A stretch of 64,000 nt of DNA from Clostridia bacterium (GTDB taxonomy: Bacteria > Bacillota > Clostridia > UBA1381), in NCBI GenBank assembly GCA_900751885.1, contig CAADTH010000045.1:92836-156835 (forward strand). The letters are read 5' to 3'. Both the position numbers and the translations under genes were made by a program. The notes below the pieces were generated by a model that ran no database searches, had not been told where the DNA came from, and worked only from the letters and a program-made list of their open reading frames with translations. Positions 1 through 64,000 of this stretch are shown here, piece after piece (positions within the stretch are counted from its first letter, which is position 1; each line of letters opens with the position of its first letter).

Positions 1-324
1 CGACGCGCTTACAACTGGGATCTCTACTCCCATCACACCGCGAAGATGAATGTTCACGCTTTCCTCGATTTTAACCGAGTGCATCAAATCCTTGACATGG
101 TCAACACCCATCATGATATTTGCGCGTTCCAGCGCATGATATGCTTCAGCGAATGCCGAGTCGATTCCAGCCTGAATATCCTTTGCCTGTTCAATCAATT
201 GCATCATTTCGCGAATCAGGATATTGCGCTTTTTATCGAGCATCTCATACCCCTGCTTGGAAAGCCTGAGCGTATTTTTTGCCGACATCAAATTTCCCTT
301 GGTCGGCGCCATTGTCTGATTCAT
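1..324 (-). CDS. ntpD: V-type ATP synthase subunit D (partial; C-terminus lies beyond the window edge)
   Basis: Reverse translation from the ATG at 324-322 gives MNQTMAPTKGNLMSAKNTLRLSKQGYEMLDKKRNILIREMM..., the conserved PTK-NL-L-K N-terminus of subunit D. It follows subunits A and B in the operon. The listed + ORF 46..345 is its antisense shadow. Confidence 0.85.
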   Translation of the reverse strand, partial: MNQTMAPTKGNLMSAKNTLRLSKQGYEMLDKKRNILIREMMQLIEQAKDIQAGIDSAFAEAYHALERANIMMGVDHVKDLMHSVKIEESVNIHLRGVMGVEIPVVSAS

Positions 325-418
325 TCCACACCAATCCTTTCCTGAGAGTTATTTCTCCTACTCGTGGTATGGCAGGGCATACATTTCTTCTCTCCCATGC
401 CTGGATAAGAGAGAAAGC

Positions 419-1801
419 TTATGCCTTATAATATTTCTCCAGTGTCTCATCGCTTACGCGGTCGAGCTGGCTTTTCGGAAGCATTCCCAAAAGCTCCCAT
501 CCGAGGTCAAGCGTTGCACTGATGCTTCTATTCTCAAATTTCCCCTGCTGTAAGAATTTTTCCTCAAACGCTTTTCCAAACGCCATATATTTTTTATCCA
601 TGTCGGACAGCTCATCCTCACCGATAACCGATGCCAACGACCTTGCGTCCTCCACCTTGGAATATGCCGCAAACAGCTGGTTGGAAAGCTCTGGGTGATC
701 CGCGCGTGTAAACCCTTCTCCAATTCCGTCCTTCATCAAGCGCGACAAAGACGGAAGTACTGCAACAGGCGGATAGATTCCCTGAAGAGTTAGCTTTCTG
801 TCTAATACAATCTGTCCCTCTGTAATATATCCAGTCAAATCCGGAACTGGATGAGTGATATCGTCATTCGGCATAGTCAAAATCGGTACCTGTGTCACCG
901 ACCCATTTGCACCCTTGACAATCCCCGCGCGCTCATATAGAGATGCCAAGTCACTGTAAAGATAACCCGGGAACCCCTTTCTGCTCGGTATCTCCCCTTT
1001 GGAGGAGGAAACCTCACGCAGCGCCTCCGCGTAGGAGGTCATATCCGTCAGGATAACAAGCACGTGCATATTGTGGTTGAACGCCAGATACTCCGCCGCT
1101 GTGAGTGCACAGCGTGGCGTGATGATTCGTTCGACCACCGGGTCATTGGAAAGGTTCAAAAACATGACAACCTTCTGAAGCACACCGCTTTCCTCAAATG
1201 ACTTCTTAAAATAGGTCGCCACATCATGCTTGACGCCCATTGCCGCAAACACAATCGCAAAATTGTCGCCGTTTTCATCCTCGTCATCCGCAATTTTCGC
1301 TTGGCGTGCAATCTGCACAGCAAGCGCATCGTGCGGCATTCCGTCCCCTGAAAAAATCGGAAGCTTCTGTCCGCGAATCAGCGTAGACAGGCAGTCGATA
1401 GAGGAAATACCTGTCTGAATAAAGTTGTTCGGGTATTCTCTGGATACCGGGTTGATTGGCTGTCCATTCACATCTCGGTACTCGTCTGCAAAGTATTCCC
1501 CAAGTCCATCAATCGGACGTCCGATTCCATCCAATGTTCTTCCCAAAATCTCCTTTGACAGCGGAAGCTGCATCGGTCGCGCCTCCAGACGCGTTTTGGT
1601 ATTCGTCAAGGACAAACCGCTCGTCCCCTCAAATACTTGAATGACCGCCTTGCTTCCCTCCATCTGGATGATACGCCCAATGCGCTTTGTACCATCGGAA
1701 AGCGTCATGGTAACCATTTCCTCATAGGATGCGCCCTCCACACCGTCAATCACCGCAAGAGGACCTTCTATACTGTTTAATCCCAAATATTCTACTGCCA
1801 T
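419..1801 (-). CDS. ntpB: V-type ATP synthase subunit B
   Basis: 460 aa, with typical A/V-type B subunit sequence ([38 protein letters not shown]). Lies between subunits A and D. Confidence 0.95.
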
Positions 1802-1813
1802 ATTCTGTCCTCC

Positions 1814-3583
1814 TTATCTATTTTTCTCGATGATATCCGACCAGCACGCGTCTATCTTCTGTTTGAGTTCATCAAATTTTGACAGCTCATCATTTGCAAT
1901 ATTGTACTTCACACGGATAACCTCCTCCAAAATTCCGCTCTCGCGAAGCTCGGAAACCAAAATACCGCGGTTTACAATATCCTCTACCTTGTCACCAAGA
2001 TACAAAATCAAATCCATCATTCTATATTGTTTTTCCAGCGGAACATACGTGTCATCCTTGTGGTACGCGTTCTGCTGCAGAAATCCCAAGCGAATCACAC
2101 GTGCGATTTCCAGCGTCGCCTTCTGGCTGTCCGGCAGGACATCCTCACCAATCAGCTTGACAATCTCCATCAAGCTGCTCTCTTCCTGGAGAATATTGAT
2201 TAGTCTTGCCCTGTCCCTGACAAAGCTTTTATTGATATTTGTCTCATACCAGTCCGCCAAATCGTCCACATACTCAGAATAACTCGTCAGCCACTCAATC
2301 GCCGGATAGTGTCTCGCATAGGCAAGGCTTTTGTCGAGCGCCCAGAAGCAACGGATAAACCGCTTGGTATTCTGTGTGACAGGCTCAGAAAAATCTGCGC
2401 CCTGCGGCGATACCGCGCCGATAATGGTGACAGAACCCTCTGTGCCGTTGATGTTGTCCACATACCCTGCCCGCTCATAAAACCCAGAGAGCCTTGACGC
2501 CAGATATGCGGGGAACCCTTCCTCTGCCGGCATTTCCTCCAGGCGACCGGATATCTCACGCAGTGCCTCTGCCCATCTCGACGTGGAATCCGCCATGATT
2601 GCCACGTGATATCCCATATCGCGGTAATACTCGGCGAGTGTAATTCCTGTGTAAATACTTGCCTCACGCGCCGCAACCGGCATATTGGATGTGTTCGCAA
2701 TCAACACTGTCCTGTCCAAAAGCGGCTTGCCTGATTTTGGATCTAGCAGCTCTGAAAATTCCTCCAACACCTGCGTCATCTCATTGCCGCGTTCTCCGCA
2801 TCCAATGTACACAATGATATCTGCGTCTGACCATTTCGCAAGCTGGTGCTGTGTCATGGTCTTTCCTGTTCCAAATCCTCCTGGAATCGCTGCCGCACCG
2901 CCCTTTGCAATCGGGAACATGGTGTCGATGACCCGCTGTCCTGTGATGAGCGGACGCTCAATCGGACGCCTTTCGGCATACGGACGCTGTATCCGAATTG
3001 GCCACTCCTGCTTCATGCAAAGCTCTTGGGTCTCCTTTTGCGTTTTCACCTTCACAATGCACTCACTAATGGTATAGGCTCCATTCGGCGCAGTCCACTC
3101 TACTGTTCCCTCAACTCCATTCGGAACCATCACCTTGTGCAAAATCTGTGAGGTTTCCTGCGTGGTCGCAATCACATCTCCGCCTTTTACGCTGTCGCCC
3201 GGCTTGACTGTAATGGTAACATCCCACTTTTTCTCCTCATCCAACGAATCGACTGTCACACCGCGTCCGATAAACGCGCCTGATTTTTCCTCAATGCTCC
3301 GAAGAGGACGCTCGATTCCATCAAAAATATTGCTGAGTATTCCCGGTGCAAGCGTGACGGAGAATGGTTTCCCCATTGCCTCCACCGGCTCATCAAGATG
3401 GATTCCCGTCGTCTCCTCATACACCTGCACAATCGCCGTATCGCCACTAATGCCAATGACCTCGCCAATCAGTCTCTCCTCTCCGACCAGCACCATCTCC
3501 TGCATCATGAAATCGGGATTCCCTTTTACCTGCACTACAGGACCGTTGATTCCATAAATATAACCCTTTCCTGATTCATCCAC
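1814..3583 (-). CDS. ntpA: V-type ATP synthase catalytic subunit A
   Basis: 589 aa with Walker A GGFGTGKT, plus GERGNEMT and PAYLASRLSGFYERAG motifs. Confidence 0.95.
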   Translation of the reverse strand: MDESGKGYIYGINGPVVQVKGNPDFMMQEMVLVGEERLIGEVIGISGDTAIVQVYEETTGIHLDEPVEAMGKPFSVTLAPGILSNIFDGIERPLRSIEEKSGAFIGRGVTVDSLDEEKKWDVTITVKPGDSVKGGDVIATTQETSQILHKVMVPNGVEGTVEWTAPNGAYTISECIVKVKTQKETQELCMKQEWPIRIQRPYAERRPIERPLITGQRVIDTMFPIAKGGAAAIPGGFGTGKTMTQHQLAKWSDADIIVYIGCGERGNEMTQVLEEFSELLDPKSGKPLLDRTVLIANTSNMPVAAREASIYTGITLAEYYRDMGYHVAIMADSTSRWAEALREISGRLEEMPAEEGFPAYLASRLSGFYERAGYVDNINGTEGSVTIIGAVSPQGADFSEPVTQNTKRFIRCFWALDKSLAYARHYPAIEWLTSYSEYVDDLADWYETNINKSFVRDRARLINILQEESSLMEIVKLIGEDVLPDSQKATLEIARVIRLGFLQQNAYHKDDTYVPLEKQYRMMDLILYLGDKVEDIVNRGILVSELRESGILEEVIRVKYNIANDELSKFDELKQKIDACWSDIIEKNR

Positions 3584-3624
3584 AAATTTTCACCGCCTCT
3601 AACTGCGGTCACCCGCAAAATATA

Positions 3625-4221
3625 TTATCCAATTACCAAGCCGCTTGTCTGTAGAAAGCTGCGCTTTTCCGCTTCCAGCCTCTCCTGCATGGAATAATCG
3701 GCAAACACTTTCTTGTCACGGTTATATATTTTCACACCGCCCAAAAAACTATTGTCCTCCCCAGCTTCTATCTCTACATTGCCAAGCTCTTTTTTGAGCG
3801 CTTGCACGTACTTCATATCCTCCGGCATCACATATACCAAAACATCTCCTCCGCCGACTTCCTCTGCCGCCTGCCGCGCCCGTGCCAACAGCCATGCCTC
3901 ATAGTCCGGCGATTTTAAAAATGCTTTGATTTTTTCCTCCACCTCGGAAAACACTTCTTCAATGATTGCTTCCCGCTTCAAAATCAATGCCTTTTTCAGC
4001 TCCATTTCTACCTTGAGCACACGCTCATTGTTTTCCCTGCTGCTTTTTGATACTGCCTTTTGGATATCGGAATATGCCTCAGACAAACACTCCATTTCTC
4101 TTGTTTCCTTCGCTTTTTTCCGTTCTTTTTCTACCTCAGCGAGCATACTCTCCCGTTTTTCGTTTGCATCCGCCAGGACAAACTTTGAAAAATGCGCAAG
4201 CTTTTCTTCTACTAATGCCAT
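3625..4221 (-). CDS. ntpE: V-type ATP synthase subunit E (peripheral stalk)
   Basis: 198 aa with a charged coiled-coil N-terminal half and a globular C-terminus. Position immediately upstream of A in the operon. Confidence 0.75.
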   Translation of the reverse strand: MALVEEKLAHFSKFVLADANEKRESMLAEVEKERKKAKETREMECLSEAYSDIQKAVSKSSRENNERVLKVEMELKKALILKREAIIEEVFSEVEEKIKAFLKSPDYEAWLLARARQAAEEVGGGDVLVYVMPEDMKYVQALKKELGNVEIEAGEDNSFLGGVKIYNRDKKVFADYSMQERLEAEKRSFLQTSGLVIG

Positions 4222-4236
4222 TGTCTCTCCCTCCAG

Positions 4237-4551
4237 TTAAAGCTTTAACCCAATCGCCTCGCGCACGTGGCGGTTGATGCTGTCCGCGATATCACGGCTT
4301 CCATGCCGGTCCGGGATTTCCACAATCAAGGGCACCGGAGTCGTTAGCTTTAGCTCCCTCACATAGTCTGGAATCAACTTCCCGAGCTTTTCTGTCAAAA
4401 GGATAATCGCAATATCCTCCTGACTGACAGCGCGGTCGAGCTCTTCCCTTACCTGCTGTGCCTCATGGATGACACACCCTTCCACCCCGGCAAGGCGCAT
4501 CCCGATTTGTGTATCGACATTATCGCTGATTAAATACATCCGCATCGTCAT
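4237..4551 (-). CDS. ntpF: V-type ATP synthase subunit F
   Basis: 104 aa. IGMRLAGVEG ... IAIILLTEKL is the typical ATP-synt_F pattern, and the operon context fits. Confidence 0.8.
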   Translation of the reverse strand: MTMRMYLISDNVDTQIGMRLAGVEGCVIHEAQQVREELDRAVSQEDIAIILLTEKLGKLIPDYVRELKLTTPVPLIVEIPDRHGSRDIADSINRHVREAIGLKL

Positions 4552-4562
4552 TCATCCCTTTA

Positions 4563-5006
4563 TTAAGAATTGAACAGAATCAAGAATGAAATAATTAAGC
4601 CATACAACGCAATACCTTCCGCCAATGCAACGAAAATCAATGTCTTACCCATGATTTTCTCATTCTCACTCATCGCACCGATTGCCGCGCTCGCAGAAGA
4701 CGATACCGCAATACCGCCTCCGATTCCCGAAAGCCCCGTCGCAAGCGCCGCGCCGATAAATTTCATTCCGTCTCCGATTCCTGCTGTCCCTGCCGCCGTT
4801 CCTGCCGCAAGAGCGCTCGCGCCACCGCCGAGCATCACAATCGTCCCCAGTCCGATGATACTAAAAAAACTGATAATATTCATCAAAAGGCACTGCTTTT
4901 TATTTTGTCTGCCCGTCGCGTAGAATATCCCCAGTGGTACAATAATACTAAGCGCTACCAATACAAAAAGAATTGTCAACATCATTTTTATTTCCTCCCA
5001 ATACAC
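4563..5006 (-). CDS. ntpK: V-type ATP synthase subunit K (proteolipid c-ring)
   Basis: 147 aa, Gly/Ala-rich TM helices, conserved carboxylate in VALAEGIALYG. The start could instead be the internal MM at about 4985. Confidence 0.85.
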   Translation of the reverse strand: MYWEEIKMMLTILFVLVALSIIVPLGIFYATGRQNKKQCLLMNIISFFSIIGLGTIVMLGGGASALAAGTAAGTAGIGDGMKFIGAALATGLSGIGGGIAVSSSASAAIGAMSENEKIMGKTLIFVALAEGIALYGLIISFLILFNS

Positions 5007-5085
5007 ATTTTTTTATTTATTACGCCGGGAGATGACAGCAGTCAAACATGTTATGTTCGACACATTCATCTGACGGATTATTGTT

Positions 5086-6972
5086 TTACTTCTCAATCTG
5101 ATGAAACTGCTTGCCCTCACCCTCGAAATACCGGCTGAACATCTCATAGTATTCCAGCCTCAGCACCTGTATGCCGACAATCAGTCCCTCCAGTCCCATT
5201 ACAACCCCATTTCCAATAACCTGAACCACTACTCCGGCGCCGCCTGCCTGTCTTGCAAGCACGCCGACCACCATCATCATTCCCACATGAATGATTGCAA
5301 ATGCCCCCACACGCAGAAACGAAATTGTGTTTGTGATGTAGCTTAAAAGCACATCGAACATTTCAAAGAAGTTCTCTACATAGAACATGCCGCTTTTTGG
5401 AAACCAATTTTTCTTTCCGGAAAGTAGCTGAGAAAGAGGCTCCTGCATAAAAATCGCCAAAAATGGAACGATTAGCAAAAGCACTGTCAGCCAAACCGGC
5501 AGCTTCATCCCACCAAACAGGAATACACTTGCCACCGTCACCAAAAGCACTCCATAAAACAAAAGTCCTGACAGTCCATTTTGGCTAAACAGCAGCTTCC
5601 CCCATCTTCGTTGGCGCACTGCATTGACCATATTGACAATCATGCAGAATATAATGAGGAATATCCCAATCGCGACAGCTCCCATCAGCATAAAACTGAT
5701 TTTATCCATTGGTTCAATGAGTCGCACTCCCGCGAGAATCTCTTCATTTCCAAACAAGCTTCCATATACGAAGCCAAACGCCGTGCCGGTCACGCCTACA
5801 AGCGACACAATCGCCGCAAGGTCTATCTTCTTTATCTTATAAATCAAAAATCCAACGATAGCAAAGAGCAAGCTCTGTCCCACATCGCCAAACATGATAC
5901 CGAATAGCAGCATGTACGTGACGGCAAGAATCGGCGTCGGGTCAATCTCCCCATAGCTCGGAAGACCATACATCTTGACAAAGAGTTCAAACGGACGAAA
6001 CAGAGCGATGTTTTTCAGCTTTGTAGGCGGACGGATTGACGTGACCTCCTCTGGCTCCTCGACAACGACCACGATTCTCTCATCCCGATCGGATTCAGCC
6101 TCCAATCGCTTTGCTTCCCTTTTAGGCATCCAGCCGACAATATAGAAAAAATCGCGTGTGTGCGCGGCGCTTTTTTTCACTTCACAAATGCGCTGCCGCT
6201 CTTTCGCCGCCAAATACATATCAGAAAGCTCCAAATAGGAGGTTTTCACTGATTCCTTGATACTCTCCGTCGTCCTTTGAATTTGCTCTTTGAGTGTATC
6301 GATTTCTCTTAAAATTTCTGCTTTGGATTGCCTCGGAGTTCCTGTTACCTTGTCTGAAATCATAATCCGCTCAAAATACAACGACGCAAATACCGCGTCA
6401 ATCTTATCTTCCAGAGCCGCAGGCATAAAATAAAATCCCCAAATATCGTTTTCATCCTCCGCTGTCTTAATAAACACCGCGTCCAAATCATCCAGATACG
6501 TATTAAGTGTTTTATATCCCAGCCTTGGAATGCGTCCAAACCGAAATTTCAGAAACTCAAACTCAAACAGTCTTGGAAGATCCACATCGAAATCAATCAT
6601 CGTGTCAAGCTGTCTGAGTATCATCTGGTTTTCCCCAATTTGCTTCTCAAGCCGGAATCTTTCCTGCCGGCTCTCCTCAATCAGCTCTGTGATTTCACCG
6701 GTTTTCTTTGTCATTTGCTCCAGCGTAAATTCCTTCTCTGTGCACATCGTTTCCTTTGGCAAAAGTCCTGCTGCGCTTAAAACATCAAAAATGCTCTTGG
6801 CAACCACATGATAGCGGTTGTCCTCCGCGTAAGAAAACAGTTTCTTGTTGTCAAGAGCGGACATTGCGTCCTCCAGATGAATCTGTCTGCCTTCGATATA
6901 TTCCTTTACCACCTCGTCGAATGTATCAATGCGTCCTGCAATCGTCACCGCCTGCATTTTTAAAATCGGCAC
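5086..6972 (-). CDS. ntpI: V-type ATP synthase subunit I (a-subunit homologue)
   Basis: 628 aa with a soluble coiled N-terminal half and a polytopic C-terminal half containing LRLEYYEMFSRYFEG-type sequence. Operon context fits. Confidence 0.85.
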   Translation of the reverse strand: MPILKMQAVTIAGRIDTFDEVVKEYIEGRQIHLEDAMSALDNKKLFSYAEDNRYHVVAKSIFDVLSAAGLLPKETMCTEKEFTLEQMTKKTGEITELIEESRQERFRLEKQIGENQMILRQLDTMIDFDVDLPRLFEFEFLKFRFGRIPRLGYKTLNTYLDDLDAVFIKTAEDENDIWGFYFMPAALEDKIDAVFASLYFERIMISDKVTGTPRQSKAEILREIDTLKEQIQRTTESIKESVKTSYLELSDMYLAAKERQRICEVKKSAAHTRDFFYIVGWMPKREAKRLEAESDRDERIVVVVEEPEEVTSIRPPTKLKNIALFRPFELFVKMYGLPSYGEIDPTPILAVTYMLLFGIMFGDVGQSLLFAIVGFLIYKIKKIDLAAIVSLVGVTGTAFGFVYGSLFGNEEILAGVRLIEPMDKISFMLMGAVAIGIFLIIFCMIVNMVNAVRQRRWGKLLFSQNGLSGLLFYGVLLVTVASVFLFGGMKLPVWLTVLLLIVPFLAIFMQEPLSQLLSGKKNWFPKSGMFYVENFFEMFDVLLSYITNTISFLRVGAFAIIHVGMMMVVGVLARQAGGAGVVVQVIGNGVVMGLEGLIVGIQVLRLEYYEMFSRYFEGEGKQFHQIEK

Positions 6973-6994
6973 TGCTATCCCCCCTTTCTATGCG

Positions 6995-8032
6995 TTAATA
7001 ATAAATATGCTCGCAAATGGCGTCTGCATCGAAACTATAACGAATTCCTTCGATAATCGTCGTCAGATTCTTGATTTCATTCTCCTTCATCTGAAAATAT
7101 GCAAACACCGCCGCCATAGACTCCGGAGCGGTATGGTAAATTTTCTTGCTCTGTTCATATAACACCCTGCGGTAAATTTCCTCGCTGAAAAATCCTTCTG
7201 ACAAATGCTCAAATAGTCCGCCATAGCGCGTTTTGAGCACCATATCTTTCACATCCTCCGCACGCTCTGCTTCGACCATCTTAGCGATTGCATCCTCCGA
7301 AAGGCGGTATCGGACCGGAATCAGGTAGGTATAGATGATTTCGTTCGGCATACTATAGTACCGCTTGCTTCTGTAAATCCACAAAATATTGAGCATGTCA
7401 ATACTCTGTCCGATATATTCAGAAAAATACGATATATTTTTCTTTTCCGTATACTTGTTTTTTGCCTGCCACAGCCTTGTATAGAAAAAGCCGTCCAACC
7501 GCATGGCAGTAGCAAACAAATCCGTATCGATGCTGATTGCGCGCTTTAACACCTCATAAAAATCTGTCCTTCTGCACGCTTCAACCACAGACTGCAAATC
7601 ATTTGCCTGTGCAATTTTCTCTAAATCAATCCGCGTATGACGCCGAAAAAACAGCGGAACCTCCTCCTGCTGCGGCATATCGCTCTCCTTCTCATGCGTC
7701 AAAATTCTCCTGAGATGCTGCTTTACAAATTCATTTTCCTCCTGATAGAACAAAAATTTTAATACCCTTCTCTGCTCCAGATTCATAAAGTCATACATTC
7801 TCGTATATTCATCCCGGTACTGCTTTTCAATGAGAAGCTCCAAATCTGTCCTGTGGATATCCCCCTCATTGATATCGGAAAGCACCCGGCGGTAGCTTGT
7901 ATTGTTTTTCAGATAACTGCATACCTCTCCCACACTCTGTTTGGTCATCAACTGCCTGTAGTCCTCTTGCGTCAAAAAGCCTGCATGCATCGTTTTTACC
8001 TTTGCCGAAACCGCCGCATATTGAAACAGCAT
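6995..8032 (-). CDS. ntpC: V-type ATP synthase subunit C (d/AC39 homologue)
   Basis: 345 aa, all-helical, located upstream of subunit I in the operon. Confidence 0.8.
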   Translation of the reverse strand: MLFQYAAVSAKVKTMHAGFLTQEDYRQLMTKQSVGEVCSYLKNNTSYRRVLSDINEGDIHRTDLELLIEKQYRDEYTRMYDFMNLEQRRVLKFLFYQEENEFVKQHLRRILTHEKESDMPQQEEVPLFFRRHTRIDLEKIAQANDLQSVVEACRRTDFYEVLKRAISIDTDLFATAMRLDGFFYTRLWQAKNKYTEKKNISYFSEYIGQSIDMLNILWIYRSKRYYSMPNEIIYTYLIPVRYRLSEDAIAKMVEAERAEDVKDMVLKTRYGGLFEHLSEGFFSEEIYRRVLYEQSKKIYHTAPESMAAVFAYFQMKENEIKNLTTIIEGIRYSFDADAICEHIYY

Positions 8033-8048
8033 TTGCTCACAACCTTTC

Positions 8049-8360
8049 TCAAATTTTTGTCACGTTCTCAAAAATTTGATTCACCCACTTTATCTTGTTT
8101 GCCTGACATGTTTTGTCCAGTTCCACTTCCTCGGCTGCGATTCGCTGTCTGATTCCCTGTATTTTTTTATCTGCCATCTCTTTTTCGAGCGCTGAGATGG
8201 TTTCCTTTTTCTTCTCTACACGCTCATCCATTTCACTGCGGATTGCTTCGATATCCTCCAAAATGGTAGCAGAAAGTTCCTCTTTTTCCTTTTTTGCATC
8301 CTCTACCACGCTTTGCGCTCTGTCCTCGATGTCAATAATTTTTTGAATCAACTTGTCCAT
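8049..8360 (-). CDS. Small coiled-coil protein, probable V-ATPase G/H-like stalk subunit
   Basis: 103 aa, highly charged E/K-rich helix, first gene of the V-ATPase operon. Assigned by position and composition only. Confidence 0.5.
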   Translation of the reverse strand: MDKLIQKIIDIEDRAQSVVEDAKKEKEELSATILEDIEAIRSEMDERVEKKKETISALEKEMADKKIQGIRQRIAAEEVELDKTCQANKIKWVNQIFENVTKI

Positions 8361-8390
8361 AACGCTCTCCCTTTCCGCCTTTTGCCAGGC

Positions 8391-9758
8391 TTAGTTTTTC
8401 AGGCTTTGAATCGGTGCCGGGATTCTTCCCCCGCGCGCAATAAATTCATCGCTTTGATACTCACTCGTGCGCATGACAGGTCCGCTTCCCAAAAGTCCTC
8501 CGAACTCCACCACATCGCCCACTTTTTTTCCTGGTGCAGGAATAATACGCACCGCTGTCGTTTTGGTATTGACCATCCCAATCGCCGCTTCGTCCGCGAT
8601 AATCGCTGAAATGGTGCTCGCCGGCGTATCGCCCGGCACAACGACCATATCCAGTCCCACCGAGCAAACGCACGTCATTGCCTCCAGCTTCTCCAAAGAC
8701 AGCGCACCGCACTTTGCCGCATCAATCATGCCTGCATCCTCGCTGACCGGAATAAACGCGCCGGACAGTCCTCCCACGTAGGAGGACGCCATCACGCCGC
8801 CCTTTTTCACCGCGTCATTCAAAAGCGCAAGCGCCGCCGTCGTACCGTGCGTGCCGCATTTTTCCAATCCCATCTCCTCCAGAATATAGGCGACACTGTC
8901 ACCCACCGCCGGTGTCGGCGCAAGAGACAAATCCACAATTCCAAACGGCACATTGAGCCTTCTTGACGCTTCGCGCGCCACAAGCTGTCCCATTCTTGTT
9001 ATCTTGAACGCAGTCTTTTTGATGGTATCCGCTACAATGCCAAACGGCTCTCCCTTGACCTTCTCAAGCGCACACTTAACCACGCCGGGACCACTCACTC
9101 CCACATTGATAACTGAGTCTCCCTCACCCTCGCCGTGAAAGGCACCTGCCATAAACGGATTATCCTCAACCGCATTTGCAAATACAACGAGCTTCGCACA
9201 GGCAAATCCGTCCGACTCTGCTGTGAGATTCGCCGCCTCCTTGACGATGCGCCCCATCTGTGCCACCGCGTCCATGTTGATTCCTGCCCTTGTCGAACCA
9301 ACATTCACACTGGAGCACACAAGCTCTGTCTGCGAAAGCGCTTTTGGAATCGACTCAATTAACAGCCGTTCACCCTGTGTGAATCCCTTATGCACCAACG
9401 CACTGTATCCGCCGATAAAATTGACGCCTGTGGTCTTTGCCGCACGGTCAAGCGTCTTTGCAAGACGCACACATTTTTCCACATCCGGCGCATCCAATGC
9501 ATCGACGAGCGTTGCAATTGGCGTGACAGAAATCCGTTTATTGATAATCGGAATACCATACTGGCTTTCAATATCCTCCCCAACCTTTACAAGATCCTTC
9601 GCATAGGCTGTGATTTTGTTATATACCTTTTCACAGGCACGGTCAATATCTGGGTCCACACAATTTTTCAAGGATATCCCCATCGTAATCGTGCGAATGT
9701 CCAAATTCTCTTTGTCAATCATATTGACTGTTTCAATCACTTCAAAAGGATTAATCAT
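8391..9758 (-). CDS. UPF0210 / DUF711 (PFL-family) protein
   Basis: 455 aa. The N-terminus [30 protein letters not shown] is characteristic of the UPF0210 family, and it is paired with the small ACT protein upstream, as is usual for this family. Confidence 0.8.
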
Positions 9759-9775
9759 AACGCTCTCCTACTTCT

Positions 9776-10045
9776 TTATATTCTATGCATGGACTCAAAT
9801 ACAGCCTCGTTCTGGACATGGATTGTAAGCTCCATCTCCTGTCCGAGCTGATTCATCTCACTGGATAGTTCTTTCACATCCACCTGCGCCCGCTCTACAT
9901 CGACGAGCATAATCATGGTAAACATATTCTGCATAATTGTTTGGGAAATATCGAGTATATTCACATCCCTCTCAGCCAAAATGCGGCTCACATTGGAAAT
10001 AATGCCTACCTTATCGCTTCCCACTACTGTAATTACTGCTTTCAT
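9776..10045 (-). CDS. ACT domain protein (UPF0237 family)
   Basis: 89 aa. MKAVITVVGSDKVGIISNVSRILAE is an ACT fold signature, and the gene shows the conserved pairing with UPF0210. Confidence 0.8.
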   Translation of the reverse strand: MKAVITVVGSDKVGIISNVSRILAERDVNILDISQTIMQNMFTMIMLVDVERAQVDVKELSSEMNQLGQEMELTIHVQNEAVFESMHRI

Positions 10046-10267
10046 TCATTCCCTCCAAGCTTTTATCTCTGTCAAAAATAGAAAAGTGTAACCCTTTACC
10101 GGATCACACTATGTACCTTTATCATTATCTTAATACCATTCTAGGCAAAAATCCAGCTCTATATCGCGCTTTATTCAGTAATATCGCATTAAATCAACTA
10201 TTTTCTCTCTGTTTTCTTCTATTTTCTTTTATATTCTTTTGATATCTTCGATTATCGAATCTATAGT

Positions 10268-10308
10268 CTTTTCATCAGAAATTCTGCACAAGAATTTCTG
10301 ATGAAAAG
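10268..10308. terminator. Perfect 18-bp-stem hairpin downstream of rlmB (no clean U-tract)
   Basis: cttttcatcagaaattct (10268-10285) pairs perfectly with agaatttctgatgaaaag (10291-10308), with a 5-nt loop. Confidence 0.4.
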
Positions 10309-10335
10309 ATTGTTATTTTATACACAATGTTTTAC

Positions 10336-11082
10336 TTATTTTCCCATGCTGCTTTTTTTCTGCCGCACCACCTCATACATCAACACAGCTGCCGCCACGG
10401 ATGCGTTGAGCGAGCCTATCTGTCCGAACATCGGAATGGTGACGAGGAAATCACAGGTTTCCTTTACCAGCCTGCTGATTCCCTCTCCCTCACTTCCAAT
10501 GACAAGTCCGACTGCACCCGTGAGATTCGTCCCGTACATCTCCTCTCCGTCCATATCTGCTCCCGCAATCCAAAGTCCCTTTTCCTTGAGCGATTTAATG
10601 GTCTGCACCAAGTTCGTCACACGTGCGACCGGCGTGTATTCCACTGCTCCTGCAGAGGTTTTCGCCACAATCGAGCTGAGCCCCACACTGCTTCGCTTAG
10701 GAATGATGACCCCATGTGCGCCTGTGCAGTTCGCAGTCCTTAAAATCGATCCCAAATTATGTGGGTCTGTTATCTTATCACAGATGATAACAAACGGCTC
10801 CTCACCCTTTTCTTCTGCATGTTTTAAAATCTCATCGACTGACGCATACTCGTGTACTGCCACCAGCGCGATAACCCCCTGGTGGTTGCCTGTCTCACTC
10901 ATGGAGTCCAGCTTCTGCTTCTCAACCTCCTGAATGATGATACCCTGCTCCTTTGCCTTTCGGATAATCGGCACGAGTGAACCCTCAAAGTTTCCTTTTT
11001 TCACAAGGAGCTTGTCAATTTCCCGCCCGGCGCGTATCGCCTCCATAACTGGATTTCTTCCCTCAATTTTGTCTTTGTCCAC
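10336..11082 (-). CDS. rlmB: 23S rRNA (guanosine-2'-O)-methyltransferase, TrmH/SpoU family
   Basis: 248 aa. IEGRNPVMEAIRAG N-terminal substrate-binding domain, and SpoU motifs LGSILRTA, VIGSEGEGIS, SLNASVAAAV. Confidence 0.85.
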   Translation of the reverse strand: MDKDKIEGRNPVMEAIRAGREIDKLLVKKGNFEGSLVPIIRKAKEQGIIIQEVEKQKLDSMSETGNHQGVIALVAVHEYASVDEILKHAEEKGEEPFVIICDKITDPHNLGSILRTANCTGAHGVIIPKRSSVGLSSIVAKTSAGAVEYTPVARVTNLVQTIKSLKEKGLWIAGADMDGEEMYGTNLTGAVGLVIGSEGEGISRLVKETCDFLVTIPMFGQIGSLNASVAAAVLMYEVVRQKKSSMGK

Positions 11083-11161
11083 ATTCTCTCCCCCTCTTTA
11101 CCATTCTCTTTTGATGGTATGGTGTTCTCTTTTTCCCATCCAATCCCATTCTTTCTGAAAA

Positions 11162-13765
11162 TCAAGCGCGCCTTGTGCGTTTGAGTCCACTTTTCACTGC
11201 TTTTACAATTTCACACACGACAATCGGCACAAGAGACAATCCAATCACAATCAGCCATTCCTGAACATTCATGATTTCATGTACATTAAAGATTTTCGCA
11301 AGCGCAGGAATTGCCAGCACAACCGTCTGCAATAGTGCAGACACGCCAAATGCCTTGAGCATCGCCTTATTCGAAAAAAGTCCTACCTGAAATAAAGATT
11401 GACCGCTTCGCACATTGAACGCGTGAACAAGCTGGGAATACGCCAGCACACCAAACGACATCGCATTCGCCGCCGCGTCCCCGCCCATGATATATTCTCC
11501 AATCACATACGCCGTCAGCGTCAAAAGTCCAATCATTGCTCCTTGCCAGCCGATTGTTACCGCCAGTCCGCCAGAAAAAATACTCTTTTTCGGATCGCGT
11601 GGCTTTTCGTCCATAACCCCTTTTTCTACAGGCTCCACACCGAGCGCCAACGCCGGAAGACTGTCCGTCACCAGATTGACCCATAAAAGCTGTACCGCTA
11701 CCAGCGGCATCTGTCGAAGATTCAGCATCACAGCAAGAAACAGCGTTACAATCTCTCCGATGTTACACGACAGGAGGAAGTGAATCGACTTTTTGATATT
11801 CGCAAAAATTCCGCGTCCCTGCTCAACTGCCGCAACAATCGTCGCAAAATTATCATCCGTCAAAATCATGTCCGCCGCACCCTTGGATACATCTGTTCCG
11901 GTAATCCCCATCGCACATCCGATATTCGCAGCCTTGAGCGCCGGCGCATCATTCACACCGTCTCCCGTCATTGCAACGACCTTGCCGCTTTTTTGCCATG
12001 CCTTCACAATGCGTACCTTATGCTCCGGCGATACTCTCGCATACACAGAATACCTTTCGACATTCTCCGAAAGCTCCTCATCCGACATTTTTTCAAGCTC
12101 TTTACCTGTAACCGCCTCGTCCGTATCCCTGTAAATGCCCAGCTCCCTTGCAATCGCCACCGCTGTGATAATGTGGTCGCCGGTAATCATCACCGGACGA
12201 ATTCCCGCTTTCGTGCAAAGTGCGACAGCCTCCTTGACCTCCTCGCGCGGTGGGTCAATCATGCCGACCATCCCCACAAAGGTCAAATCCTTTTCTACCG
12301 CTTCACTCGTCATCTCTTTCGGAATCTCTTCCACATCACGATACGCCACCGCCAGCACACGAAGCGCCTTACTTGCCATCGCCTCGTTCGCAGAGTCAAT
12401 TTCCTCCCTGCTTTTTCCGCCTGCTATACCTGTGCACCGTCCCAGCAGAACGTCCGGCGCACCCTTTGTGATAATACGGTATCCATTCTCCATTTTGTGT
12501 ACCGTCGTCATCATCTTCCGGTCAGAATCGAACGGAATCTCCTCTACGCGCGGATATTGCTTCTCAAGCTCCGCTTTGTAGTCCCCCTCTTTGAAGGAAG
12601 CCATCACAAGCGCTGTTTCCGTTGGGTCTCCCTTTTCAACAAGCCCCTCCTGTGTCTGTTCAACAACCGAATCGTTACACAGCGTCATCATACGCAGAAT
12701 TTCTTTTTTCTCACCGCCTGATGCACTCCAGGTCTCCATGACCGTCATTTTGTTCTGCGTGAGTGTTCCTGTCTTATCCGAACAAATCACCGACGCGCCG
12801 CCCAGCGTTTCAACCGCCGAGAGCTTTCTGATGATTGCATGCTTTTTCACCATACGCTGTACACCAAATGCCAAAACAATCGTCACAATCGCAGGAAGTC
12901 CCTCCGGAATCGCCGCCACCGCCAGAGAAACCGATGTCATGAGCATTTCAAGCCATGCCTTCCCATTGATGATTCCAACCACAAACATGACCGCACAGAT
13001 GACGAGCGCCGCAATTCCCAAAAGCTTTCCAATATCATTGAGCTTTTTCTGGAGCGGTGTTCTCTCATCCTCACTTTCCATAATCATACCGGCAATCACG
13101 CCGACCTCTGTATCCATTCCCGTACCGGTTACAATCGCTTTGCCGCGTCCATACGTGATAACAGAGGAGGAAATCACCATGTTAATTCGGTCACCGAGCG
13201 TCGCATCCAAATCCACGACCGCCTGTGCATCCTTATCCACCGGGACAGATTCTCCTGTGAGCGCGGATTCCTCTGCCTTTAAATTCGCGCTCTCCACCAA
13301 ACGCGCGTCCGCGGGCACCAAATCGCCTGCCTCCAGCTGTATCAAATCCCCCGGCACGAGCTTTGACGCCTCAACCGCCTCCAGCCTTCCATCCCTGATT
13401 ACCTTTGCACGCGGCGCTGACATCTTCTGGAGCGCTTCCATTGATTTTTCCGCCTTATTCTCCTGTACAATTCCAATTACCGCGTTCACAACCACGATAA
13501 GCAGAATAATAACCGCGTCAATCCAATCCTCGCCTTTAGTTGAAATGACAGAGAGAATGGCGGCAAGAATCAAAATCAGAATCATGAAATCCTTAAACTG
13601 CTCCAAAAATTTTACAAATAAATTTTTTTTCTTTTTCTCTTTGAGTACATTTTCTCCAAACTTTAGCAGTCTTTTTTGCGCTTCCTCCTCAGACAGTCCC
13701 CTGTGTATATCTGTTTCCAGTTTCTGCCGTGTTTCCTCGATGCTCGTGTCATGCCAAATTGACAT
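11162..13765 (-). CDS. Cation-translocating P-type ATPase, Ca2+ (PMCA/SERCA-like, type IIA) family
   Basis: 867 aa with CSDKTGTLTQN phosphorylation motif, TGDHIITA, MTGDGVNDAPALK and a PEGLPA TM4 motif. Confidence 0.9.
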   Translation of the reverse strand: MSIWHDTSIEETRQKLETDIHRGLSEEEAQKRLLKFGENVLKEKKKKNLFVKFLEQFKDFMILILILAAILSVISTKGEDWIDAVIILLIVVVNAVIGIVQENKAEKSMEALQKMSAPRAKVIRDGRLEAVEASKLVPGDLIQLEAGDLVPADARLVESANLKAEESALTGESVPVDKDAQAVVDLDATLGDRINMVISSSVITYGRGKAIVTGTGMDTEVGVIAGMIMESEDERTPLQKKLNDIGKLLGIAALVICAVMFVVGIINGKAWLEMLMTSVSLAVAAIPEGLPAIVTIVLAFGVQRMVKKHAIIRKLSAVETLGGASVICSDKTGTLTQNKMTVMETWSASGGEKKEILRMMTLCNDSVVEQTQEGLVEKGDPTETALVMASFKEGDYKAELEKQYPRVEEIPFDSDRKMMTTVHKMENGYRIITKGAPDVLLGRCTGIAGGKSREEIDSANEAMASKALRVLAVAYRDVEEIPKEMTSEAVEKDLTFVGMVGMIDPPREEVKEAVALCTKAGIRPVMITGDHIITAVAIARELGIYRDTDEAVTGKELEKMSDEELSENVERYSVYARVSPEHKVRIVKAWQKSGKVVAMTGDGVNDAPALKAANIGCAMGITGTDVSKGAADMILTDDNFATIVAAVEQGRGIFANIKKSIHFLLSCNIGEIVTLFLAVMLNLRQMPLVAVQLLWVNLVTDSLPALALGVEPVEKGVMDEKPRDPKKSIFSGGLAVTIGWQGAMIGLLTLTAYVIGEYIMGGDAAANAMSFGVLAYSQLVHAFNVRSGQSLFQVGLFSNKAMLKAFGVSALLQTVVLAIPALAKIFNVHEIMNVQEWLIVIGLSLVPIVVCEIVKAVKSGLKRTRRA

Positions 13766-13862
13766 CGCTTCTCCTCCTTGTTTTTGGTTTCTTCTAAAGT
13801 TTTCGCTTAGTTTTCCTTCGTTTTCCTGCTTTTATTCTTCGCTTCATATGTATGTACTCAAA

Positions 13863-13885
13863 TAGGGATGCAAACTGCATCCCTA
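13863..13885 (-). terminator. Weak hairpin after lysC
   Basis: tagggatgca-aac-tgcatcccta; only a poor T-run on the minus strand. Confidence 0.3.
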
Positions 13886-13935
13886 CCCAATTTTCAATCG
13901 CCCTCACCCATCGTTTTTATGCCGCAAAAAATGAT

Positions 13936-15144
13936 TTAAGATAACTGAAATTTATCGTGGATTGCCTCGACAGCCGACTCTGCGTCCTTGCGGTCAACAA
14001 GCACAGAAATCTTGATTTCTGACGTCGCAATCATATGGATATTGATATGTGCGTCATACAGCGCCTCAAACATCGTCGTTGCAACCCCTGCATTATTCAC
14101 CATTCCAGCGCCGACAATCGACACCTTGGACACATCCTTTGTCCATTTTACTTCCTTCGCCGAAATCAATTCCTTATTCTGTTCTATAATCGCTAAAGCC
14201 TCGTCCAAATCATCCTCAGTCACTGTAAAGCTGATATCCTTTGTGTGCTCTTTTCCGATAGACTGAATAATCAAATCCACACAAATATTATGCTTTGACA
14301 GCAGAGAAAATACCTGAAATGCCTTTCCCGGCGTGTCCTCCACATCACAAAGCGCAATCCGCGCGACATTGTTATCTCTCGTTACCCCTCTAACCAGCAT
14401 TTTTTCCACTTGGCTGACCTCCTTTACATATGTGCCTTCTACTTTATTCAAACTCGATTTCACTGCCAATTTGACATTATATTTTTTCGCCATCTCCACA
14501 GAACGGTTATGAAGAACGTTTGCTCCTAAGCTCGCCAGCTCCAGCATCTCATCGTATGAAATGTCGTCGAGCTTCTTTGCATTCGGTACAATACGCGGGT
14601 CTGCCGTGTACACACCGTCCACATCCGTATAGATTTCACATACATCTGCGTGAAGCGCCGCCGCCAGAGCGACCGCTGAGGTGTCTGACCCACCGCGTCC
14701 AAGCGTCGTAATGTCATCATATTTGTTAATTCCCTGAAATCCTGCCACAATGATAATCGTGTGCCGGTCAAGCTCTGCTTTCAATCTCTCCGTATCAATT
14801 TTATGGATTCTAGCCATGCCATATTTGGAATCCGTCTTAAACCCTGCCTGCCATCCTGTCAAGGAAATCACCGGACAGCCCAGCTTTTCAATCGCCATTG
14901 CCAAAAGCGAAATGGAAATCTGCTCTCCGCTTGACAAAAGCATATCCATCTCTCGCTTTGATGCGTTCGGATTGATTTCCTTCGCCTTTTCTATCAGTTC
15001 GTCTGTGGTATCACCCTGCGCGGAAACCGCGACCACCACATCGTTTCCCGCCTTATAGGTCTCCACAATCCGGCTTGCCACATTCAGTACACGCTCGGCA
15101 TCTCTGACCGAGGAACCGCCATATTTTTGTACTATCAGACTCAC
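13936..15144 (-). CDS. lysC: Aspartate kinase
   Basis: 402 aa. VQKYGGSSV and GRGGSDTSAVALAAAL motifs, with two C-terminal ACT domains. Confidence 0.9.
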   Translation of the reverse strand: MSLIVQKYGGSSVRDAERVLNVASRIVETYKAGNDVVVAVSAQGDTTDELIEKAKEINPNASKREMDMLLSSGEQISISLLAMAIEKLGCPVISLTGWQAGFKTDSKYGMARIHKIDTERLKAELDRHTIIIVAGFQGINKYDDITTLGRGGSDTSAVALAAALHADVCEIYTDVDGVYTADPRIVPNAKKLDDISYDEMLELASLGANVLHNRSVEMAKKYNVKLAVKSSLNKVEGTYVKEVSQVEKMLVRGVTRDNNVARIALCDVEDTPGKAFQVFSLLSKHNICVDLIIQSIGKEHTKDISFTVTEDDLDEALAIIEQNKELISAKEVKWTKDVSKVSIVGAGMVNNAGVATTMFEALYDAHINIHMIATSEIKISVLVDRKDAESAVEAIHDKFQLS

Positions 15145-15163
15145 GTTTCTTCCTCCTACTTAC

Positions 15164-16063
15164 TCAATGATTTATTTTTACAACCGTCCCAACATTATCA
15201 CAGGACAGCACTTTACATCTCCACTGGTGGGAATTTTCCTGAAAAAACCGAATCATCCCACGCTGGAACGCACGCGTATCACCGTCCAAGATAGACAAAA
15301 TCGTGGGACCCGATCCGCTTAAATACGTTGCTCTCGCGCCCAGCGAGTACGTTTTTTCAAATATCGTGTCCATCCCTTCGATATATACGCTCCGGTATGG
15401 CTGGTGAAGCCGATCCTGCACACCGGTACGCAGAAGAGACAGCTTCCCCGATATCATCGCCGCTGTAAACAGTGCCGCGCGGGAAATATTGAACGCCGCG
15501 TCAGGATAAGTCACCTTGTCAGGAAGCGTTCCGCGCGACTTTCTTGTCGCCACAAAGTAATCCGGTATCATCACAGCAAATTTGATATTCGAATCGAGCT
15601 TCACGCTCTCGCATACGGTTTTCCCCTTTTCCACCGCCGATATGCAAAATCCCCCGTACAGCGCCGGTGCAACGTTATCCGGATGCCCCTCCATTTTCGT
15701 TGCAAAATTCAGAATATCCTCATACTCAAGGTGTCTGCCTGAAAGGATATTCGCCGCAATCATACCGCCGATAATACAAGCGCTACTGCTTCCTAAGCCC
15801 CTTGTCACAGGAATCTGGCTATTTTGGATAATGCGAAGTCCTCTCATCGGATACCCCACCTCATCGAACACTGTCTTCATCGCGCGGTATACGAGGTTGT
15901 TTTCATTGCGCGGAATATAGTCAGTGGAATACATCGCACGGATATCCAGTCCCCGTTCCAGCTCCTCAATCTGGAGCGTGTTATAAAGACTCAGTGCCAC
16001 GCCCAGCGTGTCAAACCCAGCGCCCATATTCGCGCTGGTCGCAGGTACTCTGACGGTAATCAT
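15164..16063 (-). CDS. thrB: Homoserine kinase
   Basis: 299 aa, GHMP kinase motif PVTRGLGSSSA, N-terminus VRVPATSANMGAGFD. Confidence 0.9.
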   Translation of the reverse strand: MITVRVPATSANMGAGFDTLGVALSLYNTLQIEELERGLDIRAMYSTDYIPRNENNLVYRAMKTVFDEVGYPMRGLRIIQNSQIPVTRGLGSSSACIIGGMIAANILSGRHLEYEDILNFATKMEGHPDNVAPALYGGFCISAVEKGKTVCESVKLDSNIKFAVMIPDYFVATRKSRGTLPDKVTYPDAAFNISRAALFTAAMISGKLSLLRTGVQDRLHQPYRSVYIEGMDTIFEKTYSLGARATYLSGSGPTILSILDGDTRAFQRGMIRFFQENSHQWRCKVLSCDNVGTVVKINH

Positions 16064-17274
16064 GCTTCCAGCATCCTTATTTTCGAAATCACTGCGCCGA
16101 TTGCTTCCAGCGCCGCCATCAGTTCTTTTTCTGCCTTCACTGGCGATACGAACGCGGTCTCACCCTCAATCAATCCCCTGCATACAATCTTTGCGTCCGG
16201 CAGTACCTTCTTCACCGCATCCTCACTCGCACCGGTACGAACAAACAAGCGCACCTCTTTCTCTGTCGGGTCAATCACAAATTCTTCCTCTGTCTTCACC
16301 CACATAATATGCTTACTCTTTTGAAGATGCTTCACACAATCGATCACATCAGCAACAACCGCGCTGGCTGTCGGGAGCTTTCCAGCGCCCTTGCCGTAAA
16401 ACATGACCTCGCCGATGGAATCCCCTTTTACCATGATTGCGTTGAATACATCCTCCACACCTGCAAGCGGATGGTCTCCCGGAATCATCATCGGACTAAC
16501 CCGTGCAAACACCTTGCCATCCTCTGCAATATCAGAAATTCCAATCAACTTCAGCACACTGTTCATCGCTTCAGCGTACACGACGTCCTCGTGCGTCATT
16601 TTTGTAATGCCCTCTGTCAAAACCTTGTGATAGTCTACCTCTTTGCCTGATGCAAGCGACGATAAAATCGCAATTTTACGGCACGCGTCGTACCCTTCCA
16701 CATCCGCAGTCGGATCTTTTTCCGCGTATCCCTTCGCCTGCGCGTCGGAAAGCGCATCTGAGAAGGAAACCCCTTCCTTAATCATCTGCGTTAAAATATA
16801 GTTGGTTGTTCCATTTAGAATACCAATGATTTCTGTAATTTCATTTGCTGCCAGACACTGGTGAAGCGGACGGATAATCGGAATCCCGCCTCCCACACTC
16901 GCCTCAAACATATAATTGATATTTTGCTTTTCTGCAATCGCGAGAAGCTCCGCCCCGTGCGTTGCCACAAGCTCCTTGTTGGAGGTAACCACATTCTTTC
17001 CGGCTTCCAAAAGACTCTTCGTAAAGTCATACGCCGGATGCAATCCTCCCATCACTTCAACCACCACGGTTACCTCAGGGTCATTCAAAATTACATTGAA
17101 ATCCTTCGTGAAAAGTTCCTTTTCCGGGTGGTCGTCAAAGTCTCTGATATCTAAAATATACTTGATATCTACTTCCTGATTCGCCTTTTTCGCAAGACTC
17201 TCACGGTTTTTTCGGATGATTTCATATACACCGCTTCCCACCGTTCCATATCCCATAATCGCAACCTTTGCCAT
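16060..17274 (-). CDS. hom: Homoserine dehydrogenase
   Basis: MAKVAIMGYGTVGSG Rossmann N-terminus preceded by the RBS GAGGAGGAG. The track start at 17289 sits inside that RBS. C-terminal ACT-like domain present. Confidence 0.9.
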   Translation of the reverse strand: MAKVAIMGYGTVGSGVYEIIRKNRESLAKKANQEVDIKYILDIRDFDDHPEKELFTKDFNVILNDPEVTVVVEVMGGLHPAYDFTKSLLEAGKNVVTSNKELVATHGAELLAIAEKQNINYMFEASVGGGIPIIRPLHQCLAANEITEIIGILNGTTNYILTQMIKEGVSFSDALSDAQAKGYAEKDPTADVEGYDACRKIAILSSLASGKEVDYHKVLTEGITKMTHEDVVYAEAMNSVLKLIGISDIAEDGKVFARVSPMMIPGDHPLAGVEDVFNAIMVKGDSIGEVMFYGKGAGKLPTASAVVADVIDCVKHLQKSKHIMWVKTEEEFVIDPTEKEVRLFVRTGASEDAVKKVLPDAKIVCRGLIEGETAFVSPVKAEKELMAALEAIGAVISKIRMLEA

Positions 17275-17285
17275 GTTTCTCCTCC

Positions 17286-17744
17286 TCATTCCATCGATAA
17301 TAGTTCAATTTTGTTAATTCCCTCTATGTTCTTCATCTCTTCTATCAATCCGTCAATATCCATCCTTCCCTTTCCCATTCGAAAGGATATCGTGATATTC
17401 GCCAAATTATTGACCGGAATATTTTGATTGATGGTAAGCACATTCGTTTGATACTGTGCCAGCACATGCAGAATATTGGATAAAATTCCCGACACATCAT
17501 CTAAGATAAAAAACAGGGTAACGATTTTTTCCTTGTTCAATTCGCTGTAAGGAAAAACATAATTTTTGTATTTGTAGAACGCGCTTCTGCTGATATTCGC
17601 CCTCGCAATCGCTTCATTGATGGTCTCGCATTTGCCGGAATCCAAATACTTTTTCGCCTTTACAACCTTCACAAAAACCTCCGGCGCGACAGAAGTGTCC
17701 ACTAAAAGATAGGATGATTTTGTATCCATTTTCACATTCCTCAC
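17286..17744 (-). CDS. ACT domain protein, UPF0735 (PheB-like) family
   Basis: 152 aa. YLLVDTSVAPEVFVKVVKAKKYL...ISRSAFYKYKNYVFPY matches the conserved UPF0735 N-terminus and is followed by an ACT domain. Confidence 0.75.
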   Translation of the reverse strand: MRNVKMDTKSSYLLVDTSVAPEVFVKVVKAKKYLDSGKCETINEAIARANISRSAFYKYKNYVFPYSELNKEKIVTLFFILDDVSGILSNILHVLAQYQTNVLTINQNIPVNNLANITISFRMGKGRMDIDGLIEEMKNIEGINKIELLSME

Positions 17745-17939
17745 TGTCCTTGATAGGAAAACATTTGTACTTTCGTCTTAGTATGATATCATATCCATTC
17801 TATAATGTCAACATTTCAACGGCAAACTGTACATTTTCCGAAAATGGCACAAAAAATAGAAGCGTACGGCATTATTTTCCGTCAGAAAGCACTGTTTCTT
17901 TGATGGTATATTCTGTTTCCTTTGTTTTCTCTGCATATA

Positions 17940-17976
17940 AAAAAGCTACAAACCCCGTTTTGGCTTGTAGCTTTTT
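17940..17976. terminator. Bidirectional intrinsic terminator after ctpA
   Basis: aaaaagctacaa / ttgtagcttttt stem flanked by A- and T-runs, starting directly after the ctpA stop codon. Confidence 0.6.
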
Positions 17977-17978
17977 TC

Positions 17979-19394
17979 TTATTCTATCTGTCCGCCGAGC
18001 AATTCATATCCACGCTCGAACTGTCTGTCTACAATTTCACTCATGTCATAAAACACGTTATTGATTTTCACCTGTGTGGTGATATCCAGCACGCCATAAG
18101 CAAACAATCCGTGCTCCGCCTGGAACTGCTCGATTGCTTTGGCTGTATCCTCTGTGAAAACGTCGTCTACCTCACCGACATAGTACCCCATTGCCGAAAG
18201 GCGTTCCTCCGCCGCGCGGACACTCTCCGCCTGCGCTCCGACTGTCAGCTTTTCCTTGTAATCAAACTTTGCATATTTCGATACATCGACCTGACGCTTA
18301 AAGTTACTCACTTCCTCGTCTGGCTTGATGCCGATATGATTGATTTCCGAACCGTTTCTCGTCAGATAATGTCCTGTTGTCAGCTTGATTGCCTGTCCGT
18401 TCGGAATGGTGTATACCTGCTGAATGACCGCTTTTCCATATGTCTGCTCTCCAATCAGCTTCCCTGCACCAGAGTCCTGAATGGCGCTTGCCAAAATCTC
18501 AGCGGAGCTTGCCGTATTCTCGTTCACCAGTACTGCAAGCTCATACTTCGTCTCTTCCAATTCTGAAAAATATGTCTCATTCTCCTCCTCATGCCGGTAC
18601 ATCGTCTGGACAATCACGCCCTTCGGCACAAGCTCCTTCGCCACGCCAATCGCTGTTTCCACATATCCTCCCGGATTGTTTCGAAGGTCCAACAGTATTT
18701 TTGTCACGCCGTTTTGATCGAGCTCTTCCAGAGCCTCTTTGAATTCCTTGTCTGTTTTGTCGGAAAATGATGTAATCTGCACGTAGGCAATGTTCCCCTT
18801 GAGCATTTGAACATTGACCGTGCTCTCCTGCACTTTGCCGCGAACTGCTGTCGTCGTATACTCCGCATCGTCTCGAAGCACAGTAAGTTCAACCTTTGAC
18901 CCATCCTCGCCAATCAGCTTCTCGCGCACATTGTCAATCAGCCATCCGGTTACATCCTCACCATTCACCTTATAAATCTTATCGCCAGATTTCAGTCCTG
19001 CCTTCTCCGCGGGACTTCCCTCCTGGCAATCAATAATTTCTACATAATCTCCCCGCTTTTGAATCACAACCCCAATCCCATAAAACGATTCATTGAGACT
19101 GTTTATGAGCATATCGAATTCTTCCCGCGTGTAGAACTCACTGTATGGATCGAGCTCTGCAAACGCCGCCTTCAAGAATGTGATAAGCATGGTCGGATTG
19201 TCCTTGAGCAAACGCTCCACCGTCTTTTTTGCCAAATCATCCTTTGTGACAGATTCGTCGATATAGTTTTGCTCGATGAATGACAAAATACTCTCATAAG
19301 CCTGGGATTGATAGCTCTCCTCCGCCAATGACACCTGTGGCACCATAAGCATTGCCGCCGCCAAAAAGGATGCAATCACCTGTTTCAATTTCAT
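17979..19394 (-). CDS. ctpA: S41 family C-terminal processing peptidase with PDZ and C-terminal peptidoglycan-binding domain
   Basis: 471 aa with a signal peptide, PDZ (GSPAEKAGLKSGDKI), S41 motif ENTASSAEILA, and PG_binding_1-like GYYVGEVDDVFTEDTAKAIEQFQ. Confidence 0.85.
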   Translation of the reverse strand: MKLKQVIASFLAAAMLMVPQVSLAEESYQSQAYESILSFIEQNYIDESVTKDDLAKKTVERLLKDNPTMLITFLKAAFAELDPYSEFYTREEFDMLINSLNESFYGIGVVIQKRGDYVEIIDCQEGSPAEKAGLKSGDKIYKVNGEDVTGWLIDNVREKLIGEDGSKVELTVLRDDAEYTTTAVRGKVQESTVNVQMLKGNIAYVQITSFSDKTDKEFKEALEELDQNGVTKILLDLRNNPGGYVETAIGVAKELVPKGVIVQTMYRHEEENETYFSELEETKYELAVLVNENTASSAEILASAIQDSGAGKLIGEQTYGKAVIQQVYTIPNGQAIKLTTGHYLTRNGSEINHIGIKPDEEVSNFKRQVDVSKYAKFDYKEKLTVGAQAESVRAAEERLSAMGYYVGEVDDVFTEDTAKAIEQFQAEHGLFAYGVLDITTQVKINNVFYDMSEIVDRQFERGYELLGGQIE

Positions 19395-19404
19395 AGTTTT
19401 TTCC

Positions 19405-19806
19405 TCATTTTCTTAATTGTACGCTGATGGTTAAATGGTTTTCTATTTTTTGCAGATTCATCTCGAGAATATAGTCGAGCACAATCGTGCCTCCTGTCTC
19501 ACTGAGCTCTATATAGACCTTTTGGGTGTTGAGCTCCATAGCAATCTCACCATATGGCATCCGGTAGACAAACGAATGAGTCCGCCCTGTCTCATACAAA
19601 AAATCGGACGAATACGCGCCGCTTTTTCGAATGGAAACCGTCTGTCTGCTTGCCTTAATTCGGGTCGATACGCCCTCCTCTCCTTCTGTATAGAGGATGT
19701 AATACGTCCCATTTTTGTCGTAAAAGCTTCCTTCTGTCATCACCTCGATGTCATCGCGCTGTCCGTCAATCTGTTGTCTGTTTTTTATTGTGATGATAGC
19801 ATTCAT
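19405..19806 (-). CDS. DUF1934 (YwiB-like) beta-barrel protein
   Basis: Start chosen at MNAIITIKNRQQIDG. The longer track ORF runs deep into murI. The sequence pattern is typical of DUF1934. Confidence 0.7.
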   Translation of the reverse strand: MNAIITIKNRQQIDGQRDDIEVMTEGSFYDKNGTYYILYTEGEEGVSTRIKASRQTVSIRKSGAYSSDFLYETGRTHSFVYRMPYGEIAMELNTQKVYIELSETGGTIVLDYILEMNLQKIENHLTISVQLRK

Positions 19807-20611
19807 ATTGTTCAATATCAATCTTTTCCACCTGTCCGTTGACGTTCCCTTCCATAAATATCTGTGCAAGATTCGTAAAATTCTCTACACTGTCACTGAC
19901 ATAGTATTTATACTGCTCTCTCTCCCTTGTTCCCTTCGGGATATTGCCTAGATTCATCTGCTCCTTTAAAGAAAGCGCAGTCTCTGCTCCAGGGTCAATC
20001 AGCGTGACTTCCTTTCCCATCACCTCGCCGATAACCTGTTTCAAAAGCGGATAATGCGTACAGCCGAGTATCAGTGTATCCACATCCTTCTGGCGTATCT
20101 CGTCCAAATACTCCTCGGCGACAAGGCGGGCAACCTGTGTGTCAAAATGCCCATTCTCCACAAGCGGTACAAACAGTGGGCAATCCTTTGAAAAAATCAC
20201 TGCATCCGACAGATGCCGCTTGATTTCCCTCTCATACGCACCGCTTCGGATGGTTCCGGTCGTTCCTATCACTCCGATGCGTCCGCTTTTCGTCTCCCGC
20301 ACTGCGGCGCGCGCCGCAGAATCCACCACACCGATGATTGGTGTTTTTGTCTCCTTCTCCACTGCCGGTATCCCCACAGAGCTGGCTGTTCCGCAGGCTA
20401 CCACAATCAGCTTCACATCAAAGCTTTCCAAAAAGCGGATGTCCCCGCGTACATATTTGACAATCGTCTCCTCGCCGCGCGTGCCATAAGGAACCCTACC
20501 GGTATCCCCAAAATATATGATGTTCTCTTCAGGAAGGATTCTCATGATTTCCTTGACTGCCGTAAGCCCTCCAAGTCCTGAATCGAACACTCCGATTCTA
20601 TCATGCTTCAT
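19766..20611 (-). CDS. murI: Glutamate racemase
   Basis: IGVFDSGLGGLT, VVACGTAS and LGCTHYP motifs. Start taken at MKHDRIGVF; an alternative upstream start lies at 20644. Confidence 0.9.
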   Translation of the reverse strand: MKHDRIGVFDSGLGGLTAVKEIMRILPEENIIYFGDTGRVPYGTRGEETIVKYVRGDIRFLESFDVKLIVVACGTASSVGIPAVEKETKTPIIGVVDSAARAAVRETKSGRIGVIGTTGTIRSGAYEREIKRHLSDAVIFSKDCPLFVPLVENGHFDTQVARLVAEEYLDEIRQKDVDTLILGCTHYPLLKQVIGEVMGKEVTLIDPGAETALSLKEQMNLGNIPKGTREREQYKYYVSDSVENFTNLAQIFMEGNVNGQVEKIDIEQYECYHHNKKQTTD

Positions 20612-21689
20612 ATCTGTGCTTCTTTCTATGTAATGCAAGTTCAATCAGCCGGTCCAAAAGCTCACCGTAGCCGACTCCCATCTCCTGCCACAGCTTCGGA
20701 TACATGCTGATGTCTGTAAAGCCCGGCATGGTATTGATTTCATTCAAAATGACAGAGCCATCAGAATACTTCACAAAAAAATCCACTCTTGAAAGCCCTG
20801 TCCCGTCGATTGCGCGAAATGCGCGAACCGCATAATCGCGGATTTTTTCTTGGGTCGCCATATCAAGCTTTGCCGGTATTTGAAGCTCTGTCGTCCCATC
20901 GTTATACTTTGCGTCATAATCATAAAATTCCGCTACAGGAATAATCTCACCGACTGCCGCCGCCTTCGGATGCCCGTTGCCAAGCACCGCACATTCCACC
21001 TCATGCCCTTCGATGTTCTCCTCGACCAAAATCTTGCGGTCAAACTTCGACGCTTCCTCCAGTGCCGCCAAAAGTGCACTTCTGTCTGCCGCTTTTCCCA
21101 CACCGACTGACGAGCCGGTGTTTGCCGGCTTCACAAAGCATGGATAGCCGATTTTCTCTTCTATCTCATCCATGATTTCGTCAATTTTATGAAATTCCTC
21201 TGTCCTCGCCACAACCCATTTCGCCTGTGGAATGTTTGCATCTTGAAACACGATTTTGGAATATGTCTTATCCATTCCCACACTCGACGCAAGCACCCCC
21301 GTGCCGACGTATGGAAGATTCGAAAGCTCCAACAGCCCCTGAATCGTGCCGTCCTCGCCATGCTCTCCATGCAGCACCGGGAATACAACATCTATCTCTA
21401 TCTTCTTGACCTTTTCTTTTCCAAATACCAAAATTCCGCCGTCGGACACATCCGGAGAGAGGATTGCCTTTTTGAGATGCTTTTTGTCCTTCTCCCAGCT
21501 GCCATCCTTGATGCTGTCAGTATCACCTGTATACAGATACCACTGTCCCTTTTTCGTAATTCCAATGACACTGACCTTATATTTATCCCGGTCGAGCTGT
21601 TCTAAAACAGATACAGCAGACCTTCTGGACACCTCATGCTCCGGCGACTGTCCGCCAAAAAGCACACACACTTTCAATTTGCCCATCAA
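20601..21689 (-). CDS. ddl: D-alanine--D-alanine ligase
   Basis: 362 aa. VLFGGQSPEHEVS, ATP-grasp core, LNEINTMPGFT. Confidence 0.92.
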   Translation of the reverse strand: MMGKLKVCVLFGGQSPEHEVSRRSAVSVLEQLDRDKYKVSVIGITKKGQWYLYTGDTDSIKDGSWEKDKKHLKKAILSPDVSDGGILVFGKEKVKKIEIDVVFPVLHGEHGEDGTIQGLLELSNLPYVGTGVLASSVGMDKTYSKIVFQDANIPQAKWVVARTEEFHKIDEIMDEIEEKIGYPCFVKPANTGSSVGVGKAADRSALLAALEEASKFDRKILVEENIEGHEVECAVLGNGHPKAAAVGEIIPVAEFYDYDAKYNDGTTELQIPAKLDMATQEKIRDYAVRAFRAIDGTGLSRVDFFVKYSDGSVILNEINTMPGFTDISMYPKLWQEMGVGYGELLDRLIELALHRKKHRYEA

Positions 21690-21764
21690 TCAAACACCTC
21701 ACGTTTTTATTATAAACACTCCACACGCCATTTGCAAGCAAACACAGGAGAATTCATAAAATAT

Positions 21765-22682
21765 TTATAAATCCTGCCTGAGTCTATGCAGTACCGCTTC
21801 AAAATATTCTGGGAGCGGCGAATCAAATTCCATATACTCTCCCGTCGCGGGATGCACGAATCCAATCGTCTTGGCATGCAGAAGCTGACCCGAAAGCTTG
21901 AATCGTTCCTTTCGGCTTCCATAGACCGGATCCCCTACAATACTATGCCCCACTGACGCCATATGTACCCGAATCTGATGGGTCCTCCCCGTCTCGAGCA
22001 CACACTCCAAAAGCGTGTACGCGCCGAACCTGTCGAGCACACGAAAATGCGTGACCGCCTCCCGTCCGCCCTGCACGATTGCCATTTTCTTTCTGTCCTT
22101 CGGACTTCTCGCAATGGGCTTATTGATGGTTCCCTCATCCTCCTTGATGTTGCCGTTTACGATTGCCCAATACCGCCGGACTGCTTTTCTCTCCTTGAGC
22201 TGTGCGGCAAGCCTCACATGGGCATCGTTGTTTTTCGCAACCACCAAAAGTCCGCTTGTGTCCTTGTCGATTCGGTGTACGATTCCGGGGCGAATCACGC
22301 CATTGATTGCGGAAAGCTGTCCCTTGCAGTGATATAGAAGTGCATTCACCAGCGTCCCTGTGTAATTGCCCGGCGCCGGGTGTACCACCATCCCCTGCGG
22401 CTTATTGACCACAATCACGTCTGCATCCTCATACACAACCGCTATCGGAATATCCTCCGCCTGCACCTCGAGCTGCTGCGGTTCTGGCATATCCACCACA
22501 ATCACATTCCCCGCCTGCACCTGGTACTTTTTATCCAGCACAGTTCCGTCCTCAAGCGACACTCTGCCCTCGCCTGCAAGCTTTGCCGCATACGAGCGCG
22601 ATATTCCCTCCATCTCTGTGCTGAGAAACTTATCCAGCCGAACGCCGGATTCACCTGCCACTACCTCCATCGTTTCCCTCAC
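21765..22682 (-). CDS. rluD: RluA-family 23S rRNA pseudouridine synthase (RluD-like) with S4 domain
   Basis: 305 aa. HRIDKDTSGLLVVAK catalytic motif and ETGRTHQIRVH. Confidence 0.88.
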   Translation of the reverse strand: MRETMEVVAGESGVRLDKFLSTEMEGISRSYAAKLAGEGRVSLEDGTVLDKKYQVQAGNVIVVDMPEPQQLEVQAEDIPIAVVYEDADVIVVNKPQGMVVHPAPGNYTGTLVNALLYHCKGQLSAINGVIRPGIVHRIDKDTSGLLVVAKNNDAHVRLAAQLKERKAVRRYWAIVNGNIKEDEGTINKPIARSPKDRKKMAIVQGGREAVTHFRVLDRFGAYTLLECVLETGRTHQIRVHMASVGHSIVGDPVYGSRKERFKLSGQLLHAKTIGFVHPATGEYMEFDSPLPEYFEAVLHRLRQDL

Positions 22683-23128
22683 TTCTTCTTGTCAAAAAAC
22701 AAAATGTATATCACCAAAAGCACTGCTCCTGCTGTAATCGCCACATCCGCCAGATTGAAAACCGGAAAGGAGAGAAACGAAAGCTTGATATAATCGACGA
22801 CATATCCCCTGACAATCCGGTCAACCGCATTGCCCGCCGCGCCTGAAAACATCAAAGTAAGCGCTGTGCAAAGCAGTTTGCTCTCGGGCCGGCGGCGCAC
22901 AAAATAATAGACCACCCACGCGCAAAACAGCACCGATACCAGCGCCAAAAGTCCTGTCATATTCTCCAGCACACTGAACGCCGCACCCCTGTTTTGTACA
23001 TATACAATCTGCAGTGCTCCCTTTACCACCTCTATTGTATCATACAGCCCAATGTTGTTTTCGACCAACAGCTTGATTACCTGGTCTCCTGCAACAAGAA
23101 AAACCGCAATCATTGCCCAAATCAGCAA
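22679..23128 (-). CDS. lspA: Lipoprotein signal peptidase (signal peptidase II)
   Basis: 149 aa, 4 TM helices, NRGAAFS and GNAVDR / FNLAD motifs. 4-nt overlap with rluD. Confidence 0.88.
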   Translation of the reverse strand: MLIWAMIAVFLVAGDQVIKLLVENNIGLYDTIEVVKGALQIVYVQNRGAAFSVLENMTGLLALVSVLFCAWVVYYFVRRRPESKLLCTALTLMFSGAAGNAVDRIVRGYVVDYIKLSFLSFPVFNLADVAITAGAVLLVIYILFFDKKK

Positions 23129-23140
23129 TTCCCATTCCTC

Positions 23141-24229
23141 CTACCTTCTGATAGATTCGATTGCCCTGCAAATTTCCTCCTCTGTCACATCTGTCACCGA
23201 AATCACAGAGCCAATTTGTGTCGGGAGGATAAACTTGAGCGCTCCGTCCAGCTTTTTTTTGTCCTTCTGCATAAAATCCAAAATTTTTTCTGTGTCTGGC
23301 AAAACCGCGCTTACCGGCAGGTCATAAAGAGACAATACCTCTTTGATTTGCAAGAATTCTTCCTCTTTGATTAAGCCTCTGCCCGCGGCAATATAAGACG
23401 CCGCGCACATGCCGAGTGACACACATTCGCCATGTGTCATTGCAAAATTCATCGCACTCTCCGCCGCATGACCGATGGTATGCCCGAAATTCAAAATTGC
23501 CCGGAGTCCTGTCTCCTTCTCATCCTCCACCACAACCTTTGCCTTGATGGAGCAGTTTGTGTTTGCCATATGAATCAGGCTTTTCTCGTCAAGCGATTTG
23601 ATTTTCTCTGCATTCTCTTTTAAATACACAAAAAAGTCTCTGTCATAGATAATGCCATGCTTCACCACTTCCCCCATTCCAGAGATAAACTCCCGCTTCG
23701 GAAGTGTTTTGAGGGTGGATACATTCAAGTATACCAGCTTCGGCTGATGAAATGCGCCCAAGCTATTTTTGCTTCCCGCAAAATCAATTCCCGTCTTTCC
23801 TCCGACGCTGGAATCCGATTGAGAAAGCAGTGTCGTCGGGATTTGTACGAAGCGGATTCCACGCATATAGATTGCCGCCGCAAAGCCTGCCATGTCGCCG
23901 ACCACTCCGCCGCCAAGCGCCAAAATCATACTCTTTCTGTCCATCTGATGCTTCATACACGCCCCACAAATCGACAGAATCGTCTGCATATGCTTCTGCT
24001 GCTCCCCTGCCGGGAACGCATACACCTGCATATCATATCCTGCGCCCTGCAAGCACCCAAGCACTTCACGCGCATAGATTGCCTCGACATTCGAATCAGT
24101 CACGATTAATAGCTTTTTCGGCGCGTTGATTTTCGCAAGCGCATCGCACAGCGCATCAAAGCTCGTCTCAAATACGATATCATAAGAATTTTCTCCAAAA
24201 TCCAGTTTCAGTCTTTCCATTTCCTTCAT
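23141..24229 (-). CDS. aroB: 3-dehydroquinate synthase
   Basis: 362 aa. GGGVVGDMAGFAAA, DSSVGGKTG, and metal-site residues GHTIGHA. Confidence 0.9.
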   Translation of the reverse strand: MKEMERLKLDFGENSYDIVFETSFDALCDALAKINAPKKLLIVTDSNVEAIYAREVLGCLQGAGYDMQVYAFPAGEQQKHMQTILSICGACMKHQMDRKSMILALGGGVVGDMAGFAAAIYMRGIRFVQIPTTLLSQSDSSVGGKTGIDFAGSKNSLGAFHQPKLVYLNVSTLKTLPKREFISGMGEVVKHGIIYDRDFFVYLKENAEKIKSLDEKSLIHMANTNCSIKAKVVVEDEKETGLRAILNFGHTIGHAAESAMNFAMTHGECVSLGMCAASYIAAGRGLIKEEEFLQIKEVLSLYDLPVSAVLPDTEKILDFMQKDKKKLDGALKFILPTQIGSVISVTDVTEEEICRAIESIRR

Positions 24230-24263
24230 CCTTTATGCTCAAATTCTCTTTTCCATCCGGGAA

Positions 24264-24779
24264 TCAAAGTGTGATATCCACCTGATATGCCTCATCAATC
24301 AGATAATATTCATTGCTGTATTTCTGGCAGAATCTGAGATTCCTCTCGTTCTCCAAAGTCATATCCGCCTGACTGCACGCTGCCTTCTCCATACGCTCTT
24401 CTGCTTCATTCTCATATCGAATGATTTTGTCAAACTGCTTCTCTATATACCGTCTTGTGAATATCAGGCAGATATATTTGATATCATCAAGATACTCATC
24501 CGTAAAATCCTTTTTGTAATCGAATGGAATATAGCATCCCTCTATGATGAGATTCTGACGGTTCTCAATAGCTGTCTTTATCATCTCACGCACCACAGGC
24601 CAGAGATAACCGGTCAAAGCTTCGTCACTGCTGTCCGGCTTGAGATTTGTATAACCTGCACGAATCAGCCCCATTTTGATATGGTCAATCGAAAGGTATG
24701 GATACCGGTACTTCTCCAAAAGCTTCTGTGCAAGTACGGTTTTCCCTGTATGTGTGCCTCCTCCGATTAAAATGACCAT
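24264..24779 (-). CDS. Small P-loop NTPase/kinase (2-phosphoglycerate-kinase-like AAA)
   Basis: 171 aa, Walker A GGGTHTGKT at the extreme N-terminus. Specificity is unknown. Confidence 0.55.
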   Translation of the reverse strand: MVILIGGGTHTGKTVLAQKLLEKYRYPYLSIDHIKMGLIRAGYTNLKPDSSDEALTGYLWPVVREMIKTAIENRQNLIIEGCYIPFDYKKDFTDEYLDDIKYICLIFTRRYIEKQFDKIIRYENEAEERMEKAACSQADMTLENERNLRFCQKYSNEYYLIDEAYQVDITL

Positions 24780-24809
24780 ATACCCTCCTGTTTTTCTATA
24801 CGCTTTCTC

Positions 24810-25166
24810 TTAATATTCTACGATATCCCATGACACAGCTATATCACCCTCTAATTCAATAACAAGCCATACATCATGCATGGCCTTTCCCCTGTTTCCC
24901 AGATAATATACCAAATTGTCTGGTTCTGTGAAATAATATGTAGCTCCTGTTTTTTCATCACCTAAAAATTGCATAATTTCTTCCTCTGACATACCGACAA
25001 TCGGATGCTTTTTCATCATGTCATCCAGCATAACAACACGCTGTTGGGGCTCATCAAACCATCTGGATCTTTGAAAGGTGTGGTCGTATTCATGCTTTAT
25101 CAATAAGCATGCCAAAATACCAACTGCTATACATAAGAAAACCACGATTTTTTTATTGCGTGTCAT
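24810..25166 (-). CDS. Hypothetical membrane-anchored protein
   Basis: Start at MTRNKKIVVFLCIAVGILACLLI (RBS GGAG upstream). One N-terminal TM helix; no recognisable domain. Confidence 0.45.
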   Translation of the reverse strand: MTRNKKIVVFLCIAVGILACLLIKHEYDHTFQRSRWFDEPQQRVVMLDDMMKKHPIVGMSEEEIMQFLGDEKTGATYYFTEPDNLVYYLGNRGKAMHDVWLVIELEGDIAVSWDIVEY

Positions 25167-25269
25167 CTTTATCACTCCAAACATGATATACGGTACAAGC
25201 ATCATTTTTGTTTCGTAAATAGGCAAAAATCTTCAGCGTTGTAATACTACCATTTTACCATAGAATGCA

Positions 25270-25303
25270 AAAAAAGAAAAGGCAAAATGCCCTTTCTTTT
25301 TTT
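25270..25303. terminator. Intrinsic terminator after ileS (bidirectional shape)
   Basis: A-run, then a gaaaaggc/gccctttc stem, then a T-run immediately 3' of the ileS stop codon. Confidence 0.6.
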
Positions 25304-25309
25304 GTATTT

Positions 25310-28093
25310 TTATTTTGTCAGCTTTTCTACACAATCTGCGCAAAGCGTTTCATACCCTTCCATCGTGCCGACTGTGTCAGAGTGAATCCAGCACCGCTCA
25401 CACTTTTCGCCCTGCGCTGCGGATACTCTCACCTTCACCTGTTCTCCTGCAAATACCACACCGTCTACACTATCATCCTGTTCTACCTTTGCCGCTGATG
25501 TGATAAAGAGCTCCGCCAGCTCTGCCTCAATCGGCTTTAAAAAGTCATACAGACTTCCCTTTGCGTAAACGGTAACCGATGCGTCGAGCGATTTTCCTAT
25601 CGTCTTTTCATTTCTCGCGCCCTCCAGCGCCTTCAAGACATCGTCGCGCACCTCAATAATTTTCTGCCATTTTTCCTCCAATGCGCTGTTCTGATACTCT
25701 GCCTTCGGCTGCGGCATATCACTGAACATCACGCTTTTGGTATCATCCTTATCAAAATGCGGCATAAACTGCCAAATCTCCTCAGAGGTAAACGCCAATA
25801 CAGGCGCCAACAGCTTCACCATTGCATCCAAAATCAAATACATTGCGGACTGTGCGCTCCTGCGCGCGTGAGACTCGGGCTTTTCTGTATACAGCCTGGA
25901 CTTCACGATATCCAGATAGAAATTACTCATCTCCACCACACAGAACCGGTGAATGGTGTGATACAGCATATGGAATTCATAGCTTTCATAGGAAGCAATC
26001 GCCGCTTCCACCATCTGATTCATCTTCATCATCGCCCAGCGGTCAAGCTCGAGCATGTCAGAAAATGCGACCATATCCTTGTTCGGGTCAAAATCGTTGC
26101 AGTTGCTGAGAATATAGCGCGCTGTGTTTCGAATCTTGCGGTAGCCTTCTGATAACTGCTTTAGCGTATCCTTCGACATTCTCATGTCAGTGCGGTAATC
26201 CGCGGATACCACCCACAAACGCAGAATATCCGCCCCATACTGATCCGTGATTTCCCTCGGAGAGATGGAGTTGCCCTTCGACTTGGACATCTTCTTTCCC
26301 TCTCCGTCCTGAATCATTCCATGTGTAATCACTGTGTTATACGGCGCTTTTCCTGTTGTCGCCACACTGGTTAGAAGAGAGGACTGGAACCATCCGCGGT
26401 ACTGGTCATTTCCCTCCAAATATAAATCAGGCGGATAGGACAGGTCGCCGCGCTCCGCGCATACTGCCGCATGGCTGGAGCCGGAATCAAACCATACGTC
26501 CATGGTATCCGTCTCTTTTTCAAAGTGGGTGTGTCCGCATTTTGGACAGATTGTGCCCTTTGGCAGAATGTCGTCTGCCTCAAGCTCCCACCATTTGTTC
26601 ACTCCCTGCTCTCGGAAGAGCGTCGCGACTGCCTTGATGGTATCGTCATTGATGATCTGCTCACCGCATTCCTTACAATAGAACAGCGGAATCGGTACAC
26701 CCCAGATGCGCTGACGTGAAATGCACCAGTCGCTTCGGTCGCGCACCATGCTTGTGATGCGGTCCTCCCCCCACTTTGGAATCCATTTGACCTGTTTGAT
26801 TTCCTCGATTGCCTGATCCTTTAATTGATCCACCGACGCAAAGCATTGCTCTGTCGCACGGAAGATAATCGGATCACTGCATCTCCAGCAGTGCGGATAC
26901 TGATGGATGATTTCCTCTATCGCCAAAAGATTTCCCGTTTCTGTCAGCTTTTCAATGATTTTCGGATTGGATTTTTCATAGTAAAGACCTGCAAATTCTC
27001 CTGCAAGCTCATTGAGCACACCACGGCTGTCCACTGGAACCACAATCTCAAGCTGTGGATAATTCTGACATGCGATATAGTCCTCCACACCATGTCCCGG
27101 CGCGGTGTGAACGCATCCAGTACCGGCATCCAGCGTCACATGGTCGCCGAGAATGACAAGAGATTCCCTGTCGATAAACGGATGCTGGCAGGTAATATTC
27201 TCAAGCTCTCTTCCCTTGAAGCGCTTCACAATCTCATAGCCATCGATGTTTGCCGCTTTCGCTACACTGTCCACAAGCTCTGTCGCAAGCACATAAATTT
27301 CACCGCTTGGCACCTTCACCAAAGAATATTCAAAATCAGGATTGAGTGCAATCGCCACGTTGCCGGGAAGTGTCCACGTCGTGGTCGTCCAAATTACAAA
27401 GTATACGTTGTCCAGTCCGCCGAATAAGCCTTTGTCGTCGTTGACTGCAAATTTTACATAGATGGAGTTGGTCTTATCCTCTGCATACTCGATTTCTGCT
27501 TCTGCCAAGGCTGTCTCACAGGTTGGGCACCAATACACCGGCTTCAAGCCCTTATAAATCAGTCCCTGCTTTGCCATCTCCCCAAAAATCTCAACCTGCT
27601 TTGCCACATAGTCGTCCTTGAGCGTCAAATATGGATGCTCCCAGTCGCCGATCACACCCAAACGCTTGAACTGCTCCTTTTGATTTTCCACATGCTCGAG
27701 CGCAAATTCCTTACATGCCTCACAAAATTTCACTGCTCCCGCCTCATGGCGGTTCAGTCCCAGCTTTTTGATTGCCTGAAGCTCAATCGGCAGTCCATGT
27801 GTATCCCAGCCCGGCACATACGGCGCATAATGCCCTGTCATATTCTTATAGCGCACGATAATATCCTTCAGCACCTTGTTGAGCGCGTGCCCCATATGGA
27901 TGTCACCGTTTGCATACGGCGGTCCGTCGTGCAGAATAAAGCTCTTTTTTCCCTTATTGCGTTTTACGATTTCATCATATAAATCAATCTTTTCCCAGTA
28001 TTCCAGCATTTCCGGCTCGCGCTTTGGGAGATTGCCTCGCATCGGAAAATCGGTCTTTGGAAGATTTACTGATTTTGAATAATCTTCAGCCAT
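25310..28093 (-). CDS. ileS: Isoleucine--tRNA ligase
   Basis: 927 aa. HMGH (class I HIGH variant PYANGDIHMGHAL), KMSKS, and a C-terminal zinc cluster CERCW...CADC. Confidence 0.95.
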   Translation of the reverse strand: MAEDYSKSVNLPKTDFPMRGNLPKREPEMLEYWEKIDLYDEIVKRNKGKKSFILHDGPPYANGDIHMGHALNKVLKDIIVRYKNMTGHYAPYVPGWDTHGLPIELQAIKKLGLNRHEAGAVKFCEACKEFALEHVENQKEQFKRLGVIGDWEHPYLTLKDDYVAKQVEIFGEMAKQGLIYKGLKPVYWCPTCETALAEAEIEYAEDKTNSIYVKFAVNDDKGLFGGLDNVYFVIWTTTTWTLPGNVAIALNPDFEYSLVKVPSGEIYVLATELVDSVAKAANIDGYEIVKRFKGRELENITCQHPFIDRESLVILGDHVTLDAGTGCVHTAPGHGVEDYIACQNYPQLEIVVPVDSRGVLNELAGEFAGLYYEKSNPKIIEKLTETGNLLAIEEIIHQYPHCWRCSDPIIFRATEQCFASVDQLKDQAIEEIKQVKWIPKWGEDRITSMVRDRSDWCISRQRIWGVPIPLFYCKECGEQIINDDTIKAVATLFREQGVNKWWELEADDILPKGTICPKCGHTHFEKETDTMDVWFDSGSSHAAVCAERGDLSYPPDLYLEGNDQYRGWFQSSLLTSVATTGKAPYNTVITHGMIQDGEGKKMSKSKGNSISPREITDQYGADILRLWVVSADYRTDMRMSKDTLKQLSEGYRKIRNTARYILSNCNDFDPNKDMVAFSDMLELDRWAMMKMNQMVEAAIASYESYEFHMLYHTIHRFCVVEMSNFYLDIVKSRLYTEKPESHARRSAQSAMYLILDAMVKLLAPVLAFTSEEIWQFMPHFDKDDTKSVMFSDMPQPKAEYQNSALEEKWQKIIEVRDDVLKALEGARNEKTIGKSLDASVTVYAKGSLYDFLKPIEAELAELFITSAAKVEQDDSVDGVVFAGEQVKVRVSAAQGEKCERCWIHSDTVGTMEGYETLCADCVEKLTK

Positions 28094-28136
28094 TGTATCC
28101 CTTTCCTTTCGCTATTTTAATTTAATGCTTTCTATT

Positions 28137-28577
28137 CTACTCTATTTTGTCCAACATTTCAAGTAATCCGTTGCAAATTCCTTTGACTCTCGCCTTATAT
28201 CCTTCAATTTCCATCTGCAAGCGGCTGTATTCATTCTTCATCGCCGCTACATCCTCCTCCGCCCTGCGCTTCATCTCACGCGCTTTCATCTCCGCTTCCT
28301 GAATAATTGCGTCCGCCTGTGTATTTGCATTTCTGCGGATATCCTCACTTGCCGACTGCGCGAGGATAATAGAGTTTTGCAGGGTATCCTCCATATTCTT
28401 ATAATTTCCGAGCGCTTCATCTAAAACCGTAATTCGTTCCTTCATGGTCGCATTTTCTTTATACATTTTTTCATAGTCCTGAATGACCATGTCCATGAAA
28501 TCGTCCACCTCGTCGCAGTGATAACCGCGAAACTTCACCTCAAACGTCTTGTTTTGTATATCAACCGGTGTTAACAT
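28137..28577 (-). CDS. divIVA: DivIVA-domain cell-division protein
   Basis: MLTPVDIQNKTFEVKFRGYHCDEVDDFMD is the canonical DivIVA N-terminus, followed by a coiled coil. Confidence 0.85.
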   Translation of the reverse strand: MLTPVDIQNKTFEVKFRGYHCDEVDDFMDMVIQDYEKMYKENATMKERITVLDEALGNYKNMEDTLQNSIILAQSASEDIRRNANTQADAIIQEAEMKAREMKRRAEEDVAAMKNEYSRLQMEIEGYKARVKGICNGLLEMLDKIE

Positions 28578-28604
28578 ATTACAAACCTCCCACACACTGT
28601 TTTA

Positions 28605-29357
28605 TCATAGATACCGCTTCACTCGAATGTGAAGCCTGCCCTTTCTCGTGTTTGCCCCAAGCTCATCCAATTTCATTCTGCCATACCCACGCACAGAGAG
28701 CAGGCACCCTTCTGTCAGATTTTTTGCCCCATCCGATGCCATTTTGTGGTCAATGCTCACCTTTTCCGCGTCAATCAGCTTTACCGCCTGCGCGCGCGAT
28801 AGCTTAAGCACTGCAGCAAGCACTGCATCGAGCCTTGCCGACGCCGCAACCGCGTCAATCAGCTCAAATTGCTTCTCTGGCACGGTAATGTCTGACGGGG
28901 ACACTGCTTCTATCTTAACGCCCCTATTTCCGACTTTTTTGATATTCTCTCTTAAATACTCACAGATATCTGTACTTGCAAACACATATGCTGTATTTCC
29001 ATCAATTAAGATATCACCTGTTTTATTTCTGTCAATTCCAAAAGAAAGAATACTTCCCAAATAATCTCTGTGAGATAGTGGTTCTCCATAGCCAGATGTA
29101 ATTTGCAATACAGAAATTGGGAAATGCGACTGGGTCGCATCTTCCCATTCTGGGAACACACCGAACATCTGCCGTTCACTCTCTGGATATCCACCAAAAA
29201 ATAAAGTCTGATATCCAGATATGGATAAATAGTTCTCCTCAACCATTCTTTTCTGTGCGCCATCTAAAAATGGGCTGAACCTCGCCACGCAATATTTGTC
29301 GCAAGCGTGAAACAAATCATCGATTCTGGCAAGCAATAATTTTTCTTCCCGTTCCAT
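28605..29357 (-). CDS. ylmH: YlmH-like RNA-binding protein (S4 domain)
   Basis: 250 aa with a C-terminal S4-like segment RLDAVLAAVLKLSRAQAVKLI. Synteny sepF-ylmH-divIVA. Confidence 0.8.
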   Translation of the reverse strand: MEREEKLLLARIDDLFHACDKYCVARFSPFLDGAQKRMVEENYLSISGYQTLFFGGYPESERQMFGVFPEWEDATQSHFPISVLQITSGYGEPLSHRDYLGSILSFGIDRNKTGDILIDGNTAYVFASTDICEYLRENIKKVGNRGVKIEAVSPSDITVPEKQFELIDAVAASARLDAVLAAVLKLSRAQAVKLIDAEKVSIDHKMASDGAKNLTEGCLLSVRGYGRMKLDELGANTRKGRLHIRVKRYL

Positions 29358-29445
29358 CTTTCTCTCCCAATATAGAACAATAGACGGAGCAATCTCCGTC
29401 TACTGTTTGGCATATGTCTGCCTTCTTATGTGATATGTTCCAAAA

Positions 29446-29877
29446 TTAAAACATATTCCAGTCAAATCTGCCTTTATTATACTGCTCCTGCACTTCACCT
29501 AAAATATCGAAGTGTGCTGGTGCCGCCACAAAAATCCCGCCGGAAACCCGCTGGATGTTGCCGTCAATGCCGAATACCGTACCAGCCACAAAATCAACCA
29601 CACGCCGTGCTTCCTCAGGTTCGAGCGCCCCTACGTCGAACACAACCGGCTTTCTCAGCTTCAACTCATCTGAAATCCCCTTACAATCATCAAAGCCCCT
29701 CGGTTTCAGAATCACAATCTTAGACTGTGCGTTTTGTGACATCGGAACAACCTTGTTCTTTTTTGAAAACGGAGAACTCGTCTTTTCCTCTACTACTTCC
29801 ATTTCGTCTTCGTACTCGTCGTCATACTCCTCTGTTTCAAACCCCACAAAGTTCTTTACCGCATCCACAAATCCCAT
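29446..29877 (-). CDS. sepF: Cell division protein SepF
   Basis: 143 aa. C-terminal SepF domain (IVILKPRGFDDCKGISDELKLRKPVVFDV...RVVDFVAGTVFGIDGNIQRV). Confidence 0.85.
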   Translation of the reverse strand: MGFVDAVKNFVGFETEEYDDEYEDEMEVVEEKTSSPFSKKNKVVPMSQNAQSKIVILKPRGFDDCKGISDELKLRKPVVFDVGALEPEEARRVVDFVAGTVFGIDGNIQRVSGGIFVAAPAHFDILGEVQEQYNKGRFDWNMF

Positions 29878-29893
29878 TTTTCAAAATTCCTCC

Positions 29894-30607
29894 CTAATTG
29901 TAGTTTCTCGCCCCGAATATAGCGCTTCCCACACGCACCATATTAGAACCTGATTCTATGGCAACGGTATAATCCCCACTCATTCCCATAGACAAATATT
30001 TCATACTAACATTATCATACGTTTTTGTCTTAATGTCAAGGTATCTTGCATATATGTTATCAAAATGTAATCTATTTTCGTCCGGGCGGTCTGTTTTGGG
30101 AGCGATTGTCATAAGTCCTGCTATTTTTACATAAGTCAGTGTGCTGGCATGCTCGAGACAGCACACAAGCTCATCCGGACAAATCCCAAACTTCGTCTGC
30201 TCCCCTGAGATATTGACCTGTATCAGCACTTCTATCTCTCTTTGGTGCTTTGATGCCTGACGCTCGATTTCATCCATGAGGGAAATGCTGTCGACCGAAT
30301 GAATCAGCTTGACCTTATCGATGATATATTTGACCTTATTGCTCTGAAGATGACCAATCATATGCCAATCGACGCCCTGCACCTGTCCAAATTTGTCCCG
30401 AATCTCCTGCACCTTGTTCTCACCGGCGTCTGTCACCCCCAGCGCCGCCGCTTCGCGAATCATACAGACCGGATGTGTTTTTGTCACGGCAACCAATGTA
30501 ATATCTTTCCTATCCCTTCCACTCTTTTGTGCCGCAAGCGAAATATTCTCCTCTACCCGTTTTAAATTTTCTTCAATGAAGCTCACATCTGCACCTTCTT
30601 TACTCAT
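29894..30607 (-). CDS. yggS: YggS/YlmE family pyridoxal-phosphate homeostasis protein
   Basis: Start at MSKEGADVSFIEENL, overlapping the stop of the upstream gene. VAVTKTHP (PLP lysine), HMIGHLQSNK, SMGMSGDY. Confidence 0.85.
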   Translation of the reverse strand: MSKEGADVSFIEENLKRVEENISLAAQKSGRDRKDITLVAVTKTHPVCMIREAAALGVTDAGENKVQEIRDKFGQVQGVDWHMIGHLQSNKVKYIIDKVKLIHSVDSISLMDEIERQASKHQREIEVLIQVNISGEQTKFGICPDELVCCLEHASTLTYVKIAGLMTIAPKTDRPDENRLHFDNIYARYLDIKTKTYDNVSMKYLSMGMSGDYTVAIESGSNMVRVGSAIFGARNYN

Positions 30608-31778
30608 GTCCCAACAAAATCTGATCCATTTCGCTGATTGGATTTTGCGCATCCTCTGGAGATGCAATAATAGAAAATCCTTCGGCGTCATTGGTGTAAA
30701 GAATCTCACACTTTTTGAAAATCTGATTGTTATTGCTCTTTACCATGACGCCCTTCTCATTATCCTGTACCTTAATCGCGTATACCGGAACACGGTATCC
30801 CGTATAGCTTTTCAGCACCACATCCAGCTCGCTCGTCCTTGCTGAATAAATGCCCTCCACGTATTTCGTGCATTCCACTGTCAGAACGACCTTTCCATCC
30901 TCTTCAGGAGAAATCGCGTAAATAGACGCGCTCACCTCCACTCCAGGCATCGCGTCAAATTTTAATCCGACTGAATCGCCTACTTTATATCCGCTTAATT
31001 TCTGCGCGTCCGAAAGAAGCATCGCATACCACTTCATATTGTTGACGACCTTACACACGGAATCTCCAGATACGGCGCTCGTTTTTGCTGGCACCACGCC
31101 GGGGTCTTTGAGCGCTTCGAATTGAGAGACCGTATACTGTCCGGCTGTGGACGGAGTGAGAACAGACTCCATGCCGTCCACGCCGGTGGTATAGATTCCG
31201 GAACGGCTCGAGTAAATATCTTTTTTCGAATTTCCGATACTGGTCTCCAGACTCTTCTTCTGATTCTGAAGTTCTGTCAGCTCACTGGACTGATTGTCCT
31301 GTTTATAATTTCCAGAACGCAGATTTTTGATATCTGTCTTATATTCATTAATTTTAGAGATATCACGGCTGTATACCGCGTCAATCACTGCCTTTTTCCG
31401 CTCTTCAATCTGACTCTCTACCGAAGTGGAATCCGACACAAACTCCTCACTCTTTTGGCTTTCGAGCTGTGCAATTTTTTTATCGATATTATTCAGCTCC
31501 TGAAGCATATCTGTGTTTGTGCTTGCCGTGTAGACCGTTGCAATCTTACGGCTTTTCCCTACGCGGCTGTTTTCCGCTTCATAGCTATAAACTGTGCCCG
31601 CTGTTTCCGCGCGGTACACCTCCTCGTCCTTGACGATATATGCTTTCGCGCTGATTTTATCCTCATACGTCGTGAGAAACGCCGCTTGTGTGTCCACTGG
31701 ACTTTTGACATACCGCACGCCATAAAACACCGCCGCCGCGACTGCCAAGATGATAATCACGATGAAGCTTTTTTTCAT
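30600..31778 (-). CDS. Membrane-anchored coiled-coil/beta-barrel protein, HlyD-like (membrane-fusion-like)
   Basis: Start at MKKSFIVIIILAVAAAVF (RBS GGAGGA). TM anchor, central coiled coil, beta-rich ends. Family assignment comes from architecture only. Confidence 0.45.
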   Translation of the reverse strand: MKKSFIVIIILAVAAAVFYGVRYVKSPVDTQAAFLTTYEDKISAKAYIVKDEEVYRAETAGTVYSYEAENSRVGKSRKIATVYTASTNTDMLQELNNIDKKIAQLESQKSEEFVSDSTSVESQIEERKKAVIDAVYSRDISKINEYKTDIKNLRSGNYKQDNQSSELTELQNQKKSLETSIGNSKKDIYSSRSGIYTTGVDGMESVLTPSTAGQYTVSQFEALKDPGVVPAKTSAVSGDSVCKVVNNMKWYAMLLSDAQKLSGYKVGDSVGLKFDAMPGVEVSASIYAISPEEDGKVVLTVECTKYVEGIYSARTSELDVVLKSYTGYRVPVYAIKVQDNEKGVMVKSNNNQIFKKCEILYTNDAEGFSIIASPEDAQNPISEMDQILLGHE

Positions 31779-31855
31779 ACGTATTCCTCCGCTTTCCCCT
31801 ATCTTACTCATTATACTTAATTTTGTCGAACATTACAAGGGATTGGCGAAAAGAA

Positions 31856-32995
31856 TCATTGATTTTTTAAGTATAAAACCGCGCTCGCTGCCTGATAAGG
31901 ACGGGATAACATTCCTTTTGCAAGTTTTCCTCCGAGCACATCCGGATTTTTCTCCTCAAACAACCCGACAAGCCACACAGTGAGGGTTTTCTCATCCAGC
32001 TTGAGGTTTCCCTTGAGCACCGTCTCCACACTCAAGTCTTGTTTCATCCGTTGGTACGCCTGCTTTGCCGCTTCATATGCCTTTAAAATTCCACCAATCA
32101 GGCGGTCTATCTCGTAGACTGCCAAACGCTCGATGCCAAAGACATCTGCGGCAGTCTCAATCTGCTGCATCATTTTTTTGGAATACTTTTGCCGCTTTTT
32201 GTGATAATCGCCAACGTTGAAATAATACGTTTCGCCGCATAGTCTGCCAAACGCGCGGAAGCAGTCATAGTATCCCGCTTTCATGTTTTTCAAAATATTT
32301 TCCTGATTGAACTCCAGAACTCCGACTATTTTTTCGCTACAGCGAATCGAAAAGACATTGATTCCCGTCGTGTCCACCGGCTTTGTGATGCCAACGCCGC
32401 CGACATCCACCACAATCAGCGTGTCCGCGCCGCGCGCAAGAAGCATATCAGCCGGAATATTATTGCCCATACCGCCGTCCAGAAGAAGTTTATTCTCCAC
32501 CTTTTTGGATTGAAAGACTGGAAGACAGCTTCCTGCCAACAGATAGTCGATGAGCATTCCCTGGGGAATATCCTCCTTAAATAGCTCCAATTCTTTGAAT
32601 TCATTCAGGGAAAAGGTGGTGAGTCCATATTCTATCGGGGAATTTCTGATTTTCTCTTCATCAATCACCTCGCAGAGGAGCTCTCGAAACGGGGTGATAT
32701 CCAGCCCCCAATTTTTCTTAATTTCTCCTGTCAGCTCCAAAAGGCTTTTGATTTCAAACACATCTGTGACCGTGCTGTTCTCCAACCGGATGATATCTCC
32801 AATTGTGATGGTCTCCCAAAGCTTTTGCGCGGTATCAAGCTCTCCCTGTGCAAACAGCGCGCCGTTGACCGAGCCAATGGACGTGCCAACCACGCAGTCT
32901 ACCTGTATCCCCATCTCCAAAAGCGCCTTCCACACTCCAACTTGATAGGATCCTTTTACACCGCCGCCTGCAAATACCAATCCTGTCTTTGACAT
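31856..32995 (-). CDS. Patatin-like phospholipase
   Basis: 379 aa. GGGVKGS oxyanion motif, GTSIGS nucleophile elbow, and DGG catalytic Asp motif (LLLDGGMGNN). Confidence 0.85.
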   Translation of the reverse strand: MSKTGLVFAGGGVKGSYQVGVWKALLEMGIQVDCVVGTSIGSVNGALFAQGELDTAQKLWETITIGDIIRLENSTVTDVFEIKSLLELTGEIKKNWGLDITPFRELLCEVIDEEKIRNSPIEYGLTTFSLNEFKELELFKEDIPQGMLIDYLLAGSCLPVFQSKKVENKLLLDGGMGNNIPADMLLARGADTLIVVDVGGVGITKPVDTTGINVFSIRCSEKIVGVLEFNQENILKNMKAGYYDCFRAFGRLCGETYYFNVGDYHKKRQKYSKKMMQQIETAADVFGIERLAVYEIDRLIGGILKAYEAAKQAYQRMKQDLSVETVLKGNLKLDEKTLTVWLVGLFEEKNPDVLGGKLAKGMLSRPYQAASAVLYLKNQ

Positions 32996-33398
32996 ACTTT
33001 CCTCCCTTCTAAAACAATGCGTCTCAAATTTACAAATAAATCGTCTTCTTTATATTGTAATTCTAATTTATTGGGGTATTTCCTCTTTTTCTGATTAAAT
33101 TCTCTGCAAACTGTTTCTCTTCTGTATACAGGCAAAAGAAGAAACACCTTTATTATATCACGTTTTCCTGATTTTGAATAATTGTTTAAACGCAAACCCG
33201 CAAAAAAATAAAGTGCCATTGGTGATACGCCACCAGCTTCAGACACTTTAAGGTATTGTTATGAGAACAACAGGCATAGTCGTCTCCTGTAATGGATTGA
33301 ATTCATTTTATATTCGATGTCATACAGAAGAGTCGAAAAAGCATAATTATTAGATACGACCATACTACAACAGCAAGAAAATTCCCATGAAATAAAAA

Positions 33399-33432
33399 GG
33401 AATGAGTCCGGTATCATACCGAACTCATTGCC
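33399..33432 (-). terminator. Putative intrinsic terminator about 85 nt after the glycoside hydrolase stop
   Basis: ggaatgagtccggtat / ataccgaactcattgcc stem. The minus-strand reading is followed by CTTTTTATTT. Confidence 0.45.
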
Positions 33433-33516
33433 TAGTCAGTTAATATTTATTTTTATGTGATCTTTAGAGTTCATTTCATATATTAGCCTGCCCCTTTTAG
33501 AGAGAGGAGTTTTATC

Positions 33517-36500
33517 CTATTGCATCTCTTCGTTTGTATATATGCGGCTCATTGGCTTCATATCATCCAACGAATTCCAGACAAAAAGCTTTAATTCCTT
33601 GTTGTTATCCACAATATACCCATGGAAATCAATATCCCCCTCAGCGGATACAGTGAATACATTTGCCTTTTCCATTGTTCCACTACTGTATACCGCCGCA
33701 ATCAGCATTACCGTGCCCATATTGTCCTGACCGCTGTACGCAAGCGACGCTTGCAGTGTACCATCCTCAGCTACTGTAATATCCTTTAAGGTCACCGGCA
33801 TATCATCGACAGGCGGTGGAGCAACCGTGATGTCCTCCGATTCATAATACATGCCGGAAATATATGAGCCTTTATTATAGGTATAAATTGCATAGGTATG
33901 ACCGGCTGTCACATCAAATGATTCTATCCTCGCCTCAGTGTTCGTGAAATCGCTTCCGATTTGAACCTGACCAATATCCTGATCCCCTGACTTCTTTTTC
34001 AGAATTGATGTGTCGGCAGTATCAAACGCAGTATTTTCACCATAATCGTAATACCACAGCCTTCCTTTCCCACTTGTCGTCGCGCCGGCAAATCCAATTT
34101 TTAAGCTCAATTTCCCTGAGTATGCAGGCGTTACCAGCACATATCGGTTGCTATCTTGTGCACTGTCTGTTTCCTTACAGCTTGAATCGCTGAAATAAAT
34201 CCCACTTTCAGCTGTCACACTGTCGCCCATGCCTGTCGCAACTCTGACTGACGCGTAATCGTCACTGTAATCATACGCGCCCTTGCCCTGTGCCTGTTCA
34301 GGAGTACCAAAGCTCCATGTATATTTTCCTGTTTCAGCAGTTCCGCTCACGGCTTCGATAACAGGCGCCTTTGGAATCGCTTCTGTCACCGTCAGTTTTA
34401 CGCATTCGTATGCGTTCATATCGATACGGATGCCTTCCCCATTCTCGGTATATGGTTTATCCGCTTCCTTTACCCAGGTATCTCCGTCATAATATCCTGT
34501 TTCAATGGCTGTGATGCCGTATTCCTTGATATCATCAACAGCAAATTCAGACTCAGATGTACTTAAAAGCACCATCTCTTTCTCACTTTTCTCCATCGCA
34601 ATACCAACGCCGTTATTGCTTGTATGATAAGTAACGTCAAGCGCTCTCACTTGCTTGGTTGAATTTTCGGTATTGTCCGATATCGGATTGAAAAACAGCA
34701 ATGTATTTCCACCCGCACCGTCTGATTTTTTCGATGCAAGGTCATACTTGACCTTATTGAGCATATTGTTTGTCGCCTTTAATGACTCGACAACATTCAC
34801 TCCGTCCTTGATTCTCTCTTTTACCTCACCTGTATGACCTGGATCTGTATAGATGCCGAAGTCCTCCTTGCCAGAGAGAAGCTCATAAATATTAAACACT
34901 CCGCCGCCTGCGATACAAGCAATAATGGAATTTGCAACGCCCGCGTTATTTCCTCCGTATTCCATTACCATCGGAACATTAGATCCCTGTCCGTAATTGC
35001 AGGTATGGTTTTTATATGTACTGCTTTCATGACCGAAGCTATAAAGATATTCATTGCTTGAGCCACTGTTTACCGAGTATGGATCTAATCCCACCATATC
35101 CAGGTCTGTTCCCTCTGATACACGCTTTTCCTCATTATAAGCGATTACATTTGCGTCCGTTCCCATATAGTTATTGACTCTTGTCCATACAGAATAATTC
35201 GATTCCTTTACTGCCGAGCTTAAATTGTTGAGATAGTCCCACATTGTTTCCTGATAATACGCATACAATGCCCGTGCCTCTGTTGTGGTATTTTCCACGC
35301 ATTCATTGTATTTTTTCACACAATTATCACAATAACAGCGTGTAAAATACTTGTTTTCGTCCGTTCCGCTGTGTAATCTTGCCACAGCAGGCTCGTTTGC
35401 CACCTGACAGCCCACTACTGTATTTTTGCTGCCATTATCTCTGTTATACTCTGCAATATGGTCAAATACCGCTTCCAGTACCTCTTTTTCCTTGGCTCGT
35501 AAATCCAAATCGTTTTTACACATAATAAACGAGTTGAGCGCACCCATATTTCTCGCCGGAGTGCCGTCTGATTTGAGCGATTTCTGATAGTTGTTGTGCA
35601 CGTAATACGGCACACGTCCCTCATGGCTGACCTGACAGGTATCTGTCGCAAACCACAAAACTTCAAACTTCAAACCGTATTTCTCTGCATATCCGATGAT
35701 TTTGTCGAGATACGTCCAATCATACACATCATCACGCGACAATCTCAAAAGTGGCGCTGAATCAGCTGTCGTATCAGCCGCACCTGCAATTGTAACAGTG
35801 CTTTCGCTGTCACACAATACCGCAAAGCTAACGTAATCGTCATTTTTATGCTGATTTACAAAATCGGTAACGTCAAAGCCGAAATAGCCTGCCGCTGTAA
35901 CCTCGTCCCAACCAAGTGAGGTTATTTTATAGTCTGGGTTTGTAATTTCATAGCCGTTATGCGATGCGGTATTGTCCCATGTCATGGTTTCACCGCTCCA
36001 TGTATGATCGGATATTCCGTATATCGACAAGCCTGTGCCCGCCGTCACATCTGTGACGCGCAGTCTTAACTTTACCGCCGCATATTCGCCGCCGTCTGTC
36101 AATTCTGGCAGTGCGAATTTTATATAGGAAATACTTTGATTGTCCAAAGCATTCTCATCATATGCAGAATACATGACCGTTTTATCGCCCGAAAGCGCAG
36201 TTGACGAATTGCTTCCACCCTTTATATATCCTGTATCTGCCGCAGCTACATACGTATCCGGCTGGACATCATGCCATCTAATCTGTGAGTTGACCACGGT
36301 AAAGCCATTATCCGCCGCCTTTTGATACATGTCCTCTATCTGTGCGTCAGTATACCCCTTTTGATCCTTTGCATTGTCAGGTCTTACCTGAATCCCGTTA
36401 TAGAAAAACGGTTCGCCGTCTACCGTCATTGTGAGCTTGTCATATGTGTCAAAGCTTGTGTCGACCTTGCTTATCAGGGCTTCCTTTTTAAATTCCGCAC

Positions 36501-37821
36501 TGACTACTACATCACCCGTTGGCATAACAAAGGAATTGCTGTACTTAAACTCCTCTGTATCCGCTCCGCAGGTATAGGAAAGCGTTTTAATTCTGTAACC
36601 CTCATCTGCTTTTACCGAAAACGTAACCTTGTCACCCTCAACCGCTTTTATTGTACCATTCTCGTCAATCGTTCCTCCTGAAACCGCTATCGTCCCGTTT
36701 TCAACAGAGGCAGGAATCGTGATAGAATGATACGGCTTCTCTGTAAATTCAGCTGAAACCGTTGTATCGGCATTGATTACAAAGCTGTATTGGTTATTCT
36801 TGTCAACCTCGACCACGTTCCCTGCTACCGTAAGGCTGGACAGCTTATATTTATCCGCCGGCGTCGCCGTAAGCACAACCGTACTTCCTTTTTTGATTCT
36901 GGTGTTGTCCGATTGATTGGTTGTAACCGTTCCATTTTGCGTGTCATTGATTGTAACCGCACATATGCTGTCATTTGCCTCAACCGTCGCCGTCGCGGCA
37001 TCACTTTCCTTATCCTCTCCCGCTTTTGCTGTGACAGAAATTATATCACCTATATTCAGCGATACGTCCGGTAAGGACCATTCGTTTCCTGTTACAGTCG
37101 CCGTTCTCGCTTCACCACCGTTGATTGCTACAGATACCACCGCGCCATCTATGCATGTGCCCAAAATCTCTGTATCCGTTGCAAGAACAGGTGTTTGAAT
37201 GGTTGGCGCTGCCGTCTTTCCAACAATGCTGTCCGATGTATAGGAGAGCTGGGATATCGAGCAGGTACTGCTGTTATATGTGTATAAACCATAAGCATGA
37301 CCGGCTTCCATTTCCATTGTTCCTATGGCCGCGCCGGATGATGTCGCTCCGATTATAACCGTTCCGTTCCCTTTATACAGTTTTGTTAAATCTATCGTTT
37401 CAAAGCTTTCTGCCTGCCCCAAATCACAAGAATATACCCTGCATGTCCGACTGCCCCCAGCGCTTGCAAACGCGGCTGTGATAGAAAGGGTGCCGGAATA
37501 CGTCGGCTTCAGCAGAATATAACGTCCTGTAGTCGTAACATTGTCACCGCTGCCTTCACCACAGGCTGCGCCGCTGTAAAAAATTCCGTCAGATGCAGTA
37601 ATTCTGTCGCTCGATGCAATCGAAACTCTCACTGCGCCATATTCATCGCTGTAATCATATATTCCGTTTCCTGACACGTCCTCGTTGCCTAATACCCATG
37701 TGTACTTACCGGCATCCGCCTTTCCTGCAATCGGTTGCAAGTCCTCGGCAAAAGCAATCACAACATTTAGATTCACAATCGCAAGTATGACCGCTGTTAA
37801 GATACTGACCGCTCTTTTCAT
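33517..37821 (-). CDS. Large secreted multidomain glycoside hydrolase (clan GH-A TIM-barrel core) with Ig-like/B-repeat domains and duplicated terminal domains
   Basis: Start set at MKRAVSILTAVILAIVNLNVVIAFA (signal peptide, RBS GAGAGGTG). The core carries CQVANEP (acid/base NEP) and PMVMEYGG (candidate nucleophile). Two repeats of about 80 aa (TINDTQNGTVTT... / TIPASVENGTIAV...) and a homologous GKYTW... domain at both ends. Confidence 0.7.
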   Translation of the reverse strand: MKRAVSILTAVILAIVNLNVVIAFAEDLQPIAGKADAGKYTWVLGNEDVSGNGIYDYSDEYGAVRVSIASSDRITASDGIFYSGAACGEGSGDNVTTTGRYILLKPTYSGTLSITAAFASAGGSRTCRVYSCDLGQAESFETIDLTKLYKGNGTVIIGATSSGAAIGTMEMEAGHAYGLYTYNSSTCSISQLSYTSDSIVGKTAAPTIQTPVLATDTEILGTCIDGAVVSVAINGGEARTATVTGNEWSLPDVSLNIGDIISVTAKAGEDKESDAATATVEANDSICAVTINDTQNGTVTTNQSDNTRIKKGSTVVLTATPADKYKLSSLTVAGNVVEVDKNNQYSFVINADTTVSAEFTEKPYHSITIPASVENGTIAVSGGTIDENGTIKAVEGDKVTFSVKADEGYRIKTLSYTCGADTEEFKYSNSFVMPTGDVVVSAEFKKEALISKVDTSFDTYDKLTMTVDGEPFFYNGIQVRPDNAKDQKGYTDAQIEDMYQKAADNGFTVVNSQIRWHDVQPDTYVAAADTGYIKGGSNSSTALSGDKTVMYSAYDENALDNQSISYIKFALPELTDGGEYAAVKLRLRVTDVTAGTGLSIYGISDHTWSGETMTWDNTASHNGYEITNPDYKITSLGWDEVTAAGYFGFDVTDFVNQHKNDDYVSFAVLCDSESTVTIAGAADTTADSAPLLRLSRDDVYDWTYLDKIIGYAEKYGLKFEVLWFATDTCQVSHEGRVPYYVHNNYQKSLKSDGTPARNMGALNSFIMCKNDLDLRAKEKEVLEAVFDHIAEYNRDNGSKNTVVGCQVANEPAVARLHSGTDENKYFTRCYCDNCVKKYNECVENTTTEARALYAYYQETMWDYLNNLSSAVKESNYSVWTRVNNYMGTDANVIAYNEEKRVSEGTDLDMVGLDPYSVNSGSSNEYLYSFGHESSTYKNHTCNYGQGSNVPMVMEYGGNNAGVANSIIACIAGGGVFNIYELLSGKEDFGIYTDPGHTGEVKERIKDGVNVVESLKATNNMLNKVKYDLASKKSDGAGGNTLLFFNPISDNTENSTKQVRALDVTYHTSNNGVGIAMEKSEKEMVLLSTSESEFAVDDIKEYGITAIETGYYDGDTWVKEADKPYTENGEGIRIDMNAYECVKLTVTEAIPKAPVIEAVSGTAETGKYTWSFGTPEQAQGKGAYDYSDDYASVRVATGMGDSVTAESGIYFSDSSCKETDSAQDSNRYVLVTPAYSGKLSLKIGFAGATTSGKGRLWYYDYGENTAFDTADTSILKKKSGDQDIGQVQIGSDFTNTEARIESFDVTAGHTYAIYTYNKGSYISGMYYESEDITVAPPPVDDMPVTLKDITVAEDGTLQASLAYSGQDNMGTVMLIAAVYSSGTMEKANVFTVSAEGDIDFHGYIVDNNKELKLFVWNSLDDMKPMSRIYTNEEMQ

Positions 37822-37921
37822 TGTTCCGCACCTCTCATAAACAAGATTTATACCATTATTATAAATCATACAAGGGGCTATAACAAGACACATTTCCGAC
37901 ATATTTGCTCCAAAAACGACA

Positions 37922-38791
37922 TCAGCGGTAATGGTGCCTTGCGCGGTACTCACGCATAGAAAGTCCGGTATGTTTTTTGAAAATCTGCTGTAAATATTTG
38001 AGTGTAATATGGAATATCATCGGAATGTGTTCAATGGGTCTGTCTGTATTCTGTAAGATATCCTTTGTGATTTCTACTCTCAAATGATTAATATACTGCG
38101 TAATCGTCATACCTGTCTCCTGCTTGAATACGCGTCCGAGATAATCAGCTGTCACAAACCTATGGTTTGCTATCTCGCTTGGCTTCGGATTCGAATATAT
38201 GGTACTGCGTATCTGTCGTATCGTCTGATCGACAAGGGTGTTTTTGCTGAATAGTTGCTCCTGTCTGATATTGTACCGCCTGAAAATGATGGGAAGAAGG
38301 GAAAGAAACTGTCCGAAAAGCGCGCTGTTTCTCGCCGGAGCAGTCTCATAATATTCATTCGTCATCCTGACAATGTAATTTCGTATTTCATTCATCGCAT
38401 TATCCGCTACTTTGATATAGCCTTGCGTGGTATTATGAAAAAACGACTCCAATTCCACAAAGTCCTCCGCATATCCCTCCCACACTCCCTGCAAAAAATC
38501 TCTTTCAAATAAAATAAAATGAATCTCAAAGTTATAATTTTCCTCATGGGTATTGTGTGAAATGAATTCAATTTTCACTCCTGGGTTGGCTATAAAAATA
38601 TCCTTGGGGCAAGCATCAAATTTTCGATTGTTCATGATAACACTGCCCTCTCCATACGCGATATATGCGATAATAATATAGGTTCTTTCCGCAGGGCATA
38701 CGTATCTTTTCACCCATTTATGCTCTATATATAAATTCATCTCATCTTTGAAAATTTTCGATTCCATAAAAGCATTTACCTCACAAATCAT
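37922..38791 (-). CDS. AraC/XylS family transcriptional regulator
   Basis: 289 aa. N-terminal cupin-like sensor and C-terminal double HTH (ADYLGRVFKQETGMTITQYINHLRV ... KYLQQIFKKHTGLSMREYR). Confidence 0.85.
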   Translation of the reverse strand: MICEVNAFMESKIFKDEMNLYIEHKWVKRYVCPAERTYIIIAYIAYGEGSVIMNNRKFDACPKDIFIANPGVKIEFISHNTHEENYNFEIHFILFERDFLQGVWEGYAEDFVELESFFHNTTQGYIKVADNAMNEIRNYIVRMTNEYYETAPARNSALFGQFLSLLPIIFRRYNIRQEQLFSKNTLVDQTIRQIRSTIYSNPKPSEIANHRFVTADYLGRVFKQETGMTITQYINHLRVEITKDILQNTDRPIEHIPMIFHITLKYLQQIFKKHTGLSMREYRARHHYR

Positions 38792-38910
38792 TGTTATTAC
38801 CTCTATCTGTGTCTATCCGACTCATTTGTAAATCTGCATGAATGGACATTTACCGCATAATTTGACAGCAAATCACACGGGACAGCGGGCGAATATGTTT
38901 TTATTGTATG

Positions 38911-38944
38911 CCAAAAAAGCACATCCATCTACAAAGATGTGCTT
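38911..38944 (-). terminator. Intrinsic terminator at the trailer end of the CRISPR array
   Basis: Minus strand: AAGCACATC-loop-GATGTGCTT followed by TTTTTT. Confidence 0.55.
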
Positions 38945-38947
38945 CTC

Positions 38948-39110
38948 TTTCCAACTCACACACCCATACGGGTGCGACCAGCTATGCTTACGGTTTTACC
39001 AAGGGCATAGAATTTCAACTCACGCGCCCATACGGGTGCGACCTTCGATTTCCAACATCTCAAAAAACAGCGCGTAGTCATTTCAACTCACGCACCCATA
39101 CGGGTGCGAC
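38948..39110 (-). CRISPR. Orphan mini-CRISPR array (3 repeats, 2 spacers); repeat resembles subtype I-C
   Basis: Repeats at 38948-38978, 39012-39042 and 39080-39110, with spacers of 33 and 37 nt. The minus-strand repeat is GTCGCACCCGTATGGGTGCGTGAGTTGAAAT with an internal GCACCC/GGGTGC palindrome. The copy at the low-coordinate end is degenerate. Confidence 0.7.
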
Positions 39111-39223
39111 GGCAAAAACAGAGAAATCTTTTCCATCTTCTCTATTTTCATTGGTTATATTATACTATACTGTCCGATATTTTTCAAGCGGCTTACCTTT
39201 ATTTATATAAAATTTTATAAAGC

Positions 39224-39253
39224 AAAAGAACCGCATAACCATGCGGTTCTTTT
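39224..39253. terminator. Bidirectional intrinsic terminator following tRNA-Ala
   Basis: aaaagaaccgcat-aacc-atgcggttctttt. Confidence 0.6.
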
Positions 39254-39259
39254 CGTTTA

Positions 39260-39335
39260 TGGTGGAGATGAGGGGATTCGAACCCCTGACCTCTTACATG
39301 CGAAGCAAGCGCTCTCCCAACTGAGCCACACCCCC
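39260..39335 (-). tRNA. tRNA-Ala (anticodon CGC), CCA encoded
   Basis: Minus strand GGGGGTGTGGCTCAGTTGGGAGAGCGCTTGCTTCGCATGTAAGAGGTCAGGGGTTCGAATCCCCTCATCTCCACCA. Cloverleaf folds, G3:U70 Ala identity pair is present, anticodon loop TTCGCAT. Confidence 0.9.
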
Positions 39336-39444
39336 ATATAAACTGAAATTTATTATATCACTTTCTTTTTTTCTTGTAAAGTATTTTCGCGAAAAATCAA
39401 ATTATTTTCGCCGAAAACACCATACTAAGATTGGAGGTATTTAT

Positions 39445-39771
39445 ATGAATGCTCTACACACAATCTTATCCTATCTGGCGGAAAGTGCCATTTTACTTTT
39501 TGAATTTGTAGGTGTCATCATCATTATTGTTTCCGGAATTTATGGCGTCATCAACTATATCCAAAGAAATCCTTTGACACGTCTTACGCTTGCCCGCGGA
39601 ATGGCAATGGCATTGGAGTTTAAATTAGGAAGTGAGATACTTCGCACGGTATTGATTCGTGATTTGTCCGAAATTTTAAATGTTGCGGCAATCATTGCAC
39701 TGCGCGGCGCCCTTGCGTTTTTGATTCACTGGGAAATCAAAACACATCAGGCGGACTCACACATAAAATAA
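39445..39771 (+). CDS. DUF1622 family small membrane protein
   Basis: 108 aa, 2-3 TM helices. ARGMAMALEFKLGSEILRTV is the conserved DUF1622 core. RBS GGAGG. Confidence 0.7.
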   Translation: MNALHTILSYLAESAILLFEFVGVIIIIVSGIYGVINYIQRNPLTRLTLARGMAMALEFKLGSEILRTVLIRDLSEILNVAAIIALRGALAFLIHWEIKTHQADSHIK

Positions 39772-39814
39772 CCTATTTTCTTTCTTTTTTCCACATCAAT
39801 ATACAAATTATGGA

Positions 39815-39843
39815 TTGAATTGTCAGATTTAAAATGATATACT
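39815..39843 (+). promoter_or_regulatory. Candidate sigma-70 promoter for mcrBC
   Basis: TTGAAT, 17-nt spacer, then TATACT with an upstream TGa extended -10. Lies about 30 nt before the mcrB ATG. Confidence 0.4.
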
Positions 39844-39874
39844 AAAAGAAAATTGTATGGAATGATGTGAGTGT

Positions 39875-41671
39875 ATGAAAGAGAATCAACAATATCCTGT
39901 TATTTATCATTATAGCCGCGCTGTCTATGAGGGAACACTCTCATCCGAGGCGGCATCGGCAGAGCTCTATGCAAAAATAGATCGTTATAGCAAAGCATCC
40001 TACCATATCATATTTGATGTATTCAAAAAAATGATGAAGGGGGAAGCATATACACGCCGCGCCAGCTTCGCTATTACAGAATATTTTTTGACTCATATTC
40101 TACTTGATTATGGTCCCAGCACGCTTTCCAACGCACTGTATGCTACCTATCAAAACATCCAATACTATTATGAGCATACATCCAGCCTTCAAACGAACCT
40201 TCGTACACTGTGCATAAAAATCGCACAGCAAAACCGGATCGATCTTGATTTTTCTGAAGTTATGTTCCAAAAAATCATTCCCAAGAACTCTGGTTTAGGT
40301 GCTGAGTTGGATGTCCAGCCCACGGTTCCTTCCCTGTGCTGGTATGTTGGCGCATATATCGCGCGTCAGGATCAACTCAATGTCTTTTTAGAAAATGGGA
40401 TATGGAAAAACGGGTATTTAGACCGCTACAAAGAGCTTGTCAACAATATCCAGCCAGGTGATAAAATTGCAGTCAAGTCTGCTTTTGTTCAAAAAAACAA
40501 TCTGCCGTTCGATGTGAATGGAAGTTCTGTGTCTGTCATGGAAATCAAAGCCATTGGGACAGTTCTTCGCAATCATGGCGACGGAAGAACGCTGGACGTC
40601 GATTGGCACAAGCTCGATCAGCCGAAAAAATGGTATTTCTTTACGAACCGTTCTACCATTTGGCGTGTGGAATCAGATTCTGACGATTGGCGATATCAAG
40701 CTTTGCTTCATTTCACATTCGCCGATCAACCACAAGATATTTCGCGCTTTTTGAGTTATCCCTACTGGGCAAAAAAATACAGTCCGGACTATATTCAAAC
40801 TGAATTGGAGGAAAGTACGGAATATACAAGGGATGATTTTTTATCCGATGTCTTTATCCAACCAGAACGCTATGACACCATCCGGAATCTTCTTGTTCGA
40901 AAAAAGAATATCATTCTTCAAGGCGCTCCAGGGACAGGTAAAACGTTTTCTGCCCGACGGCTTGCATACTCCCTTATGGGGGAAATCGACGACAGTCGTA
41001 TTTGTATGATTCAATTTCATCAAAATTACTGCTATGAGGACTTCATCATGGGGTATAAGCCGGATAGAGAGGGTTTTACCTTGCGAAACGGGGTTTTTTA
41101 TGAGTTTTGTCAGCTGGCGAAACAAAACTCTGATCAAGCCTATTTCTTTCTCATCGATGAAATCAACCGCGGCAACATGAGTAAAATTTTCGGAGAGCTT
41201 CTAATGCTGCTTGAAAATGACAAGCGAGGACCACAAAATGCAGTCCTTCTGTCGTATACAGGCGAGGAATTTTATGTCCCTGAAAATTTATATCTCATCG
41301 GTATGATGAATACCGCAGACCGAAGCCTTGCTATTTTAGACTATGCCCTAAGACGTCGGTTTTGCTTTTTCGAATTGGAGCCTGCTTTTTCCTCCCCACT
41401 CTTCCTGGAATACCTGGAGGAGCACCAGGTTCCGGAGCCTTTGATTGAAAAAATCATTGACGGAATGACCTCTTTAAATGAGGAAATCAAAAAAGAGCCG
41501 ACACTTGGAAAGGGCTTTCAAATCGGGCATAGCTATTTTTGTAATTGCATTGACGCAGGAATCGAATGGTACAACGATATCATCCTGTATGAAATTGCTC
41601 CGCTATTGGACGAATATTGGATTGACGATCCAGACAAAGCAAAACAGCTGACGCTGGAACTGTTGAGGTGA
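39875..41671 (+). CDS. mcrB: McrB-family GTPase (AAA+ motor of a type IV McrBC restriction system) with long non-canonical N-terminal region
   Basis: 598 aa. The C-terminal half has GAPGTGKTF, FFLIDEINRGNMSKIFGELLMLLE, YLIGMMNTADRS and ALRRRF, all McrB signature motifs. Confidence 0.88.
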   Translation: MKENQQYPVIYHYSRAVYEGTLSSEAASAELYAKIDRYSKASYHIIFDVFKKMMKGEAYTRRASFAITEYFLTHILLDYGPSTLSNALYATYQNIQYYYEHTSSLQTNLRTLCIKIAQQNRIDLDFSEVMFQKIIPKNSGLGAELDVQPTVPSLCWYVGAYIARQDQLNVFLENGIWKNGYLDRYKELVNNIQPGDKIAVKSAFVQKNNLPFDVNGSSVSVMEIKAIGTVLRNHGDGRTLDVDWHKLDQPKKWYFFTNRSTIWRVESDSDDWRYQALLHFTFADQPQDISRFLSYPYWAKKYSPDYIQTELEESTEYTRDDFLSDVFIQPERYDTIRNLLVRKKNIILQGAPGTGKTFSARRLAYSLMGEIDDSRICMIQFHQNYCYEDFIMGYKPDREGFTLRNGVFYEFCQLAKQNSDQAYFFLIDEINRGNMSKIFGELLMLLENDKRGPQNAVLLSYTGEEFYVPENLYLIGMMNTADRSLAILDYALRRRFCFFELEPAFSSPLFLEYLEEHQVPEPLIEKIIDGMTSLNEEIKKEPTLGKGFQIGHSYFCNCIDAGIEWYNDIILYEIAPLLDEYWIDDPDKAKQLTLELLR

Positions 41672-41676
41672 GCGGT

Positions 41677-42744
41677 ATGCGGTCAGAGAGAAAAATCCCA
41701 ATCAAAAATATTTATTATATGCTTTGCTATGCCTCCGGCGAGCTTCCCCGAAACGGGGATGCTGTCTGCGGTTCAGAACCATTTGAACATATTTATGATT
41801 TGATTGCCCGCGTATTGATTCTATCCGTCACACAGCTTTTGCGCCACGGCTTCTACCGCGAATATGTCACTGCTGAAGCATCCTTGTCTACTCTGCGCGG
41901 CAGAATTGATATCCAAAAATCAATTCATCAGCAAACTACAATAAAAAAACAGCTTATCTGCTGTTATGATGAAATGTCTGCTGATGTAGCATTGAATCAA
42001 ATCATTAAGTCAGCAATGACCGTATTGCTTCAGCACTCTCACTTAAAGAAAGAGTACCGTTTGGAGTTAGAAAAGCTTCGCCGGCATTTTTCCCATATCT
42101 CTGATATTCGTCCAAACGCACAGCTATTTTCTTCCCTACGCCTAAGCCGAAGCAGCCGGCATTATCTTCTTACAATCCATGTATGTCAGCTGCTCTTTGA
42201 ACATCTGATTACGAATGAAAAAAATGGAACTGTGCGGTTTGCAGAATTTCTGGAAGAGAAGCAAATGTCGACGCTATACGAAAAATTTGTGCTGAATTTC
42301 TTCCTTCTCCATCTTCCCAGAAAAACATTTGACGTGCGTTCTTCTAAAATTAAATGGATTCTAGACGAAGGAGTGGAGCGTCATATCCCCTACCTTCCAG
42401 AAATGAGGACAGATATTGTCCTCACCAATAAGCAATCCCAGGTTCAGCTGATTATTGATACAAAATTTTATACAGATACACTGGCTGAAGGATACTTTTC
42501 GAAGGAAAAAATCATTCATCCTGAAAATCTTTACCAAATGTTTGCTTATTTGAGCAATAGCCGATTTACTGGAAACATAATAGGACTTCTTTTATATCCA
42601 ACGGTTACAGCCGAGCTTGACTTTGAAATTCCAATCAGAAAAAAACACATTTTAGTGAAAACCTTGAATTTAAACGCAGATTGGGACTCCATTGAACAAC
42701 AGCTCCTACAAATCCCGCTTCACACCAATCTTTTTCAGGCGTGA
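41677..42744 (+). CDS. mcrC: McrC-family nuclease subunit (PD-(D/E)xK)
   Basis: About 355 aa immediately after mcrB (an alternative GTG start at 41668 overlaps the mcrB stop). MRTDIVL...QLIIDTKFY is the McrC catalytic D...(D/E)xK region. Confidence 0.8.
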   Translation: MRSERKIPIKNIYYMLCYASGELPRNGDAVCGSEPFEHIYDLIARVLILSVTQLLRHGFYREYVTAEASLSTLRGRIDIQKSIHQQTTIKKQLICCYDEMSADVALNQIIKSAMTVLLQHSHLKKEYRLELEKLRRHFSHISDIRPNAQLFSSLRLSRSSRHYLLTIHVCQLLFEHLITNEKNGTVRFAEFLEEKQMSTLYEKFVLNFFLLHLPRKTFDVRSSKIKWILDEGVERHIPYLPEMRTDIVLTNKQSQVQLIIDTKFYTDTLAEGYFSKEKIIHPENLYQMFAYLSNSRFTGNIIGLLLYPTVTAELDFEIPIRKKHILVKTLNLNADWDSIEQQLLQIPLHTNLFQA

Positions 42745-42791
42745 AACAATCAAATCATGCCTATTTATCATTTTTATTCTGAGGTGACAGT

Positions 42792-43544
42792 ATGCTTTCA
42801 ACAGAAAAATTTCTTCAGCTCCGCTCCGATACGCGATGTGTTGACGCCGTTTCCTATACAGCTGAGCAGCGGCTTCAGCTGATTTTAGCAAAAGAAAATG
42901 CCTTTACCTACAGCAAAGAGCTGTTTTATACATACGGCGGTGAGGATTACACGGAGAGAATCCGGCATATTCCTATCCCGGATTCCCCTTGCTCTTATTC
43001 CAAGCTCGTCGAAACCTCAAAAGGCGAACTGATTATTTTAATTGATTTGATGCTTCAGAATTTTGAATCTCTCATCTTAAATCCTCCGCCGCATTCTCCT
43101 CTTGCGCGCAGTAACCCCAAAAAGGTGTTTATCGTTCACGGGCACAATGAAGCGCTGAAATTAAATGTCTCCACTTGGCTGTACTCTGTCGGATTAACGC
43201 CGGTCATTCTCCATCTTCAGCCCAATGGCGGTTTGACCAGTATTTTAGAAAAGATAGAACACAACTCGGATGTGGGCTGTGCCATTATCTTATTGACTGC
43301 CGACGATGTTGGGAAGTCTATTTCCGAAACAGACTATCATAAAAGAGCACGGCAAAATGTAGTGTTCGAGGCAGGCTATTTCGCCGGAAAGCTCGGTAAA
43401 AACCGTGTTGTTTTGTTATATGAAGCCGGAGTCGAGCTTCCGGGGGATCTTTTGGGGAATGTCTATATCCTCGCCGATGAGCACGACGGATGGAAAGAGC
43501 AGGTGCGGCTTGAGCTTTGTGCGATGGGGTTTCATCTTACATAA
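42792..43544 (+). CDS. TIR-like (CAP12/PycTIR-type, COG4271) domain protein with unknown N-terminal domain of about 110 aa
   Basis: C-terminal KVFIVHGHNEALK...GLTPVILHLQPNGG.TSILEKIE...GCAIILLTADDVG...ARQNVVFEAGYFAGKLGKNRVVLLYEAGVELPGDLLG matches the conserved block order of this TIR-like family. RBS GAGGTG. Confidence 0.8.
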   Translation: MLSTEKFLQLRSDTRCVDAVSYTAEQRLQLILAKENAFTYSKELFYTYGGEDYTERIRHIPIPDSPCSYSKLVETSKGELIILIDLMLQNFESLILNPPPHSPLARSNPKKVFIVHGHNEALKLNVSTWLYSVGLTPVILHLQPNGGLTSILEKIEHNSDVGCAIILLTADDVGKSISETDYHKRARQNVVFEAGYFAGKLGKNRVVLLYEAGVELPGDLLGNVYILADEHDGWKEQVRLELCAMGFHLT

Positions 43545-43559
43545 AATCATATCTGTCCG

Positions 43560-44051
43560 CTATAAGCTTATGTAGTACGGGCAGATATCTTCATATTCTC
43601 CACTTTTCATGCGAAAGCCCTTACAAATCGTCCCCAGCTGTGTGAAGCCGAGTCTTTCATATAAGTTTCTCGCATGGATATTGTTGGATACCACCGCATT
43701 GAACTGAAGGATTCGAAACCCAATTTCTCTGGCGTGAACCATACAATCTTTCACTAGTTTTTCTCCAATATGGATTCCCCGGCACTGCGCGCTGACGGCA
43801 TAGCTTGCATTGGCGATATGTCCGCACCGACCAATATTATTCGGGTGAAGAATATATAAGCCTACTATTGTTTCATTGCCTTTATCCTCTGCCACAGCGC
43901 AATAGCTTTGACTTTGGAAAAAGTCTAAACCTGTTTGTTTATCTAAAAGCTCCTCCTGTGGAAACGCAATCCCTTCCTCCACAATCTCATTCCAAATCGC
44001 TATCATTTGAGGAAGGTCCTGTTCACTAAATTGTCTTATCCCAAGTTCCAT
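43560..44051 (-). CDS. GNAT family N-acetyltransferase
   Basis: Start at MELGIRQF. The track start is a TTG inside the GGAGGT RBS. Acetyl-CoA motif RGIHIGEKLV present. Confidence 0.85.
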   Translation of the reverse strand: MELGIRQFSEQDLPQMIAIWNEIVEEGIAFPQEELLDKQTGLDFFQSQSYCAVAEDKGNETIVGLYILHPNNIGRCGHIANASYAVSAQCRGIHIGEKLVKDCMVHAREIGFRILQFNAVVSNNIHARNLYERLGFTQLGTICKGFRMKSGEYEDICPYYISL

Positions 44052-44120
44052 TTCACGTACCTCCAAATTTTGATCTGATTCTATTATACTTTTTTTGATG
44101 TGGGATGTAAAGAATATGAT

Positions 44121-44182
44121 AAAACTCCATTAGAAAGCCAAGCAAAACAAGAAACGTTTTCTTGGCTTTCTAATGGAGTTTT
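44121..44182. terminator. Long perfect hairpin (22-bp stem) at the low-coordinate edge of the AT-rich island; probable terminator of the zinc-ribbon operon
   Basis: aaaactccattagaaagccaag (44121-44142) pairs perfectly with cttggctttctaatggagtttt (44161-44182). T-rich on both exits. Confidence 0.5.
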
Positions 44183-44246
44183 GATTTGAAGTCAAAAAGG
44201 GGTGTAAAAACCTTTTATGTTCTTTTAAAATTGTCTTCAATATACT

Positions 44247-44678
44247 CTATATAGCTTTCATAGGTCCCACTACACTTTGTCGGAAAATCAAATCCTTTTC
44301 TCTTCTCCTCGCTGACAGGTTTGATATCCAAAGAGGATTCTGTATCTGCTCGTTTCCCTCAGTATATTCTGATTCTGCGATAAAATGATAATAAAAGAGA
44401 TATCCTGCTGCACTTCCTGCAATCAGAATAATCGCCATTGCTATTACAATAATCCACGATACTCCTTTGCGATGCGACCTATTGCTTTGTTTCCCTGTTT
44501 TGATTTGTGTACTGTTTACAGAAAAACCACATCCGCTACAAAATTTAGAATTTTCCTCTATTTGTCCGCCGCAATTTTTACAAAACTGCTTTAGAGGGAT
44601 TTTCTGAACCTTATCGCCACAATAATCACAAAAAATGTCCCCTTCTGTTACTTCATTTCCACACTTTTCACATACCAT
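44247..44678 (-). CDS. Double zinc-ribbon, single-pass membrane protein
   Basis: Start at MVCEKCGNEV (RBS GGGAGAG). Two CxxC-x(8-12)-CxxC ribbons, then TM VSWIIVIAMAIILIAGSAAGYLF. Confidence 0.6.
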   Translation of the reverse strand: MVCEKCGNEVTEGDIFCDYCGDKVQKIPLKQFCKNCGGQIEENSKFCSGCGFSVNSTQIKTGKQSNRSHRKGVSWIIVIAMAIILIAGSAAGYLFYYHFIAESEYTEGNEQIQNPLWISNLSARRREKDLIFRQSVVGPMKAI

Positions 44679-44689
44679 AGTAACTCTCC

Positions 44690-46315
44690 CTATTTTTTCT
44701 GTTTTCTGCCGTGTAAATTTATTCTGATGAATGCTATCAGCAGGAAACAGAATATGACAGCCAAACATAAGATAACAATGAATAAAACCACCTTATTGAT
44801 GGTATTAAATTCTATGTCAATCGTTGCATCCGAGCCCAAAACAGTTGAATATTCATTATTATAGAAGCTACATTCCTCTATATTGGATGAGAGTAAATTG
44901 GTTTTATCAGGGAGCTTGTATATCAGCTCAAATTCTGCTATTGGAATCATATCGTCAATCATTTTTCCTACTCTAATTGTCTCAGAAATCCGATTTTTCT
45001 GAAAGGGTATCATACTTTTTTCATATTCAATTCGGTTATCCCCTCTTATTATTTTTTGCGTAAATTCAGTTATTTTTTTACTATCGCGAGAATGAACCGC
45101 AATACAATATGTCTTATTCTCACCTTCCACGTCCGTCGAAATATTAGCTTTCCTATCATTCGTTTTGACATTATATAGTGTATCTAAAATTTTTTCATCA
45201 AATACCTTTGCTGTATCCAATGGAATTGAAAAAATAATTTTTCGTTCTATCCCTTTGAACATATTACTGTAATCTGTTCTTACCTGCAGAGCAGACAATT
45301 TCAATCCTCTTTGATAGGAATATTCAAATTGCCCCTCTTCTCCAGAATACCTGATTTGATTTTCGTGAACAGAGAGTGTATCACTTTCTGTAATAGATAA
45401 ATTTTTATAATATTGCGGATATGTAAAACTATACTCAAAATTCCCATCTTCATTGAGAACCTTTGTAACGCCTATACGTTCCATGCAATCTACCAAAACA
45501 AAATCCTTTTGCGGTGTTTCCGTTTCCAAGGTACTGACTGTCAATCCCGCTGCCAGCAAAGTCTTTTTTGATAATTCATATTGGTTTTCTGCTTTTATTG
45601 ACACAGTTATATCTAAGTTATCACTATTTTTATTTTCATTTGAAATCTCCCCTGCCGCTTTGAAATTAGTCCACACTGCACTTTTTGTGGAATCTATCAG
45701 ATGTTCCTTTCTTATTTTCGCTCTGATTGTCCGTTCGAATCCACCATCACCATTACTTGTTGTTACGAGCTCTAACTCATCAAATCTTATATGATTGCCA
45801 TCTCTTACGTCAAAATTTTCTTTTGTTTCATATGTTTTTCCATTCAAATCGATCATACAATTTTCAATTTTAATCAATCTGTCAAATTTTAATTCCTTCA
45901 TCATATTGTTTGACAGCAGTTGTTTTTGTAAAAAATGAAACATCTGTGCAGAATCAAAATTTTCAACAAATTTAAAGCTCTCTGAGGGGTCATAAATGAT
46001 TACAGGACGGTATCCCAATAACTGCTTCATATATGTTTCATATTCATCTCTTTTGTCAAACGAAAAACAAAGTGTTATTTTCATGTCGCGTTTTTGTTTT
46101 TCAATTTCATAGCTACACCAGCTTGGAAGCGTTTCACTCAAAATGTTTTCAAACGTTTTCGAGCCGCCATCTATAAAATTGTTTAAATCTGATCTGTCAA
46201 AGGTACATACAAGTGTTCTGCTTCCGCAAAAAGGTACTTCCTCTGCATATGCGGCTATCGCTGATAAGAAAAGAAGCGATAGGATGATAAAAATTGATGT
46301 GATATTTTTTTTCAT
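44690..46315 (-). CDS. Hypothetical secreted protein with C-terminal TM anchor
   Basis: 541 aa. Signal peptide MKKNITSIFIILSLLFLSAIAAYA and C-terminal TM VVLFIVILCLAVIFCFLLIAFI. No recognisable domain. Confidence 0.55.
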   Translation of the reverse strand: MKKNITSIFIILSLLFLSAIAAYAEEVPFCGSRTLVCTFDRSDLNNFIDGGSKTFENILSETLPSWCSYEIEKQKRDMKITLCFSFDKRDEYETYMKQLLGYRPVIIYDPSESFKFVENFDSAQMFHFLQKQLLSNNMMKELKFDRLIKIENCMIDLNGKTYETKENFDVRDGNHIRFDELELVTTSNGDGGFERTIRAKIRKEHLIDSTKSAVWTNFKAAGEISNENKNSDNLDITVSIKAENQYELSKKTLLAAGLTVSTLETETPQKDFVLVDCMERIGVTKVLNEDGNFEYSFTYPQYYKNLSITESDTLSVHENQIRYSGEEGQFEYSYQRGLKLSALQVRTDYSNMFKGIERKIIFSIPLDTAKVFDEKILDTLYNVKTNDRKANISTDVEGENKTYCIAVHSRDSKKITEFTQKIIRGDNRIEYEKSMIPFQKNRISETIRVGKMIDDMIPIAEFELIYKLPDKTNLLSSNIEECSFYNNEYSTVLGSDATIDIEFNTINKVVLFIVILCLAVIFCFLLIAFIRINLHGRKQKK

Positions 46316-46317
46316 TT

Positions 46318-49149
46318 TTAATCCTCCAAAATTAGATCATATCTGTAAATCGCATTTGCAGTCGCGCTGTCAGGCATGGAATAAAAATAGATTCTGTTGT
46401 CCATGATTTCCATTCCGCAATTTTCCAGATCACAGCTTAGTCTTAACAAATCAAACCGTTTTATCTCTTCCTTCTGCGTAAAGTCATTGCTTAAAGAGTA
46501 TAAAATCAATTCTGTATCTGTCTGATCAAAATACCACCAATTCCCTGCACCATCCTGACACATTGTAAAGAATGCTTGATTGCTATTGACCTCCACCATC
46601 CGTTTGCTATTACCGCTTTTCGCATCATAAAGGACAATTTGATACGGCAAGGCATCTTCTTGTTCCGTTTCATTCTTCACGGTTGTGATAATGCCATCCT
46701 TTTCATACTTCCATCCACTTATCCCTTCCGCCTTGATAAATCCACCACCATATTGCAGGTGAACCGCTTGCGCTGTACCTCTTAAATATCCATTCGAAAT
46801 ATATTGAACTGCTGCATGATATCCGCCCTCTTTGTAATATTCCCTTGGATATTCTTCGACTGTTATTTGCTTCCCGTATTCCTTCACAATCCCCCCGTCT
46901 TTGTTTATCAAGTAATAATCGTTTTCTGCTCCGCCCAAAAATGAAAATATGCTGTTTTCCTTTGTAACCACCATAAAATTATCATCCTGTTCTACCATAA
47001 CCTCCACAGGCTCATGCAATTCGCACAAATCAGATACAGAAAGATTTTCTCTGTTTAAACGCCTGATTGATTTATTGTTATCATTTGGAACATAATAAAA
47101 GTATTCTTCATCCATATGCAAGCACCAGTTGATGCTTTTTAAAATACTATCCTTTTTCTTTCCGTCCTTGCTTACGCGCAATAAATCATATACGCCTTTT
47201 TCTTCGCTTGCTTTCAGCAAATAGATATATGAGGCATCTATTCCGCAAATTGTAAAGAAATCCTCCTCATAAAGAACCTTATCCCCTGCGCTACCATCAT
47301 TGTTCTTTCGTTCCAATTTTCCATTGAGATTTTTCATATAGGTACATGCTTCATCCTTTGCAACCATGCGCTGATACTGCATGGTGTTTTCATCAAAATC
47401 TGTCGGATACGACACATTCCTGTTGTCATTTTCTTCATCCTCTTTCGCTTCTTCCTGTTGGCTTTTCTTGCTATCCAATGCCTTTTTCACTGCATTCTCA
47501 GCGTTCAGCATCTCATATTTTTTTCCTTCGCTCCATTCATACTCCCCTGAGGCGGTACTGCAAACTATATTTTTCACCTCTTCCCCTGATAAATTTGGAT
47601 TTATTGAGAATACCATCGCAGCAACCCCCGCAACATGAGGTGCCGCCATTGACGTTCCTTGGTTATTCAAATAAGTTTTATTTATAAATCCCAATGTGTT
47701 TACATATATTCCTGTACTATATATATTGACACCCGGAGCTAAAATATTGACTCTTTCGCCGCATTGGCTAAAATCAGCAATGGAATAAACGTTCTGTGCG
47801 TCACATTTGGCGGCGCCCACCACGATGATTCTGTCTTTTATTCTTTTATTTTCAATGGCGTTCAATACATCATATTTTGCATCCACATTCCCAAATTCCA
47901 CTCTCCTATCATAGTCTTCATATTTTGCTTTAAATGTATCTTTATTATCGTCTGTAAGCTCGACATAGCCATATTTATTCTGATCTTCCGGATCACCGGG
48001 ATCTACCCTTATGTATTGATACTTCGTATTGCTATCTGTAGAATTCTGATTTCCGGCAGCTGTACTTATAATAAAGTCATATCCACTATCCAGCAAAAAC
48101 TCTAAATACTCAGCAAGACAATTGCTGTCTTCTGTGATTTCATTTTTTGCTTTTATGCTGTCTCTGCTTGCAGCAAATGCAACTACATCATTTATACCCA
48201 TACTAATATTGACAACCTTGCATTTATCTATTACTATCAATTCAGTTAACGCTACAATATATCTGCTGATAGTAGTATAGTTTTCAGCAATTCCACTTTC
48301 CGAAACAGCATATAGCTTATTTTTAGGAGCTACCCCTGCTACCCCCTGTTTATTGTTGAATAACGCCGCTATTGTACCAGATACATGCGTACCATGACTG
48401 ATTCTTTTTAGTTTTTTATTTTCCTCTTTTATCTGTTTGTCACTTAAATTAAGTAACGGCGCTTTCTCAAAACGTAAATCGTTATGTCTGGTACAGAACA
48501 TATTATCAAAAACACCAATGTTTACTTCGCTCATATCATCTATGTATTCCCACGCTTCTCGTGCATGAATTGCTTTCATTCCCCAATTCAAATCTTCCGG
48601 ATTCACATTGCTATCCTGCCAATAACTCTTCCACTCTTTGTCATTTGGTGCTTTTTTATTATATTGAATATCGAGTTTTATCGCCGTATCAATCGATACA
48701 TGATTGACGAATTTTTCTTTCTTTATCTTTTCAGCAATTCCATTTAAATCATTGTAACGATAATGGTCTTTAAATTTTAGCTGGTACATTTTCGTACAAT
48801 CTAAATATCCTATCAATTCACAATGATATTTTTTCGCCAGTTCCTCAATAAAGCTATCCGCTACTGTACGGTCAGCTCTTATGATGAGTTGATTATCCAC
48901 ATAATGAATTCCTGTTTTCTCGTCGATTTGTATTTCTTCTTGATTTGCGCTTGTCCAATAGAAGCCGTCGCGATATTGAGAGGATACATTCGCATTTCTA
49001 ACAATCATGTAACCCACGCTTCCCGCGATGGCAATTAAAATACTGATAAGCAATACATACCGTGTCTTACACCTTTTCACCGCTGCTCCGCAGTAGATGC
49101 AAAATTTTGTTTTTGGGGGCAAATTCCTTCTGCACTTAGGGCACTTCAT
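46318..49149 (-). CDS. Zinc-ribbon / TM-anchored S8 subtilisin-like serine peptidase with C-terminal DUF5050-like propeller
   Basis: Start at MKCPKCRRNLPPKTKFCIYCG (RBS AAGGAAGG), then a TM helix. Catalytic D (GVFDNMF), H (HGTHVSGTIAA) and S (GTSMAAPHVAGVAAM). The C-terminal region has repeated YY...LYR/DG blades. Confidence 0.82.
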   Translation of the reverse strand: MKCPKCRRNLPPKTKFCIYCGAAVKRCKTRYVLLISILIAIAGSVGYMIVRNANVSSQYRDGFYWTSANQEEIQIDEKTGIHYVDNQLIIRADRTVADSFIEELAKKYHCELIGYLDCTKMYQLKFKDHYRYNDLNGIAEKIKKEKFVNHVSIDTAIKLDIQYNKKAPNDKEWKSYWQDSNVNPEDLNWGMKAIHAREAWEYIDDMSEVNIGVFDNMFCTRHNDLRFEKAPLLNLSDKQIKEENKKLKRISHGTHVSGTIAALFNNKQGVAGVAPKNKLYAVSESGIAENYTTISRYIVALTELIVIDKCKVVNISMGINDVVAFAASRDSIKAKNEITEDSNCLAEYLEFLLDSGYDFIISTAAGNQNSTDSNTKYQYIRVDPGDPEDQNKYGYVELTDDNKDTFKAKYEDYDRRVEFGNVDAKYDVLNAIENKRIKDRIIVVGAAKCDAQNVYSIADFSQCGERVNILAPGVNIYSTGIYVNTLGFINKTYLNNQGTSMAAPHVAGVAAMVFSINPNLSGEEVKNIVCSTASGEYEWSEGKKYEMLNAENAVKKALDSKKSQQEEAKEDEENDNRNVSYPTDFDENTMQYQRMVAKDEACTYMKNLNGKLERKNNDGSAGDKVLYEEDFFTICGIDASYIYLLKASEEKGVYDLLRVSKDGKKKDSILKSINWCLHMDEEYFYYVPNDNNKSIRRLNRENLSVSDLCELHEPVEVMVEQDDNFMVVTKENSIFSFLGGAENDYYLINKDGGIVKEYGKQITVEEYPREYYKEGGYHAAVQYISNGYLRGTAQAVHLQYGGGFIKAEGISGWKYEKDGIITTVKNETEQEDALPYQIVLYDAKSGNSKRMVEVNSNQAFFTMCQDGAGNWWYFDQTDTELILYSLSNDFTQKEEIKRFDLLRLSCDLENCGMEIMDNRIYFYSMPDSATANAIYRYDLILED

Positions 49150-49249
49150 CTTTTTTACCTTCCTTTTCTTCCAAAATAAAACAATTACCATATGGATTAC
49201 ACCTTCCTATGGTAATTGTATTCACTTCTGTAGCTTGTTTAAATTTATG

Positions 49250-50356
49250 TTACGCCCCTATTTCATCAGTGACATTCCCGTCATAATCCAATAAATATAA
49301 TTTGTTTTTGTAAGCACTTGCCAATCCGTTGCTGAGTCCCTGTATAGAGCCAAAGTATTTTTTGATATTTATCTCTTCCACTCCACCGCCGTTCATATCA
49401 TAGCGATATAGCTTAGAATCAACTTTATAATATATATCATTATTACAAGCAAATACCGAATAGCTTTGTCGATCGATTTGTGTAAGTTCGCGACGGCTTT
49501 TTCCATCTAAGCTTATTGTGAAAGAGCGATATTCAGAGTCTTGATATATAATCTGATCTTCCATAAATAAAAAATCACGTACTCCTCCGTCAATGAGTTT
49601 CTCCTGTTTTCCATCCACTAAAGATATTCTTATCAATTTATAGTATTTTTTATCTGAATTCAAACTATTATCTGTTATGGTTGCATAAATATAATTTTTA
49701 TAAATTTTGGCTTTATATATTTCATCACCACGCGATCCGATATCTATCTCGATCGAACGCTCTGAATATTTTTCCGAATTTAATCTTTTTGTTAAAACAC
49801 CGCCATCACTTAGTGTATAATTATATTTACCATTGATTAAAACTATATCGGTACTGCTTGGTATATATGGTACTTTTTCAAACTCAGATGCCTTATCTAA
49901 TATTCGATAGCAATCATTTTCATTGCCCGTACTCTCTTCATAATAAATTCCATTGTCTGCTACAGCAATCACACTTATTATACTGCTAGATATTTGTTCA
50001 GTGATTTTTGTTCTTTTATTCATTCTACACAATCCGAAATCTTCAAAATCAATATAATATATATACGAACCGGTTTCATAAATAAAAGTGTTATCATATT
50101 TACTATTATTTACGCTTAGTCCTTCATCATAAATTTTTATATCATTAACACTAGAATAAACACGAAAAACATTGATGCTTGCGATAAAGAATAAAATCAA
50201 AATTGCCAGCATCATGATAAAGACTTTCTTTTTTGAATTATTTTTATAAGGATATATTACAGACGCCGCCTGAAACTGATTTTGCAGTTGATTTCCGCAG
50301 TAAACACAAAATTTTATTCCTTCTTTATTTTCTTTTCCGCACTGATTACAAAACAT
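49250..50356 (-). CDS. Zinc-ribbon / TM-anchored DUF5050-like beta-propeller protein
   Basis: Start at MFCNQCGKENKEGIKFCVYCG (RBS GAGGGAG), then a TM helix. Repeated blades (IYYID..., GIYYEE..., YIYATI..., IIYQDS..., DIYYKVDSKLYRYDMNGG). Confidence 0.68.
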   Translation of the reverse strand: MFCNQCGKENKEGIKFCVYCGNQLQNQFQAASVIYPYKNNSKKKVFIMMLAILILFFIASINVFRVYSSVNDIKIYDEGLSVNNSKYDNTFIYETGSYIYYIDFEDFGLCRMNKRTKITEQISSSIISVIAVADNGIYYEESTGNENDCYRILDKASEFEKVPYIPSSTDIVLINGKYNYTLSDGGVLTKRLNSEKYSERSIEIDIGSRGDEIYKAKIYKNYIYATITDNSLNSDKKYYKLIRISLVDGKQEKLIDGGVRDFLFMEDQIIYQDSEYRSFTISLDGKSRRELTQIDRQSYSVFACNNDIYYKVDSKLYRYDMNGGGVEEINIKKYFGSIQGLSNGLASAYKNKLYLLDYDGNVTDEIGA

Positions 50357-50369
50357 ACTCTTCTCCCTC

Positions 50370-50930
50370 TTACTTTTCTTTTTGTATCGCGACAACTCCA
50401 AGCACAGCTGTCAATATGCTCAGCAGTATAATGCTGGGCATTCTTTCAACATAGGGATTCAAAACCACTGTAATCGCTCCCATAAAGCTATCGCTTGTTG
50501 TTTGTTTGAAAAACAGGCTTGCAAGAATGATGATACATGTAGTCACTGCCATCGCAATCAGATTCTTATTTTTAGTTTTTTTTGAATAAAGGATAAAGTG
50601 TAATGCGCGGATAACTCCCCACATTCCTATTGCAAAATAGCAGGTGCAAAATGAAACAAATCCGATTCCATCCTGCCGAAGCAACAAATCCGAAACCGTA
50701 TTGACACTTGCTTTTAAGCAAACATTGAGTTGAAACAGTGCCAATACTGCAAATGATAAAATTGCCATCCAATGCAGCACCTTTGACACATCTATTTTAG
50801 ATATGCTTGCCGCACTGCCTGCATTGTGTCCATTTATAGCAACGGCTGTTGCCTCCCCATTGTCAGCACCGCACTTTGTACAAAACCGCTCATTGTTTAA
50901 CTCACTTCCACAATTGATACAAAATCTCAT
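50370..50930 (-). CDS. Zinc-ribbon protein with 4 predicted TM helices
   Basis: 186 aa. MRFCINCGSELNNERFCTKCG, then hydrophobic helices. Confidence 0.62.
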   Translation of the reverse strand: MRFCINCGSELNNERFCTKCGADNGEATAVAINGHNAGSAASISKIDVSKVLHWMAILSFAVLALFQLNVCLKASVNTVSDLLLRQDGIGFVSFCTCYFAIGMWGVIRALHFILYSKKTKNKNLIAMAVTTCIIILASLFFKQTTSDSFMGAITVVLNPYVERMPSIILLSILTAVLGVVAIQKEK

Positions 50931-50970
50931 AATCCTTCTCCTATCTCAAGGCTTTGCCTGAATGCTGCCT

Positions 50971-51396
50971 CTAGTCCTGTGTTTGTATTGGTTTCCCGCA
51001 TCGGGCACAAAACTTTGCGGTATCTTTATTGATATAGCCACACTCGCATTGGATTCCATTTTGGACTGGCGGCGGCGTTATCGGCTGTGTATATTGTACC
51101 GTCTGTATTTTTGCCTCCTCAAGCATTTGGAGCTGTTGTTTCAGCTGTATTATTTGTTGCTCGCGTCCCGCTATTTCATTACATAGTTCAACACACTGCT
51201 CTATCTGAATTTCTCCGCTTGTCTGCAGGTGATAGATTTGTGTGCCCATGCTATGTAGCAAATGATTTTTTTCCTGTTGTGCATCTTCAATCTGCGTATT
51301 TAATTTTGCCTTTTCAACTAACATCTTTGAGCCTTCGCTCACTGTATTTACCCCTTTGCTTACGCCTACCACCAGCTTATCCAAAAAACCTGCCAT
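50971..51396 (-). CDS. Coiled-coil protein with C-terminal zinc ribbon
   Basis: 141 aa. Helical N-terminus MAGFLDKLVVGVSKG..., Q/E-rich coiled coil, C-terminal CECGYINKDTAKFCARCG. Confidence 0.62.
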   Translation of the reverse strand: MAGFLDKLVVGVSKGVNTVSEGSKMLVEKAKLNTQIEDAQQEKNHLLHSMGTQIYHLQTSGEIQIEQCVELCNEIAGREQQIIQLKQQLQMLEEAKIQTVQYTQPITPPPVQNGIQCECGYINKDTAKFCARCGKPIQTQD

Positions 51397-51446
51397 TTTA
51401 CATTCCCCCTATTTATTTTTTAATATAAGTAACATACAAAAACCCA

Positions 51447-51824
51447 CTACTGCCGTTTGTATGCAGTAAATTGATTCCATGATAAAATAGCCAAGATAGC
51501 ATATACTGCAATATTCAAAAGGAAGCTTGTGTTAAATGAATACATGATAATACTGAACAGATTGCTGCATGCTCTCAGCCCAAAAGCCACCCCCAACGCT
51601 AACATATCATTTTTACTGAAGCTCAGCACAAGCCCCATGATGTAAATGAAGTATAAGATTGGACCTACAATTCCCACAATGACACTGAGAACGGTAAATT
51701 GGCACAACAGCAAATAGATTGGATAAATCAATACCAATATGCGTGAAATTTGTAAACCGATCAGCATGATATCTTTGCTTTTAAAATAGTCATTCAATAC
51801 CTTTTGTACATCTGATAATTTCAT
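51447..51824 (-). CDS. Small 4-TM membrane protein (first gene of the operon)
   Basis: 125 aa, RBS AAGAGGAAG, four hydrophobic helices. Confidence 0.58.
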   Translation of the reverse strand: MKLSDVQKVLNDYFKSKDIMLIGLQISRILVLIYPIYLLLCQFTVLSVIVGIVGPILYFIYIMGLVLSFSKNDMLALGVAFGLRACSNLFSIIMYSFNTSFLLNIAVYAILAILSWNQFTAYKRQ

Positions 51825-51987
51825 GTTACTTCCTCTTTTCTATAAGATTCTTTCGTTTCATTTTAAACCATCCATCGTTTTATATGCTTTGTTCATCGTT
51901 TTCGTACATCTGCCGTTTTTTTTATTTTATGCGTTCTGGCTGTACCCGACCGTTCTTATGTCAATCTTCTACATCCTATTTAAAAAA

Positions 51988-52029
51988 ATAAGAATCACCA
52001 CATAATTTACATTATGTGGTGATTCTTAT
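51988..52029. repeat. Left dif-like recombination site embedded in a 19-bp-arm perfect palindrome
   Basis: ataagaatcaccacataat-ttac-attatgtggtgattcttat. The 24-nt core accacataatttacattatgtggt lies at 51997-52020. Confidence 0.6.
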
Positions 52030-52171
52030 CGGATTTTATGATAAACAACGAATTCTTTTCTTTTAATAAACAAAAAACCCACTGCATTTAGACCGATAGA
52101 TACCTTAAAAATCCATCGGTCTGTTTCTGCTTACATTTTTTTCAACATTTTTCTTAATTTTTTAAAGTCTA

Positions 52172-52199
52172 TTGACAAACCCTTTTTTTCGACTATAAT
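52172..52199 (+). promoter_or_regulatory. Consensus sigma-70 promoter inside the flanked segment, currently facing away from the zinc-ribbon operon
   Basis: TTGACA (52172-52177), 16-nt spacer, TATAAT (52194-52199). Confidence 0.55.
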
Positions 52200-52227
52200 A
52201 TGTATAGAGAGAACTAAGAAGAATCAT

Positions 52228-52265
52228 CAAATAAACCACATAATGTAAATTATGTGGTTTATTTG
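52228..52265. repeat. Right dif-like recombination site embedded in a 17-bp-arm perfect palindrome
   Basis: caaataaaccacataat-gtaa-attatgtggtttatttg. The central 4 nt are the reverse complement of the left site. It ends 1 nt before the recombinase stop codon. Confidence 0.6.
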
Positions 52266-53114
52266 TTAGCACTGCAACAAGCCTAATTTCTGTATTTGTT
52301 TTCTGTGAACCTCTCCTGTTTCCATTGTATATATCCGTGTTGTATTTATATTGCTATGTCCAAGTATATCTGCAAGGCGTATAATATCCCTTTGGGCTGA
52401 ATAATATGTCCGGGCAAATAGATGTCTGAAGTTATGTGGAAATACCTTGTTTTTGTCTACCCCTGCGTCAGCACATAGCTTTTTCATGTCACTCCAAATA
52501 TTTGACCGATCCATAGGCTTTCCTGATTTTGTTATAAACACCGCTCCGCTGGTAATTCTTCGCTCTCTGACATATTTTTTGAGCAGCTGACAAAGCTGTT
52601 TGGGCAATATTACAATTCTCATTTTGCCTTTACAATTTATAGTTGCCTGTCCAGCCTTCACCGCTTCCACTGTAATAAATCTAAGTTCCGATACTCTGAT
52701 TCCTGTTGAACAAATGGTCTGCATTAAATAATATAACCTTTTGTTGTTTTTATCCAAAGCTGCCCTTAGCAGTCTTTGATATTCTGCCTTTGTCATCTCT
52801 TTTTCCTTGGCAGCAAATATTTGTCTTTGAATCTTTACCGCTTTCACCTTGCAGTCCGTCCACCCAACAAATTCCAAAAAACGATTCAGCGATGAAAGAA
52901 TTGCGTTAACGCTTGCGGGAGCATACTTTCCTATGATAATTTGCTTGTACTCCAACATTAAGCTCTTATCCACCTCTCTGTCTAAGCACCATTGTCCAAA
53001 TACCGTTACATCATGGATATATTTATTCAATGTAGAAATGGATTTTTCCTCGAACTTTAAATATTCTCTAAACTCATCAATTCTTTTTACTGTTATTTTT
53101 CTCATGCTTGCCAA
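52266..53114 (-). CDS. Tyrosine-type site-specific recombinase (Xer-like, 282 aa)
   Basis: N-terminal SAM-like core-binding domain. Catalytic region GIRVSELR, HNFRHLFA, LGHSNINTTRIYT (R...HxxR...H...Y). Confidence 0.88.
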   Translation of the reverse strand: MASMRKITVKRIDEFREYLKFEEKSISTLNKYIHDVTVFGQWCLDREVDKSLMLEYKQIIIGKYAPASVNAILSSLNRFLEFVGWTDCKVKAVKIQRQIFAAKEKEMTKAEYQRLLRAALDKNNKRLYYLMQTICSTGIRVSELRFITVEAVKAGQATINCKGKMRIVILPKQLCQLLKKYVRERRITSGAVFITKSGKPMDRSNIWSDMKKLCADAGVDKNKVFPHNFRHLFARTYYSAQRDIIRLADILGHSNINTTRIYTMETGEVHRKQIQKLGLLQC

Positions 53115-53273
53115 CTCCTTTTCTATAGTTTATCACGAATGAAAAAATATATTAGGAGTCTGTTTACAGTTTTTTATGTAATATGCCTTAACAGGAAAAA
53201 GCCGCTGGTATTTTCCATAAATCCTTCATTGATTCCAAACAGCAGCACCCTCTGACAATAAAATCTGATTATA

Positions 53274-53918
53274 TTAATTTCTAACTAAAGTATATGTGTT
53301 ACATTCCCCCTCGGGTGCTGAATTGAAATAGCTGGTATGATTGCATTCATATTTGACAGCATATGTAATACCACCGCCGCCATCTTTTATGCCTTTTATC
53401 TGAACTGTACCGGTAGTTGGCACTTTAAATTCCCGGGGTTTGTTTTTTATCATAAAAGCATTTCCAATAGGAGCACCATCAACTAAAATCTGAACATAAT
53501 CTCCGTCTTCTGCCGCATAATCCCAAATCCAAACTTTCGACTCATCCGATACGCTATCGTGAGTGACCGTGTAGTCCTGTACACCTATCGTTTCATCTGA
53601 CAGCATCAGTGTGGTGCCGGCAGATAATGAGGTAGAAATTTTTTCTCTAATAGCCTGCTTTGCCGCATCGGAAGTATTGATCGAAGGTGTAGTGCTGATG
53701 AAAAACATCGTTACCATTGATGCAATAATCAGGACAATTCCTGTAGTCTTTATCCATTTATCAAACGAGATTTTTCTATTTGTCTTTGGATTTTCTTCAG
53801 GCGGAGTTTGATTATTTTGAGTTGACTGAACAGATTCATTGTTCGCTTGTTCAGAAGTGTACAGTGTATTCATAGCTTCATTGATTGAATCCTGTGAGTC
53901 TTTTTTTCTATTATTCAT
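53274..53918 (-). CDS. Hypothetical single-pass membrane protein with beta-rich extracytoplasmic domain
   Basis: 214 aa. Low-complexity N/Q/S-rich N-terminus, TM GIVLIIASMVTMFFI, and a C-terminal domain with no recognisable motif. Confidence 0.5.
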   Translation of the reverse strand: MNNRKKDSQDSINEAMNTLYTSEQANNESVQSTQNNQTPPEENPKTNRKISFDKWIKTTGIVLIIASMVTMFFISTTPSINTSDAAKQAIREKISTSLSAGTTLMLSDETIGVQDYTVTHDSVSDESKVWIWDYAAEDGDYVQILVDGAPIGNAFMIKNKPREFKVPTTGTVQIKGIKDGGGGITYAVKYECNHTSYFNSAPEGECNTYTLVRN

Positions 53919-53923
53919 AAAAC

Positions 53924-54373
53924 TTACTCCTTCATGTATTTCAATGGTTTCATTTTAAAATACATGCACATGGCAATCCGGCACACAACCATTTGAACAA
54001 TCATTAATATACAAAACAATCTGTGTCTTGCTTCACTCTGGACTTCATAGCCATAATTTAAAATCGCAATTCCTACTACTATGATGAGAATGTCTAATAG
54101 AAGCGTCACAACATATGAATATAACCAGGGAAGCTTTTTGAAGCATTTCCTAAAACATGGCACAAGCATAGTGATAGAGGCCATTATTCCAAGTGCACCA
54201 AACAATGAAAATCCCGCAGTGTTACTAGCGAAACCAGAAGTAAGTATTGTATTCATATCTATCAACAACCCGAATGGTATGAAAAAAAGTTCCAATATTA
54301 AAGGAAAAACTATTCCTATAAACCATAAAATGGAAACCAGATTTGATATGGCATTTTTAAACCCATTTTTCAT
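53924..54373 (-). CDS. Hypothetical 4-TM membrane protein
   Basis: 149 aa. Its ATG overlaps the stop of the AAA+ gene by 4 nt, suggesting translational coupling. Confidence 0.5.
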   Translation of the reverse strand: MKNGFKNAISNLVSILWFIGIVFPLILELFFIPFGLLIDMNTILTSGFASNTAGFSLFGALGIMASITMLVPCFRKCFKKLPWLYSYVVTLLLDILIIVVGIAILNYGYEVQSEARHRLFCILMIVQMVVCRIAMCMYFKMKPLKYMKE

Positions 54374-57300
54374 ACCGAAACCTCCTTAATATCTTCGGCT
54401 GTTATTGTGATTAGCTCTTCTTTTGTCAAATCATTGTCCTTACTTAATCTAAGTGCCTGATTATCTACTGATTTTTCAAATACATTTCTAACAAATCGAC
54501 CGTTTCCAAACTGAGGATTCTGTTTTGCCGTCTCGAACAGATTATAAAGACTTTGCTTTGCCTGGGTATCAATCATATAGCCTTTAGAATTGTATTGTTT
54601 TTCCGCGATTTGAATCAATTCCTTTATGGTATAATCAGGAAACTCAATTATATTTGCAAACCTGGATTTTAGTCCCGCATTTTTTAACAGGAAATTGTCC
54701 ATATCATTGCTGTATCCAGCTAAAATAACAACCAATCTATCCCTATTATCATCCATCAATTTAACCAGTGTGTCAATGGCTTCTCTGCCAAAATCATTTT
54801 CGCCACCTTGTATCAGCGAATAGGCTTCATCAATGAATAAAACACCATCTAATGCACTTTGTACTATCTGTGTGGTTTTTATTGCCGTTTGACCAACATA
54901 TCCTGCTACAAGCCCTGCTCTGTCTGTCTCGACTAATTTGTTGGCTCTGATAACCCCCATATGATACAACATATTAGCAACTGTTCTTGCCATCATGGTT
55001 TTACCCGTCCCAGGATTGCCCTTGAAAATCATGTGCCTCGTTTGTGTTTCATCTACTTGTAATCCTAGTTTTCTTCGTTCTTCTTGCATCCTAAGCCGGG
55101 CATTCAGACTTCTCATGTAATTTTTAACAACTTCTAAGCCAATCACATTTTCAAACTCTTTTTCTATGTCGAATCTTATATTATCAGCTTTTTTCACAAC
55201 AATATCTTCAGGTAGAATAACATTCATTTCGTTTGATGCAACATCTGATATTGCAATTCTCGACGATTGATTTCTTACAAGTTCATCAATATAATTTCGA
55301 ATCATTCTTCCGTTGCCTGAGTGCACGTTTGAATGTTTCTGAAGATTATGAATCTGTTCCTTGAAAAGATTGACACTTGCATCTGTGAATACAAATCCCC
55401 TGCTCTCAATCATCTTCAAGCCAATTTGAAATAATTCATCAACTGAATAGTCTGGAAAATTGATTCTAAGAGGGAATCGGGATTCCAAGCCTGAATTTGC
55501 TTTTAAAAAATCTTTCATTTCTTTTTCATATCCAGCCAGTATAACCAATATTTCGCCTCGATAATCCTCAATCAGCTTAATGAGAGTGTCAATGGCTTCT
55601 TGACCAAAACTACTGCCATCGTTTGTTATCGCGTAGGCTTCATCTATGAACAAAACCCCACCCAAAGCCTTTTGAAATATCTCTTCTGTTTTTCTGGCAG
55701 TTTGCCCAACATATTCTGCTACTAAACCACGTTTATTGGTTTCAACTAAATGACCTGATTTTAAAATGCCCATCTGTTTGAACATATCGGCAACAACTCT
55801 GGCAATTGTTGTTTTACCTGTCCCAGGATTGCCAGAGAATATCATATTCAACGACTGGGTGGTATCCACTTTAAGGTCAGCCTTTCTACGCTTTTCCTGA
55901 GCAATAAGCAGCTTATGTTGTGTTCTGACAAAATCCTTAACTTTAGATAAACCAATTATTTTTGACAACTCCGTTTCCAAATCAAAGTTGTTTGTTTCAT
56001 CGAATTCAAAATCGGCTTTTGTTAATAATTCTAAATCAACAGTATGATCTTGGACAATACGCCTAGACTGCTTTAAAATAGCTGCTTCAACCATATTTCT
56101 CACCAATCTGCCATTACCATTGTCATTTTTACCCTTTATTTGAGATTTCTCAAATAATTTTAACAAGCCATCTTCGCATTCGCTATCAATACGATATCCT
56201 TTATTTCTTGCAGTAATTAAAGAGATATGATACAGTTCTGACGGCGTATAATCCTCGAAGTTTATCCTATTGGGAAATCTTGATTTTAAACCGGGATTTG
56301 CTTTCAAGAGTTCTCCTATTTCCTTTTCATAACCAGCCAAAATGACAACTAAATCATCACGGTTGTCTTCCATACCTTTAACAAGTGCATCAACTGCTTC
56401 AAGTCCAAAAATATCATTTTTATCTCTGTACAAGGAATATGCTTCATCAATCAATAGGACACCGCCAATACTGCTGCGAATCACTTGAGCTGTAAGCTGT
56501 GCCGTCTGACCAATATATTGCCCCACCAAATCGGCTCTTGTAACCTCCCTGAGTTGCCCGGAAGAAAGAACACCGATCGCTTTTAAATATTTTGCTACCA
56601 TACGTGCAATCATTGTTTTACCTGTACCCGGATTACCGGTAAATATCATATGCATGGAGACATCCGCAGCTTTAAGCCCTTGTACTCGTCTAAGCTCTTG
56701 AACCTTTAAATTTTCTTCAATGTTCAGCACATAATCTTTGACACTTTTAAGACCAATAACAGTATTGAGCTCTGTTTTTATCTTATCAGCTGCAACAGAA
56801 TCATACTTTTTCACAAAATCCGATAAAGCTATCTCTTGGTTATTGATTGTTGCCACAAAGCAGTTATTATATGAAAGAAAAACTGATTCTTCTGACTGTG
56901 TTTGATTTCTCAAACGATATTCAGATAAAGCCTTATAAATTTCGTTTTCTATATAATCTTCCAGTCCTTTAATTCCTGTTTTGGTATGAAAGGATGATTT
57001 GATTTTATCATTGAAGGCAGAATCTGTAGCTATATTCATTTTCAAATACTGTTTGCATTTATTTATAAAACGAGCAATCAACATATGAGTGATAGAAGCT
57101 ATTTCTTGCTCCTTAAAATTCTGCATCAAAATGATATCACCAATGCATTTTGTAAAAGCAGTGCCAAATGTTTCAGAAATCTGATTTTCTCCTTTTTCTG
57201 AAATAAATATAAAAAATTTACCGTTACAATGAAGTACATCAATAGAATTTGTTAACAAAGCTCCTGTTGCTTCAACCAGCATGTTATTCTGAAGCGCATA

Positions 57301-57987
57301 TCTTTTATTCAAATTATATGTTCCGTCTTGGAGCAATCGGGAAATAATCTCCAAATTATTACTATGAGTCTTTTCATAGTCTTTAAAAACCACAATATCA
57401 TTTTGTCCATATAAAGCCTTATAAATATCAGATAAAAATAGATCAGACTCAGATGAAGTGGGATATTTGCTTAAATCTACTTGTCCTATCGTATGATTTG
57501 TTATCACCTTTCGTTTCTTTAAAAGCTCGGCAATTTTTTCGACGCTATAGTATTTCCCCATGCTTTTAGCACCTAAAATGAAAATAATATTTTTCGGTAT
57601 AATATTATCATATCCGCTGACATACGGTCTTTTAAACGCGGTGCATAATTGAGAAATATAATTTTCGTCCGCGATTATTTCCTGAGATAATAGCACGTTT
57701 AAATCACTGAATTTATCTTCTATAGAATTTGGTTTTATAATCTTTTCATTTTTTGATGGATATGATAAAGCGGTATTCGTTCTTGCCGCCTGCTCAACCG
57801 CATTCGATATAGGCTGTTGCGGTTGATTTACAGCAGAGGCGCTTTCGCCGAACTGCGTATTTTCCACTGTACTATTCGCTGCCCCTGCCTTATATTTTCT
57901 TGTGATAAAGCCGTCTTTTTTTATTATTTCTATAATCTCCCATTCAGGGAATAGAAATTTTAGCGCTTTCTTAAGTGTACTTTTCAC
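54370..57987 (-). CDS. Giant multi-AAA+ ATPase: degenerate Clp-D2-like module plus three tandem CbbX/CfxQ/SpoVK-type AAA+ modules
   Basis: 1205 aa, GTG start with RBS GGAGGA. Walker A GNPGTGKT occurs three times (codons 451-458, 719-726, 990-997), each followed by L[LF]IDEAY Walker B. The N-terminal module has GAKSMGKY and VVFKDYEK in place of functional Walker A/B. Confidence 0.85.
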   Translation of the reverse strand: MKSTLKKALKFLFPEWEIIEIIKKDGFITRKYKAGAANSTVENTQFGESASAVNQPQQPISNAVEQAARTNTALSYPSKNEKIIKPNSIEDKFSDLNVLLSQEIIADENYISQLCTAFKRPYVSGYDNIIPKNIIFILGAKSMGKYYSVEKIAELLKKRKVITNHTIGQVDLSKYPTSSESDLFLSDIYKALYGQNDIVVFKDYEKTHSNNLEIISRLLQDGTYNLNKRYALQNNMLVEATGALLTNSIDVLHCNGKFFIFISEKGENQISETFGTAFTKCIGDIILMQNFKEQEIASITHMLIARFINKCKQYLKMNIATDSAFNDKIKSSFHTKTGIKGLEDYIENEIYKALSEYRLRNQTQSEESVFLSYNNCFVATINNQEIALSDFVKKYDSVAADKIKTELNTVIGLKSVKDYVLNIEENLKVQELRRVQGLKAADVSMHMIFTGNPGTGKTMIARMVAKYLKAIGVLSSGQLREVTRADLVGQYIGQTAQLTAQVIRSSIGGVLLIDEAYSLYRDKNDIFGLEAVDALVKGMEDNRDDLVVILAGYEKEIGELLKANPGLKSRFPNRINFEDYTPSELYHISLITARNKGYRIDSECEDGLLKLFEKSQIKGKNDNGNGRLVRNMVEAAILKQSRRIVQDHTVDLELLTKADFEFDETNNFDLETELSKIIGLSKVKDFVRTQHKLLIAQEKRRKADLKVDTTQSLNMIFSGNPGTGKTTIARVVADMFKQMGILKSGHLVETNKRGLVAEYVGQTARKTEEIFQKALGGVLFIDEAYAITNDGSSFGQEAIDTLIKLIEDYRGEILVILAGYEKEMKDFLKANSGLESRFPLRINFPDYSVDELFQIGLKMIESRGFVFTDASVNLFKEQIHNLQKHSNVHSGNGRMIRNYIDELVRNQSSRIAISDVASNEMNVILPEDIVVKKADNIRFDIEKEFENVIGLEVVKNYMRSLNARLRMQEERRKLGLQVDETQTRHMIFKGNPGTGKTMMARTVANMLYHMGVIRANKLVETDRAGLVAGYVGQTAIKTTQIVQSALDGVLFIDEAYSLIQGGENDFGREAIDTLVKLMDDNRDRLVVILAGYSNDMDNFLLKNAGLKSRFANIIEFPDYTIKELIQIAEKQYNSKGYMIDTQAKQSLYNLFETAKQNPQFGNGRFVRNVFEKSVDNQALRLSKDNDLTKEELITITAEDIKEVSV

Positions 57988-58094
57988 AGTTAATCCTCCA
58001 TTGCATTCTAACTCTTTCCACCAGTAAGAGACTCTTCTATGATATACCGAGCAATATTCCCAAAAAAACGGATAAACGTGAATTTCATCCCTTC

Positions 58095-58123
58095 ATTATA
58101 GCACATTTTTTTTCGCCATGCAA
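58095..58123 (-). promoter_or_regulatory. Candidate sigma-70 promoter for the AAA+ operon
   Basis: Minus strand TTGCAT, 17-nt spacer, TATAAT with TGc extended -10. Lies about 105 nt upstream of the GTG start. Confidence 0.45.
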
Positions 58124-58184
58124 TGTCTTAGGATCGCTTCCGTACAGGCTTCCATCGACCCCTAGCATTGTAACTATAAAAATA

Positions 58185-58223
58185 CCCCTGGAAAATCCTG
58201 ATTTTATCAGGTTTTCCGGGGGG
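58185..58223 (-). terminator. Intrinsic terminator after guaA
   Basis: Minus strand CCCCCGGAAAACCTGAT-loop-ATCAGGATTTTCCAGGGG followed by TATTTTTAT. Confidence 0.6.
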
Positions 58224-58229
58224 TTGTCA

Positions 58230-59762
58230 TTATTCCCACTCGATCGTTGCCGGCGGCTTAGACGTAATATCATACACCAAGCGATTGACATGATCCACCT
58301 CATTGATAATTCTGTTTGACACCTTTTCGAGCACATCATACGGAATCCGTGCCCAATCCGCGGTCATAAAGTCTGTTGTTGTCACTGCACGAAGTGCCAA
58401 TGTATAGTCATAGGTTCTCTCATCGCCCATCACACCAACACTTCTCATATCCGTAATCACTGCAAAATACTGATTGATTTCTCTGTCCAGTCCTGCGGCC
58501 GCAATCTCCTCACGGAAAATTGCATCCGCATCACGCAGAATTGCCAGCTTGTCCCTGGTGATTTCCCCAATCACGCGCACAGCAAGTCCTGGTCCCGGGA
58601 ACGGCTGACGCCATACCAAATTTTCAGGAATTCCAAGCTCCATTCCAAGCTTTCGCACCTCGTCCTTAAATAACTCGCGAAGCGGTTCAATGATTTCCTT
58701 AAAATCGACATGCTCCGGAAGTCCTCCCACATTGTGGTGGCTCTTGATAACCGCCGCATCCCCCGCGCCGCTTTCAATCACATCCGGGTAGATTGTTCCC
58801 TGCACCAGATAATCCACAGTCCCAATCTTTTTTGCTTCCGCCTCAAATACCCGAATAAATTCCTCTCCGATGATTTTTCTCTTCGTCTCTGGGCTTGTCA
58901 CCCCTGCCAGCCTATCTAAAAAACGATCCTGTGCATTGACACGAACCAGATTGATGTCAAACTGTTCGCGGAATATCTTCTCTACCTCGTCTCCCTCATT
59001 TTTGCGCAACAGTCCGTTATCCACAAAAATACAGGTAAGCTGTTTACCCACTGCCTTGTGAATCATGACGGCGGCGACAGAGCTGTCCACGCCGCCTGAA
59101 AGCGCACAAAGAACTCGCTTTTCCCCAATCTTGCTTCTGAGCTCTTCAATGGAGCGTTTGGCAAAATCACTCATCAGCCAGTCACCCTGACAGCCGCAGA
59201 TTTCATAGAGGAAATTTCGAAGCATCTCCTGCCCTCTTAGCGTATGGTTCACCTCCGGGTGAAACTGGACACTGTAAAGCTGTTTTTCCGCATTTTCATA
59301 AGCCGCCACCGGGCAGTTGTCTGTTGTCGCAGTGATGGTAAAGCCCTCCGGCACTTTTTCGATATGATCTGTATGGCTCATCCAGCACTGGTTATCCTGA
59401 TCAATTCCTGCAAACAGCTTGCTTTCCTTTGTATACAGCTGTGTTTTTCCATATTCCCTCTTATCCGCTCTGGTCACCTTGCCGCCGAGCATCTGTGCCA
59501 TCAACTGGCTTCCGTAGCAAATTCCAAGTACAGGCACTCCAAGCTCGAACACCTCCTGGCTGCAGTGCGGTGCATGGTCATCATACACACTATTCGGTCC
59601 CCCTGTAAAGATGATTCCCTTTGGATTTTTCTCCTTGATTCTCTCTATGTCCGCTGTATAAGGAAGCACCTCACAGTACACATTACATTCTCTGACCCTG
59701 CGCGCAATCAGCTGATTATACTGTCCCCCAAAATCCAGCACGATGACTGTCTCATTTTTCAT
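58230..59762 (-). CDS. guaA: GMP synthase (glutamine-hydrolysing)
   Basis: Start at [22 protein letters not shown]. GATase (GICYGSQL) and ATP-PPase (SGGVDSSV) motifs, and the C-terminus ...PPATIEWE typical of GuaA. Confidence 0.93.
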
Positions 59763-59829
59763 TCCTTCCATCCTCTCCGCTTTCGCTGTCGTTTTATTAC
59801 AAAAATTATACCATTTTGTCCCCAAAAAT

Positions 59830-60300
59830 TCAATCTCTATTTTTTGACTCTACAATGAGAGTGACAGGACCATCATTGTGAATCTCAACCTGCATATCCG
59901 CCCCAAAGTTTCCTGTCTCGACCCGAAGTCCTGACTTCTCGCATTCTCTGACGAATGTCTCATACATCTCCTCTGCAAACGGCGGCTTTGCCGCCTTCGA
60001 AAAGCTGGGACGCCTTCCCTTTTGGCAATCGCCGTAGAGTGTGAATTGAGATACCACCAAAACCTCACCTTTTAAATCCTTGACACTTAAATTCATTTTC
60101 CCGTCCCCGTCCTCGAAGATACGCAAATCCATACACTTTTGTGCAACATAAGCGGCATCCTCCTGAGTATCCTCAGGAGAGACTCCGACAAAAATCAACA
60201 GTCCACAAGCAGACTCTCTTCTCTTGTCGCCAACCCGCCCAATTATCTGTCCCTCAACCTCTACTGACGCATACCGGACGCGCTGTAATACCGCTCTCAT
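59830..60300 (-). CDS. dtd: D-aminoacyl-tRNA deacylase
   Basis: 156 aa. MRAVLQRV...SQFTLYGD...GRRPSF...NDGPVT motifs. Confidence 0.88.
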
Positions 60301-62216
60301 TCCAGATACCCCTTTTCCTCAATCACTGCCTGAAGCTCCTCCCACTGTTCATACAGCTGTTCTAATTCTGTTTTCCGTGCGTTTACCATCTCCATGATTT
60401 CCGCCGCCTTTACATAGTCCGTCGCAATCTCCGGCTCTTCCAGCTCACTTTCTAAATTTCCAATCTCGTCTTCCATAGAGGCAATTTCCTTTTCCACCGC
60501 TGCAAAGCGGCTGAGCGTTTTTCTCTTTTCCGCCGCAATGCGCTTCTGCTCCTGATAGTCGAGCTTTTTCTCCTGCACCGGCTTATCTGCCTGTGCTTCG
60601 CTTTGTGACTGCTTCACCCGTTCTGCATAAAAATCATATCCGCCCTCATAGCTTACCACACCGCCCTTTTCCATGTGGAGAATCCTCGTCGCAAGCTTGT
60701 TGATGAAGTAGCGGTCATGGGAAACCATGAGCATCGTACCGTCATATCCGGCAAGCGCCCGTTCCAGTGCTTCTCTTGACTCGATATCCAAATGGTTGGT
60801 CGGCTCATCCATAATCAGCAGGTTCGCCCTTTGAAGCATCAACTTTGCCAAAAGGACACGCGCCCGCTCACCGCCTGAGAGCATACCAATTTGCTTGTAT
60901 ACATCATCCCCACGAAAAAGAAATACGGCAAGCGCGTTTCTCACCTGCGTCTGAGACAGATTGGGATAGTCGTCCCACAGCTCGTCTATCACTGTTTTGT
61001 TTGGATTCAGTCCCTCCTGCGCTTGATCATAGTACGCAACATCAATATTCGCTCCAATTTTATATGTCCCATTATCCTGTTCCAGCTGTCCGAGCAGAAT
61101 TTTCAACAGCGTCGTTTTCCCACATCCGTTCGCACCCAAAAGGAATACCTTCTCGCCCTTTAATATGTGCAAATTTGTATGCTCAAACAGCGTTTGATTC
61201 CCAAACGACTTGGAAAGCTCCTCTGTCACAATGACATCCTGCCCGCCGCCTGGCTTTGCCTGAAAGTGAAATTCCATCTCATCCGGCTCATCCATCGGCT
61301 TTTCCAGCCCTGCTTCCAGCTTGTCAATCACCTTCTGCTTGCTCTCAGCCATCTTGATGTTTCGTTCCCGATTCCATCTGCGCTGCTGTTCGACAACCTT
61401 CTCCAGACGTCCAATCTCTTTTTTGGTGTTTTCATATTGCCTTTTTTGTGTTTTTTGGTCAATCTCCTTCTGCTTGGCATACTCGCTGTAATTTCCATTG
61501 TAGGAAAAAAAACGTCCACGATCCAGCTCAAATGTCTTATTTGTCACACGATCCAAAAAGTATCGGTCATGGGAAATGACAATAAATGCACCCTGATACG
61601 CGCGCAAAAACTCCTCCAGCCATTCTACCGAATCGATATCCAAATGGTTGGTCGGCTCGTCTAACAGAAGAAGATTCGTATCAGAGAGCAAAATCTTTCC
61701 CAGCTCCAGCCTTGTTTTCTGTCCCCCGGAAAGCTTCTCCACCTTCTTTTGAAACTCCTCCTCTGAAAATCCAAGCCCCCTCAGTGTGGAGCTCGCACGG
61801 CTCTTGTAATAAAATCCGCCCTGATCGGAAAACCGCTCAGAAAGCACTGTTTGCCTTGCAACAAGCGTATCCAACTCCCCATTTTGGTGTTCGATATCCC
61901 AGCGAATTTCCTCCAGCTCCGATTCCATATCAATCAAATCAGAAACCACAGACAGAATTTCATCCATGACAGTTCTTTCCGGATGAACACACGCGTACTG
62001 CTCCAGATATCCAAGCCGTGTGTTTTTGTTTTGAAACAGCTCGCCGCCATCTATCTGCACACTTCCCGTTAATATGTTAAAAAAAGTCGATTTTCCGGCT
62101 CCATTTGGTCCGACAAATCCAATCTTATCATTTTCGTCTACACTGAAAGAGACTTTGTCAAACAAAGTCTCATCTGCAAACATTTTTTTTATGCTACTCC
62201 CATTGAGTAATATCAT
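60297..62216 (-). CDS. ABC-F family ATPase (two ABC domains, C-terminal coiled coil)
   Basis: 639 aa. GPNGAGKST and GANGCGKTT Walker A, two LSGG signatures, no TM domains. Confidence 0.9.
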
Positions 62217-63681
62217 CTTCTAATCCCCTCTTCAATCTGTCGACGACAGCCTCAAGCACCTTCACTCTGGCGTAATACTTTGAATTTGCCTCCACAATGG
62301 TCCATGGTGCATACGGCGTGGATGTTTTTTTTATCATCTCATCCACTGCCACGCGATATTCATCCCATTTTTCACGGTTGCGCCAGTCCTCTCCCGTCAG
62401 CTTCCATTGCTTTTCTGGATTTTCCTCCCTTGCCCGAAAGCGCTTTGCCTGCTCCTCCTTTGAGATATCCAGCCAAAATTTAATGATAATGATGCCGGCG
62501 CTTGCCAAAGCTTCCTCCATCTGGTTGATTTCGCGGTACGCCCTGCTCCATTCCTCTTTCGTACAAAGTCCCTCAATCCGCTCTACCATCACGCGCCCAT
62601 ACCAGCTTCGGTCAAAAATCGAGATATGTCCCTTTGTCGGTATGTTGTTCCAAAAGCGCCATAGATAGTGGTGCGCCGCTTCCTCCTCTGTCGGTGCGGC
62701 AGTCGGATATACGCGGTATGCTCTCGGATCAAGCGGCTGTGTAAGACGCTTGATTGCACCTCCCTTGCCTGCCGCATCCCAGCCCTCAAACACAATCACA
62801 GCAGGCTTTTTCTCCACATACATCTGGTTTTGCAGGTACCAGAGCCGCTCCTTCGCTTTTTTTACGCGCTCGTGATACGTCTTTTTATCCATCGTCTTGG
62901 ATAAATCAATCGCATCTAAGACCGTACAGCCTGCATCCTCCCGCTTTTCTGGTTCATCCTCAAAGGACACTGTCTGCCTCTGTGAAGCTTCCTCTTCCAG
63001 ACGTTGTATGACTGTGTGCATCACCTTTGCCGCCGCCCAATTTTCGTCCGACGCCTCCACAACCGTCCATGGCGCATAGGCGGTATCCGTCACGCTGAGC
63101 GCCTGGTTGTAGAACCTGACATACTCCTCATAGCTTTGATTCTGTTTCCAGTCGGCCTCATCCACCCTCCAGCTTGTCTCCCTCTTCTCTTCCAAATGAC
63201 GGAAGCGGCTCTCCTGCTCTTTCTTCGAAATGTGCAGAAAAAACTTGATGATGACGGCGCCGCTGTCTGTGAGCTGTTTTTCAAAGGTTAAAATGTCCCG
63301 GTAGTCATATACGGTCCGGTCAATATCGCCTCGCTTGCGATACTTGATAACTGGTGTATACCAGCTTCGGTCGAACAGGGCAATCTCCCCTTTTTTCGGC
63401 GTCTTTGTCCAAAATCTCCACAAATATGGACGCGACGCTTCCTCCTGTGTTTCCTTGTGAATACTGTAAACCTGAAATCCACGTGGGTCGAGTCCTCGAA
63501 TCAGCCGGTTAATCATGGTTCCCTTTCCCGATGCACTCCAACCCTCAAATATGGCAATCACGGGAATTCCCAGTCTTTTTATCTCCCTTTGCAACTCTCC
63601 CAACCGGTTTTCCAATACCTGTGCTTCCTTTTTATATGCCTTTTGGGAAAGCGTCTGATTCAGGTCTATCTGCTGCAGCAT
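62194..63681 (-). CDS. Two-domain polyphosphate kinase 2 family protein (polyphosphate:AMP phosphotransferase-like)
   Basis: 495 aa. Duplicated PPK2 modules (FEGWSASGKG... and FEGWDAAGKGG..., each with FDRSWY). Confidence 0.88.
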   Translation of the reverse strand: MLQQIDLNQTLSQKAYKKEAQVLENRLGELQREIKRLGIPVIAIFEGWSASGKGTMINRLIRGLDPRGFQVYSIHKETQEEASRPYLWRFWTKTPKKGEIALFDRSWYTPVIKYRKRGDIDRTVYDYRDILTFEKQLTDSGAVIIKFFLHISKKEQESRFRHLEEKRETSWRVDEADWKQNQSYEEYVRFYNQALSVTDTAYAPWTVVEASDENWAAAKVMHTVIQRLEEEASQRQTVSFEDEPEKREDAGCTVLDAIDLSKTMDKKTYHERVKKAKERLWYLQNQMYVEKKPAVIVFEGWDAAGKGGAIKRLTQPLDPRAYRVYPTAAPTEEEAAHHYLWRFWNNIPTKGHISIFDRSWYGRVMVERIEGLCTKEEWSRAYREINQMEEALASAGIIIIKFWLDISKEEQAKRFRAREENPEKQWKLTGEDWRNREKWDEYRVAVDEMIKKTSTPYAPWTIVEANSKYYARVKVLEAVVDRLKRGLEDDITQWE

Positions 63682-63701
63682 AAAAAAGCTTCCTTTCTGA
63701 G

Positions 63702-64000
63702 CTACTTCGTCTCCATCATTGGCTCAATAAAATTATGTAAAATGCTATACCCATAATACAAATCCGGGCACCATTTTCCGCCCAAATCCTCCAGGGTTTT
63801 TACTGTCCCTGCCCAGTCAATTTTTGACACGACATGATACCTTCCATGCGGCTCACCAATCGGCGCCAGTCCCACATACGCTGACATGTGATTAAAATGT
63901 CCGCGCACACCATCCTCCGGCGTGGCAAAGGTTTCATGATCCTCTGTCCTGTCACCCGTCGCACCTGCTACCTTGATTCCGGCCCAATTATTCTGATCCG
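63702..64000 (-). CDS. Partial ORF open to the window edge, function unknown
   Basis: The frame stays open upstream of the listed GTG (…DQNNWAGIKVAGATGDRTEDHETFATPEDGVRGHFNHMSAYVG…). No family recognised by eye. Confidence 0.45.
   Translation of the reverse strand, partial: DQNNWAGIKVAGATGDRTEDHETFATPEDGVRGHFNHMSAYVGLAPIGEPHGRYHVVSKIDWAGTVKTLEDLGGKWCPDLYYGYSILHNFIEPMMETK

Follow-up and report, generated by a model that had tools for sequence, protein, structure and literature searches.

The stretch of DNA we analysed (64 kb, hereafter the window) carries seven tightly packed genes on its minus strand between positions 44247 and 51824. An earlier note on this DNA had described an eight-gene operon with gaps of 2-60 nt. 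All ORFs lie where it had placed them, but we count seven, separated by 50, 40, 13, 100, 2 and 11 nt, the 100-nt gap shrinking to 58 nt if gene 5 uses its alternative start at 49191. The strong ribosome binding sites it had claimed are there, with a purine-rich Shine-Dalgarno sequence ahead of every gene. From this spacing, together with a single upstream promoter element and a single downstream hairpin terminator, we infer that the seven genes form an operon. The features of the locus are the following.

44121..44182, minus strand: inverted repeat I2 (96% complementary), whose 26-bp stem with UUUU behind it probably serves as intrinsic terminator of the operon
44247..44678, minus strand: gene 7, protein of 143 aa: double zinc ribbon, single TM helix, short external tail
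44690..46315, minus strand: gene 6, membrane protein of type I, 541 aa: signal peptide, repeated alpha/beta ectodomain, TM anchor at the C-terminus
46318..49149, minus strand: gene 5, 943-aa protein with ribbon, TM, S8 subtilase and propeller (alternative start 49191)
46321-47412, minus strand: conserved C-terminal DUF5050-like propeller of gene 5
47470-48594, minus strand: S8 subtilase of gene 5 (Peptidase_S8, E 4.5e-33)
48595-48999, minus strand: propeptide-like pre-catalytic region of gene 5
about 49000-49071, minus strand: TM of gene 5
49090-49143, minus strand: zinc ribbon of gene 5
49250..50356, minus strand: gene 4, membrane protein of type II, 368 aa: zinc ribbon, single TM, predicted extracellular DUF5050 beta-propeller
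50370..50930, minus strand: gene 3, 186-aa ZnR-4TM protein: zinc ribbon at the N-terminus, then four TM helices (Pfam scan and hydropathy)
50971..51396, minus strand: gene 2, soluble 141-aa CC-ZnR protein: helical/coiled-coil body, then a CxC-x10-CxxC ribbon at the C-terminus
51447..51824, minus strand: gene 1, protein of 125 aa, four hydrophobic segments (ORF and hydropathy)
51981..52030, minus strand: operon-proximal recombination site (site 51997-52020), within a perfect hairpin of 20 bp with U7 behind it
52021..52234, no strand: invertible segment, 214 bp between sites; the flanking 24-nt sites are 100% complementary, with reverse-complementary centres
52172..52199, plus strand: perfect sigma-70-type promoter TTGACA-16-TATAAT inside the invertible segment (12/12 match, best in 15 kb)
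52228..52265, minus strand: recombinase-proximal recombination site (site 52235-52258), inside a 17-bp palindrome
52266..53114, minus strand: Xer-like tyrosine recombinase, 282 aa, presumed invertase (Phage_integrase, E 4.9e-30)

Five of the seven proteins carry terminal Cys4 zinc ribbons (ZnR), as had been noticed before. Gene 7 has two CxxC..CxxC ribbons (Zn_Ribbon_1 E 4e-12; DZR E 3.3e-9) and a single TM at 73-91, gene 5 an N-terminal ribbon and one TM, and gene 4 a Zn_Ribbon_1 match of 27.7 bits and one TM at 45-63. The ribbon of gene 3, of the form CxxC-x9-CxxC and below the Pfam cut-off, precedes its four TM helices, and gene 2 has no TM and a C-terminal ribbon of 23 bits (cut-off 25). 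The two remaining proteins are also as claimed: gene 1 has its four hydrophobic segments, and gene 6 a Sec-type signal peptide (..AYA, then EE) and a C-terminal TM with a KR tail. Among ORFs of at least 100 aa in the whole 64-kb window, four of the five with terminal CxxC..CxxC motifs fall in these seven genes (Fisher p 2.6e-5), a clustering that is not due to chance. The fifth resembles SecA. Hydropathy, positive-inside counts and the Cys4 sites concur on the topology proposed earlier, in which the ribbons would be cytoplasmic and the propeller and protease extracellular. Two exceptions aside, homologues keep the ribbon cysteines, and one homologue of the 541-aa protein (P0006) has acquired a ribbon behind its C-terminal anchor, on that same membrane side.

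Gene 5 joins a protease to a propeller. Its S8 domain has an intact D215/H252/N367/S500 set, and its closest solved structures are Bacillus subtilisins. About 140 residues separate the TM from the catalytic domain; this region does not match Pfam Inhibitor_I9, and by its position and length it is a putative propeptide. The DUF5050 propellers that had been proposed fared unequally: gene 4 lies above the cut-off (E 1.5e-10, 41 bits), whereas the C-terminal domain of gene 5, scanned alone, falls just under it (26.6 bits, cut-off 27). A low-confidence AF2 model of the latter (pLDDT 57.6) matches only beta-propellers in Foldseek. Across loci this propeller is 66-71% identical, against 43% for the S8 domain, and elsewhere it is joined to M4 or TPR. 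The catalytic module swaps (S8, M4, TPR) while the propeller and the 541-aa partner stay constant. The gene 6 family is rare (9 clusters) and always lies directly downstream of a propeller gene, here after only 2 nt. Its AF2 model (pLDDT 79) finds Ost1/ribophorin I as top Foldseek match (E 1e-8, TM-score about 0.3). Both are type-I proteins with a signal peptide, a beta-rich multi-domain ectodomain, a C-terminal TM and a short tail. Yet the likeness is structural only, with TM-scores of 0.26-0.33, 8-9% sequence identity and no OST context for the 541-aa protein, and it may reflect generic alpha/beta repeats.

An S8 protease at the outer face of the cytoplasmic membrane, in a multi-protein membrane complex, recalls the mycosin MycP of type VII secretion systems (T7SS), and the cluster might be read as an accessory module of such a system, with a mycosin-like subtilase and an EccA-like AAA+ protein. 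The best NCBIfam match of the protease is indeed a T7SS mycosin (E 1.3e-21), a nearby 3xAAA+ protein fits EccA, SpoVK and CbbX models, and the DUF5050 propeller TsgL is a component of the T7SSg variant (PMC11217815). But the mycosin score, 77 bits, is far under the cut-off of 279, and a mycosin begins with a signal peptide and is anchored at its C-terminus, where gene 5 begins with ribbon and anchor and ends in a propeller. The T7SS core genes EccC/EssC, WXG100, EccB, EccD and EssB are absent from the island and the homologous loci, and elsewhere the AAA+ protein is unlinked to the cluster. The lack of FtsK-type ATPase and WXG100 genes effectively refutes this reading, to which we give almost no credence. 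A link between the AAA+ protein and the system, which the earlier note would have had modelled against the ribbons, fails as well: the recombinase and the switch lie in between, and the AAA+ gene is missing from every homologous cluster.

The same gene order is found in four other loci, making five distinct loci with proteins 30-57% identical: a 4TM protein, CC-ZnR, ZnR-4TM, ZnR-TM-DUF5050, an [X]-propeller where X is S8, M4 thermolysin or TPR, and the 541-aa type-I partner. Gene 1, which has no match in Pfam, NCBIfam, PADLOC or PHROG, has orthologues 44-48% identical at the same position in L001 and L003. Those of gene 3 are 31-42% identical and keep all four Cys, and its ribbon-plus-4TM spacing recurs in L130, L137 and L003 paralogues. 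Gene 4 is 39% identical to its orthologues in L001 and L003, and 29% in L132. The slot of gene 7 is occupied in L001, L002, L003 and L007 by larger double-ribbon paralogues, whose ectodomains include SH3_3, YARHG and NADase_transloc/discoidin, among others. The cluster is one member of a widespread, unstudied gene-cluster family in gut-type Clostridia.

Gene 2, with a conserved N-terminal motif (MAGFLDK..G..KGV..VS.GSK), belongs to a large, unnamed family (CC-ZnR; 708 clusters at E<=1e-10 in a family profile search). With further contexts included (L130, L132, L133, L135, L136, L137 and L138), the gene co-occurred with ribbon-headed membrane proteins in 11 of the 11 distinct loci inspected, and genes for ribbon membrane proteins lay close downstream in every context, usually adjacent. 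This gives comparative support to the earlier idea that the proteins form an envelope complex around one common partner in the cytoplasm. Some family members, encoded beside a ZnR-TM-M4 protease, are soluble and made of ribbon arrays (up to 19 ribbons), which fits a multivalent scaffold, and we propose that gene 2 is a sub-membrane scaffold. One might argue that the ribbons are mere topology determinants, fast-folding N-terminal plugs forcing the N-in orientation, in a loose collection of surface proteins that form no complex. After all, Clostridia are rich in ribbon-TM-ectodomain proteins with many unrelated ectodomains, and the ribbon always sits on the cytoplasmic side of a single anchor. 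But this leaves unexplained the soluble CC-ZnR and 19-ribbon arrays, the ribbon on a 4-TM protein and the gene order kept at 30-57% identity, and we find it very doubtful.

The ribbons might instead relay signals. In a transmembrane sensing array, the ectodomains (propellers and other binding modules) would sense envelope or external ligands, and the ribbons might act as membrane-tethered nucleic-acid-binding heads or signal through CC-ZnR to a regulator; the anti-sigma-like modules of the earlier note are a special case. The ZnR-TM-YARHG proteins of Gram-positive bacteria, which share with the present ones an N-terminal Zn_Ribbon_1/DZR, one TM and an extracellular domain (Coggill & Bateman 2012), have been proposed as membrane-tethered transcription factors (PMC3355149). 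They were described singly, without operon, scaffold protein, protease partner or switch, and we find genes for such proteins in L002, L132 and L133, which are extended homologous clusters. SamG and SamH of B. subtilis act like an envelope-stress signalling pair restrained by SamI (bioRxiv 10.64898/2026.02.06.704340). Regulators also flank several related clusters (TetR as first gene in L001 and L003, LytTR two-component and kinase genes in L130, a Ser/Thr kinase in L002, HTH genes in L040, L135 and L137), and a sensory role would fit these as well as a structural one. Yet a domain scan of the window cluster found neither sigma factor nor response regulator, as had been noted, nor any other DNA-binding domain, and the ribbons are of the Zn_Ribbon_1/DZR type, not ZAS HxxxCxxC, which speaks against anti-sigma modules. 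The cytoplasmic part is little beyond one ribbon of 22 residues, with a near-identical consensus among paralogues, which argues against specific outputs. Moreover, two unrelated broad-type endopeptidases interchange in one slot, suggesting an effector rather than a sensor. We therefore consider a signalling array unlikely, if still worth serious thought.

Upstream of the operon lies what appears to be a switch. The operon-proximal site reads ACCACATAA-TGTAAA-TTATGTGGT on the sense strand, and the sigma-70 promoter now faces away from the operon, antisense into the recombinase gene. The hairpin around this site is a predicted, orientation-dependent terminator of the OFF state: upon in-silico inversion its stem falls to 10 bp. 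The homologous L003 element (250 bp) has its promoter (TTGACT-17-TATTAT, extended TG) aimed into the operon, as expected of an ON state. In both loci the extended hairpin with its U-tract exists only in the OFF state (here -29.8 versus a 10-bp stem; in L003 a 13-bp stem versus -33.5), and the switch as assembled here is probably OFF. An ON-state transcript would still cross the 10-bp site hairpin. The recombinase, Xer-like yet under all equivalog cut-offs, is 57% identical to its counterpart at the same position in L003, and homologues (44-73% identity) occur in 87 of the 120 loci bearing the same site. Identical half-sites with different spacers are found in L003 and L001, and the MAG contig of L001 ends exactly at the recombination site. 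Paired sites in metagenomes have reverse-complementary centres in 38 of 39 cases, and one such locus was assembled in both orientations in different samples. Hence the phase variation suggested earlier finds support in switch anatomy and related loci, and the operon is apparently phase-variable by DNA inversion.

A close known parallel in design is cwpV/RecV of C. difficile, also in a Clostridia-class host, where a cell-surface gene is preceded by a short element that a tyrosine recombinase inverts, and an intrinsic terminator forms at the junction of inverted repeat and inverted region in the OFF orientation only (PMC2784873). In contrast with cwpV, whose promoter is outside the element, ours lies inside it, as in fimS- or Bacteroides-type invertons; each site is a lox-like palindrome of 24 nt whose centre is asymmetric, the recombinase adjoins the switch, and the cargo is a seven-gene operon instead of one gene. 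CwpV gives phage resistance (PMC4737114), and the cluster could by analogy be an anti-phage or inter-bacterial conflict system, or a phase-varied shield that keeps phages from adsorbing. The low-GC island that holds the cluster begins near a tRNA gene and also carries McrBC and a CAP12/PCTIR TIR protein; PADLOC gives generic matches to the subtilase (E 2.9e-16) and to the nearby AAA+ protein (IetA, E 1e-25), and one distant ribbon-array protein bears an EAD7 conflict-system adaptor. But apart from the generic S8 domain no cluster protein fits any PADLOC model, the AAA+ gene is split off as described above, and searches of viral contigs and plasmids turned up no relatives. A conflict system seems to us improbable, and a surface shield would be a sub-case of the explanation we prefer, not a true rival.

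In that explanation the operon is phase-variable and encodes an envelope assembly, anchored in the membrane, whose proteins share a small cytoplasmic Cys4 zinc ribbon. We give it an even chance of being correct: the architecture and the switch are well supported, and the function we infer. The neighbouring recombinase would invert a 238-bp element between two lox-like sites (ACCACATAA-6 nt-TTATGTGGT), turning the promoter into the operon and also breaking the terminator. Four products would then insert N-in/C-out with their ribbon in the cytoplasm, the 541-aa protein as type I, and the CC-ZnR protein would remain cytoplasmic. Conserved gene linkage suggests that the ribbon heads bind to the CC-ZnR scaffold and ZnR-4TM or assemble together with them, which would bring the ectodomains into one complex. 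Outside, a subtilisin zymogen would be joined to the strongly conserved propeller, and the pairing of the propeller with its anchored 541-aa partner might hold the protease at the surface once propeptide cleavage releases it from its N-terminal anchor. The output, limited to a fraction of the population, would be proteolysis at the surface and the binding of ligands. Part-population expression is usual for surface structures that are exposed, costly or targeted by phages or immunity.

A similar logic may operate in the PspA-YdjGHI (SamGHI) operon of B. subtilis, which also pairs a membrane protein headed by ribbons on its cytoplasmic side (YdjG) with a soluble ribbon-ended one (YdjI). There, YdjG/SamG and YdjH bring YdjI/SamI, a soluble SPFH protein with a ribbon tail, to the membrane (PMC8581546; PMC11237479; bioRxiv 10.64898/2026.02.06.704340). 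Contacts through the ribbons are putative in both systems. The window cluster differs in having no SPFH, PspA or TPM-domain protein, a soluble partner from another family, short and coiled-coil, and protease and propeller ectodomains where YdjGHI has an NTF2-like domain. Yet sister invertons of the same recombinase family bring the two closer: the two with the closest recombinases head operons of SPFH, ribbon and ribbon-membrane proteins.

The operon at 44247-51824 comprises seven open reading frames, all on the - strand. They are separated, from the first gene to the seventh, by 50, 40, 13, 100, 2 and 11 nt, and a purine-rich Shine-Dalgarno sequence precedes every one of them. The earlier note had counted eight genes with gaps of 2-60 nt; these figures aside, its description of the sequence was essentially right. 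The unit ends with a 26-bp hairpin followed by UUUU (44121-44182), and G+C content is 34-38% across 44-58 kb versus 44-50% in the flanks. An Rfam scan of 43500-58500 returned no match.

Genes of the operon, first to seventh (- strand; architectures assigned by Pfam and hydropathy)
g125: four hydrophobic segments, no family match
g141: no transmembrane (TM) helix; conserved N-terminal motif, helical body, C-terminal CxC-x10-CxxC ribbon
g186: ribbon and four TM helices
g368 (49250-50356): ribbon, TM helix, DUF5050
g943: ribbon, TM helix, about 140 pre-catalytic residues, S8 peptidase, C-terminal beta domain of about 365 aa
g541: Sec signal peptide, ectodomain, C-terminal TM helix, KR tail
g143: double ribbon and TM helix

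The ribbons are of the form CxxC-x9-13-CxxC and match Zn_Ribbon_1/DZR. Their clustering is far from chance, since outside the operon a single other ORF of at least 100 aa in the whole 64-kb window has a terminal CxxC..CxxC. That ORF (25310-28093, - strand, 927 aa) is probably SecA-like, to judge from its length and C-terminal zinc motif. Three small proteins with four TM helices, i.e. g125, the membrane part of g186 and g149 next to the AAA+ gene, have no detectable homology to one another. Just upstream of the operon lies an 11-codon ORF (MKRKNLIEKRK; 51826-51861, - strand) whose stop is 1 nt ahead of the g125 ATG and which overlaps the Shine-Dalgarno sequence of this first gene. It may be a leader peptide, a means of translational coupling or a product of chance.

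We found the gene order of the window repeated in four other distinct loci (L001, L002, L003-L005 and L007), whose proteins are 30-57% identical to those of the window. The common order is a 4TM protein, a soluble coiled-coil protein with a ribbon (CC-ZnR, g141 in the window), a ribbon-4TM protein, a ribbon-TM-DUF5050 protein, a propeller preceded by a variable module, and the homologue of g541; the L007 contig is cut within the propeller gene and shows only this gene and those downstream. After the 541-aa gene, the homologous loci carry a variable series of ribbon-TM proteins with SH3_3, YARHG, NADase_transloc/discoidin, RCC1, LRR_5 or SLH-associated ectodomains. The earlier note had made its reading depend on conservation of the ribbon cysteines. 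These are kept in the homologues of g141, g186, g368 and the proteases, with two exceptions: a degenerate second cysteine pair in L132, one of the further CC-ZnR contexts, and a TPR version of the propeller protein without ribbon. The operon belongs, as a member not described before, to a broad and unstudied family of ribbon-based gene clusters.

The module ahead of the propeller is an S8 peptidase in the window and L003, an M4 thermolysin with FTP propeptide in L001 and L007, and a TPR domain in L002. Across loci, the propeller that follows is 66-71% identical (in all loci) and the 541-aa protein 47-50%, to be set against 43% for the S8 domain and 25% for the pre-catalytic region. Hence, the propeller and the 541-aa protein stay together as the invariant pair, and it is the catalytic module that can be exchanged. 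The gene of the propeller always lies 2-20 nt upstream of that of its C-terminally anchored partner.

These exchanges bear on the main rival explanation, by which ribbon-TM proteins are membrane-tethered transcription factors, as was proposed for the ZnR-TM-YARHG proteins noted in 2012 (PMC3355149). Regulators close to several related clusters give it some support. Yet two unrelated endopeptidases are exchanged in one slot, and the window cluster encodes neither a DNA-binding domain nor a sigma factor. The idea of an anti-sigma-like module, raised in the earlier note, gained no support. Sigma-factor domains were found neither among the window genes from 44247 to 57987 nor in L001, L002 and L003, and the zf-HC2 (HxxxCxxC) anti-sigma motif is absent, the ribbons being of the Zn_Ribbon_1/DZR type. 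The only related signal was Sigma_reg_N in one L003 paralogue, at 25.9 bits versus a Pfam cut-off of 26.3. We therefore reject anti-sigma membership, since the defining features are absent.

The S8 domain of g943 (Pfam Peptidase S8, E 4.5e-33) has an intact active site, with D215 (GVFDN), H252 (HGTHVSG), S500 (GTSMAAPH) and the oxyanion N367 (AAGN). Its nearest solved relatives are Bacillus subtilisins (up to E 1e-20). A Pfam scan of the pre-catalytic residues gave no Inhibitor_I9 match. A type VII secretion system was also considered for this protease and rejected, because EccC/EssC FtsK-type ATPases and WXG100 proteins are absent from the island and the homologous loci and because the mycosin model TIGR03921 scores the protease at 77 bits, below its cut-off of 278.75. 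DUF5050 (PF16472) is clear in g368, with 41.2 bits versus a gathering score of 27, and the C-terminal beta domain of g943, scanned alone, reaches 26.6 bits against the same cut-off. The AF2 model of this domain is of low confidence (pLDDT 57.6), and with it all 200 of the 200 Foldseek hits at E<=0.001 were beta-propellers, including 3s25 from Eubacterium rectale. Alignment of the protease propeller to that of g368 by hhalign was not significant, and a word-index search with the propeller retrieved only three proteins.

The 541-aa family is rare. It comprises nine clusters, is represented among GTDB species representatives by one MAG labelled 'Clostridia bacterium', and gave no match when metagenomes were scanned with its peptide patterns. 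PDB sequence searches with this family, the propeller and CC-ZnR were likewise without matches. One homologue of the 541-aa protein, P0006, has acquired an extra ribbon past its C-terminal anchor and hence inside the cell, as would suit a ribbon that serves the system as a functional tag. For the g541 model (pLDDT 79), Foldseek ranked Ost1/ribophorin I, a type-I scaffold subunit, highest, with TM-scores of only about 0.3; we take this likeness of the predicted fold as a weak hint.

The family of g141 is much larger. A profile of its relatives matched 4563 representatives at E<=1e-3, 708 at <=1e-10 and 55 at <=1e-30, most of them 130-180 aa long and matched over their full length, and none was named in the source databases. 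In every further context that we inspected (L130, L132, L133/134, L135, L136, L137 and L138), genes for ribbon-bearing membrane proteins follow the CC-ZnR member closely downstream, in most cases as its direct neighbour. The ribbon protein of L130 and of L137 has the ribbon-4TM architecture with the TM spacing of g186, and L132 and L130 have a DUF5050 protein in addition. Longer members of the family are soluble ribbon arrays, such as P0024 (L138, 373-4326), which has 1317 aa, a coiled-coil head, 19 tandem ribbons and no TM helix, and which lies directly upstream of a ribbon-TM-M4 peptidase and two more ribbon-TM proteins. This gene linkage suggests that CC-ZnR may serve ribbon-headed membrane proteins as a multivalent scaffold beneath the membrane. 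The common cytoplasmic partner postulated in the earlier note gains support from this recurrent neighbourhood, and the topology signals favour its view that the ribbons share one compartment. In a separate ribbon array, P0142, the ribbons are joined to an adaptor domain, the 'effector-associated' EAD7.

Between the operon and the recombinase gene upstream of it lie two 24-nt sites of the form ACCACATAAT-N4-ATTATGTGGT, spaced by 214 nt.

Elements of the putative inversion switch
51997-52020 and 52235-52258: recombination sites, 100% complementary, with reverse-complementary centres TTAC/GTAA
52172-52199, + strand: sigma-70 promoter TTGACA-16-TATAAT (consensus match only)
52266-53114, - strand: tyrosine recombinase, Xer-like (Phage_integrase, E 4.9e-30)

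The promoter is the sole 12/12 sigma-70 consensus in 15 kb. It lies within the invertible segment and is directed away from the operon, antisense into the recombinase gene. In L003 a 57% identical orthologue of the recombinase occupies the equivalent position, the same half-sites with a different spacer bound a 250-nt segment, and the promoter (TTGACT-17-TATTAT, extended TG) faces the operon. The contig of L001, from a MAG and 206 kb long, has its position 1 exactly at a third site variant upstream of the homologous cluster; an assembly would typically break at such a site if both orientations were present.

The sites form part of longer palindromes. For the assembled orientation of the window, the site nearer the operon is predicted to form a 20-bp stem followed by U7, and in-silico inversion leaves only the 10-bp stem of the site. 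Conversely, L003 as assembled has a 13-bp stem without adjacent U-run, and its inversion in silico produces an 18-bp G+C-rich stem followed by AUAUUUUUUUU. Stems and promoters are thus reciprocal, which indicates that the two diverged loci share one design. In the predicted OFF state the promoter would point away and the terminator would be formed; in the ON state the promoter would point inwards and the terminator would be broken. The terminator half of this design, predicted here in silico, is similar to that of the C. difficile cwpV switch (PMC2784873). The dual-action switch is a known kind of inverton in a new form, joining a terminator to an invertible promoter, and provides a second example, outside C. 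difficile, of a predicted orientation-dependent terminator. The anatomy of the switch is observed, and from it we infer inversion at the window locus. Together with the opposite promoter direction in L003, it strengthens the earlier suggestion of phase-variable expression. In the OFF state, transcription from this promoter would enter the recombinase gene in antisense direction at its 3' end (52172-52266) and could feed back on switching frequency.

This type of site is the hallmark of a large inverton family, of which gut metagenomes contain at least 120 loci (L010-L129). A recombinase 44-73% identical to that of the window accompanies 87 of the 120, and the centres are inverted in 38 of the 39 paired sites. 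One locus, with centre AAAC/GTTT, was assembled both ways in different samples, in four contigs one way (L017, L022, L064 and L113) versus three the other (L036, L053 and L083); no recombinase homologue was found in the DNA retrieved around it (about 0.1-9 kb each side in the 7 contigs). Elsewhere in the family the cargo includes large signal-peptide surface proteins and a 9-TM transporter-like protein. The loci with the two closest recombinases, L034 (73%) and L040 (62%), carry an operon of SPFH (Band_7_1), ribbon and ribbon-membrane proteins. In L034 (350-3133) it encodes a YdjI-like SPFH protein with four C-terminal ribbons and ribbon-headed multi-TM proteins; in L040 (2079-6849), a YdjI-like SPFH protein with GYF_2, ribbon-headed multi-TM proteins and a ribbon-TM-DUF6591 protein.

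These sister loci recall the PspA-YdjGHI/SamGHI operon of B. subtilis, where ribbon-headed YdjG and YdjH recruit the ribbon-tailed soluble SPFH protein YdjI (PMC8581546; PMC11237479; bioRxiv 10.64898/2026.02.06.704340). The window operon likewise encodes both ribbon-headed membrane proteins and a ribbon-tailed soluble protein, and by analogy we regard the B. subtilis operon as the closest experimentally studied counterpart of this ribbon logic. However, SPFH (Band_7_1) and PspA are absent from the window cluster, SPFH being present in L034 and L040. Hence, the operon is not a member of the PspA-YdjGHI/SamGHI system.

The switch anatomy, domain content, topology signals and conserved linkage that we observe lead us to propose a mechanism which, taken as a whole, we hold to have an even chance of being correct. 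Turning the switch ON would cause the seven proteins to be produced together. Ribbon heads and the ribbon-4TM protein would collect on CC-ZnR beneath the membrane and, outside, the propeller of g368, the protease-propeller and the 541-aa protein would make up a working surface. In the S8 and M4 versions alike, a propeptide-like region separates the catalytic domain from the N-terminal anchor, so maturation should free the enzyme from this anchor. The conserved propeller, paired with the anchored 541-aa protein, would then hold the matured protease on the cell. As a result, a sub-population would display proteolytic and binding activity at the cell surface. A possible role as phage shield, as for CwpV (PMC4737114), would be compatible with this proposed mechanism. 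One might go further and see the operon as an instance of a widespread, unrecognised envelope-organising system of Clostridia, a generalisation that we consider rather doubtful. In such a system the Cys4 ribbon of about 22 residues would be a universal cytoplasmic docking tag, and soluble coiled-coil proteins with 1 to 19 ribbons would be multivalent sub-membrane scaffolds. Ectodomains headed by ribbon and TM helix (proteases, propellers, SH3, LRR, lectin-like) would join a common surface assembly, and dual-action invertons combining promoter flip and terminator would switch whole assemblies.

Ribbon-TM-ectodomain proteins rank among the most common architectures of gut Clostridia that lack annotation. 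As a case for study the locus is compact and testable: its seven proteins are defined, one of them is a candidate cytoplasmic partner whose family counts hundreds of clusters, and its putative genetic switch could be locked ON or OFF. The swap of S8, M4 and TPR modules with constant propeller and partner amounts to a natural experiment. Should the ribbons turn out to be docking tags, annotation could be given at once to many membrane proteins now listed as 'zinc ribbon domain-containing'. The mechanism, if true, would explain the organisation and phase variation of surface proteases and adhesins in some Gram-positive gut bacteria, which matters for colonisation, foraging on mucus and protein, susceptibility to phages and recognition by the immune system.

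Beyond the recombinase lies a trio of genes (53274-57987, - strand), consisting of an AAA+ gene (54370-57987) and two small membrane partners. The 1205-aa AAA+ protein has three modules of SpoVK/CbbX/EccA type, and its gene overlaps by 4 nt that of g149, a 149-aa 4-TM protein; the third gene encodes a 214-aa single-TM protein, and all three lie in the low-GC island of the operon. The link to the AAA+ protein considered in the earlier note gained no support, as no AAA+ gene stands beside the ribbon cluster in any other locus, and we reject AAA+ as the shared partner since it is not conserved with the cluster. An IetAS system is rejected as well. A distance of 5 kb, which contains the recombinase, the switch and four other genes, separates the AAA+ gene from the S8 gene; PADLOC gave only generic IetA/TRIP13 hits on the trio, and AAA+ is absent from the orthologous clusters. 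The trio may form a unit of its own. An origin from a prophage or plasmid was also discarded, as PHROG matches were only to generic ribbon, protease and integrase families; among viral contigs and plasmids, no CC-ZnR relatives were found. On the other side of the operon, the flank from 39260 to 44066 is defence-island-like and of intermediate G+C.

Features of the flank 39260-44066
39260-39335: tRNA-Ala
39875-42744: McrB/McrC
42792-43544: CAP12/PCTIR TIR-domain protein
43560-44066: GNAT acetyltransferase

Follow-up and report, generated by a model that had tools for sequence, protein, structure and literature searches.

The window analysed here is a 64-kb stretch of Clostridia DNA in which two inverted copies of a 24-nt motif enclose a short segment carrying a consensus promoter and a hairpin. 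On one side of this segment lies the gene of a tyrosine recombinase, and on the other a group of genes for membrane, Zn-ribbon and subtilase proteins (Table 1). Throughout the text, the orientation in which the promoter points toward the recombinase gene is called OFF and the one in which it points toward the operon is called ON; the window holds the former.

Table 1. Positions of the features of the locus in the 64-kb window
Feature	Position	Strand	Basis and remarks
Tyrosine recombinase (invertase) gene, 279 aa	52266-53105	-	Pfam Phage_integrase, E=5e-30
Palindrome with perfect 17-bp stem around the recombinase-proximal site	52228-52265		Terminator-like for the recombinase gene (-) and for the OFF promoter transcript (+); -21 to -22 kcal/mol
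Recombinase-proximal recombination site	52235-52258		ACCACATAAT-GTAA-ATTATGTGGT on + strand reading; exact inverted copy of 51997-52020
AAGAATCA, direct repeat of 51990-51997	52219-52226	+	Repeat family; fold of the predicted ON leader
Candidate invertible segment, 214 nt	52021-52234		Lies between the two sites; homologues of 154-330 nt occur in either orientation in the family
Sigma-70-type promoter, TTGACA-16-TATAAT	52172-52199	+	12/12 consensus match; 35 nt from the proximal site, toward the recombinase 3' end
Internal hairpin AGACCGATAGAT...ATCCATCGGTCT with T-rich tail	52090-52145	+	Inverted repeat; upstream of the promoter, co-directional
Operon-proximal recombination site	51997-52020		ACCACATAAT-TTAC-ATTATGTGGT on + strand reading; inverted partner of the recombinase-proximal site; centres always reverse complement across the family
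Palindrome with 19-20-bp stem (51988-52029) centred on the operon-proximal site, then U7	51980-52030	-	Terminator scan; RNAfold
Candidate regulated operon	44247-51824	-	ORFs, Pfam, hydrophobic segments; products: 125-aa four-TM; 141-aa Zn-ribbon; 186-aa Zn-ribbon four-TM; 368/383-aa Zn-ribbon/DUF5050; 957-aa Zn-ribbon/TM/S8 subtilase; 541-aa signal-peptide; 173-aa Zn-ribbon/TM

Recombinase, sites and hairpins of the locus

The mechanical ORF of the recombinase covers 52266-53114 (282 codons from a TTG), and the initial annotation had described a 282-aa enzyme with an intact catalytic set. The catalytic part of that description stands, with R137, K161, H224, R227, H250 and Y259 all present and each kept in 94-97 of the 97 homologues. 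The length has to be revised, the likely start being the ATG at 53105 behind a GGAG ribosome-binding site. An exact look-up of the TTG-start product gave no match on record, and the 279-aa ATG-start product is found as an identical protein on 10 public contigs. The enzyme consists of an N-terminal SAM-like domain followed by the catalytic domain, and its closest solved structures are those of XerA (4a8e) and XerD (1a0p). The best NCBIfam matches are likewise XerA, XerD and XerC, all far below cut-off (141 bits against 220, 122 against 330 and 107 against 335, respectively), with XerS at 65 against 267; the scores for NF007370 and NF007371, the Fim-type 'tyrosine-type DNA invertase' models, are 26.8 and 26.2 bits, under cut-offs of 221 and 222. 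The closest match annotated as an invertase is Streptococcus PsrA (CreX/IvrR), with 32.6% identity over 92% of the protein. In the phage and plasmid collections only distant homologues were found, at no more than 54% identity. One of these, from Pusillibacter, adjoins a different inverted repeat.

The motif reads ACCACATAATTTACATTATGTGGT at the operon-proximal site, and the recombinase-proximal site is its exact reverse complement over 24 of 24 nt. The sequence search and the shuffles agree on this point with the initial annotation: no such inverted pair is expected by chance (100 shuffles), and no further copy was found in the 64-kb window with 3 mismatches allowed. Each site divides as 10+4+10, or as 9+6+9 when the conserved T/A beside the centre is assigned to the crossover region. 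The sites had been described as dif-like, which holds at most for the layout; the recombinase falls below all the Xer equivalog thresholds. The gene had also been placed 1 nt from the right-hand site; the stop codon (52266-52268) is in fact 7 nt from the 24-nt core, and what it directly adjoins is the palindrome built around that core.

The promoter was called solely by its match to the consensus, and it is the best match in the 3 kb scanned. It faces the right-hand hairpin and the 3' end of the recombinase gene, as had been noted from the start. From the left site to the ATG at 51824, the operon strand has no match of at least 9/12, in keeping with the earlier remark that no convincing fixed promoter was found in this interval. 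The internal hairpin upstream of the promoter is read as an insulating terminator. Its block GACCRATG...CATYGGTC, followed by the T-rich tail, is kept in the family consensus, and the stem shows compensatory changes (CCGATG/CATCGG versus CCAATG/CATTGG).

As the left site sits inside a palindrome followed by U7, and the right site inside another palindrome, both sites are also terminator-like hairpins. On the minus strand, the operon-proximal hairpin has the 20-pair stem and U7 of a predicted intrinsic (Rho-independent) terminator, compared with which the 17-pair stem at the proximal site has a less canonical tail. The extensions of the two palindromes beyond the core (7 nt proximal, 9 nt operon-proximal) exist only in the present orientation, suggesting that the present state has long been the selected one; the 9-nt extension is lineage-specific. 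RNAfold gives -28.4 kcal/mol for the OFF-state operon-proximal terminator versus -18.4 for the modelled ON leader. According to these models, the strong operon-proximal terminator is assembled only in the OFF orientation, with one half supplied by the invertible segment. Such an OFF-only extension is limited to a few lineages (such as those of the window, L092, L071 and L130), and a split terminator as a family-wide design was rejected, the mean extension being about 1 nt in either state. The 10-bp core hairpin of the modelled ON leader would still precede GAUUCUUAUUUUUUU, and the upstream AAGAAUCA could rebuild a bulged stem beside the U-tract, so that expression in the ON state may be attenuated by this residual hairpin and U-tract. 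In the predicted fold of the same leader, AAGAATCA could re-pair with TGATTCTT beside the U7 tract. An Rfam scan of 51700-52400 returned sub-threshold hairpin matches only.

The first ATG of the operon, at 51824, is co-oriented with the promoter in its flipped state. We infer from this geometry, and from the members of the family found in the ON orientation, that the operon is the unit regulated by the switch, and a GNAT gene at 43560-44066 may be its eighth gene. A PADLOC search detected no defined anti-phage defence system in the operon, giving a weak generic subtilase match of 58 bits. The same search reported IetA-like AAA matches on the upstream ATPase. The operon adjoins McrBC and a TIR effector.

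A cassette family with both orientations in nature

Among the matches listed, more than 120 GTDB species genomes have the same cassette next to a homologous recombinase of 44-75% identity. The cassette runs from the recombinase stop through a site, the internal terminator, TTGACA-17-TATAAT and a second site to the downstream operon, and in 74 aligned members a near-consensus promoter is found at the equivalent place, 22-38 nt away from the site that it faces. The arms ACCACATAAT and ATTATGTGGT are essentially invariant across the family, and those of the recombinase-proximal site are also found 3' of the stop codon of homologous recombinases at more than 80 loci among the matches listed. Outside the window, the motif occurs as pairs 150-330 nt apart beside a homologous recombinase. 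At most loci a gene starts 0-150 nt from the distal site, on the recombinase strand. The operons behind the cassettes comprise surface proteins, TetR regulators, SPFH/Zn-ribbon clusters and helicases. Being compact and highly stereotyped, the family is recognisable from sequence alone, by inverted pairs of ACCACATAAT-N4-ATTATGTGGT beside a 279-aa recombinase; a literature search with the arm sequences retrieved unrelated primers only.

The centres of the sites behave differently from the arms. Between species, 49 different tetramers are found, and within each pair the two centres are mutual reverse complements, in 90 of the 90 pairs listed. None of the 223 sites listed has a palindromic centre, where about 14 would be expected. 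Several genomes carry at least two such loci, and in genomes with two family loci the centres differ in 6 of 8 cases and are the same in the other 2.

Both orientations of the segment exist in nature. Among 58 species representatives, the promoter points toward the recombinase in 45 and toward the operon in 13, and in these 13 species it faces a co-oriented gene starting within ~150 nt. Two exact inversions were found in relatives of the window. In L072 and L095, the flanks are 100% identical and a 249-nt segment is exactly inverted, with 1 mismatch; in L146 and L144, the recombinase is identical, the segment matches at 206 of 206 positions after inversion, and the flanks are ~99.5% identical. 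A further candidate pair, L085 and L113, with the same centre and segment length, was rejected on account of its unrelated flanks. Contigs end within 150 nt of a site at 19 of 120 loci, against 3.4 expected, which fits the presence of mixed orientations inside samples.

In the case of the window's own species, the 4 copies compared (the window and L001-L003, the three listed of the 10 contigs with an identical recombinase) are all OFF. The samples in which this exact locus is present include ERR260167, JGI 3300056264 and ERZ28618806/SAMEA14102380. The junctions predicted for the inverted state are AAGAATC-ACCACATAAT-TTAC-ATTATGTGGT-TTATTTGATG and CCGATAAGAATC-site-TTATTTGTTAGC, and the ON junction had 0 matches in the JGI metagenome contigs, a weak negative. 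The two closest abundant relatives are OFF in 20 of the 20 contigs listed. Their ON junction also gave 0 metagenome matches; the pattern searched, ...TTGCATG-site, is one base off the ...TTGCACG-site of the ON contig L146, and real cases could be missed by it.

A model for the switch and its alternatives

Taken as a whole, the element is very probably a self-contained promoter inverton. In the proposed model, the recombinase would bind as a homodimer to each of the two core-type sites, whose 10-bp symmetric arms enclose an asymmetric centre of 4 nt, TTAC in one and GTAA in the other. As the centres are in inverted orientation, strand exchange would flip the segment between them, which carries, in one direction, the putative insulating terminator and then the sigma-70 promoter. 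In the OFF state, the promoter would fire into the hairpin at the recombinase 3' end, yielding an RNA of ~60 nt at most, and the operon would be left devoid of a promoter of its own and shielded from upstream read-through by the terminator with the 20-bp stem and U7. In the ON state, the promoter would lie ~225 nt ahead of the operon's ATG (51824), a distance on which the geometry agrees with the initial estimate for the transcription start; the extended terminator stem would be dismantled, and the internal terminator would block read-through out of the recombinase gene. We infer that this copy flips, where it would be cleaved and how its transcription would respond, and the earlier proposal of a recombinase-driven invertible promoter caught OFF gains support from the family cassette, the matching centres in every pair, the coexistence of OFF and ON species, the two exact inversions and the excess of contig breaks at the sites.

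The most serious competitor, which we nevertheless consider unlikely, is a fossil: a segment that no longer flips, with the long palindromes serving as fixed bidirectional terminators between three transcription units and the promoter giving rise only to a short RNA stopped by the recombinase-proximal hairpin. The single orientation of the four copies of the species and the unmatched ON junction (as said, a weak negative) would fit this view, as would the terminator scores of the hairpins and the perfect 17- and 19-bp stems, which are unusual in the family and confined to the present orientation. However, decay should have cost either the full identity of the sites or one of the six catalytic positions, and both are intact. 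Moreover, a switch that is mostly OFF would also retain OFF-state terminators, consensus assemblies display the majority orientation only, and relatives with the same cassette do flip (L072/L095 and L146/L144). A still less probable reading, to which we give little credence, takes an antisense or small RNA made in the present orientation as the main output, controlling the recombinase gene or another target, so that the operon would not be the regulated unit. The promoter does face the recombinase 3' end in most species representatives (45/58) and in all close relatives, and a transcript of ~60 nt ending at the hairpin is predicted. Yet the hairpin and the U-rich tract after it should halt this transcript before the recombinase gene, the 25-35 nt transcribed are not conserved in the family consensus, no Rfam family scores above threshold, and in the 13 ON species the promoter is directed to a nearby co-oriented gene.

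Two other possibilities, both raised in the initial annotation as outcomes that would overturn the switch, are effectively refuted. If the locus were a chromosomal Xer/dif dimer-resolution module with a single recombinase and an adjacent dif, as in XerS/difSL or XerH/difH, the Xer character of the best profiles and closest structures would be explained, and so would a site with symmetric arms around a short centre adjoining the gene, as in the dif, difSL and difH layouts (PMC5357621). But the enzyme scores far below every Xer equivalog threshold, and the locus has two inverted sites, 214 nt apart around a promoter, and not a single site in direct repeat; besides, several genomes hold two or more loci, the arms are fixed but the centre is free to differ from one species to the next, and inversion products are observed in relatives. 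The alternative that the motif belongs to a dispersed family of terminators or REP-like palindromes, with two copies that happen to be neighbours and do not recombine, draws on the fact that each copy forms a hairpin and that both score as terminator-like. Against it, the window has two copies only, and elsewhere the motif is paired and linked to a homologous recombinase; hairpin loops, in addition, need not match those of a partner, yet the centres are reverse complements in all the pairs listed and never palindromic.

Returning to the promoter inverton, we propose more tentatively, and at slightly less than even confidence, that the switch could be one copy of a portable cassette that has spread across Clostridia, and apparently Gastranaerophilales, in front of diverse operons, with the frozen arms and the free 4-nt centre acting as an address code, and that the split OFF-only terminator evolved in this lineage. 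Were the address code true, near-identical recombinases could run many mutually insulated switches per genome, nature's own counterpart to heterospecific lox sites.

Much less is understood about phase variation in gut Firmicutes than about that of Bacteroides or C. difficile. The system is of a known kind, and the family is very large and barely described among the switches of gut Clostridia. It marks operons that largely uncultured hosts would treat as bet-hedging traits, in the present case Zn-ribbon membrane proteins and a membrane-anchored subtilase. For genetic tools in Clostridia, the invariant arms and the free spacer suggest a small single-protein recombinase that comes with a ready set of potentially orthogonal sites. 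As for the annotation of the window, the 'XerD' label given by one source is misleading, and both hairpins should be regarded as putative recombination sites as well as predicted terminators.

Comparison with known systems

The closest description comes from a survey of the hCom2 defined gut community (PMC11892184, Microbiome 2025) and concerns 'inverton group 139' with 'invertase group 35'. According to the part of that report dealing with group 139, 17 strains contribute its 33 invertons, 32 of which are clostridial. The inverted repeats measure up to 26 nt and are separated by ~206-228 nt; nearly every inverton is accompanied by a neighbouring tyrosine-type recombinase that is out of its regulatory reach, and read-level flipping is described for Clostridium sp. 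D5 and Intestinimonas butyriciproducens (PMC11892184). One repeat pair of the group lies at 3525576-3525601 and 3525807-3525832 in Clostridium sp. D5. The window matches this account in geometry, taxa and gene linkage, with its 24-nt sites, its 214-nt segment and a recombinase gene that ends 7 nt from a site and is read toward the switch. The family of the window is probably group 139, an identity drawn from the description and not from the repeat sequences. That report catalogues the group statistically (PMC11892184), and its account of the group, as far as it was available, does not present fixed arms around a variable 4-nt centre, a terminator inside the segment, the order of the cassette or the range of cargo. 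The E. coli fimS switch with FimB/FimE is similar to the present one in having a short invertible promoter segment, tyrosine recombinase genes alongside and ON/OFF control of an operon for a surface structure. fimS has 9-bp repeats with flanking half-sites and two recombinases of different directionality, and it needs IHF and Lrp, whereas here there is one recombinase, the 10-bp arms are symmetric and no accessory sites were identified.

In the RecV switches of C. difficile, OFF states also involve transcription termination in the leader. RecV is a tyrosine recombinase that inverts regulatory segments of ~150-300 bp before surface and motility operons (cwpV, flgB, cmrRST and others), acting as a remote master recombinase on several sites, the inverted repeats of which mostly show no relation to one another (PMC5903667). 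By description, the present system differs in that the recombinase lies immediately beside the sites and the arms hardly vary in more than 100 species.

In the case of Xer/dif, the ATAAT/ATTAT bases beside the centre resemble dif, and the likeness extends to the fold and domain order of the recombinase, closest to XerA/XerD. A dif site has two 10-11-bp half-sites around a central region of 6-8 bp, and a core-type site next to the gene is also found in XerS/difSL and XerH/difH (PMC5357621). Here, in contrast, the sites form inverted pairs around a promoter, several loci per genome can exist, the centre is variable and the outcome is an inverted segment instead of a resolved dimer; the system is not Xer/dif. 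What PsrA rearranges are coding segments of the hsdS genes for type I restriction specificity. It is not known to flip a promoter cassette or to use sites related to those described here.

By analogy, a mechanistic parallel is offered by Cre/loxP and FLP/FRT in inverted configuration with heterospecific spacers, in which a single small tyrosine recombinase works on symmetric arms, and the asymmetric spacer alone sets the polarity and must match between partners. The loxP layout is 13+8+13, whereas in this family 10-bp arms flank a variable centre of 4 nt. If the analogy holds, sites with differing spacers would not cross-react, and the centre would provide a spacer-based insulation between switches.

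Sites, promoter and recombinase of the window

The initial annotation described two exact inverted 24-nt sites enclosing a consensus promoter aimed at the 3′ end of the recombinase gene, and this arrangement is what we find (see the table of features). The site pair has a chance expectation of 0 matches (100 dinucleotide-preserving shuffles), and no further copy occurs in the 64-kb window, either with up to three mismatches or as the relaxed CACATAA-N6-TTATGTG; with two copies only, the motif does not resemble the scattered terminator or REP family named there as a counter-explanation. On the operon strand, the stretch from the left site to ATG 51824 holds no promoter match of at least 9/12, as had been claimed, and the operon has no recognisable promoter of its own in the promoter scan.

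Coordinates of the features in the window
Feature	Position	Strand	Remark
McrB-like AAA_5 protein, McrC, CAP12/Pycsar-type TIR-domain protein	39875-43544	+	directly past operon end
Zinc-ribbon/TM/S8 subtilase, 957 aa	46318-49191	-	operon product
Palindrome centred on left site	51988-52029		perfect, 19-20-bp stem; U7 follows on operon strand
Left site ACCACATAATTTACATTATGTGGT	51997-52020		24 nt; exact reverse complement of right site
Internal hairpin	52090-52122		counterpart of consensus GACCRATG...CATYGGTC block
Promoter TTGACA-16-TATAAT	52172-52199	+	12/12 consensus match; faces right site
Palindrome centred on right site	52228-52265		perfect, 17-bp stem; begins directly after recombinase stop codon
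Right site	52235-52258		exact reverse complement of ACCACATAATTTACATTATGTGGT
1205-aa protein, three AAA+ modules	54370-57987	-	upstream of recombinase; SpoVK/CbbX/EccA-like
guaA, dtd, ABC-F, PPK2 (housekeeping)	58230-63681		other side of switch

In the OFF orientation present in the window, the promoter would fire into the 17-bp-stem hairpin, which would be shared as the end of the recombinase gene, giving an RNA of ~60 nt at most, while a 20-pair stem followed by U7 (-28.4 kcal/mol), with its inner half supplied by the invertible segment, precedes the operon on the operon strand. When the inversion is modelled, the -10 element ends at ~52056, the predicted ~225 nt upstream of ATG 51824, the palindrome extensions fall from 7 and 9 nt to 0 and 0, and the internal hairpin, a presumed terminator, comes to separate the recombinase gene from the promoter for transcription towards the operon. 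These three modelled changes suggest that inversion would simultaneously move the promoter, take apart the terminator that shields the operon and keep upstream read-through away from the promoter. The split terminator is peculiar to the window's lineage and a few others, and is not a family trait.

The main mechanistic doubt about the window's switch is the hairpin of the ON leader. The modelled leader keeps a 10-bp core hairpin followed by GAUUCUUAUUUUUUU, and AAGAATCA (52219-52226) could re-pair with TGATTCTT beside U7 in a bulged stem (-18.4 kcal/mol); because a hairpin and a U-tract remain, ON expression of the operon may be partial. AAGAATCA, which lies within the invertible segment close to its promoter end, recurs as a direct repeat at 51990-51997. 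A run of 7-8 T, a candidate attenuator, DNA bend or UP-like element, starts 5-9 nt past the operon-side site in several otherwise dissimilar loci (the window and the related loci L072/L095, L113, L129, L135, L105 and L080).

With its most likely start at ATG 53105, preceded by a GGAG ribosome-binding site, the recombinase measures 279 aa instead of the 282 aa first assigned; the exact 279-aa product is on record as a gene in public assemblies. Its catalytic set is intact, as annotated: R137, K161, H224, R227, H250 and Y259 match the catalytic residues of XerD in the alignment and are kept in 94-97 of 97 homologues. The protein combines a Phage_integrase catalytic domain with weak N-terminal SAM-like domain matches, and among solved structures it comes nearest to Pyrococcus XerA (4a8e) and E. 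coli XerD (1a0p). Its top curated-family matches (XerA, XerD, XerC and XerS) each score far below cut-off, and it also fails the Fim-type invertase models in the profile search. Since all these models score below cut-off, the enzyme is, judging by its sequence, a simple Xer-like tyrosine recombinase outside every curated Xer or Fim family.

Centre covariation and inversion in the cassette family

Homologues of the recombinase at 70-74% identity are very numerous, and the contigs listed for four of them (P0110, P0060, P0081 and P0086) share one order of parts: recombinase stop codon, ACCACATAAT-CGTG-ATTATGTGGT, promoter facing back to the recombinase, conserved hairpin, ACCACATAAT-CACG-ATTATGTGGT, ribosome-binding site and first gene of the operon. 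The pattern ACCACATAATNNNNATTATGTGGT, scanned for in one genome per GTDB species, gave at least 120 loci. The matches listed come from Lachnospiraceae, Oscillospiraceae, other Clostridia and a few Gastranaerophilales; in them, the paired sites lie mostly 150-330 nt apart and directly follow a recombinase 44-75% identical to the window's. Among the same matches the arms are nearly invariant, partners differing chiefly in the outer three bases, a conservation partly built into the sample because the scan required one perfect site per locus; the centre covariation is not so affected. The central 4 nt vary freely between species (49 strand-collapsed variants in 90 pairs among the matches listed), partner centres are mutually reverse-complementary in 90/90 pairs, and 0/223 centres are palindromic, against ~14 expected. 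As partners must match and asymmetry must define inversion, these rules point to the centre as the crossover region of a tyrosine recombinase; a mere hairpin loop, which has no reason to obey either of them, is disfavoured.

Alignment of 74 inter-site segments, each oriented by its promoter, gives a consensus that the window matches block for block: site, ~65 variable nt, GACCRATG...CATYGGTC hairpin with a T-rich tail, ~40 nt, TTGACA-17-TATAAT, 25-35 nt, site.

Direct comparisons reveal the inversion itself. Two different MAGs (L072 and L095) have 100% identical flanks, and their 249-nt inter-site segments match only when inverted, with 1 mismatch. Likewise, L146 and L144, which carry the identical recombinase P0081 (71% identical to the window's), have ~99.5% identical flanks and 206-nt segments that are identical at 206/206 positions only after inversion; L146 is the one ON copy among ten places listed for P0081. 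Across 58 non-redundant strong-promoter loci, the promoter points towards the recombinase in 45, as in the window, and towards the downstream gene in 13, counts that derive from consensus assemblies and represent the majority state only; the distance from promoter to faced site is equal in both classes. A contig end lies within 150 nt of a site in 19 of the 120 loci listed (3.4 expected), 15 of these contigs stopping past a single site, and the L162 contig likewise ends 31 nt beyond the proximal site. Such breaks fit the presence of both orientations in a sample, as assemblers then stop there.

The ON/OFF switch proposed in the initial annotation is therefore supported by inversions within the family, the window's own species being seen OFF only. 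A locked or fossil switch in this species would explain why all four of its copies (the window and three contigs listed) share one orientation and why the predicted ON junction has no match in metagenome contigs; perfect sites and an intact enzyme, however, argue against decay, and we regard this reading as improbable. A functional RNA made from the OFF-state promoter is unlikely and unsupported: the transcribed stretch lacks conservation in the family alignment and has no Rfam match. Equivalog scores, inverted pairing, centre covariation and the observed inversions contradict both a Xer/dif system and a dispersed terminator.

Cargo, variants and spread

Besides the subtilase, the window's operon encodes a 125-aa four-TM protein, several proteins that combine N-terminal zinc ribbons with TM segments, a protein containing DUF5050, and another with a signal peptide and C-terminal TM segments; in PADLOC, no defined defence system is matched by any of them. 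Because McrB-like, McrC and TIR genes adjoin the operon end, the switch is, by gene content, at the edge of a defence-island-like stretch. The 1205-aa AAA+ protein has weak PADLOC IetA matches, and together with the S8 subtilase downstream it resembles an IetAS-like ATPase-subtilase pair with the switch cassette in between.

What the first downstream gene encodes varies widely across 43 family members among the matches listed, the products including TetR regulators (8), SPFH/double-zinc-ribbon proteins, an O-antigen ligase-like protein, helicases, and surface proteins with collagen-repeat, SLH, SpaA, Listeria-Bacteroides-repeat, dockerin/cohesin or BspA-LRR domains. Given this diversity, the cassette would behave as a portable switch before many kinds of operon, mostly envelope-related. 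The whole cassette-operon unit appears mobile. In L144-L153, the genes upstream of identical P0081 and its shared SPFH/double-zinc-ribbon operon vary (SecG, YunB, or RepL/HTH_36), and the surroundings of the P0110 loci include a large serine recombinase and an excisionase-like HTH gene. Perfect sites in MAGs labelled Gastranaerophilales or Gastranaerophilaceae (L043, L089 and L096, the first also with a 67%-identical recombinase), a phylum other than that of Clostridia, suggest horizontal spread, or possibly mis-binning.

Several loci depart from the basic plan. Each end of L062 (6606-6981) has two tandem sites 40 nt apart, and a third site with the same centre stands beside one end in L070, L073, L075, L081, L091, L107 and L138. 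Pairs with matching reverse-complement centres in L060 (1565-1795), L093 (2017-2234), L116 (2936-3126) and L128 (1154-1386) lack a recombinase homologue within the surrounding 8 kb and may be served in trans by one encoded elsewhere. In L102 (508-1578) the sites (TTGC/GCAA) flank the recombinase gene (659-1495), so that the invertible unit would include the enzyme. The wider recombinase clade has diversified its sites, as in L164 (Pusillibacter faecalis pMM59_01, ~4830-5240) the inverted repeat between a 47%-identical recombinase and a downstream S-layer-homology protein is a different one, GACAAAAACAACATTT / AAATGTTGTTTTTGTC, and in L163 (Monoglobus pectinilyticus, 4829-5130) the ACATAAT-N4-ATTATGT core is retained but the outer arms are degenerate. 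Of eight genomes that carry two family loci, the centres differ in six (L055/L061, L060/L097, L036/L142, L093/L105, L066/L131 and L101/L120) and coincide in two (L026/L079 and L109/L132), which, for this small set, is suggestive of spacer-based insulation between loci of one genome.

Comparison with known systems

Inverton group 139, reported for the hCom2 defined gut community (PMC11892184), comprises 33 invertons (32 from Clostridia) whose repeats reach 26 nt and lie ~206-228 nt apart; nearly all have an adjacent tyrosine recombinase, and read-level orientation shifts were measured in Clostridium sp. D5 and Intestinimonas. Judged by geometry, host taxa and gene linkage, the group is very probably the window's family, of which a statistical catalogue seems to have existed since 2025; we found no description of the family's anatomy, spread or centre covariation in the accessible literature. 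Mechanistically, the window's element is, as far as its sequence indicates, an ordinary promoter inverton whose tyrosine recombinase is encoded in cis. Its nearest counterpart in logic is fimS/FimBE, and in host range the RecV switches of C. difficile, from which the family differs by its dedicated adjacent recombinase and almost invariant site. The likeness to dif noted at the outset holds for layout only and does not extend to Xer identity, the Xer equivalog scores being far below cut-offs; like inverted lox or FRT sites, the window's sites have symmetric arms and take their polarity only from a short centre.

What the first reader, a model, noticed from the sequence alone, without database searches (positions are those of the whole stretch)
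53274..57987. 1205-aa protein with four AAA+ modules in one chain (one degenerate Clp-like plus three CbbX/SpoVK-type), translationally coupled to two small membrane proteins
**Seen: the three active-looking modules**
- GNPGTGKT Walker A occurs at codons 451, 719 and 990, a spacing of 268 and 271 aa.
- Each is followed by a hhhIDEAY Walker B and a CbbX-like helical lid.
- The three modules are clearly paralogous.

**Seen: the N-terminal part**
- Residues about 130-230 keep the ClpA/B D2 block order (IIFILGAKSMGKYY ... VDLSKY ... VVFKDYEKTHSNNLEIISRLLQDG).
- However, the Walker A threonine and the Walker B acidic pair are replaced.

**Seen: downstream genes**
- The stop codon overlaps the ATG of a 4-TM protein (53924-54373).
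- Five nt after that gene comes a TM-anchored beta-rich protein (53274-53918).

**Known:** CbbX/CfxQ-type AAA+ proteins (red-type Rubisco activase, SpoVK, EccA) normally carry one such module and assemble as hexamers.

**Inference**
- A three-in-one chain could form a pseudo-hexamer as a dimer.
- The membrane partners suggest that remodelling or extraction activity is delivered at the membrane, possibly acting on the neighbouring zinc-ribbon proteins.
- I know of no named system with this composition.
Basis: partly seen in the sequence, partly recalled or inferred. Interest (0 to 1): 0.7.

Follow-up and report, generated by a model that had tools for sequence, protein, structure and literature searches.

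The report
Membrane-docked multi-module AAA+ operon
This is a real, horizontally mobile three-gene operon, conserved in about 70 bacterial species, in which a giant ATPase (one dead ClpB-like domain plus three live CbbX/SpoVK-type motors) is paired with two uncharacterised membrane proteins; no named system matches it and its function is untested.

Summary
A 1205-aa protein carries three intact CbbX/SpoVK/EccA-type AAA+ modules behind a catalytically dead ClpB-NBD2-like domain. It is translationally coupled to a 4-TM protein and to a single-pass protein with an outward-facing beta-sandwich.

The trio is a conserved cassette. Of 74 species-level loci found through the small protein, 69 carry the ATPase directly upstream. 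They are mostly Bacillota, plus Campylobacteraceae, Spirochaetota, Fibrobacter and others.

New findings:
- The modules have positional identity (M1/M2/M3). Only the middle one varies in number: 2-module chains are M1+M3 and 4-module chains are M1+M2+M2+M3. This argues against a general "dimer = pseudo-hexamer" rule.
- The two membrane proteins are fused in at least 10 family representatives.
- The ATPase's 30-aa N-terminal motif is fused to the 4-TM protein in ATPase-less variants, so it is probably the membrane dock.
- A sister family keeps the same chassis but pairs with Hsp70-like genes instead.
- The recombinase and zinc-ribbon genes are not conserved partners. The recombinase looks like the invertase of a separate promoter switch.

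Flanking genes vary, with modest enrichment for defence and toxin-antitoxin genes. The function is unknown. My best guess is an ATP-driven remodeller of a membrane sensor/effector unit, possibly a conflict system.

The parts
58095..58123 (-). Candidate promoter of the operon: TTGCAT, 17 nt, TATAAT with a TG-extended -10, in the 242-nt gap after guaA
   Evidence: Read directly. The consensus scan did not list it because the -35 hexamer matches only 3 of 6 positions. Inference only.
54370..57987 (-). Multi-module AAA+ ATPase gene (1205 aa, cytosolic, no TM segment)
57898..57987 (-). Residues 1-30: conserved N-terminal motif (LKFLFPEwqI...GFIxK), the proposed dock to the membrane unit
   Evidence: F11, F13, P14, E15 and G26 are invariant in 27 homologues. 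The motif is conserved in 65 loci. It is present in all chains of the TM4/P214-associated 3-/4-module class (about 1205 and 1477 aa) and absent from the chains of the about 1620-1934-aa sister class, two of which were seen next to Hsp70-like genes. It is fused to the 4-TM protein in L081 and P0263.
57718..57897 (-). Residues about 31-90: variable, disordered, polar tether
   Evidence: pLDDT 24-29; no conservation
56818..57717 (-). Residues about 91-390: catalytically dead ClpB/ClpC NBD2-like AAA+ domain with D2-small lid and a small beta element. Walker A Thr, Walker B DE and the pore loop are all lost.
55984..56781 (-). Module M1 (residues about 403-668): CbbX/SpoVK-type AAA+ with lid; GNPGTGKT at 451, IDEAY, pore-loop Tyr491
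55174..55977 (-). Module M2 (residues about 671-938): the middle module, whose copy number varies (0-2) across the family; Walker A at 719, pore-loop Tyr759
54370..55164 (-). Module M3 (residues about 942-1205): the terminal module; Walker A at 990, pore-loop Tyr1030; its stop codon overlaps the next gene's ATG
53924..54373 (-). 4-TM membrane protein (149 aa), predicted N-in/C-in, with a conserved cytosolic loop FRKCFKKLPWLY and invariant C77, H117, C131, C136. No Pfam family.
   Evidence: Found directly after the ATPase in 71 of 74 loci.
53274..53918 (-). Single-pass membrane protein (214 aa): short N-terminal helix, polar disordered cytosolic tail, TM at 52-74, extracytoplasmic beta-sandwich at 116-213 with invariant WDYAxxDGDYVQ and DGxGGI motifs. 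No Pfam family.

Best explanation
The three genes encode one membrane-associated, ATP-driven machine that moves between genomes as a self-contained cassette.

Shown:
- The cytosolic chain consists of a 30-aa conserved N-motif, a roughly 60-aa disordered tether, a catalytically dead ClpB-NBD2-like AAA+ domain and three intact CbbX/SpoVK/EccA-type modules.
- Each module has Walker A/B, the GY sensor-1 signature, a sensor-2 arginine and an invariant pore-loop tyrosine.
- The 4-TM protein and the single-pass beta-sandwich protein always follow the ATPase. They are a single fused polypeptide in many relatives.

Inferred:
- The two membrane proteins form one membrane unit.
- The ATPase is tethered to that unit by its N-motif. 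The motif is fused directly to the 4-TM protein in ATPase-less variants and is absent from sister ATPases that pair with Hsp70-like proteins.
- The dead ClpB-like domain acts as a scaffold or adaptor tier.
- The live modules use ATP to pull on cytosolic parts of the membrane unit. The best candidate handle is the polar, disordered 34-82-aa N-tail of the single-pass protein. Pulling would switch the unit between states, coupled to whatever the outward-facing lectin/CBM-like beta-sandwich binds.
- Because only the middle module varies in number (0, 1 or 2 copies), the modules more likely form stacked rings, as in ClpB D1/D2, than a fixed six-module planar ring.

Biological role (least certain): a mobile conflict or defence module, or an envelope-sensing module, with the membrane unit as sensor/effector and the ATPase as its controller.
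For: - Architecture and motifs.
- Synteny: 69 of 74 species-level loci found through the 214-aa protein have the ATPase upstream and 71 of 74 have the 4-TM gene, on the same strand and abutting or overlapping. The same holds at 80%, 59% and 50% ATPase identity and in A. woodii, C. cellulovorans and a Campylobacteraceae MAG.
- Fusion of the membrane pair: at least 10 representative clusters of 313-370 aa. One of them sits behind a 3-module ATPase.
- N-motif fused to the 4-TM protein without any ATPase gene: L081 and P0263, a triple fusion.
- The N-motif tracks the membrane partners: it is present in all about 1205- and 1477-aa chains, the class whose every examined context has TM4 and P214, and absent from the about 1620-1934-aa class, which keeps the dead ClpB-like domain (31% identity, E=7e-61) and whose two examined contexts carry Hsp70-like genes.
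- Module logic: M1/M2/M3 are 57-73% identical to their positional orthologues against 41-52% across positions; 2-module chains are M1+M3 and 4-module chains are M1+M2+M2+M3.
- Tail properties: median 59 aa, about 60% K/N/E/S/D/Q, pLDDT below 50.
- Mobility and context: low-GC island; a mobilisable element carrying AbiE and ApeA; next to ToxN and a prophage lysis cassette. About 15 of 246 genes within +/-2 positions hit defence models at E<=1e-10, including MADS, AriA, AbiD, AbiQ, type I R-M and DRT.
- The clade's known members are dedicated remodellers with variable N-terminal recruiting domains (PMC11513918).
Against: - No experiment or interaction prediction was possible. The AF2 model of the full chain has pTM 0.34, so inter-domain geometry is unknown.
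- The N-motif-TM4 fusions could be simple in-frame deletions of the ATPase body rather than evidence of binding.
- The tail-threading idea is inference only. One fused membrane protein that pairs with a 3-module ATPase has only a roughly 45-aa internal linker instead of a free N-tail.
- Defence association is modest: most immediate neighbours are ordinary genes such as histidine kinases, MCPs and GNATs. The 214-aa protein family is absent from 72,556 plasmids and 50,697 phage records. PADLOC has no model for either membrane protein.
- The beta-sandwich's similarity to Ca-dependent CBMs and lectins is weak (best E=8e-3, TM 0.27-0.48).
Confidence: 0.45

Rival explanations
1. One reading: two 3-module chains form a planar pseudo-hexamer that extracts or remodels the neighbouring zinc-ribbon membrane proteins, in a functional unit with the recombinase.
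For: Three modules per chain times two equals six. The zinc-ribbon/TM proteins, an S8 subtilase and a recombinase lie just downstream in this window.
Against: The recombinase and zinc-ribbon genes accompany the trio only in this genome. Module number is 2, 3 or 4 here and 4-5 in sister chains; four or five modules cannot tile a hexamer. The recombinase is flanked by inverted 22-nt sites around a perfect promoter, which suggests a separate phase-variation switch.
Confidence: 0.08
2. A non-conflict accessory chaperone: an envelope or membrane-protein quality-control or signalling device. It would sense cell-wall glycans through the beta-sandwich and remodel a membrane complex, with no role in defence.
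For: Characterised members of the SpoVK/CbbX/EccA clade are dedicated chaperones, and some are linked to envelope biosynthesis (MurG, mycolic acids). Many loci sit among ordinary chromosomal genes. The family is absent from the plasmid and phage collections. The fold is weakly lectin/CBM-like.
Against: The distribution is rare and patchy across phyla (74 of about 185,000 species genomes matched the two search patterns, a lower bound). The trio lies in a low-GC island and on a mobilisable element. The same protein occurs in different contexts. It neighbours TA and defence genes more often than expected. Sister chains lie in defence-like islands.
Confidence: 0.3
3. It is simply an orthologue of a known single-function protein: SpoVK (sporulation), CbbX (Rubisco activase) or EccA (type VII secretion).
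For: The whole-protein NCBIfam scores exceed the cut-offs of all three equivalog models.
Against: Those scores are sums over three modules (839 bits over 3 stretches against a cut-off of 423). The trio occurs in non-sporulating lineages such as Campylobacteraceae, Fibrobacter, Selenomonas, Spirochaetota and Granulicatella. No Rubisco, T7SS or WXG100 genes appear among the neighbours. The N-terminal domain differs from that of all three.
Confidence: 0.03
4. The tandem modules are an assembly or duplication artefact.
For: None found.
Against: The modules are only 48-50% identical to each other. The identical protein occurs on 6 independent contigs. The architecture is conserved in hundreds of clusters and more than 70 species.
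Confidence: 0.01

Closest known systems
CbbX (red-type Rubisco activase; PDB 3ZUH/3SYL)
   Same: It is the best sequence and structure match for each of the three modules (E=5e-58; 38-40% identity). It shares GNPGTGKT, DEAY, the LVGQYIGxTA pore loop, the ILAGY sensor-1 and the AAA_lid_6 lid.
   Different: CbbX is a single module forming a homohexamer and is linked to Rubisco genes. Here there are 2-4 modules in series behind a dead ClpB-like domain, no Rubisco, and membrane partners.
SpoVK (B. subtilis AAA+ that promotes MurG function; PMC11513918)
   Same: It belongs to the same higher-order SpoVK-EccA-like clade, and the top NCBIfam model is spore_V_K. The concept is also shared: a dedicated remodeller with an N-terminal recruiting element.
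   Different: SpoVK is a single module with a short beta-rich N-terminal domain and is restricted to sporulating Bacillota. The trio occurs in non-sporulators and has a different N-terminus and partners.
EccA (type VII secretion AAA+; PDB 9LUR)
   Same: It is a CbbX-type module (E=3e-52). It is a cytosolic ATPase working with a membrane machine.
   Different: EccA has an N-terminal TPR domain and ESX/T7SS gene neighbours, neither of which is present here. A 5-module sister chain (P0059) does carry N-terminal TPRs but pairs with Hsp70/DnaJ.
ClpB/ClpC/Hsp104/Skd3 NBD2
   Same: The N-terminal domain (residues about 91-390) has this fold, including the D2-small lid.
   Different: The Walker A Thr, the Walker B DE and the Tyr pore loop are lost (and direct reading). 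There is no NBD1 or middle domain. It is predicted to be non-catalytic.
SpoVK-family tandem ATPases attached to type III-A CoCoNuT systems (PMC11090510)
   Same: They have tandem AAA+ domains in which only the C-terminal domain keeps Walker A/B, and they lie in conflict-system loci.
   Different: They carry C-terminal LRR and beta-barrel fusions, have VWA, McrBC-like and glycine-zipper partners, and have only one active module. They have no 4-TM or beta-sandwich partners.
Hsp70-linked sister chains (P0042, 1631 aa; P0059, 1934 aa)
   Same: They use the same chassis. P0042 has the dead ClpB-like domain (31% identity) plus 4 modules, and P0059 has 5 modules.
   Different: They have a different N-terminal adaptor (no FLFPE motif). 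Their partners are Hsp70-like, DnaJ/TPR or Sel1 proteins instead of the membrane pair. They too are uncharacterised.
IetAS (Gao et al. anti-phage ATPase + S8 protease)
   Same: PADLOC IetA models give the best defence-library hits, and an S8 subtilase lies 5 kb away in this window.
   Different: The hits are partial and per-module (89 bits; the NCBIfam IteA model scores 86 against a cut-off of 510). The S8 gene is separated by a recombinase and a promoter switch, and it is absent from all other loci.

Membership tests
SpoVK-EccA-like clade of classical AAA+ (as defined in PMC11513918) | Intact Walker A (GxxGxGKT) and Walker B (hhhhDE) | tested here: met
   GNPGTGKT and (L/F)IDEAY are present in all three modules and invariant in 27 homologues.
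SpoVK-EccA-like clade of classical AAA+ (as defined in PMC11513918) | [quoted passage not shown] | tested here: met
   ILAGY occurs in M1, M2 and M3. G552/Y553, G819/Y820 and G1091/Y1092 are invariant.
SpoVK-EccA-like clade of classical AAA+ (as defined in PMC11513918) | Second arginine finger (sensor-2) retained; AAA_lid_6-type lid | tested here: met
   GNGRxxRN is invariant in each module. Pfam AAA_lid_6 matches three times, E=2e-46.
SpoVK proper (sporulation protein) | Single AAA+ module with a short beta-rich N-terminal domain; phyletic pattern tied to sporulating Bacillota | tested here: not met
   There are 3 modules plus a ClpB-like N-domain. The trio is present in Campylobacteraceae, Fibrobacter, Spirochaetota and Selenomonas.
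CbbX (Rubisco activase) | Single-module hexamer encoded with Rubisco (cbb) genes | tested here: not met
   No Rubisco gene appears in any of about 80 neighbourhoods. The architecture is multi-module.
EccA (T7SS) | N-terminal TPR domain and linkage to ESX/T7SS genes | tested here: not met
   There is no TPR in this chain and no T7SS or WXG100 neighbours.
Hsp100/Clp NBD2 | AAA+ fold with C-terminal D2-small lid | tested here: met
   Foldseek TM 0.66-0.72 to ClpB NBD2/Skd3. The HMM match extends to ClpB positions 669-847.
Hsp100/Clp NBD2 | Catalytic Walker A GK[ST], Walker B DE, aromatic pore loop | tested here: not met
   The window has GAKSMGKY and FKDYEK; the family consensus is GxxSxGK and FEN. 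The pore-loop segment is deleted in the alignment to ClpC. It is homologous but not a functional member.
Known or candidate anti-phage systems in PADLOC-DB v2 | Component proteins match the system's HMMs over most of their length | tested here: not met
   The 4-TM and 214-aa proteins give no hit. The ATPase gives only partial per-module hits to IetA, TRIP13 and DolB.
IetAS | IetA ATPase adjacent to an IetS S8 protease as a conserved pair | tested here: not met
   NCBIfam IteA scores 86 bits against a cut-off of 510. The S8 gene is not adjacent and not conserved with the trio.
Defence systems in general (guilt by association) | Strong enrichment of known defence genes in the neighbourhood | tested here: inconclusive
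   About 15 of 246 genes within +/-2 positions hit PADLOC at E<=1e-10. Five of 7 Pfam-annotated +/-10 kb contexts contain TA or defence genes. No matched control was run.

The most novel reading that the evidence does not exclude
The trio is an undescribed mobile conflict (anti-phage or abortive-infection-like) system. A lectin-tipped two-protein membrane unit would be the sensor/effector. A stack of AAA+ rings, one dead ClpB-like tier plus 2-4 CbbX-type tiers, would be docked to it by a 30-aa peptide and would arm or restrain it. The same ATPase chassis is re-used with Hsp70-like partners in sister systems. That would define a new family of chaperone-driven immune modules, with up to five AAA+ domains per chain.
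Probability: 0.3. Interest if true: 0.75.

Novelty: new variant of a known kind. Interest (0 to 1): 0.55.

Why it matters
Chains with four or five AAA+ domains are rare outside dynein and midasin. Here the number of motors is tuned by adding or removing one specific middle module, which offers a natural experiment on how tandem AAA+ rings cooperate. The partners are two protein families with no Pfam model and no annotation, in roughly 430-450 clusters. They occur in organisms such as Acetobacterium woodii, Clostridium cellulovorans and C. botulinum. If the cassette proves to be a defence or envelope-sensing device, it would extend the SpoVK/CbbX/EccA "dedicated chaperone" clade to membrane effectors. 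Together with the Hsp70-linked sisters, it would reveal a modular chaperone chassis used in bacterial conflicts. If it is only an accessory chaperone, it remains a well-defined new operon for annotation.

Tried and rejected
- The 1478-aa ORF at 33517-37953 was checked as a possible paralogue. It is unrelated, a CBM96/InlB-repeat surface protein.
- PADLOC, Pfam, NCBIfam and PHROGs gave nothing significant for the two membrane proteins.
- PDB sequence search with the 214-aa family profile gave nothing below E=0.26.
- Foldseek of the 214-aa protein model gave only weak matches, against PDB (beta-sandwich, CBM and lectin hits, E>=8e-3) and against viral structures.
- The full-length AF2 model was meant to reveal inter-module packing. 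Its pTM of 0.34 makes it uninformative.
- tblastn of the 214-aa protein against plasmids and phages gave no match.
- Literature searches (SpoVK + anti-phage, CbbX + tandem + defence, AAA_lid_6, DUF4236, SpoVK + Hsp70) found no description of this operon.
- A direct-repeat search for island att sites gave only chance-level matches.
- A search for the flipped orientation of the putative inverton found 0 hits in metagenome contigs, and the one other contig available has the same orientation.
- The hypothesis that loss of the P214 tail correlates with loss of the ATPase modules, suggested by L079/L080, was dropped. A fused, tail-less membrane protein also pairs with a 3-module ATPase.
- The 1-module chain in L067 is a frameshifted truncation, not a real variant.

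Full report
**1.

- The 1205-aa ORF (54370-57987) starts at a GTG preceded by GGAGG.
- Its stop overlaps the ATG of the 149-aa ORF (GTATGA), with AAGGAGG upstream.
- The 214-aa ORF follows after 5 nt, again behind AAGGAG.

The three modules are confirmed.
- Pfam finds three AAA + AAA_lid_6 units.
- NCBIfam's top models are SpoVK, EccA and CbbX, each matched in three stretches.
- The closest solved structures by sequence are CbbX (E=5e-58) and EccA1 (3e-52).
- Walker A starts at residues 451, 719 and 990. All three modules keep DEAY, the ILAGY sensor-1, GNGRxxRN and a pore-loop tyrosine (Y491, Y759, Y1030). These residues are invariant across 27 homologues.

The N-terminal ClpB-like block is also real.
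- It matches ClpB model positions 669-847.
- It matches ClpC/ClpC1/Hsp104 D2 by sequence (E about 5e-3).
- In the AF2 model it superposes on ClpB NBD2/Skd3 with TM 0.66-0.72.
- Its P-loop is GAKSMGKY and its Walker B is FKDYEK. The family consensus is GxxSxGK and FEN, and the pore-loop segment is missing. It is therefore a pseudo-ATPase.

**2. It is a conserved cassette, not an accident of this genome**

- The ATPase has thousands of relatives. A tight family of about 1205-aa proteins (57-80% identity) has the same layout.
- In loci of homologues at 80%, 59% and 50% identity, the same 149-150-aa and 218-219-aa genes follow, with the same overlaps. Both small proteins are clearly homologous across these loci.
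- Searching one genome per species with the 214-aa protein gave 74 loci. In 69 the multi-module ATPase lies directly upstream, and in 71 the 4-TM gene does.
- Of the five exceptions for the ATPase, two are contig ends, two genuinely lack the ATPase (L043, L081) and one is a weak match.
- Hosts are mostly Bacillota (Clostridia, Bacilli, Negativicutes). Others are Campylobacteraceae, Spirochaetota, Fibrobacter, Holophagales, Gastranaerophilaceae and Anaeroplasmataceae MAGs.
- The 214-aa family is small: 448 clusters at 90% identity and 432 representatives at 50%. It has no Pfam domain and is everywhere annotated "hypothetical".

**3. Anatomy of the parts**

- The ATPase has no TM segment. The 149-aa protein has four TM segments, and charge distribution indicates N-in/C-in. 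It carries a conserved cytosolic loop FRKCFKKLPWLY and invariant Cys/His residues.
- The AF2 model of the 214-aa protein (pLDDT 80) shows the following:
  - a short N-terminal helix;
  - a disordered segment;
  - a TM helix at 52-74;
  - a confident beta-sandwich at 116-213.
- Its cytosolic tail is 34-82 aa across the family and about 60% K/N/E/S/D/Q.
- The beta-sandwich carries invariant WDYAxxDGDYVQ and DGxGGI motifs. It resembles Ca-dependent CBM60/36 modules and LecB-type lectins only weakly (E>=8e-3).
- The ATPase begins with a strongly conserved 30-residue motif (LKFLFPEwQI...GFIxK; F11, F13, P14, E15 and G26 invariant). An unconserved, disordered tether of about 60 residues follows.

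**4. New structural logic: positional modules**

- Within one chain the modules are 48-50% identical. Each is 57-73% identical to the module at the same position in distant homologues.
- Two-module chains (Lachnospiraceae, two Selenomonas, Fibrobacter) are M1+M3.
- Four-module chains are M1+M2+M2+M3.
- So the first and last modules are fixed and only the middle one is lost or duplicated.
- Sister chains carry 4 and 5 modules.
- This pattern is what stacked tiers tolerate, as in D1/D2 of ClpB. It is hard to reconcile with a general rule that two 3-module chains close a six-module ring.
- The geometry itself could not be tested: the full-length model has pTM 0.34.

**5. Evidence that the three proteins work together physically**

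- Beyond synteny and translational coupling, at least ten representative clusters of 313-370 aa are fusions of the 4-TM protein to the 214-aa protein. One of these follows a 3-module ATPase.
- In Paenibacillus montaniterrae (L081) there is no ATPase gene, but the 4-TM homologue starts with MNVLEFLKFLFPEYQILNAVRLYGLISLK, which is the ATPase's N-motif.
- P0263 is a single 422-aa chain of N-motif + 4-TM + beta-sandwich protein, again with no ATPase nearby.
- Conversely, the about 1620-aa class keeps the dead ClpB-like domain (31% identity, E=7e-61, shown for P0042) and the modules, but has a different N-terminus and lacks the motif. The one context examined for that class (P0042), and that of the 5-module P0059, carry Hsp70-like genes.
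- I therefore read the N-motif as the adaptor that docks the ATPase to the membrane unit. The caveat is that the fusions could be in-frame deletions of the ATPase body.

**6. What is not part of it**

- The recombinase and the zinc-ribbon/S8 genes downstream accompany the trio only here.
- The only recurrent extra gene is a DUF4236 protein directly upstream in 12-13 loci. It is absent from this window, and its families also occur in PHROGs with unknown function.
- The recombinase (52266-53114) is followed by two 22-nt sites, CCACATAAT-TTAC-ATTATGTGG and its reverse complement. They bracket about 217 bp that contain a perfect TTGACA-16-TATAAT promoter.
- That arrangement is typical of an invertible promoter. 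If flipped, it would drive the zinc-ribbon/S8 operon. The flipped form was not found.

**7. Context and role**

- In this window the trio lies in a low-GC stretch (0.34-0.38 against 0.47-0.49) beside guaA. McrBC and a TIR protein lie 10-15 kb away.
- Elsewhere it sits in three kinds of place:
  - on a mobilisable element with a relaxase, AbiEii and ApeA-HEPN;
  - beside ToxN and a prophage lysis cassette, while the same protein occurs in another context too, or near ParE/Phd or HicAB;
  - among ordinary genes.
- Of 246 genes within two positions, about 15 hit defence models at E<=1e-10. These include MADS, AriA, AbiD, AbiQ, type I R-M, a DRT and ApeA. The commonest neighbour families are housekeeping sensors and enzymes.
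- The family is absent from the plasmid and phage collections.
- The cassette is therefore mobile and modestly defence-associated, but not demonstrably a defence system.

**8. Comparison with known systems**

- The protein is not SpoVK, CbbX or EccA. It is multi-module, has a different N-terminus, occurs in non-sporulators, and has no Rubisco or T7SS genes nearby.
- That clade's characterised members are dedicated remodellers whose variable N-terminal domains recruit a narrow substrate. This fits a machine dedicated to its two membrane partners.
- Tandem SpoVK-family ATPases with an inactive first domain have been noted in CoCoNuT defence loci, but with different fusions and partners.
- I found no description of this operon.

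**9. Verdict**

- The best reading is an ATP-driven remodeller docked to a two-protein membrane sensor/effector unit (confidence about 0.45). A conflict or defence role is plausible but unproven (about 0.3-0.35), and an envelope-chaperone role is nearly as likely.
- It is a new variant within a known kind of AAA+ chaperone. Its module arithmetic is unusual and its two partner families are unannotated.
- Interest is moderate (0.55).

Noticed in passing
window 51987-52265 (sites at 51998-52019 and 52237-52258; promoter at 52172-52199); recombinase at 52266-53114(-): This is a putative invertible promoter (inverton). Two inverted 22-nt sites, CCACATAAT-TTAC/GTAA-ATTATGTGG, each sit inside a longer hairpin. 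They flank about 217 bp carrying a perfect TTGACA-16-TATAAT promoter that now points into the 3' end of the adjacent tyrosine recombinase gene. If flipped, the promoter would drive the minus-strand operon from 51824 to about 44247.
   Followed up: partly
window 44247-51824 (-): This is an operon of membrane proteins with N-terminal zinc ribbons. It contains a 125-aa TM protein, a 141-aa coiled-coil + Zn-ribbon protein, a 186-aa Zn-ribbon + TM protein, a 383-aa Zn-ribbon + DUF5050 protein, a 957-aa Zn-ribbon + S8 subtilase, a 541-aa exported protein and a 173-aa double Zn-ribbon protein. It is low in GC and is not linked to the AAA trio in other genomes.
   Followed up: partly
window 39260-43544: This is a defence islet next to tRNA-Ala(CGC) at 39260-39335. 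It contains McrB-like AAA_5 (39875-41671) and McrC (41668-42744), followed by a CAP12/Pycsar-type TIR-domain protein (42792-43544).
   Followed up: no
L087 1403-12896 and L085 32-13805: These are sister systems built on the same chassis of a dead ClpB-like domain plus tandem CbbX modules (4 and 5 modules). They are paired with Hsp70-like proteins, DnaJ/TPR or Sel1-repeat proteins and large unknown proteins. In L087 they lie beside Endonuclease_NS_2, Macro, KAP NTPase and DUF4435 genes. They appear to be uncharacterised.
   Followed up: partly
L002 8890-9987; L050 1304-2836 (and about 11 other loci): A DUF4236-domain protein (365-510 aa) lies directly upstream of the ATPase in 12-13 of about 62 loci, on the same strand with a 13-31 nt gap. 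Its families are present in PHROGs with unknown function. It is absent from this window.
   Followed up: partly
L095 5226-6494 (P0263); L081 7453-8675; L079/L080 6600-8639: These are reduced variants. P0263 is a single-chain fusion of N-motif, 4-TM and beta-sandwich protein with no ATPase, next to an Rce1-like CPBP protease and a type II R-M system. L081 has an N-motif-4TM fusion plus a separate beta-sandwich protein. L079 and L080 have a 351-aa ATPase stub (N-motif plus half of the pseudo-AAA domain) with a fused membrane protein.
   Followed up: partly
L022 6116-8459: One ATPase gene is followed by two consecutive, diverged copies of the 4-TM + beta-sandwich gene pair.
   Followed up: no
window 33517-37953 (-): This is a 1478-aa surface protein with InlB B-repeats, CBM96 and DUF4978, next to an AraC regulator. 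It is unrelated to the AAA protein despite its similar size.
   Followed up: yes
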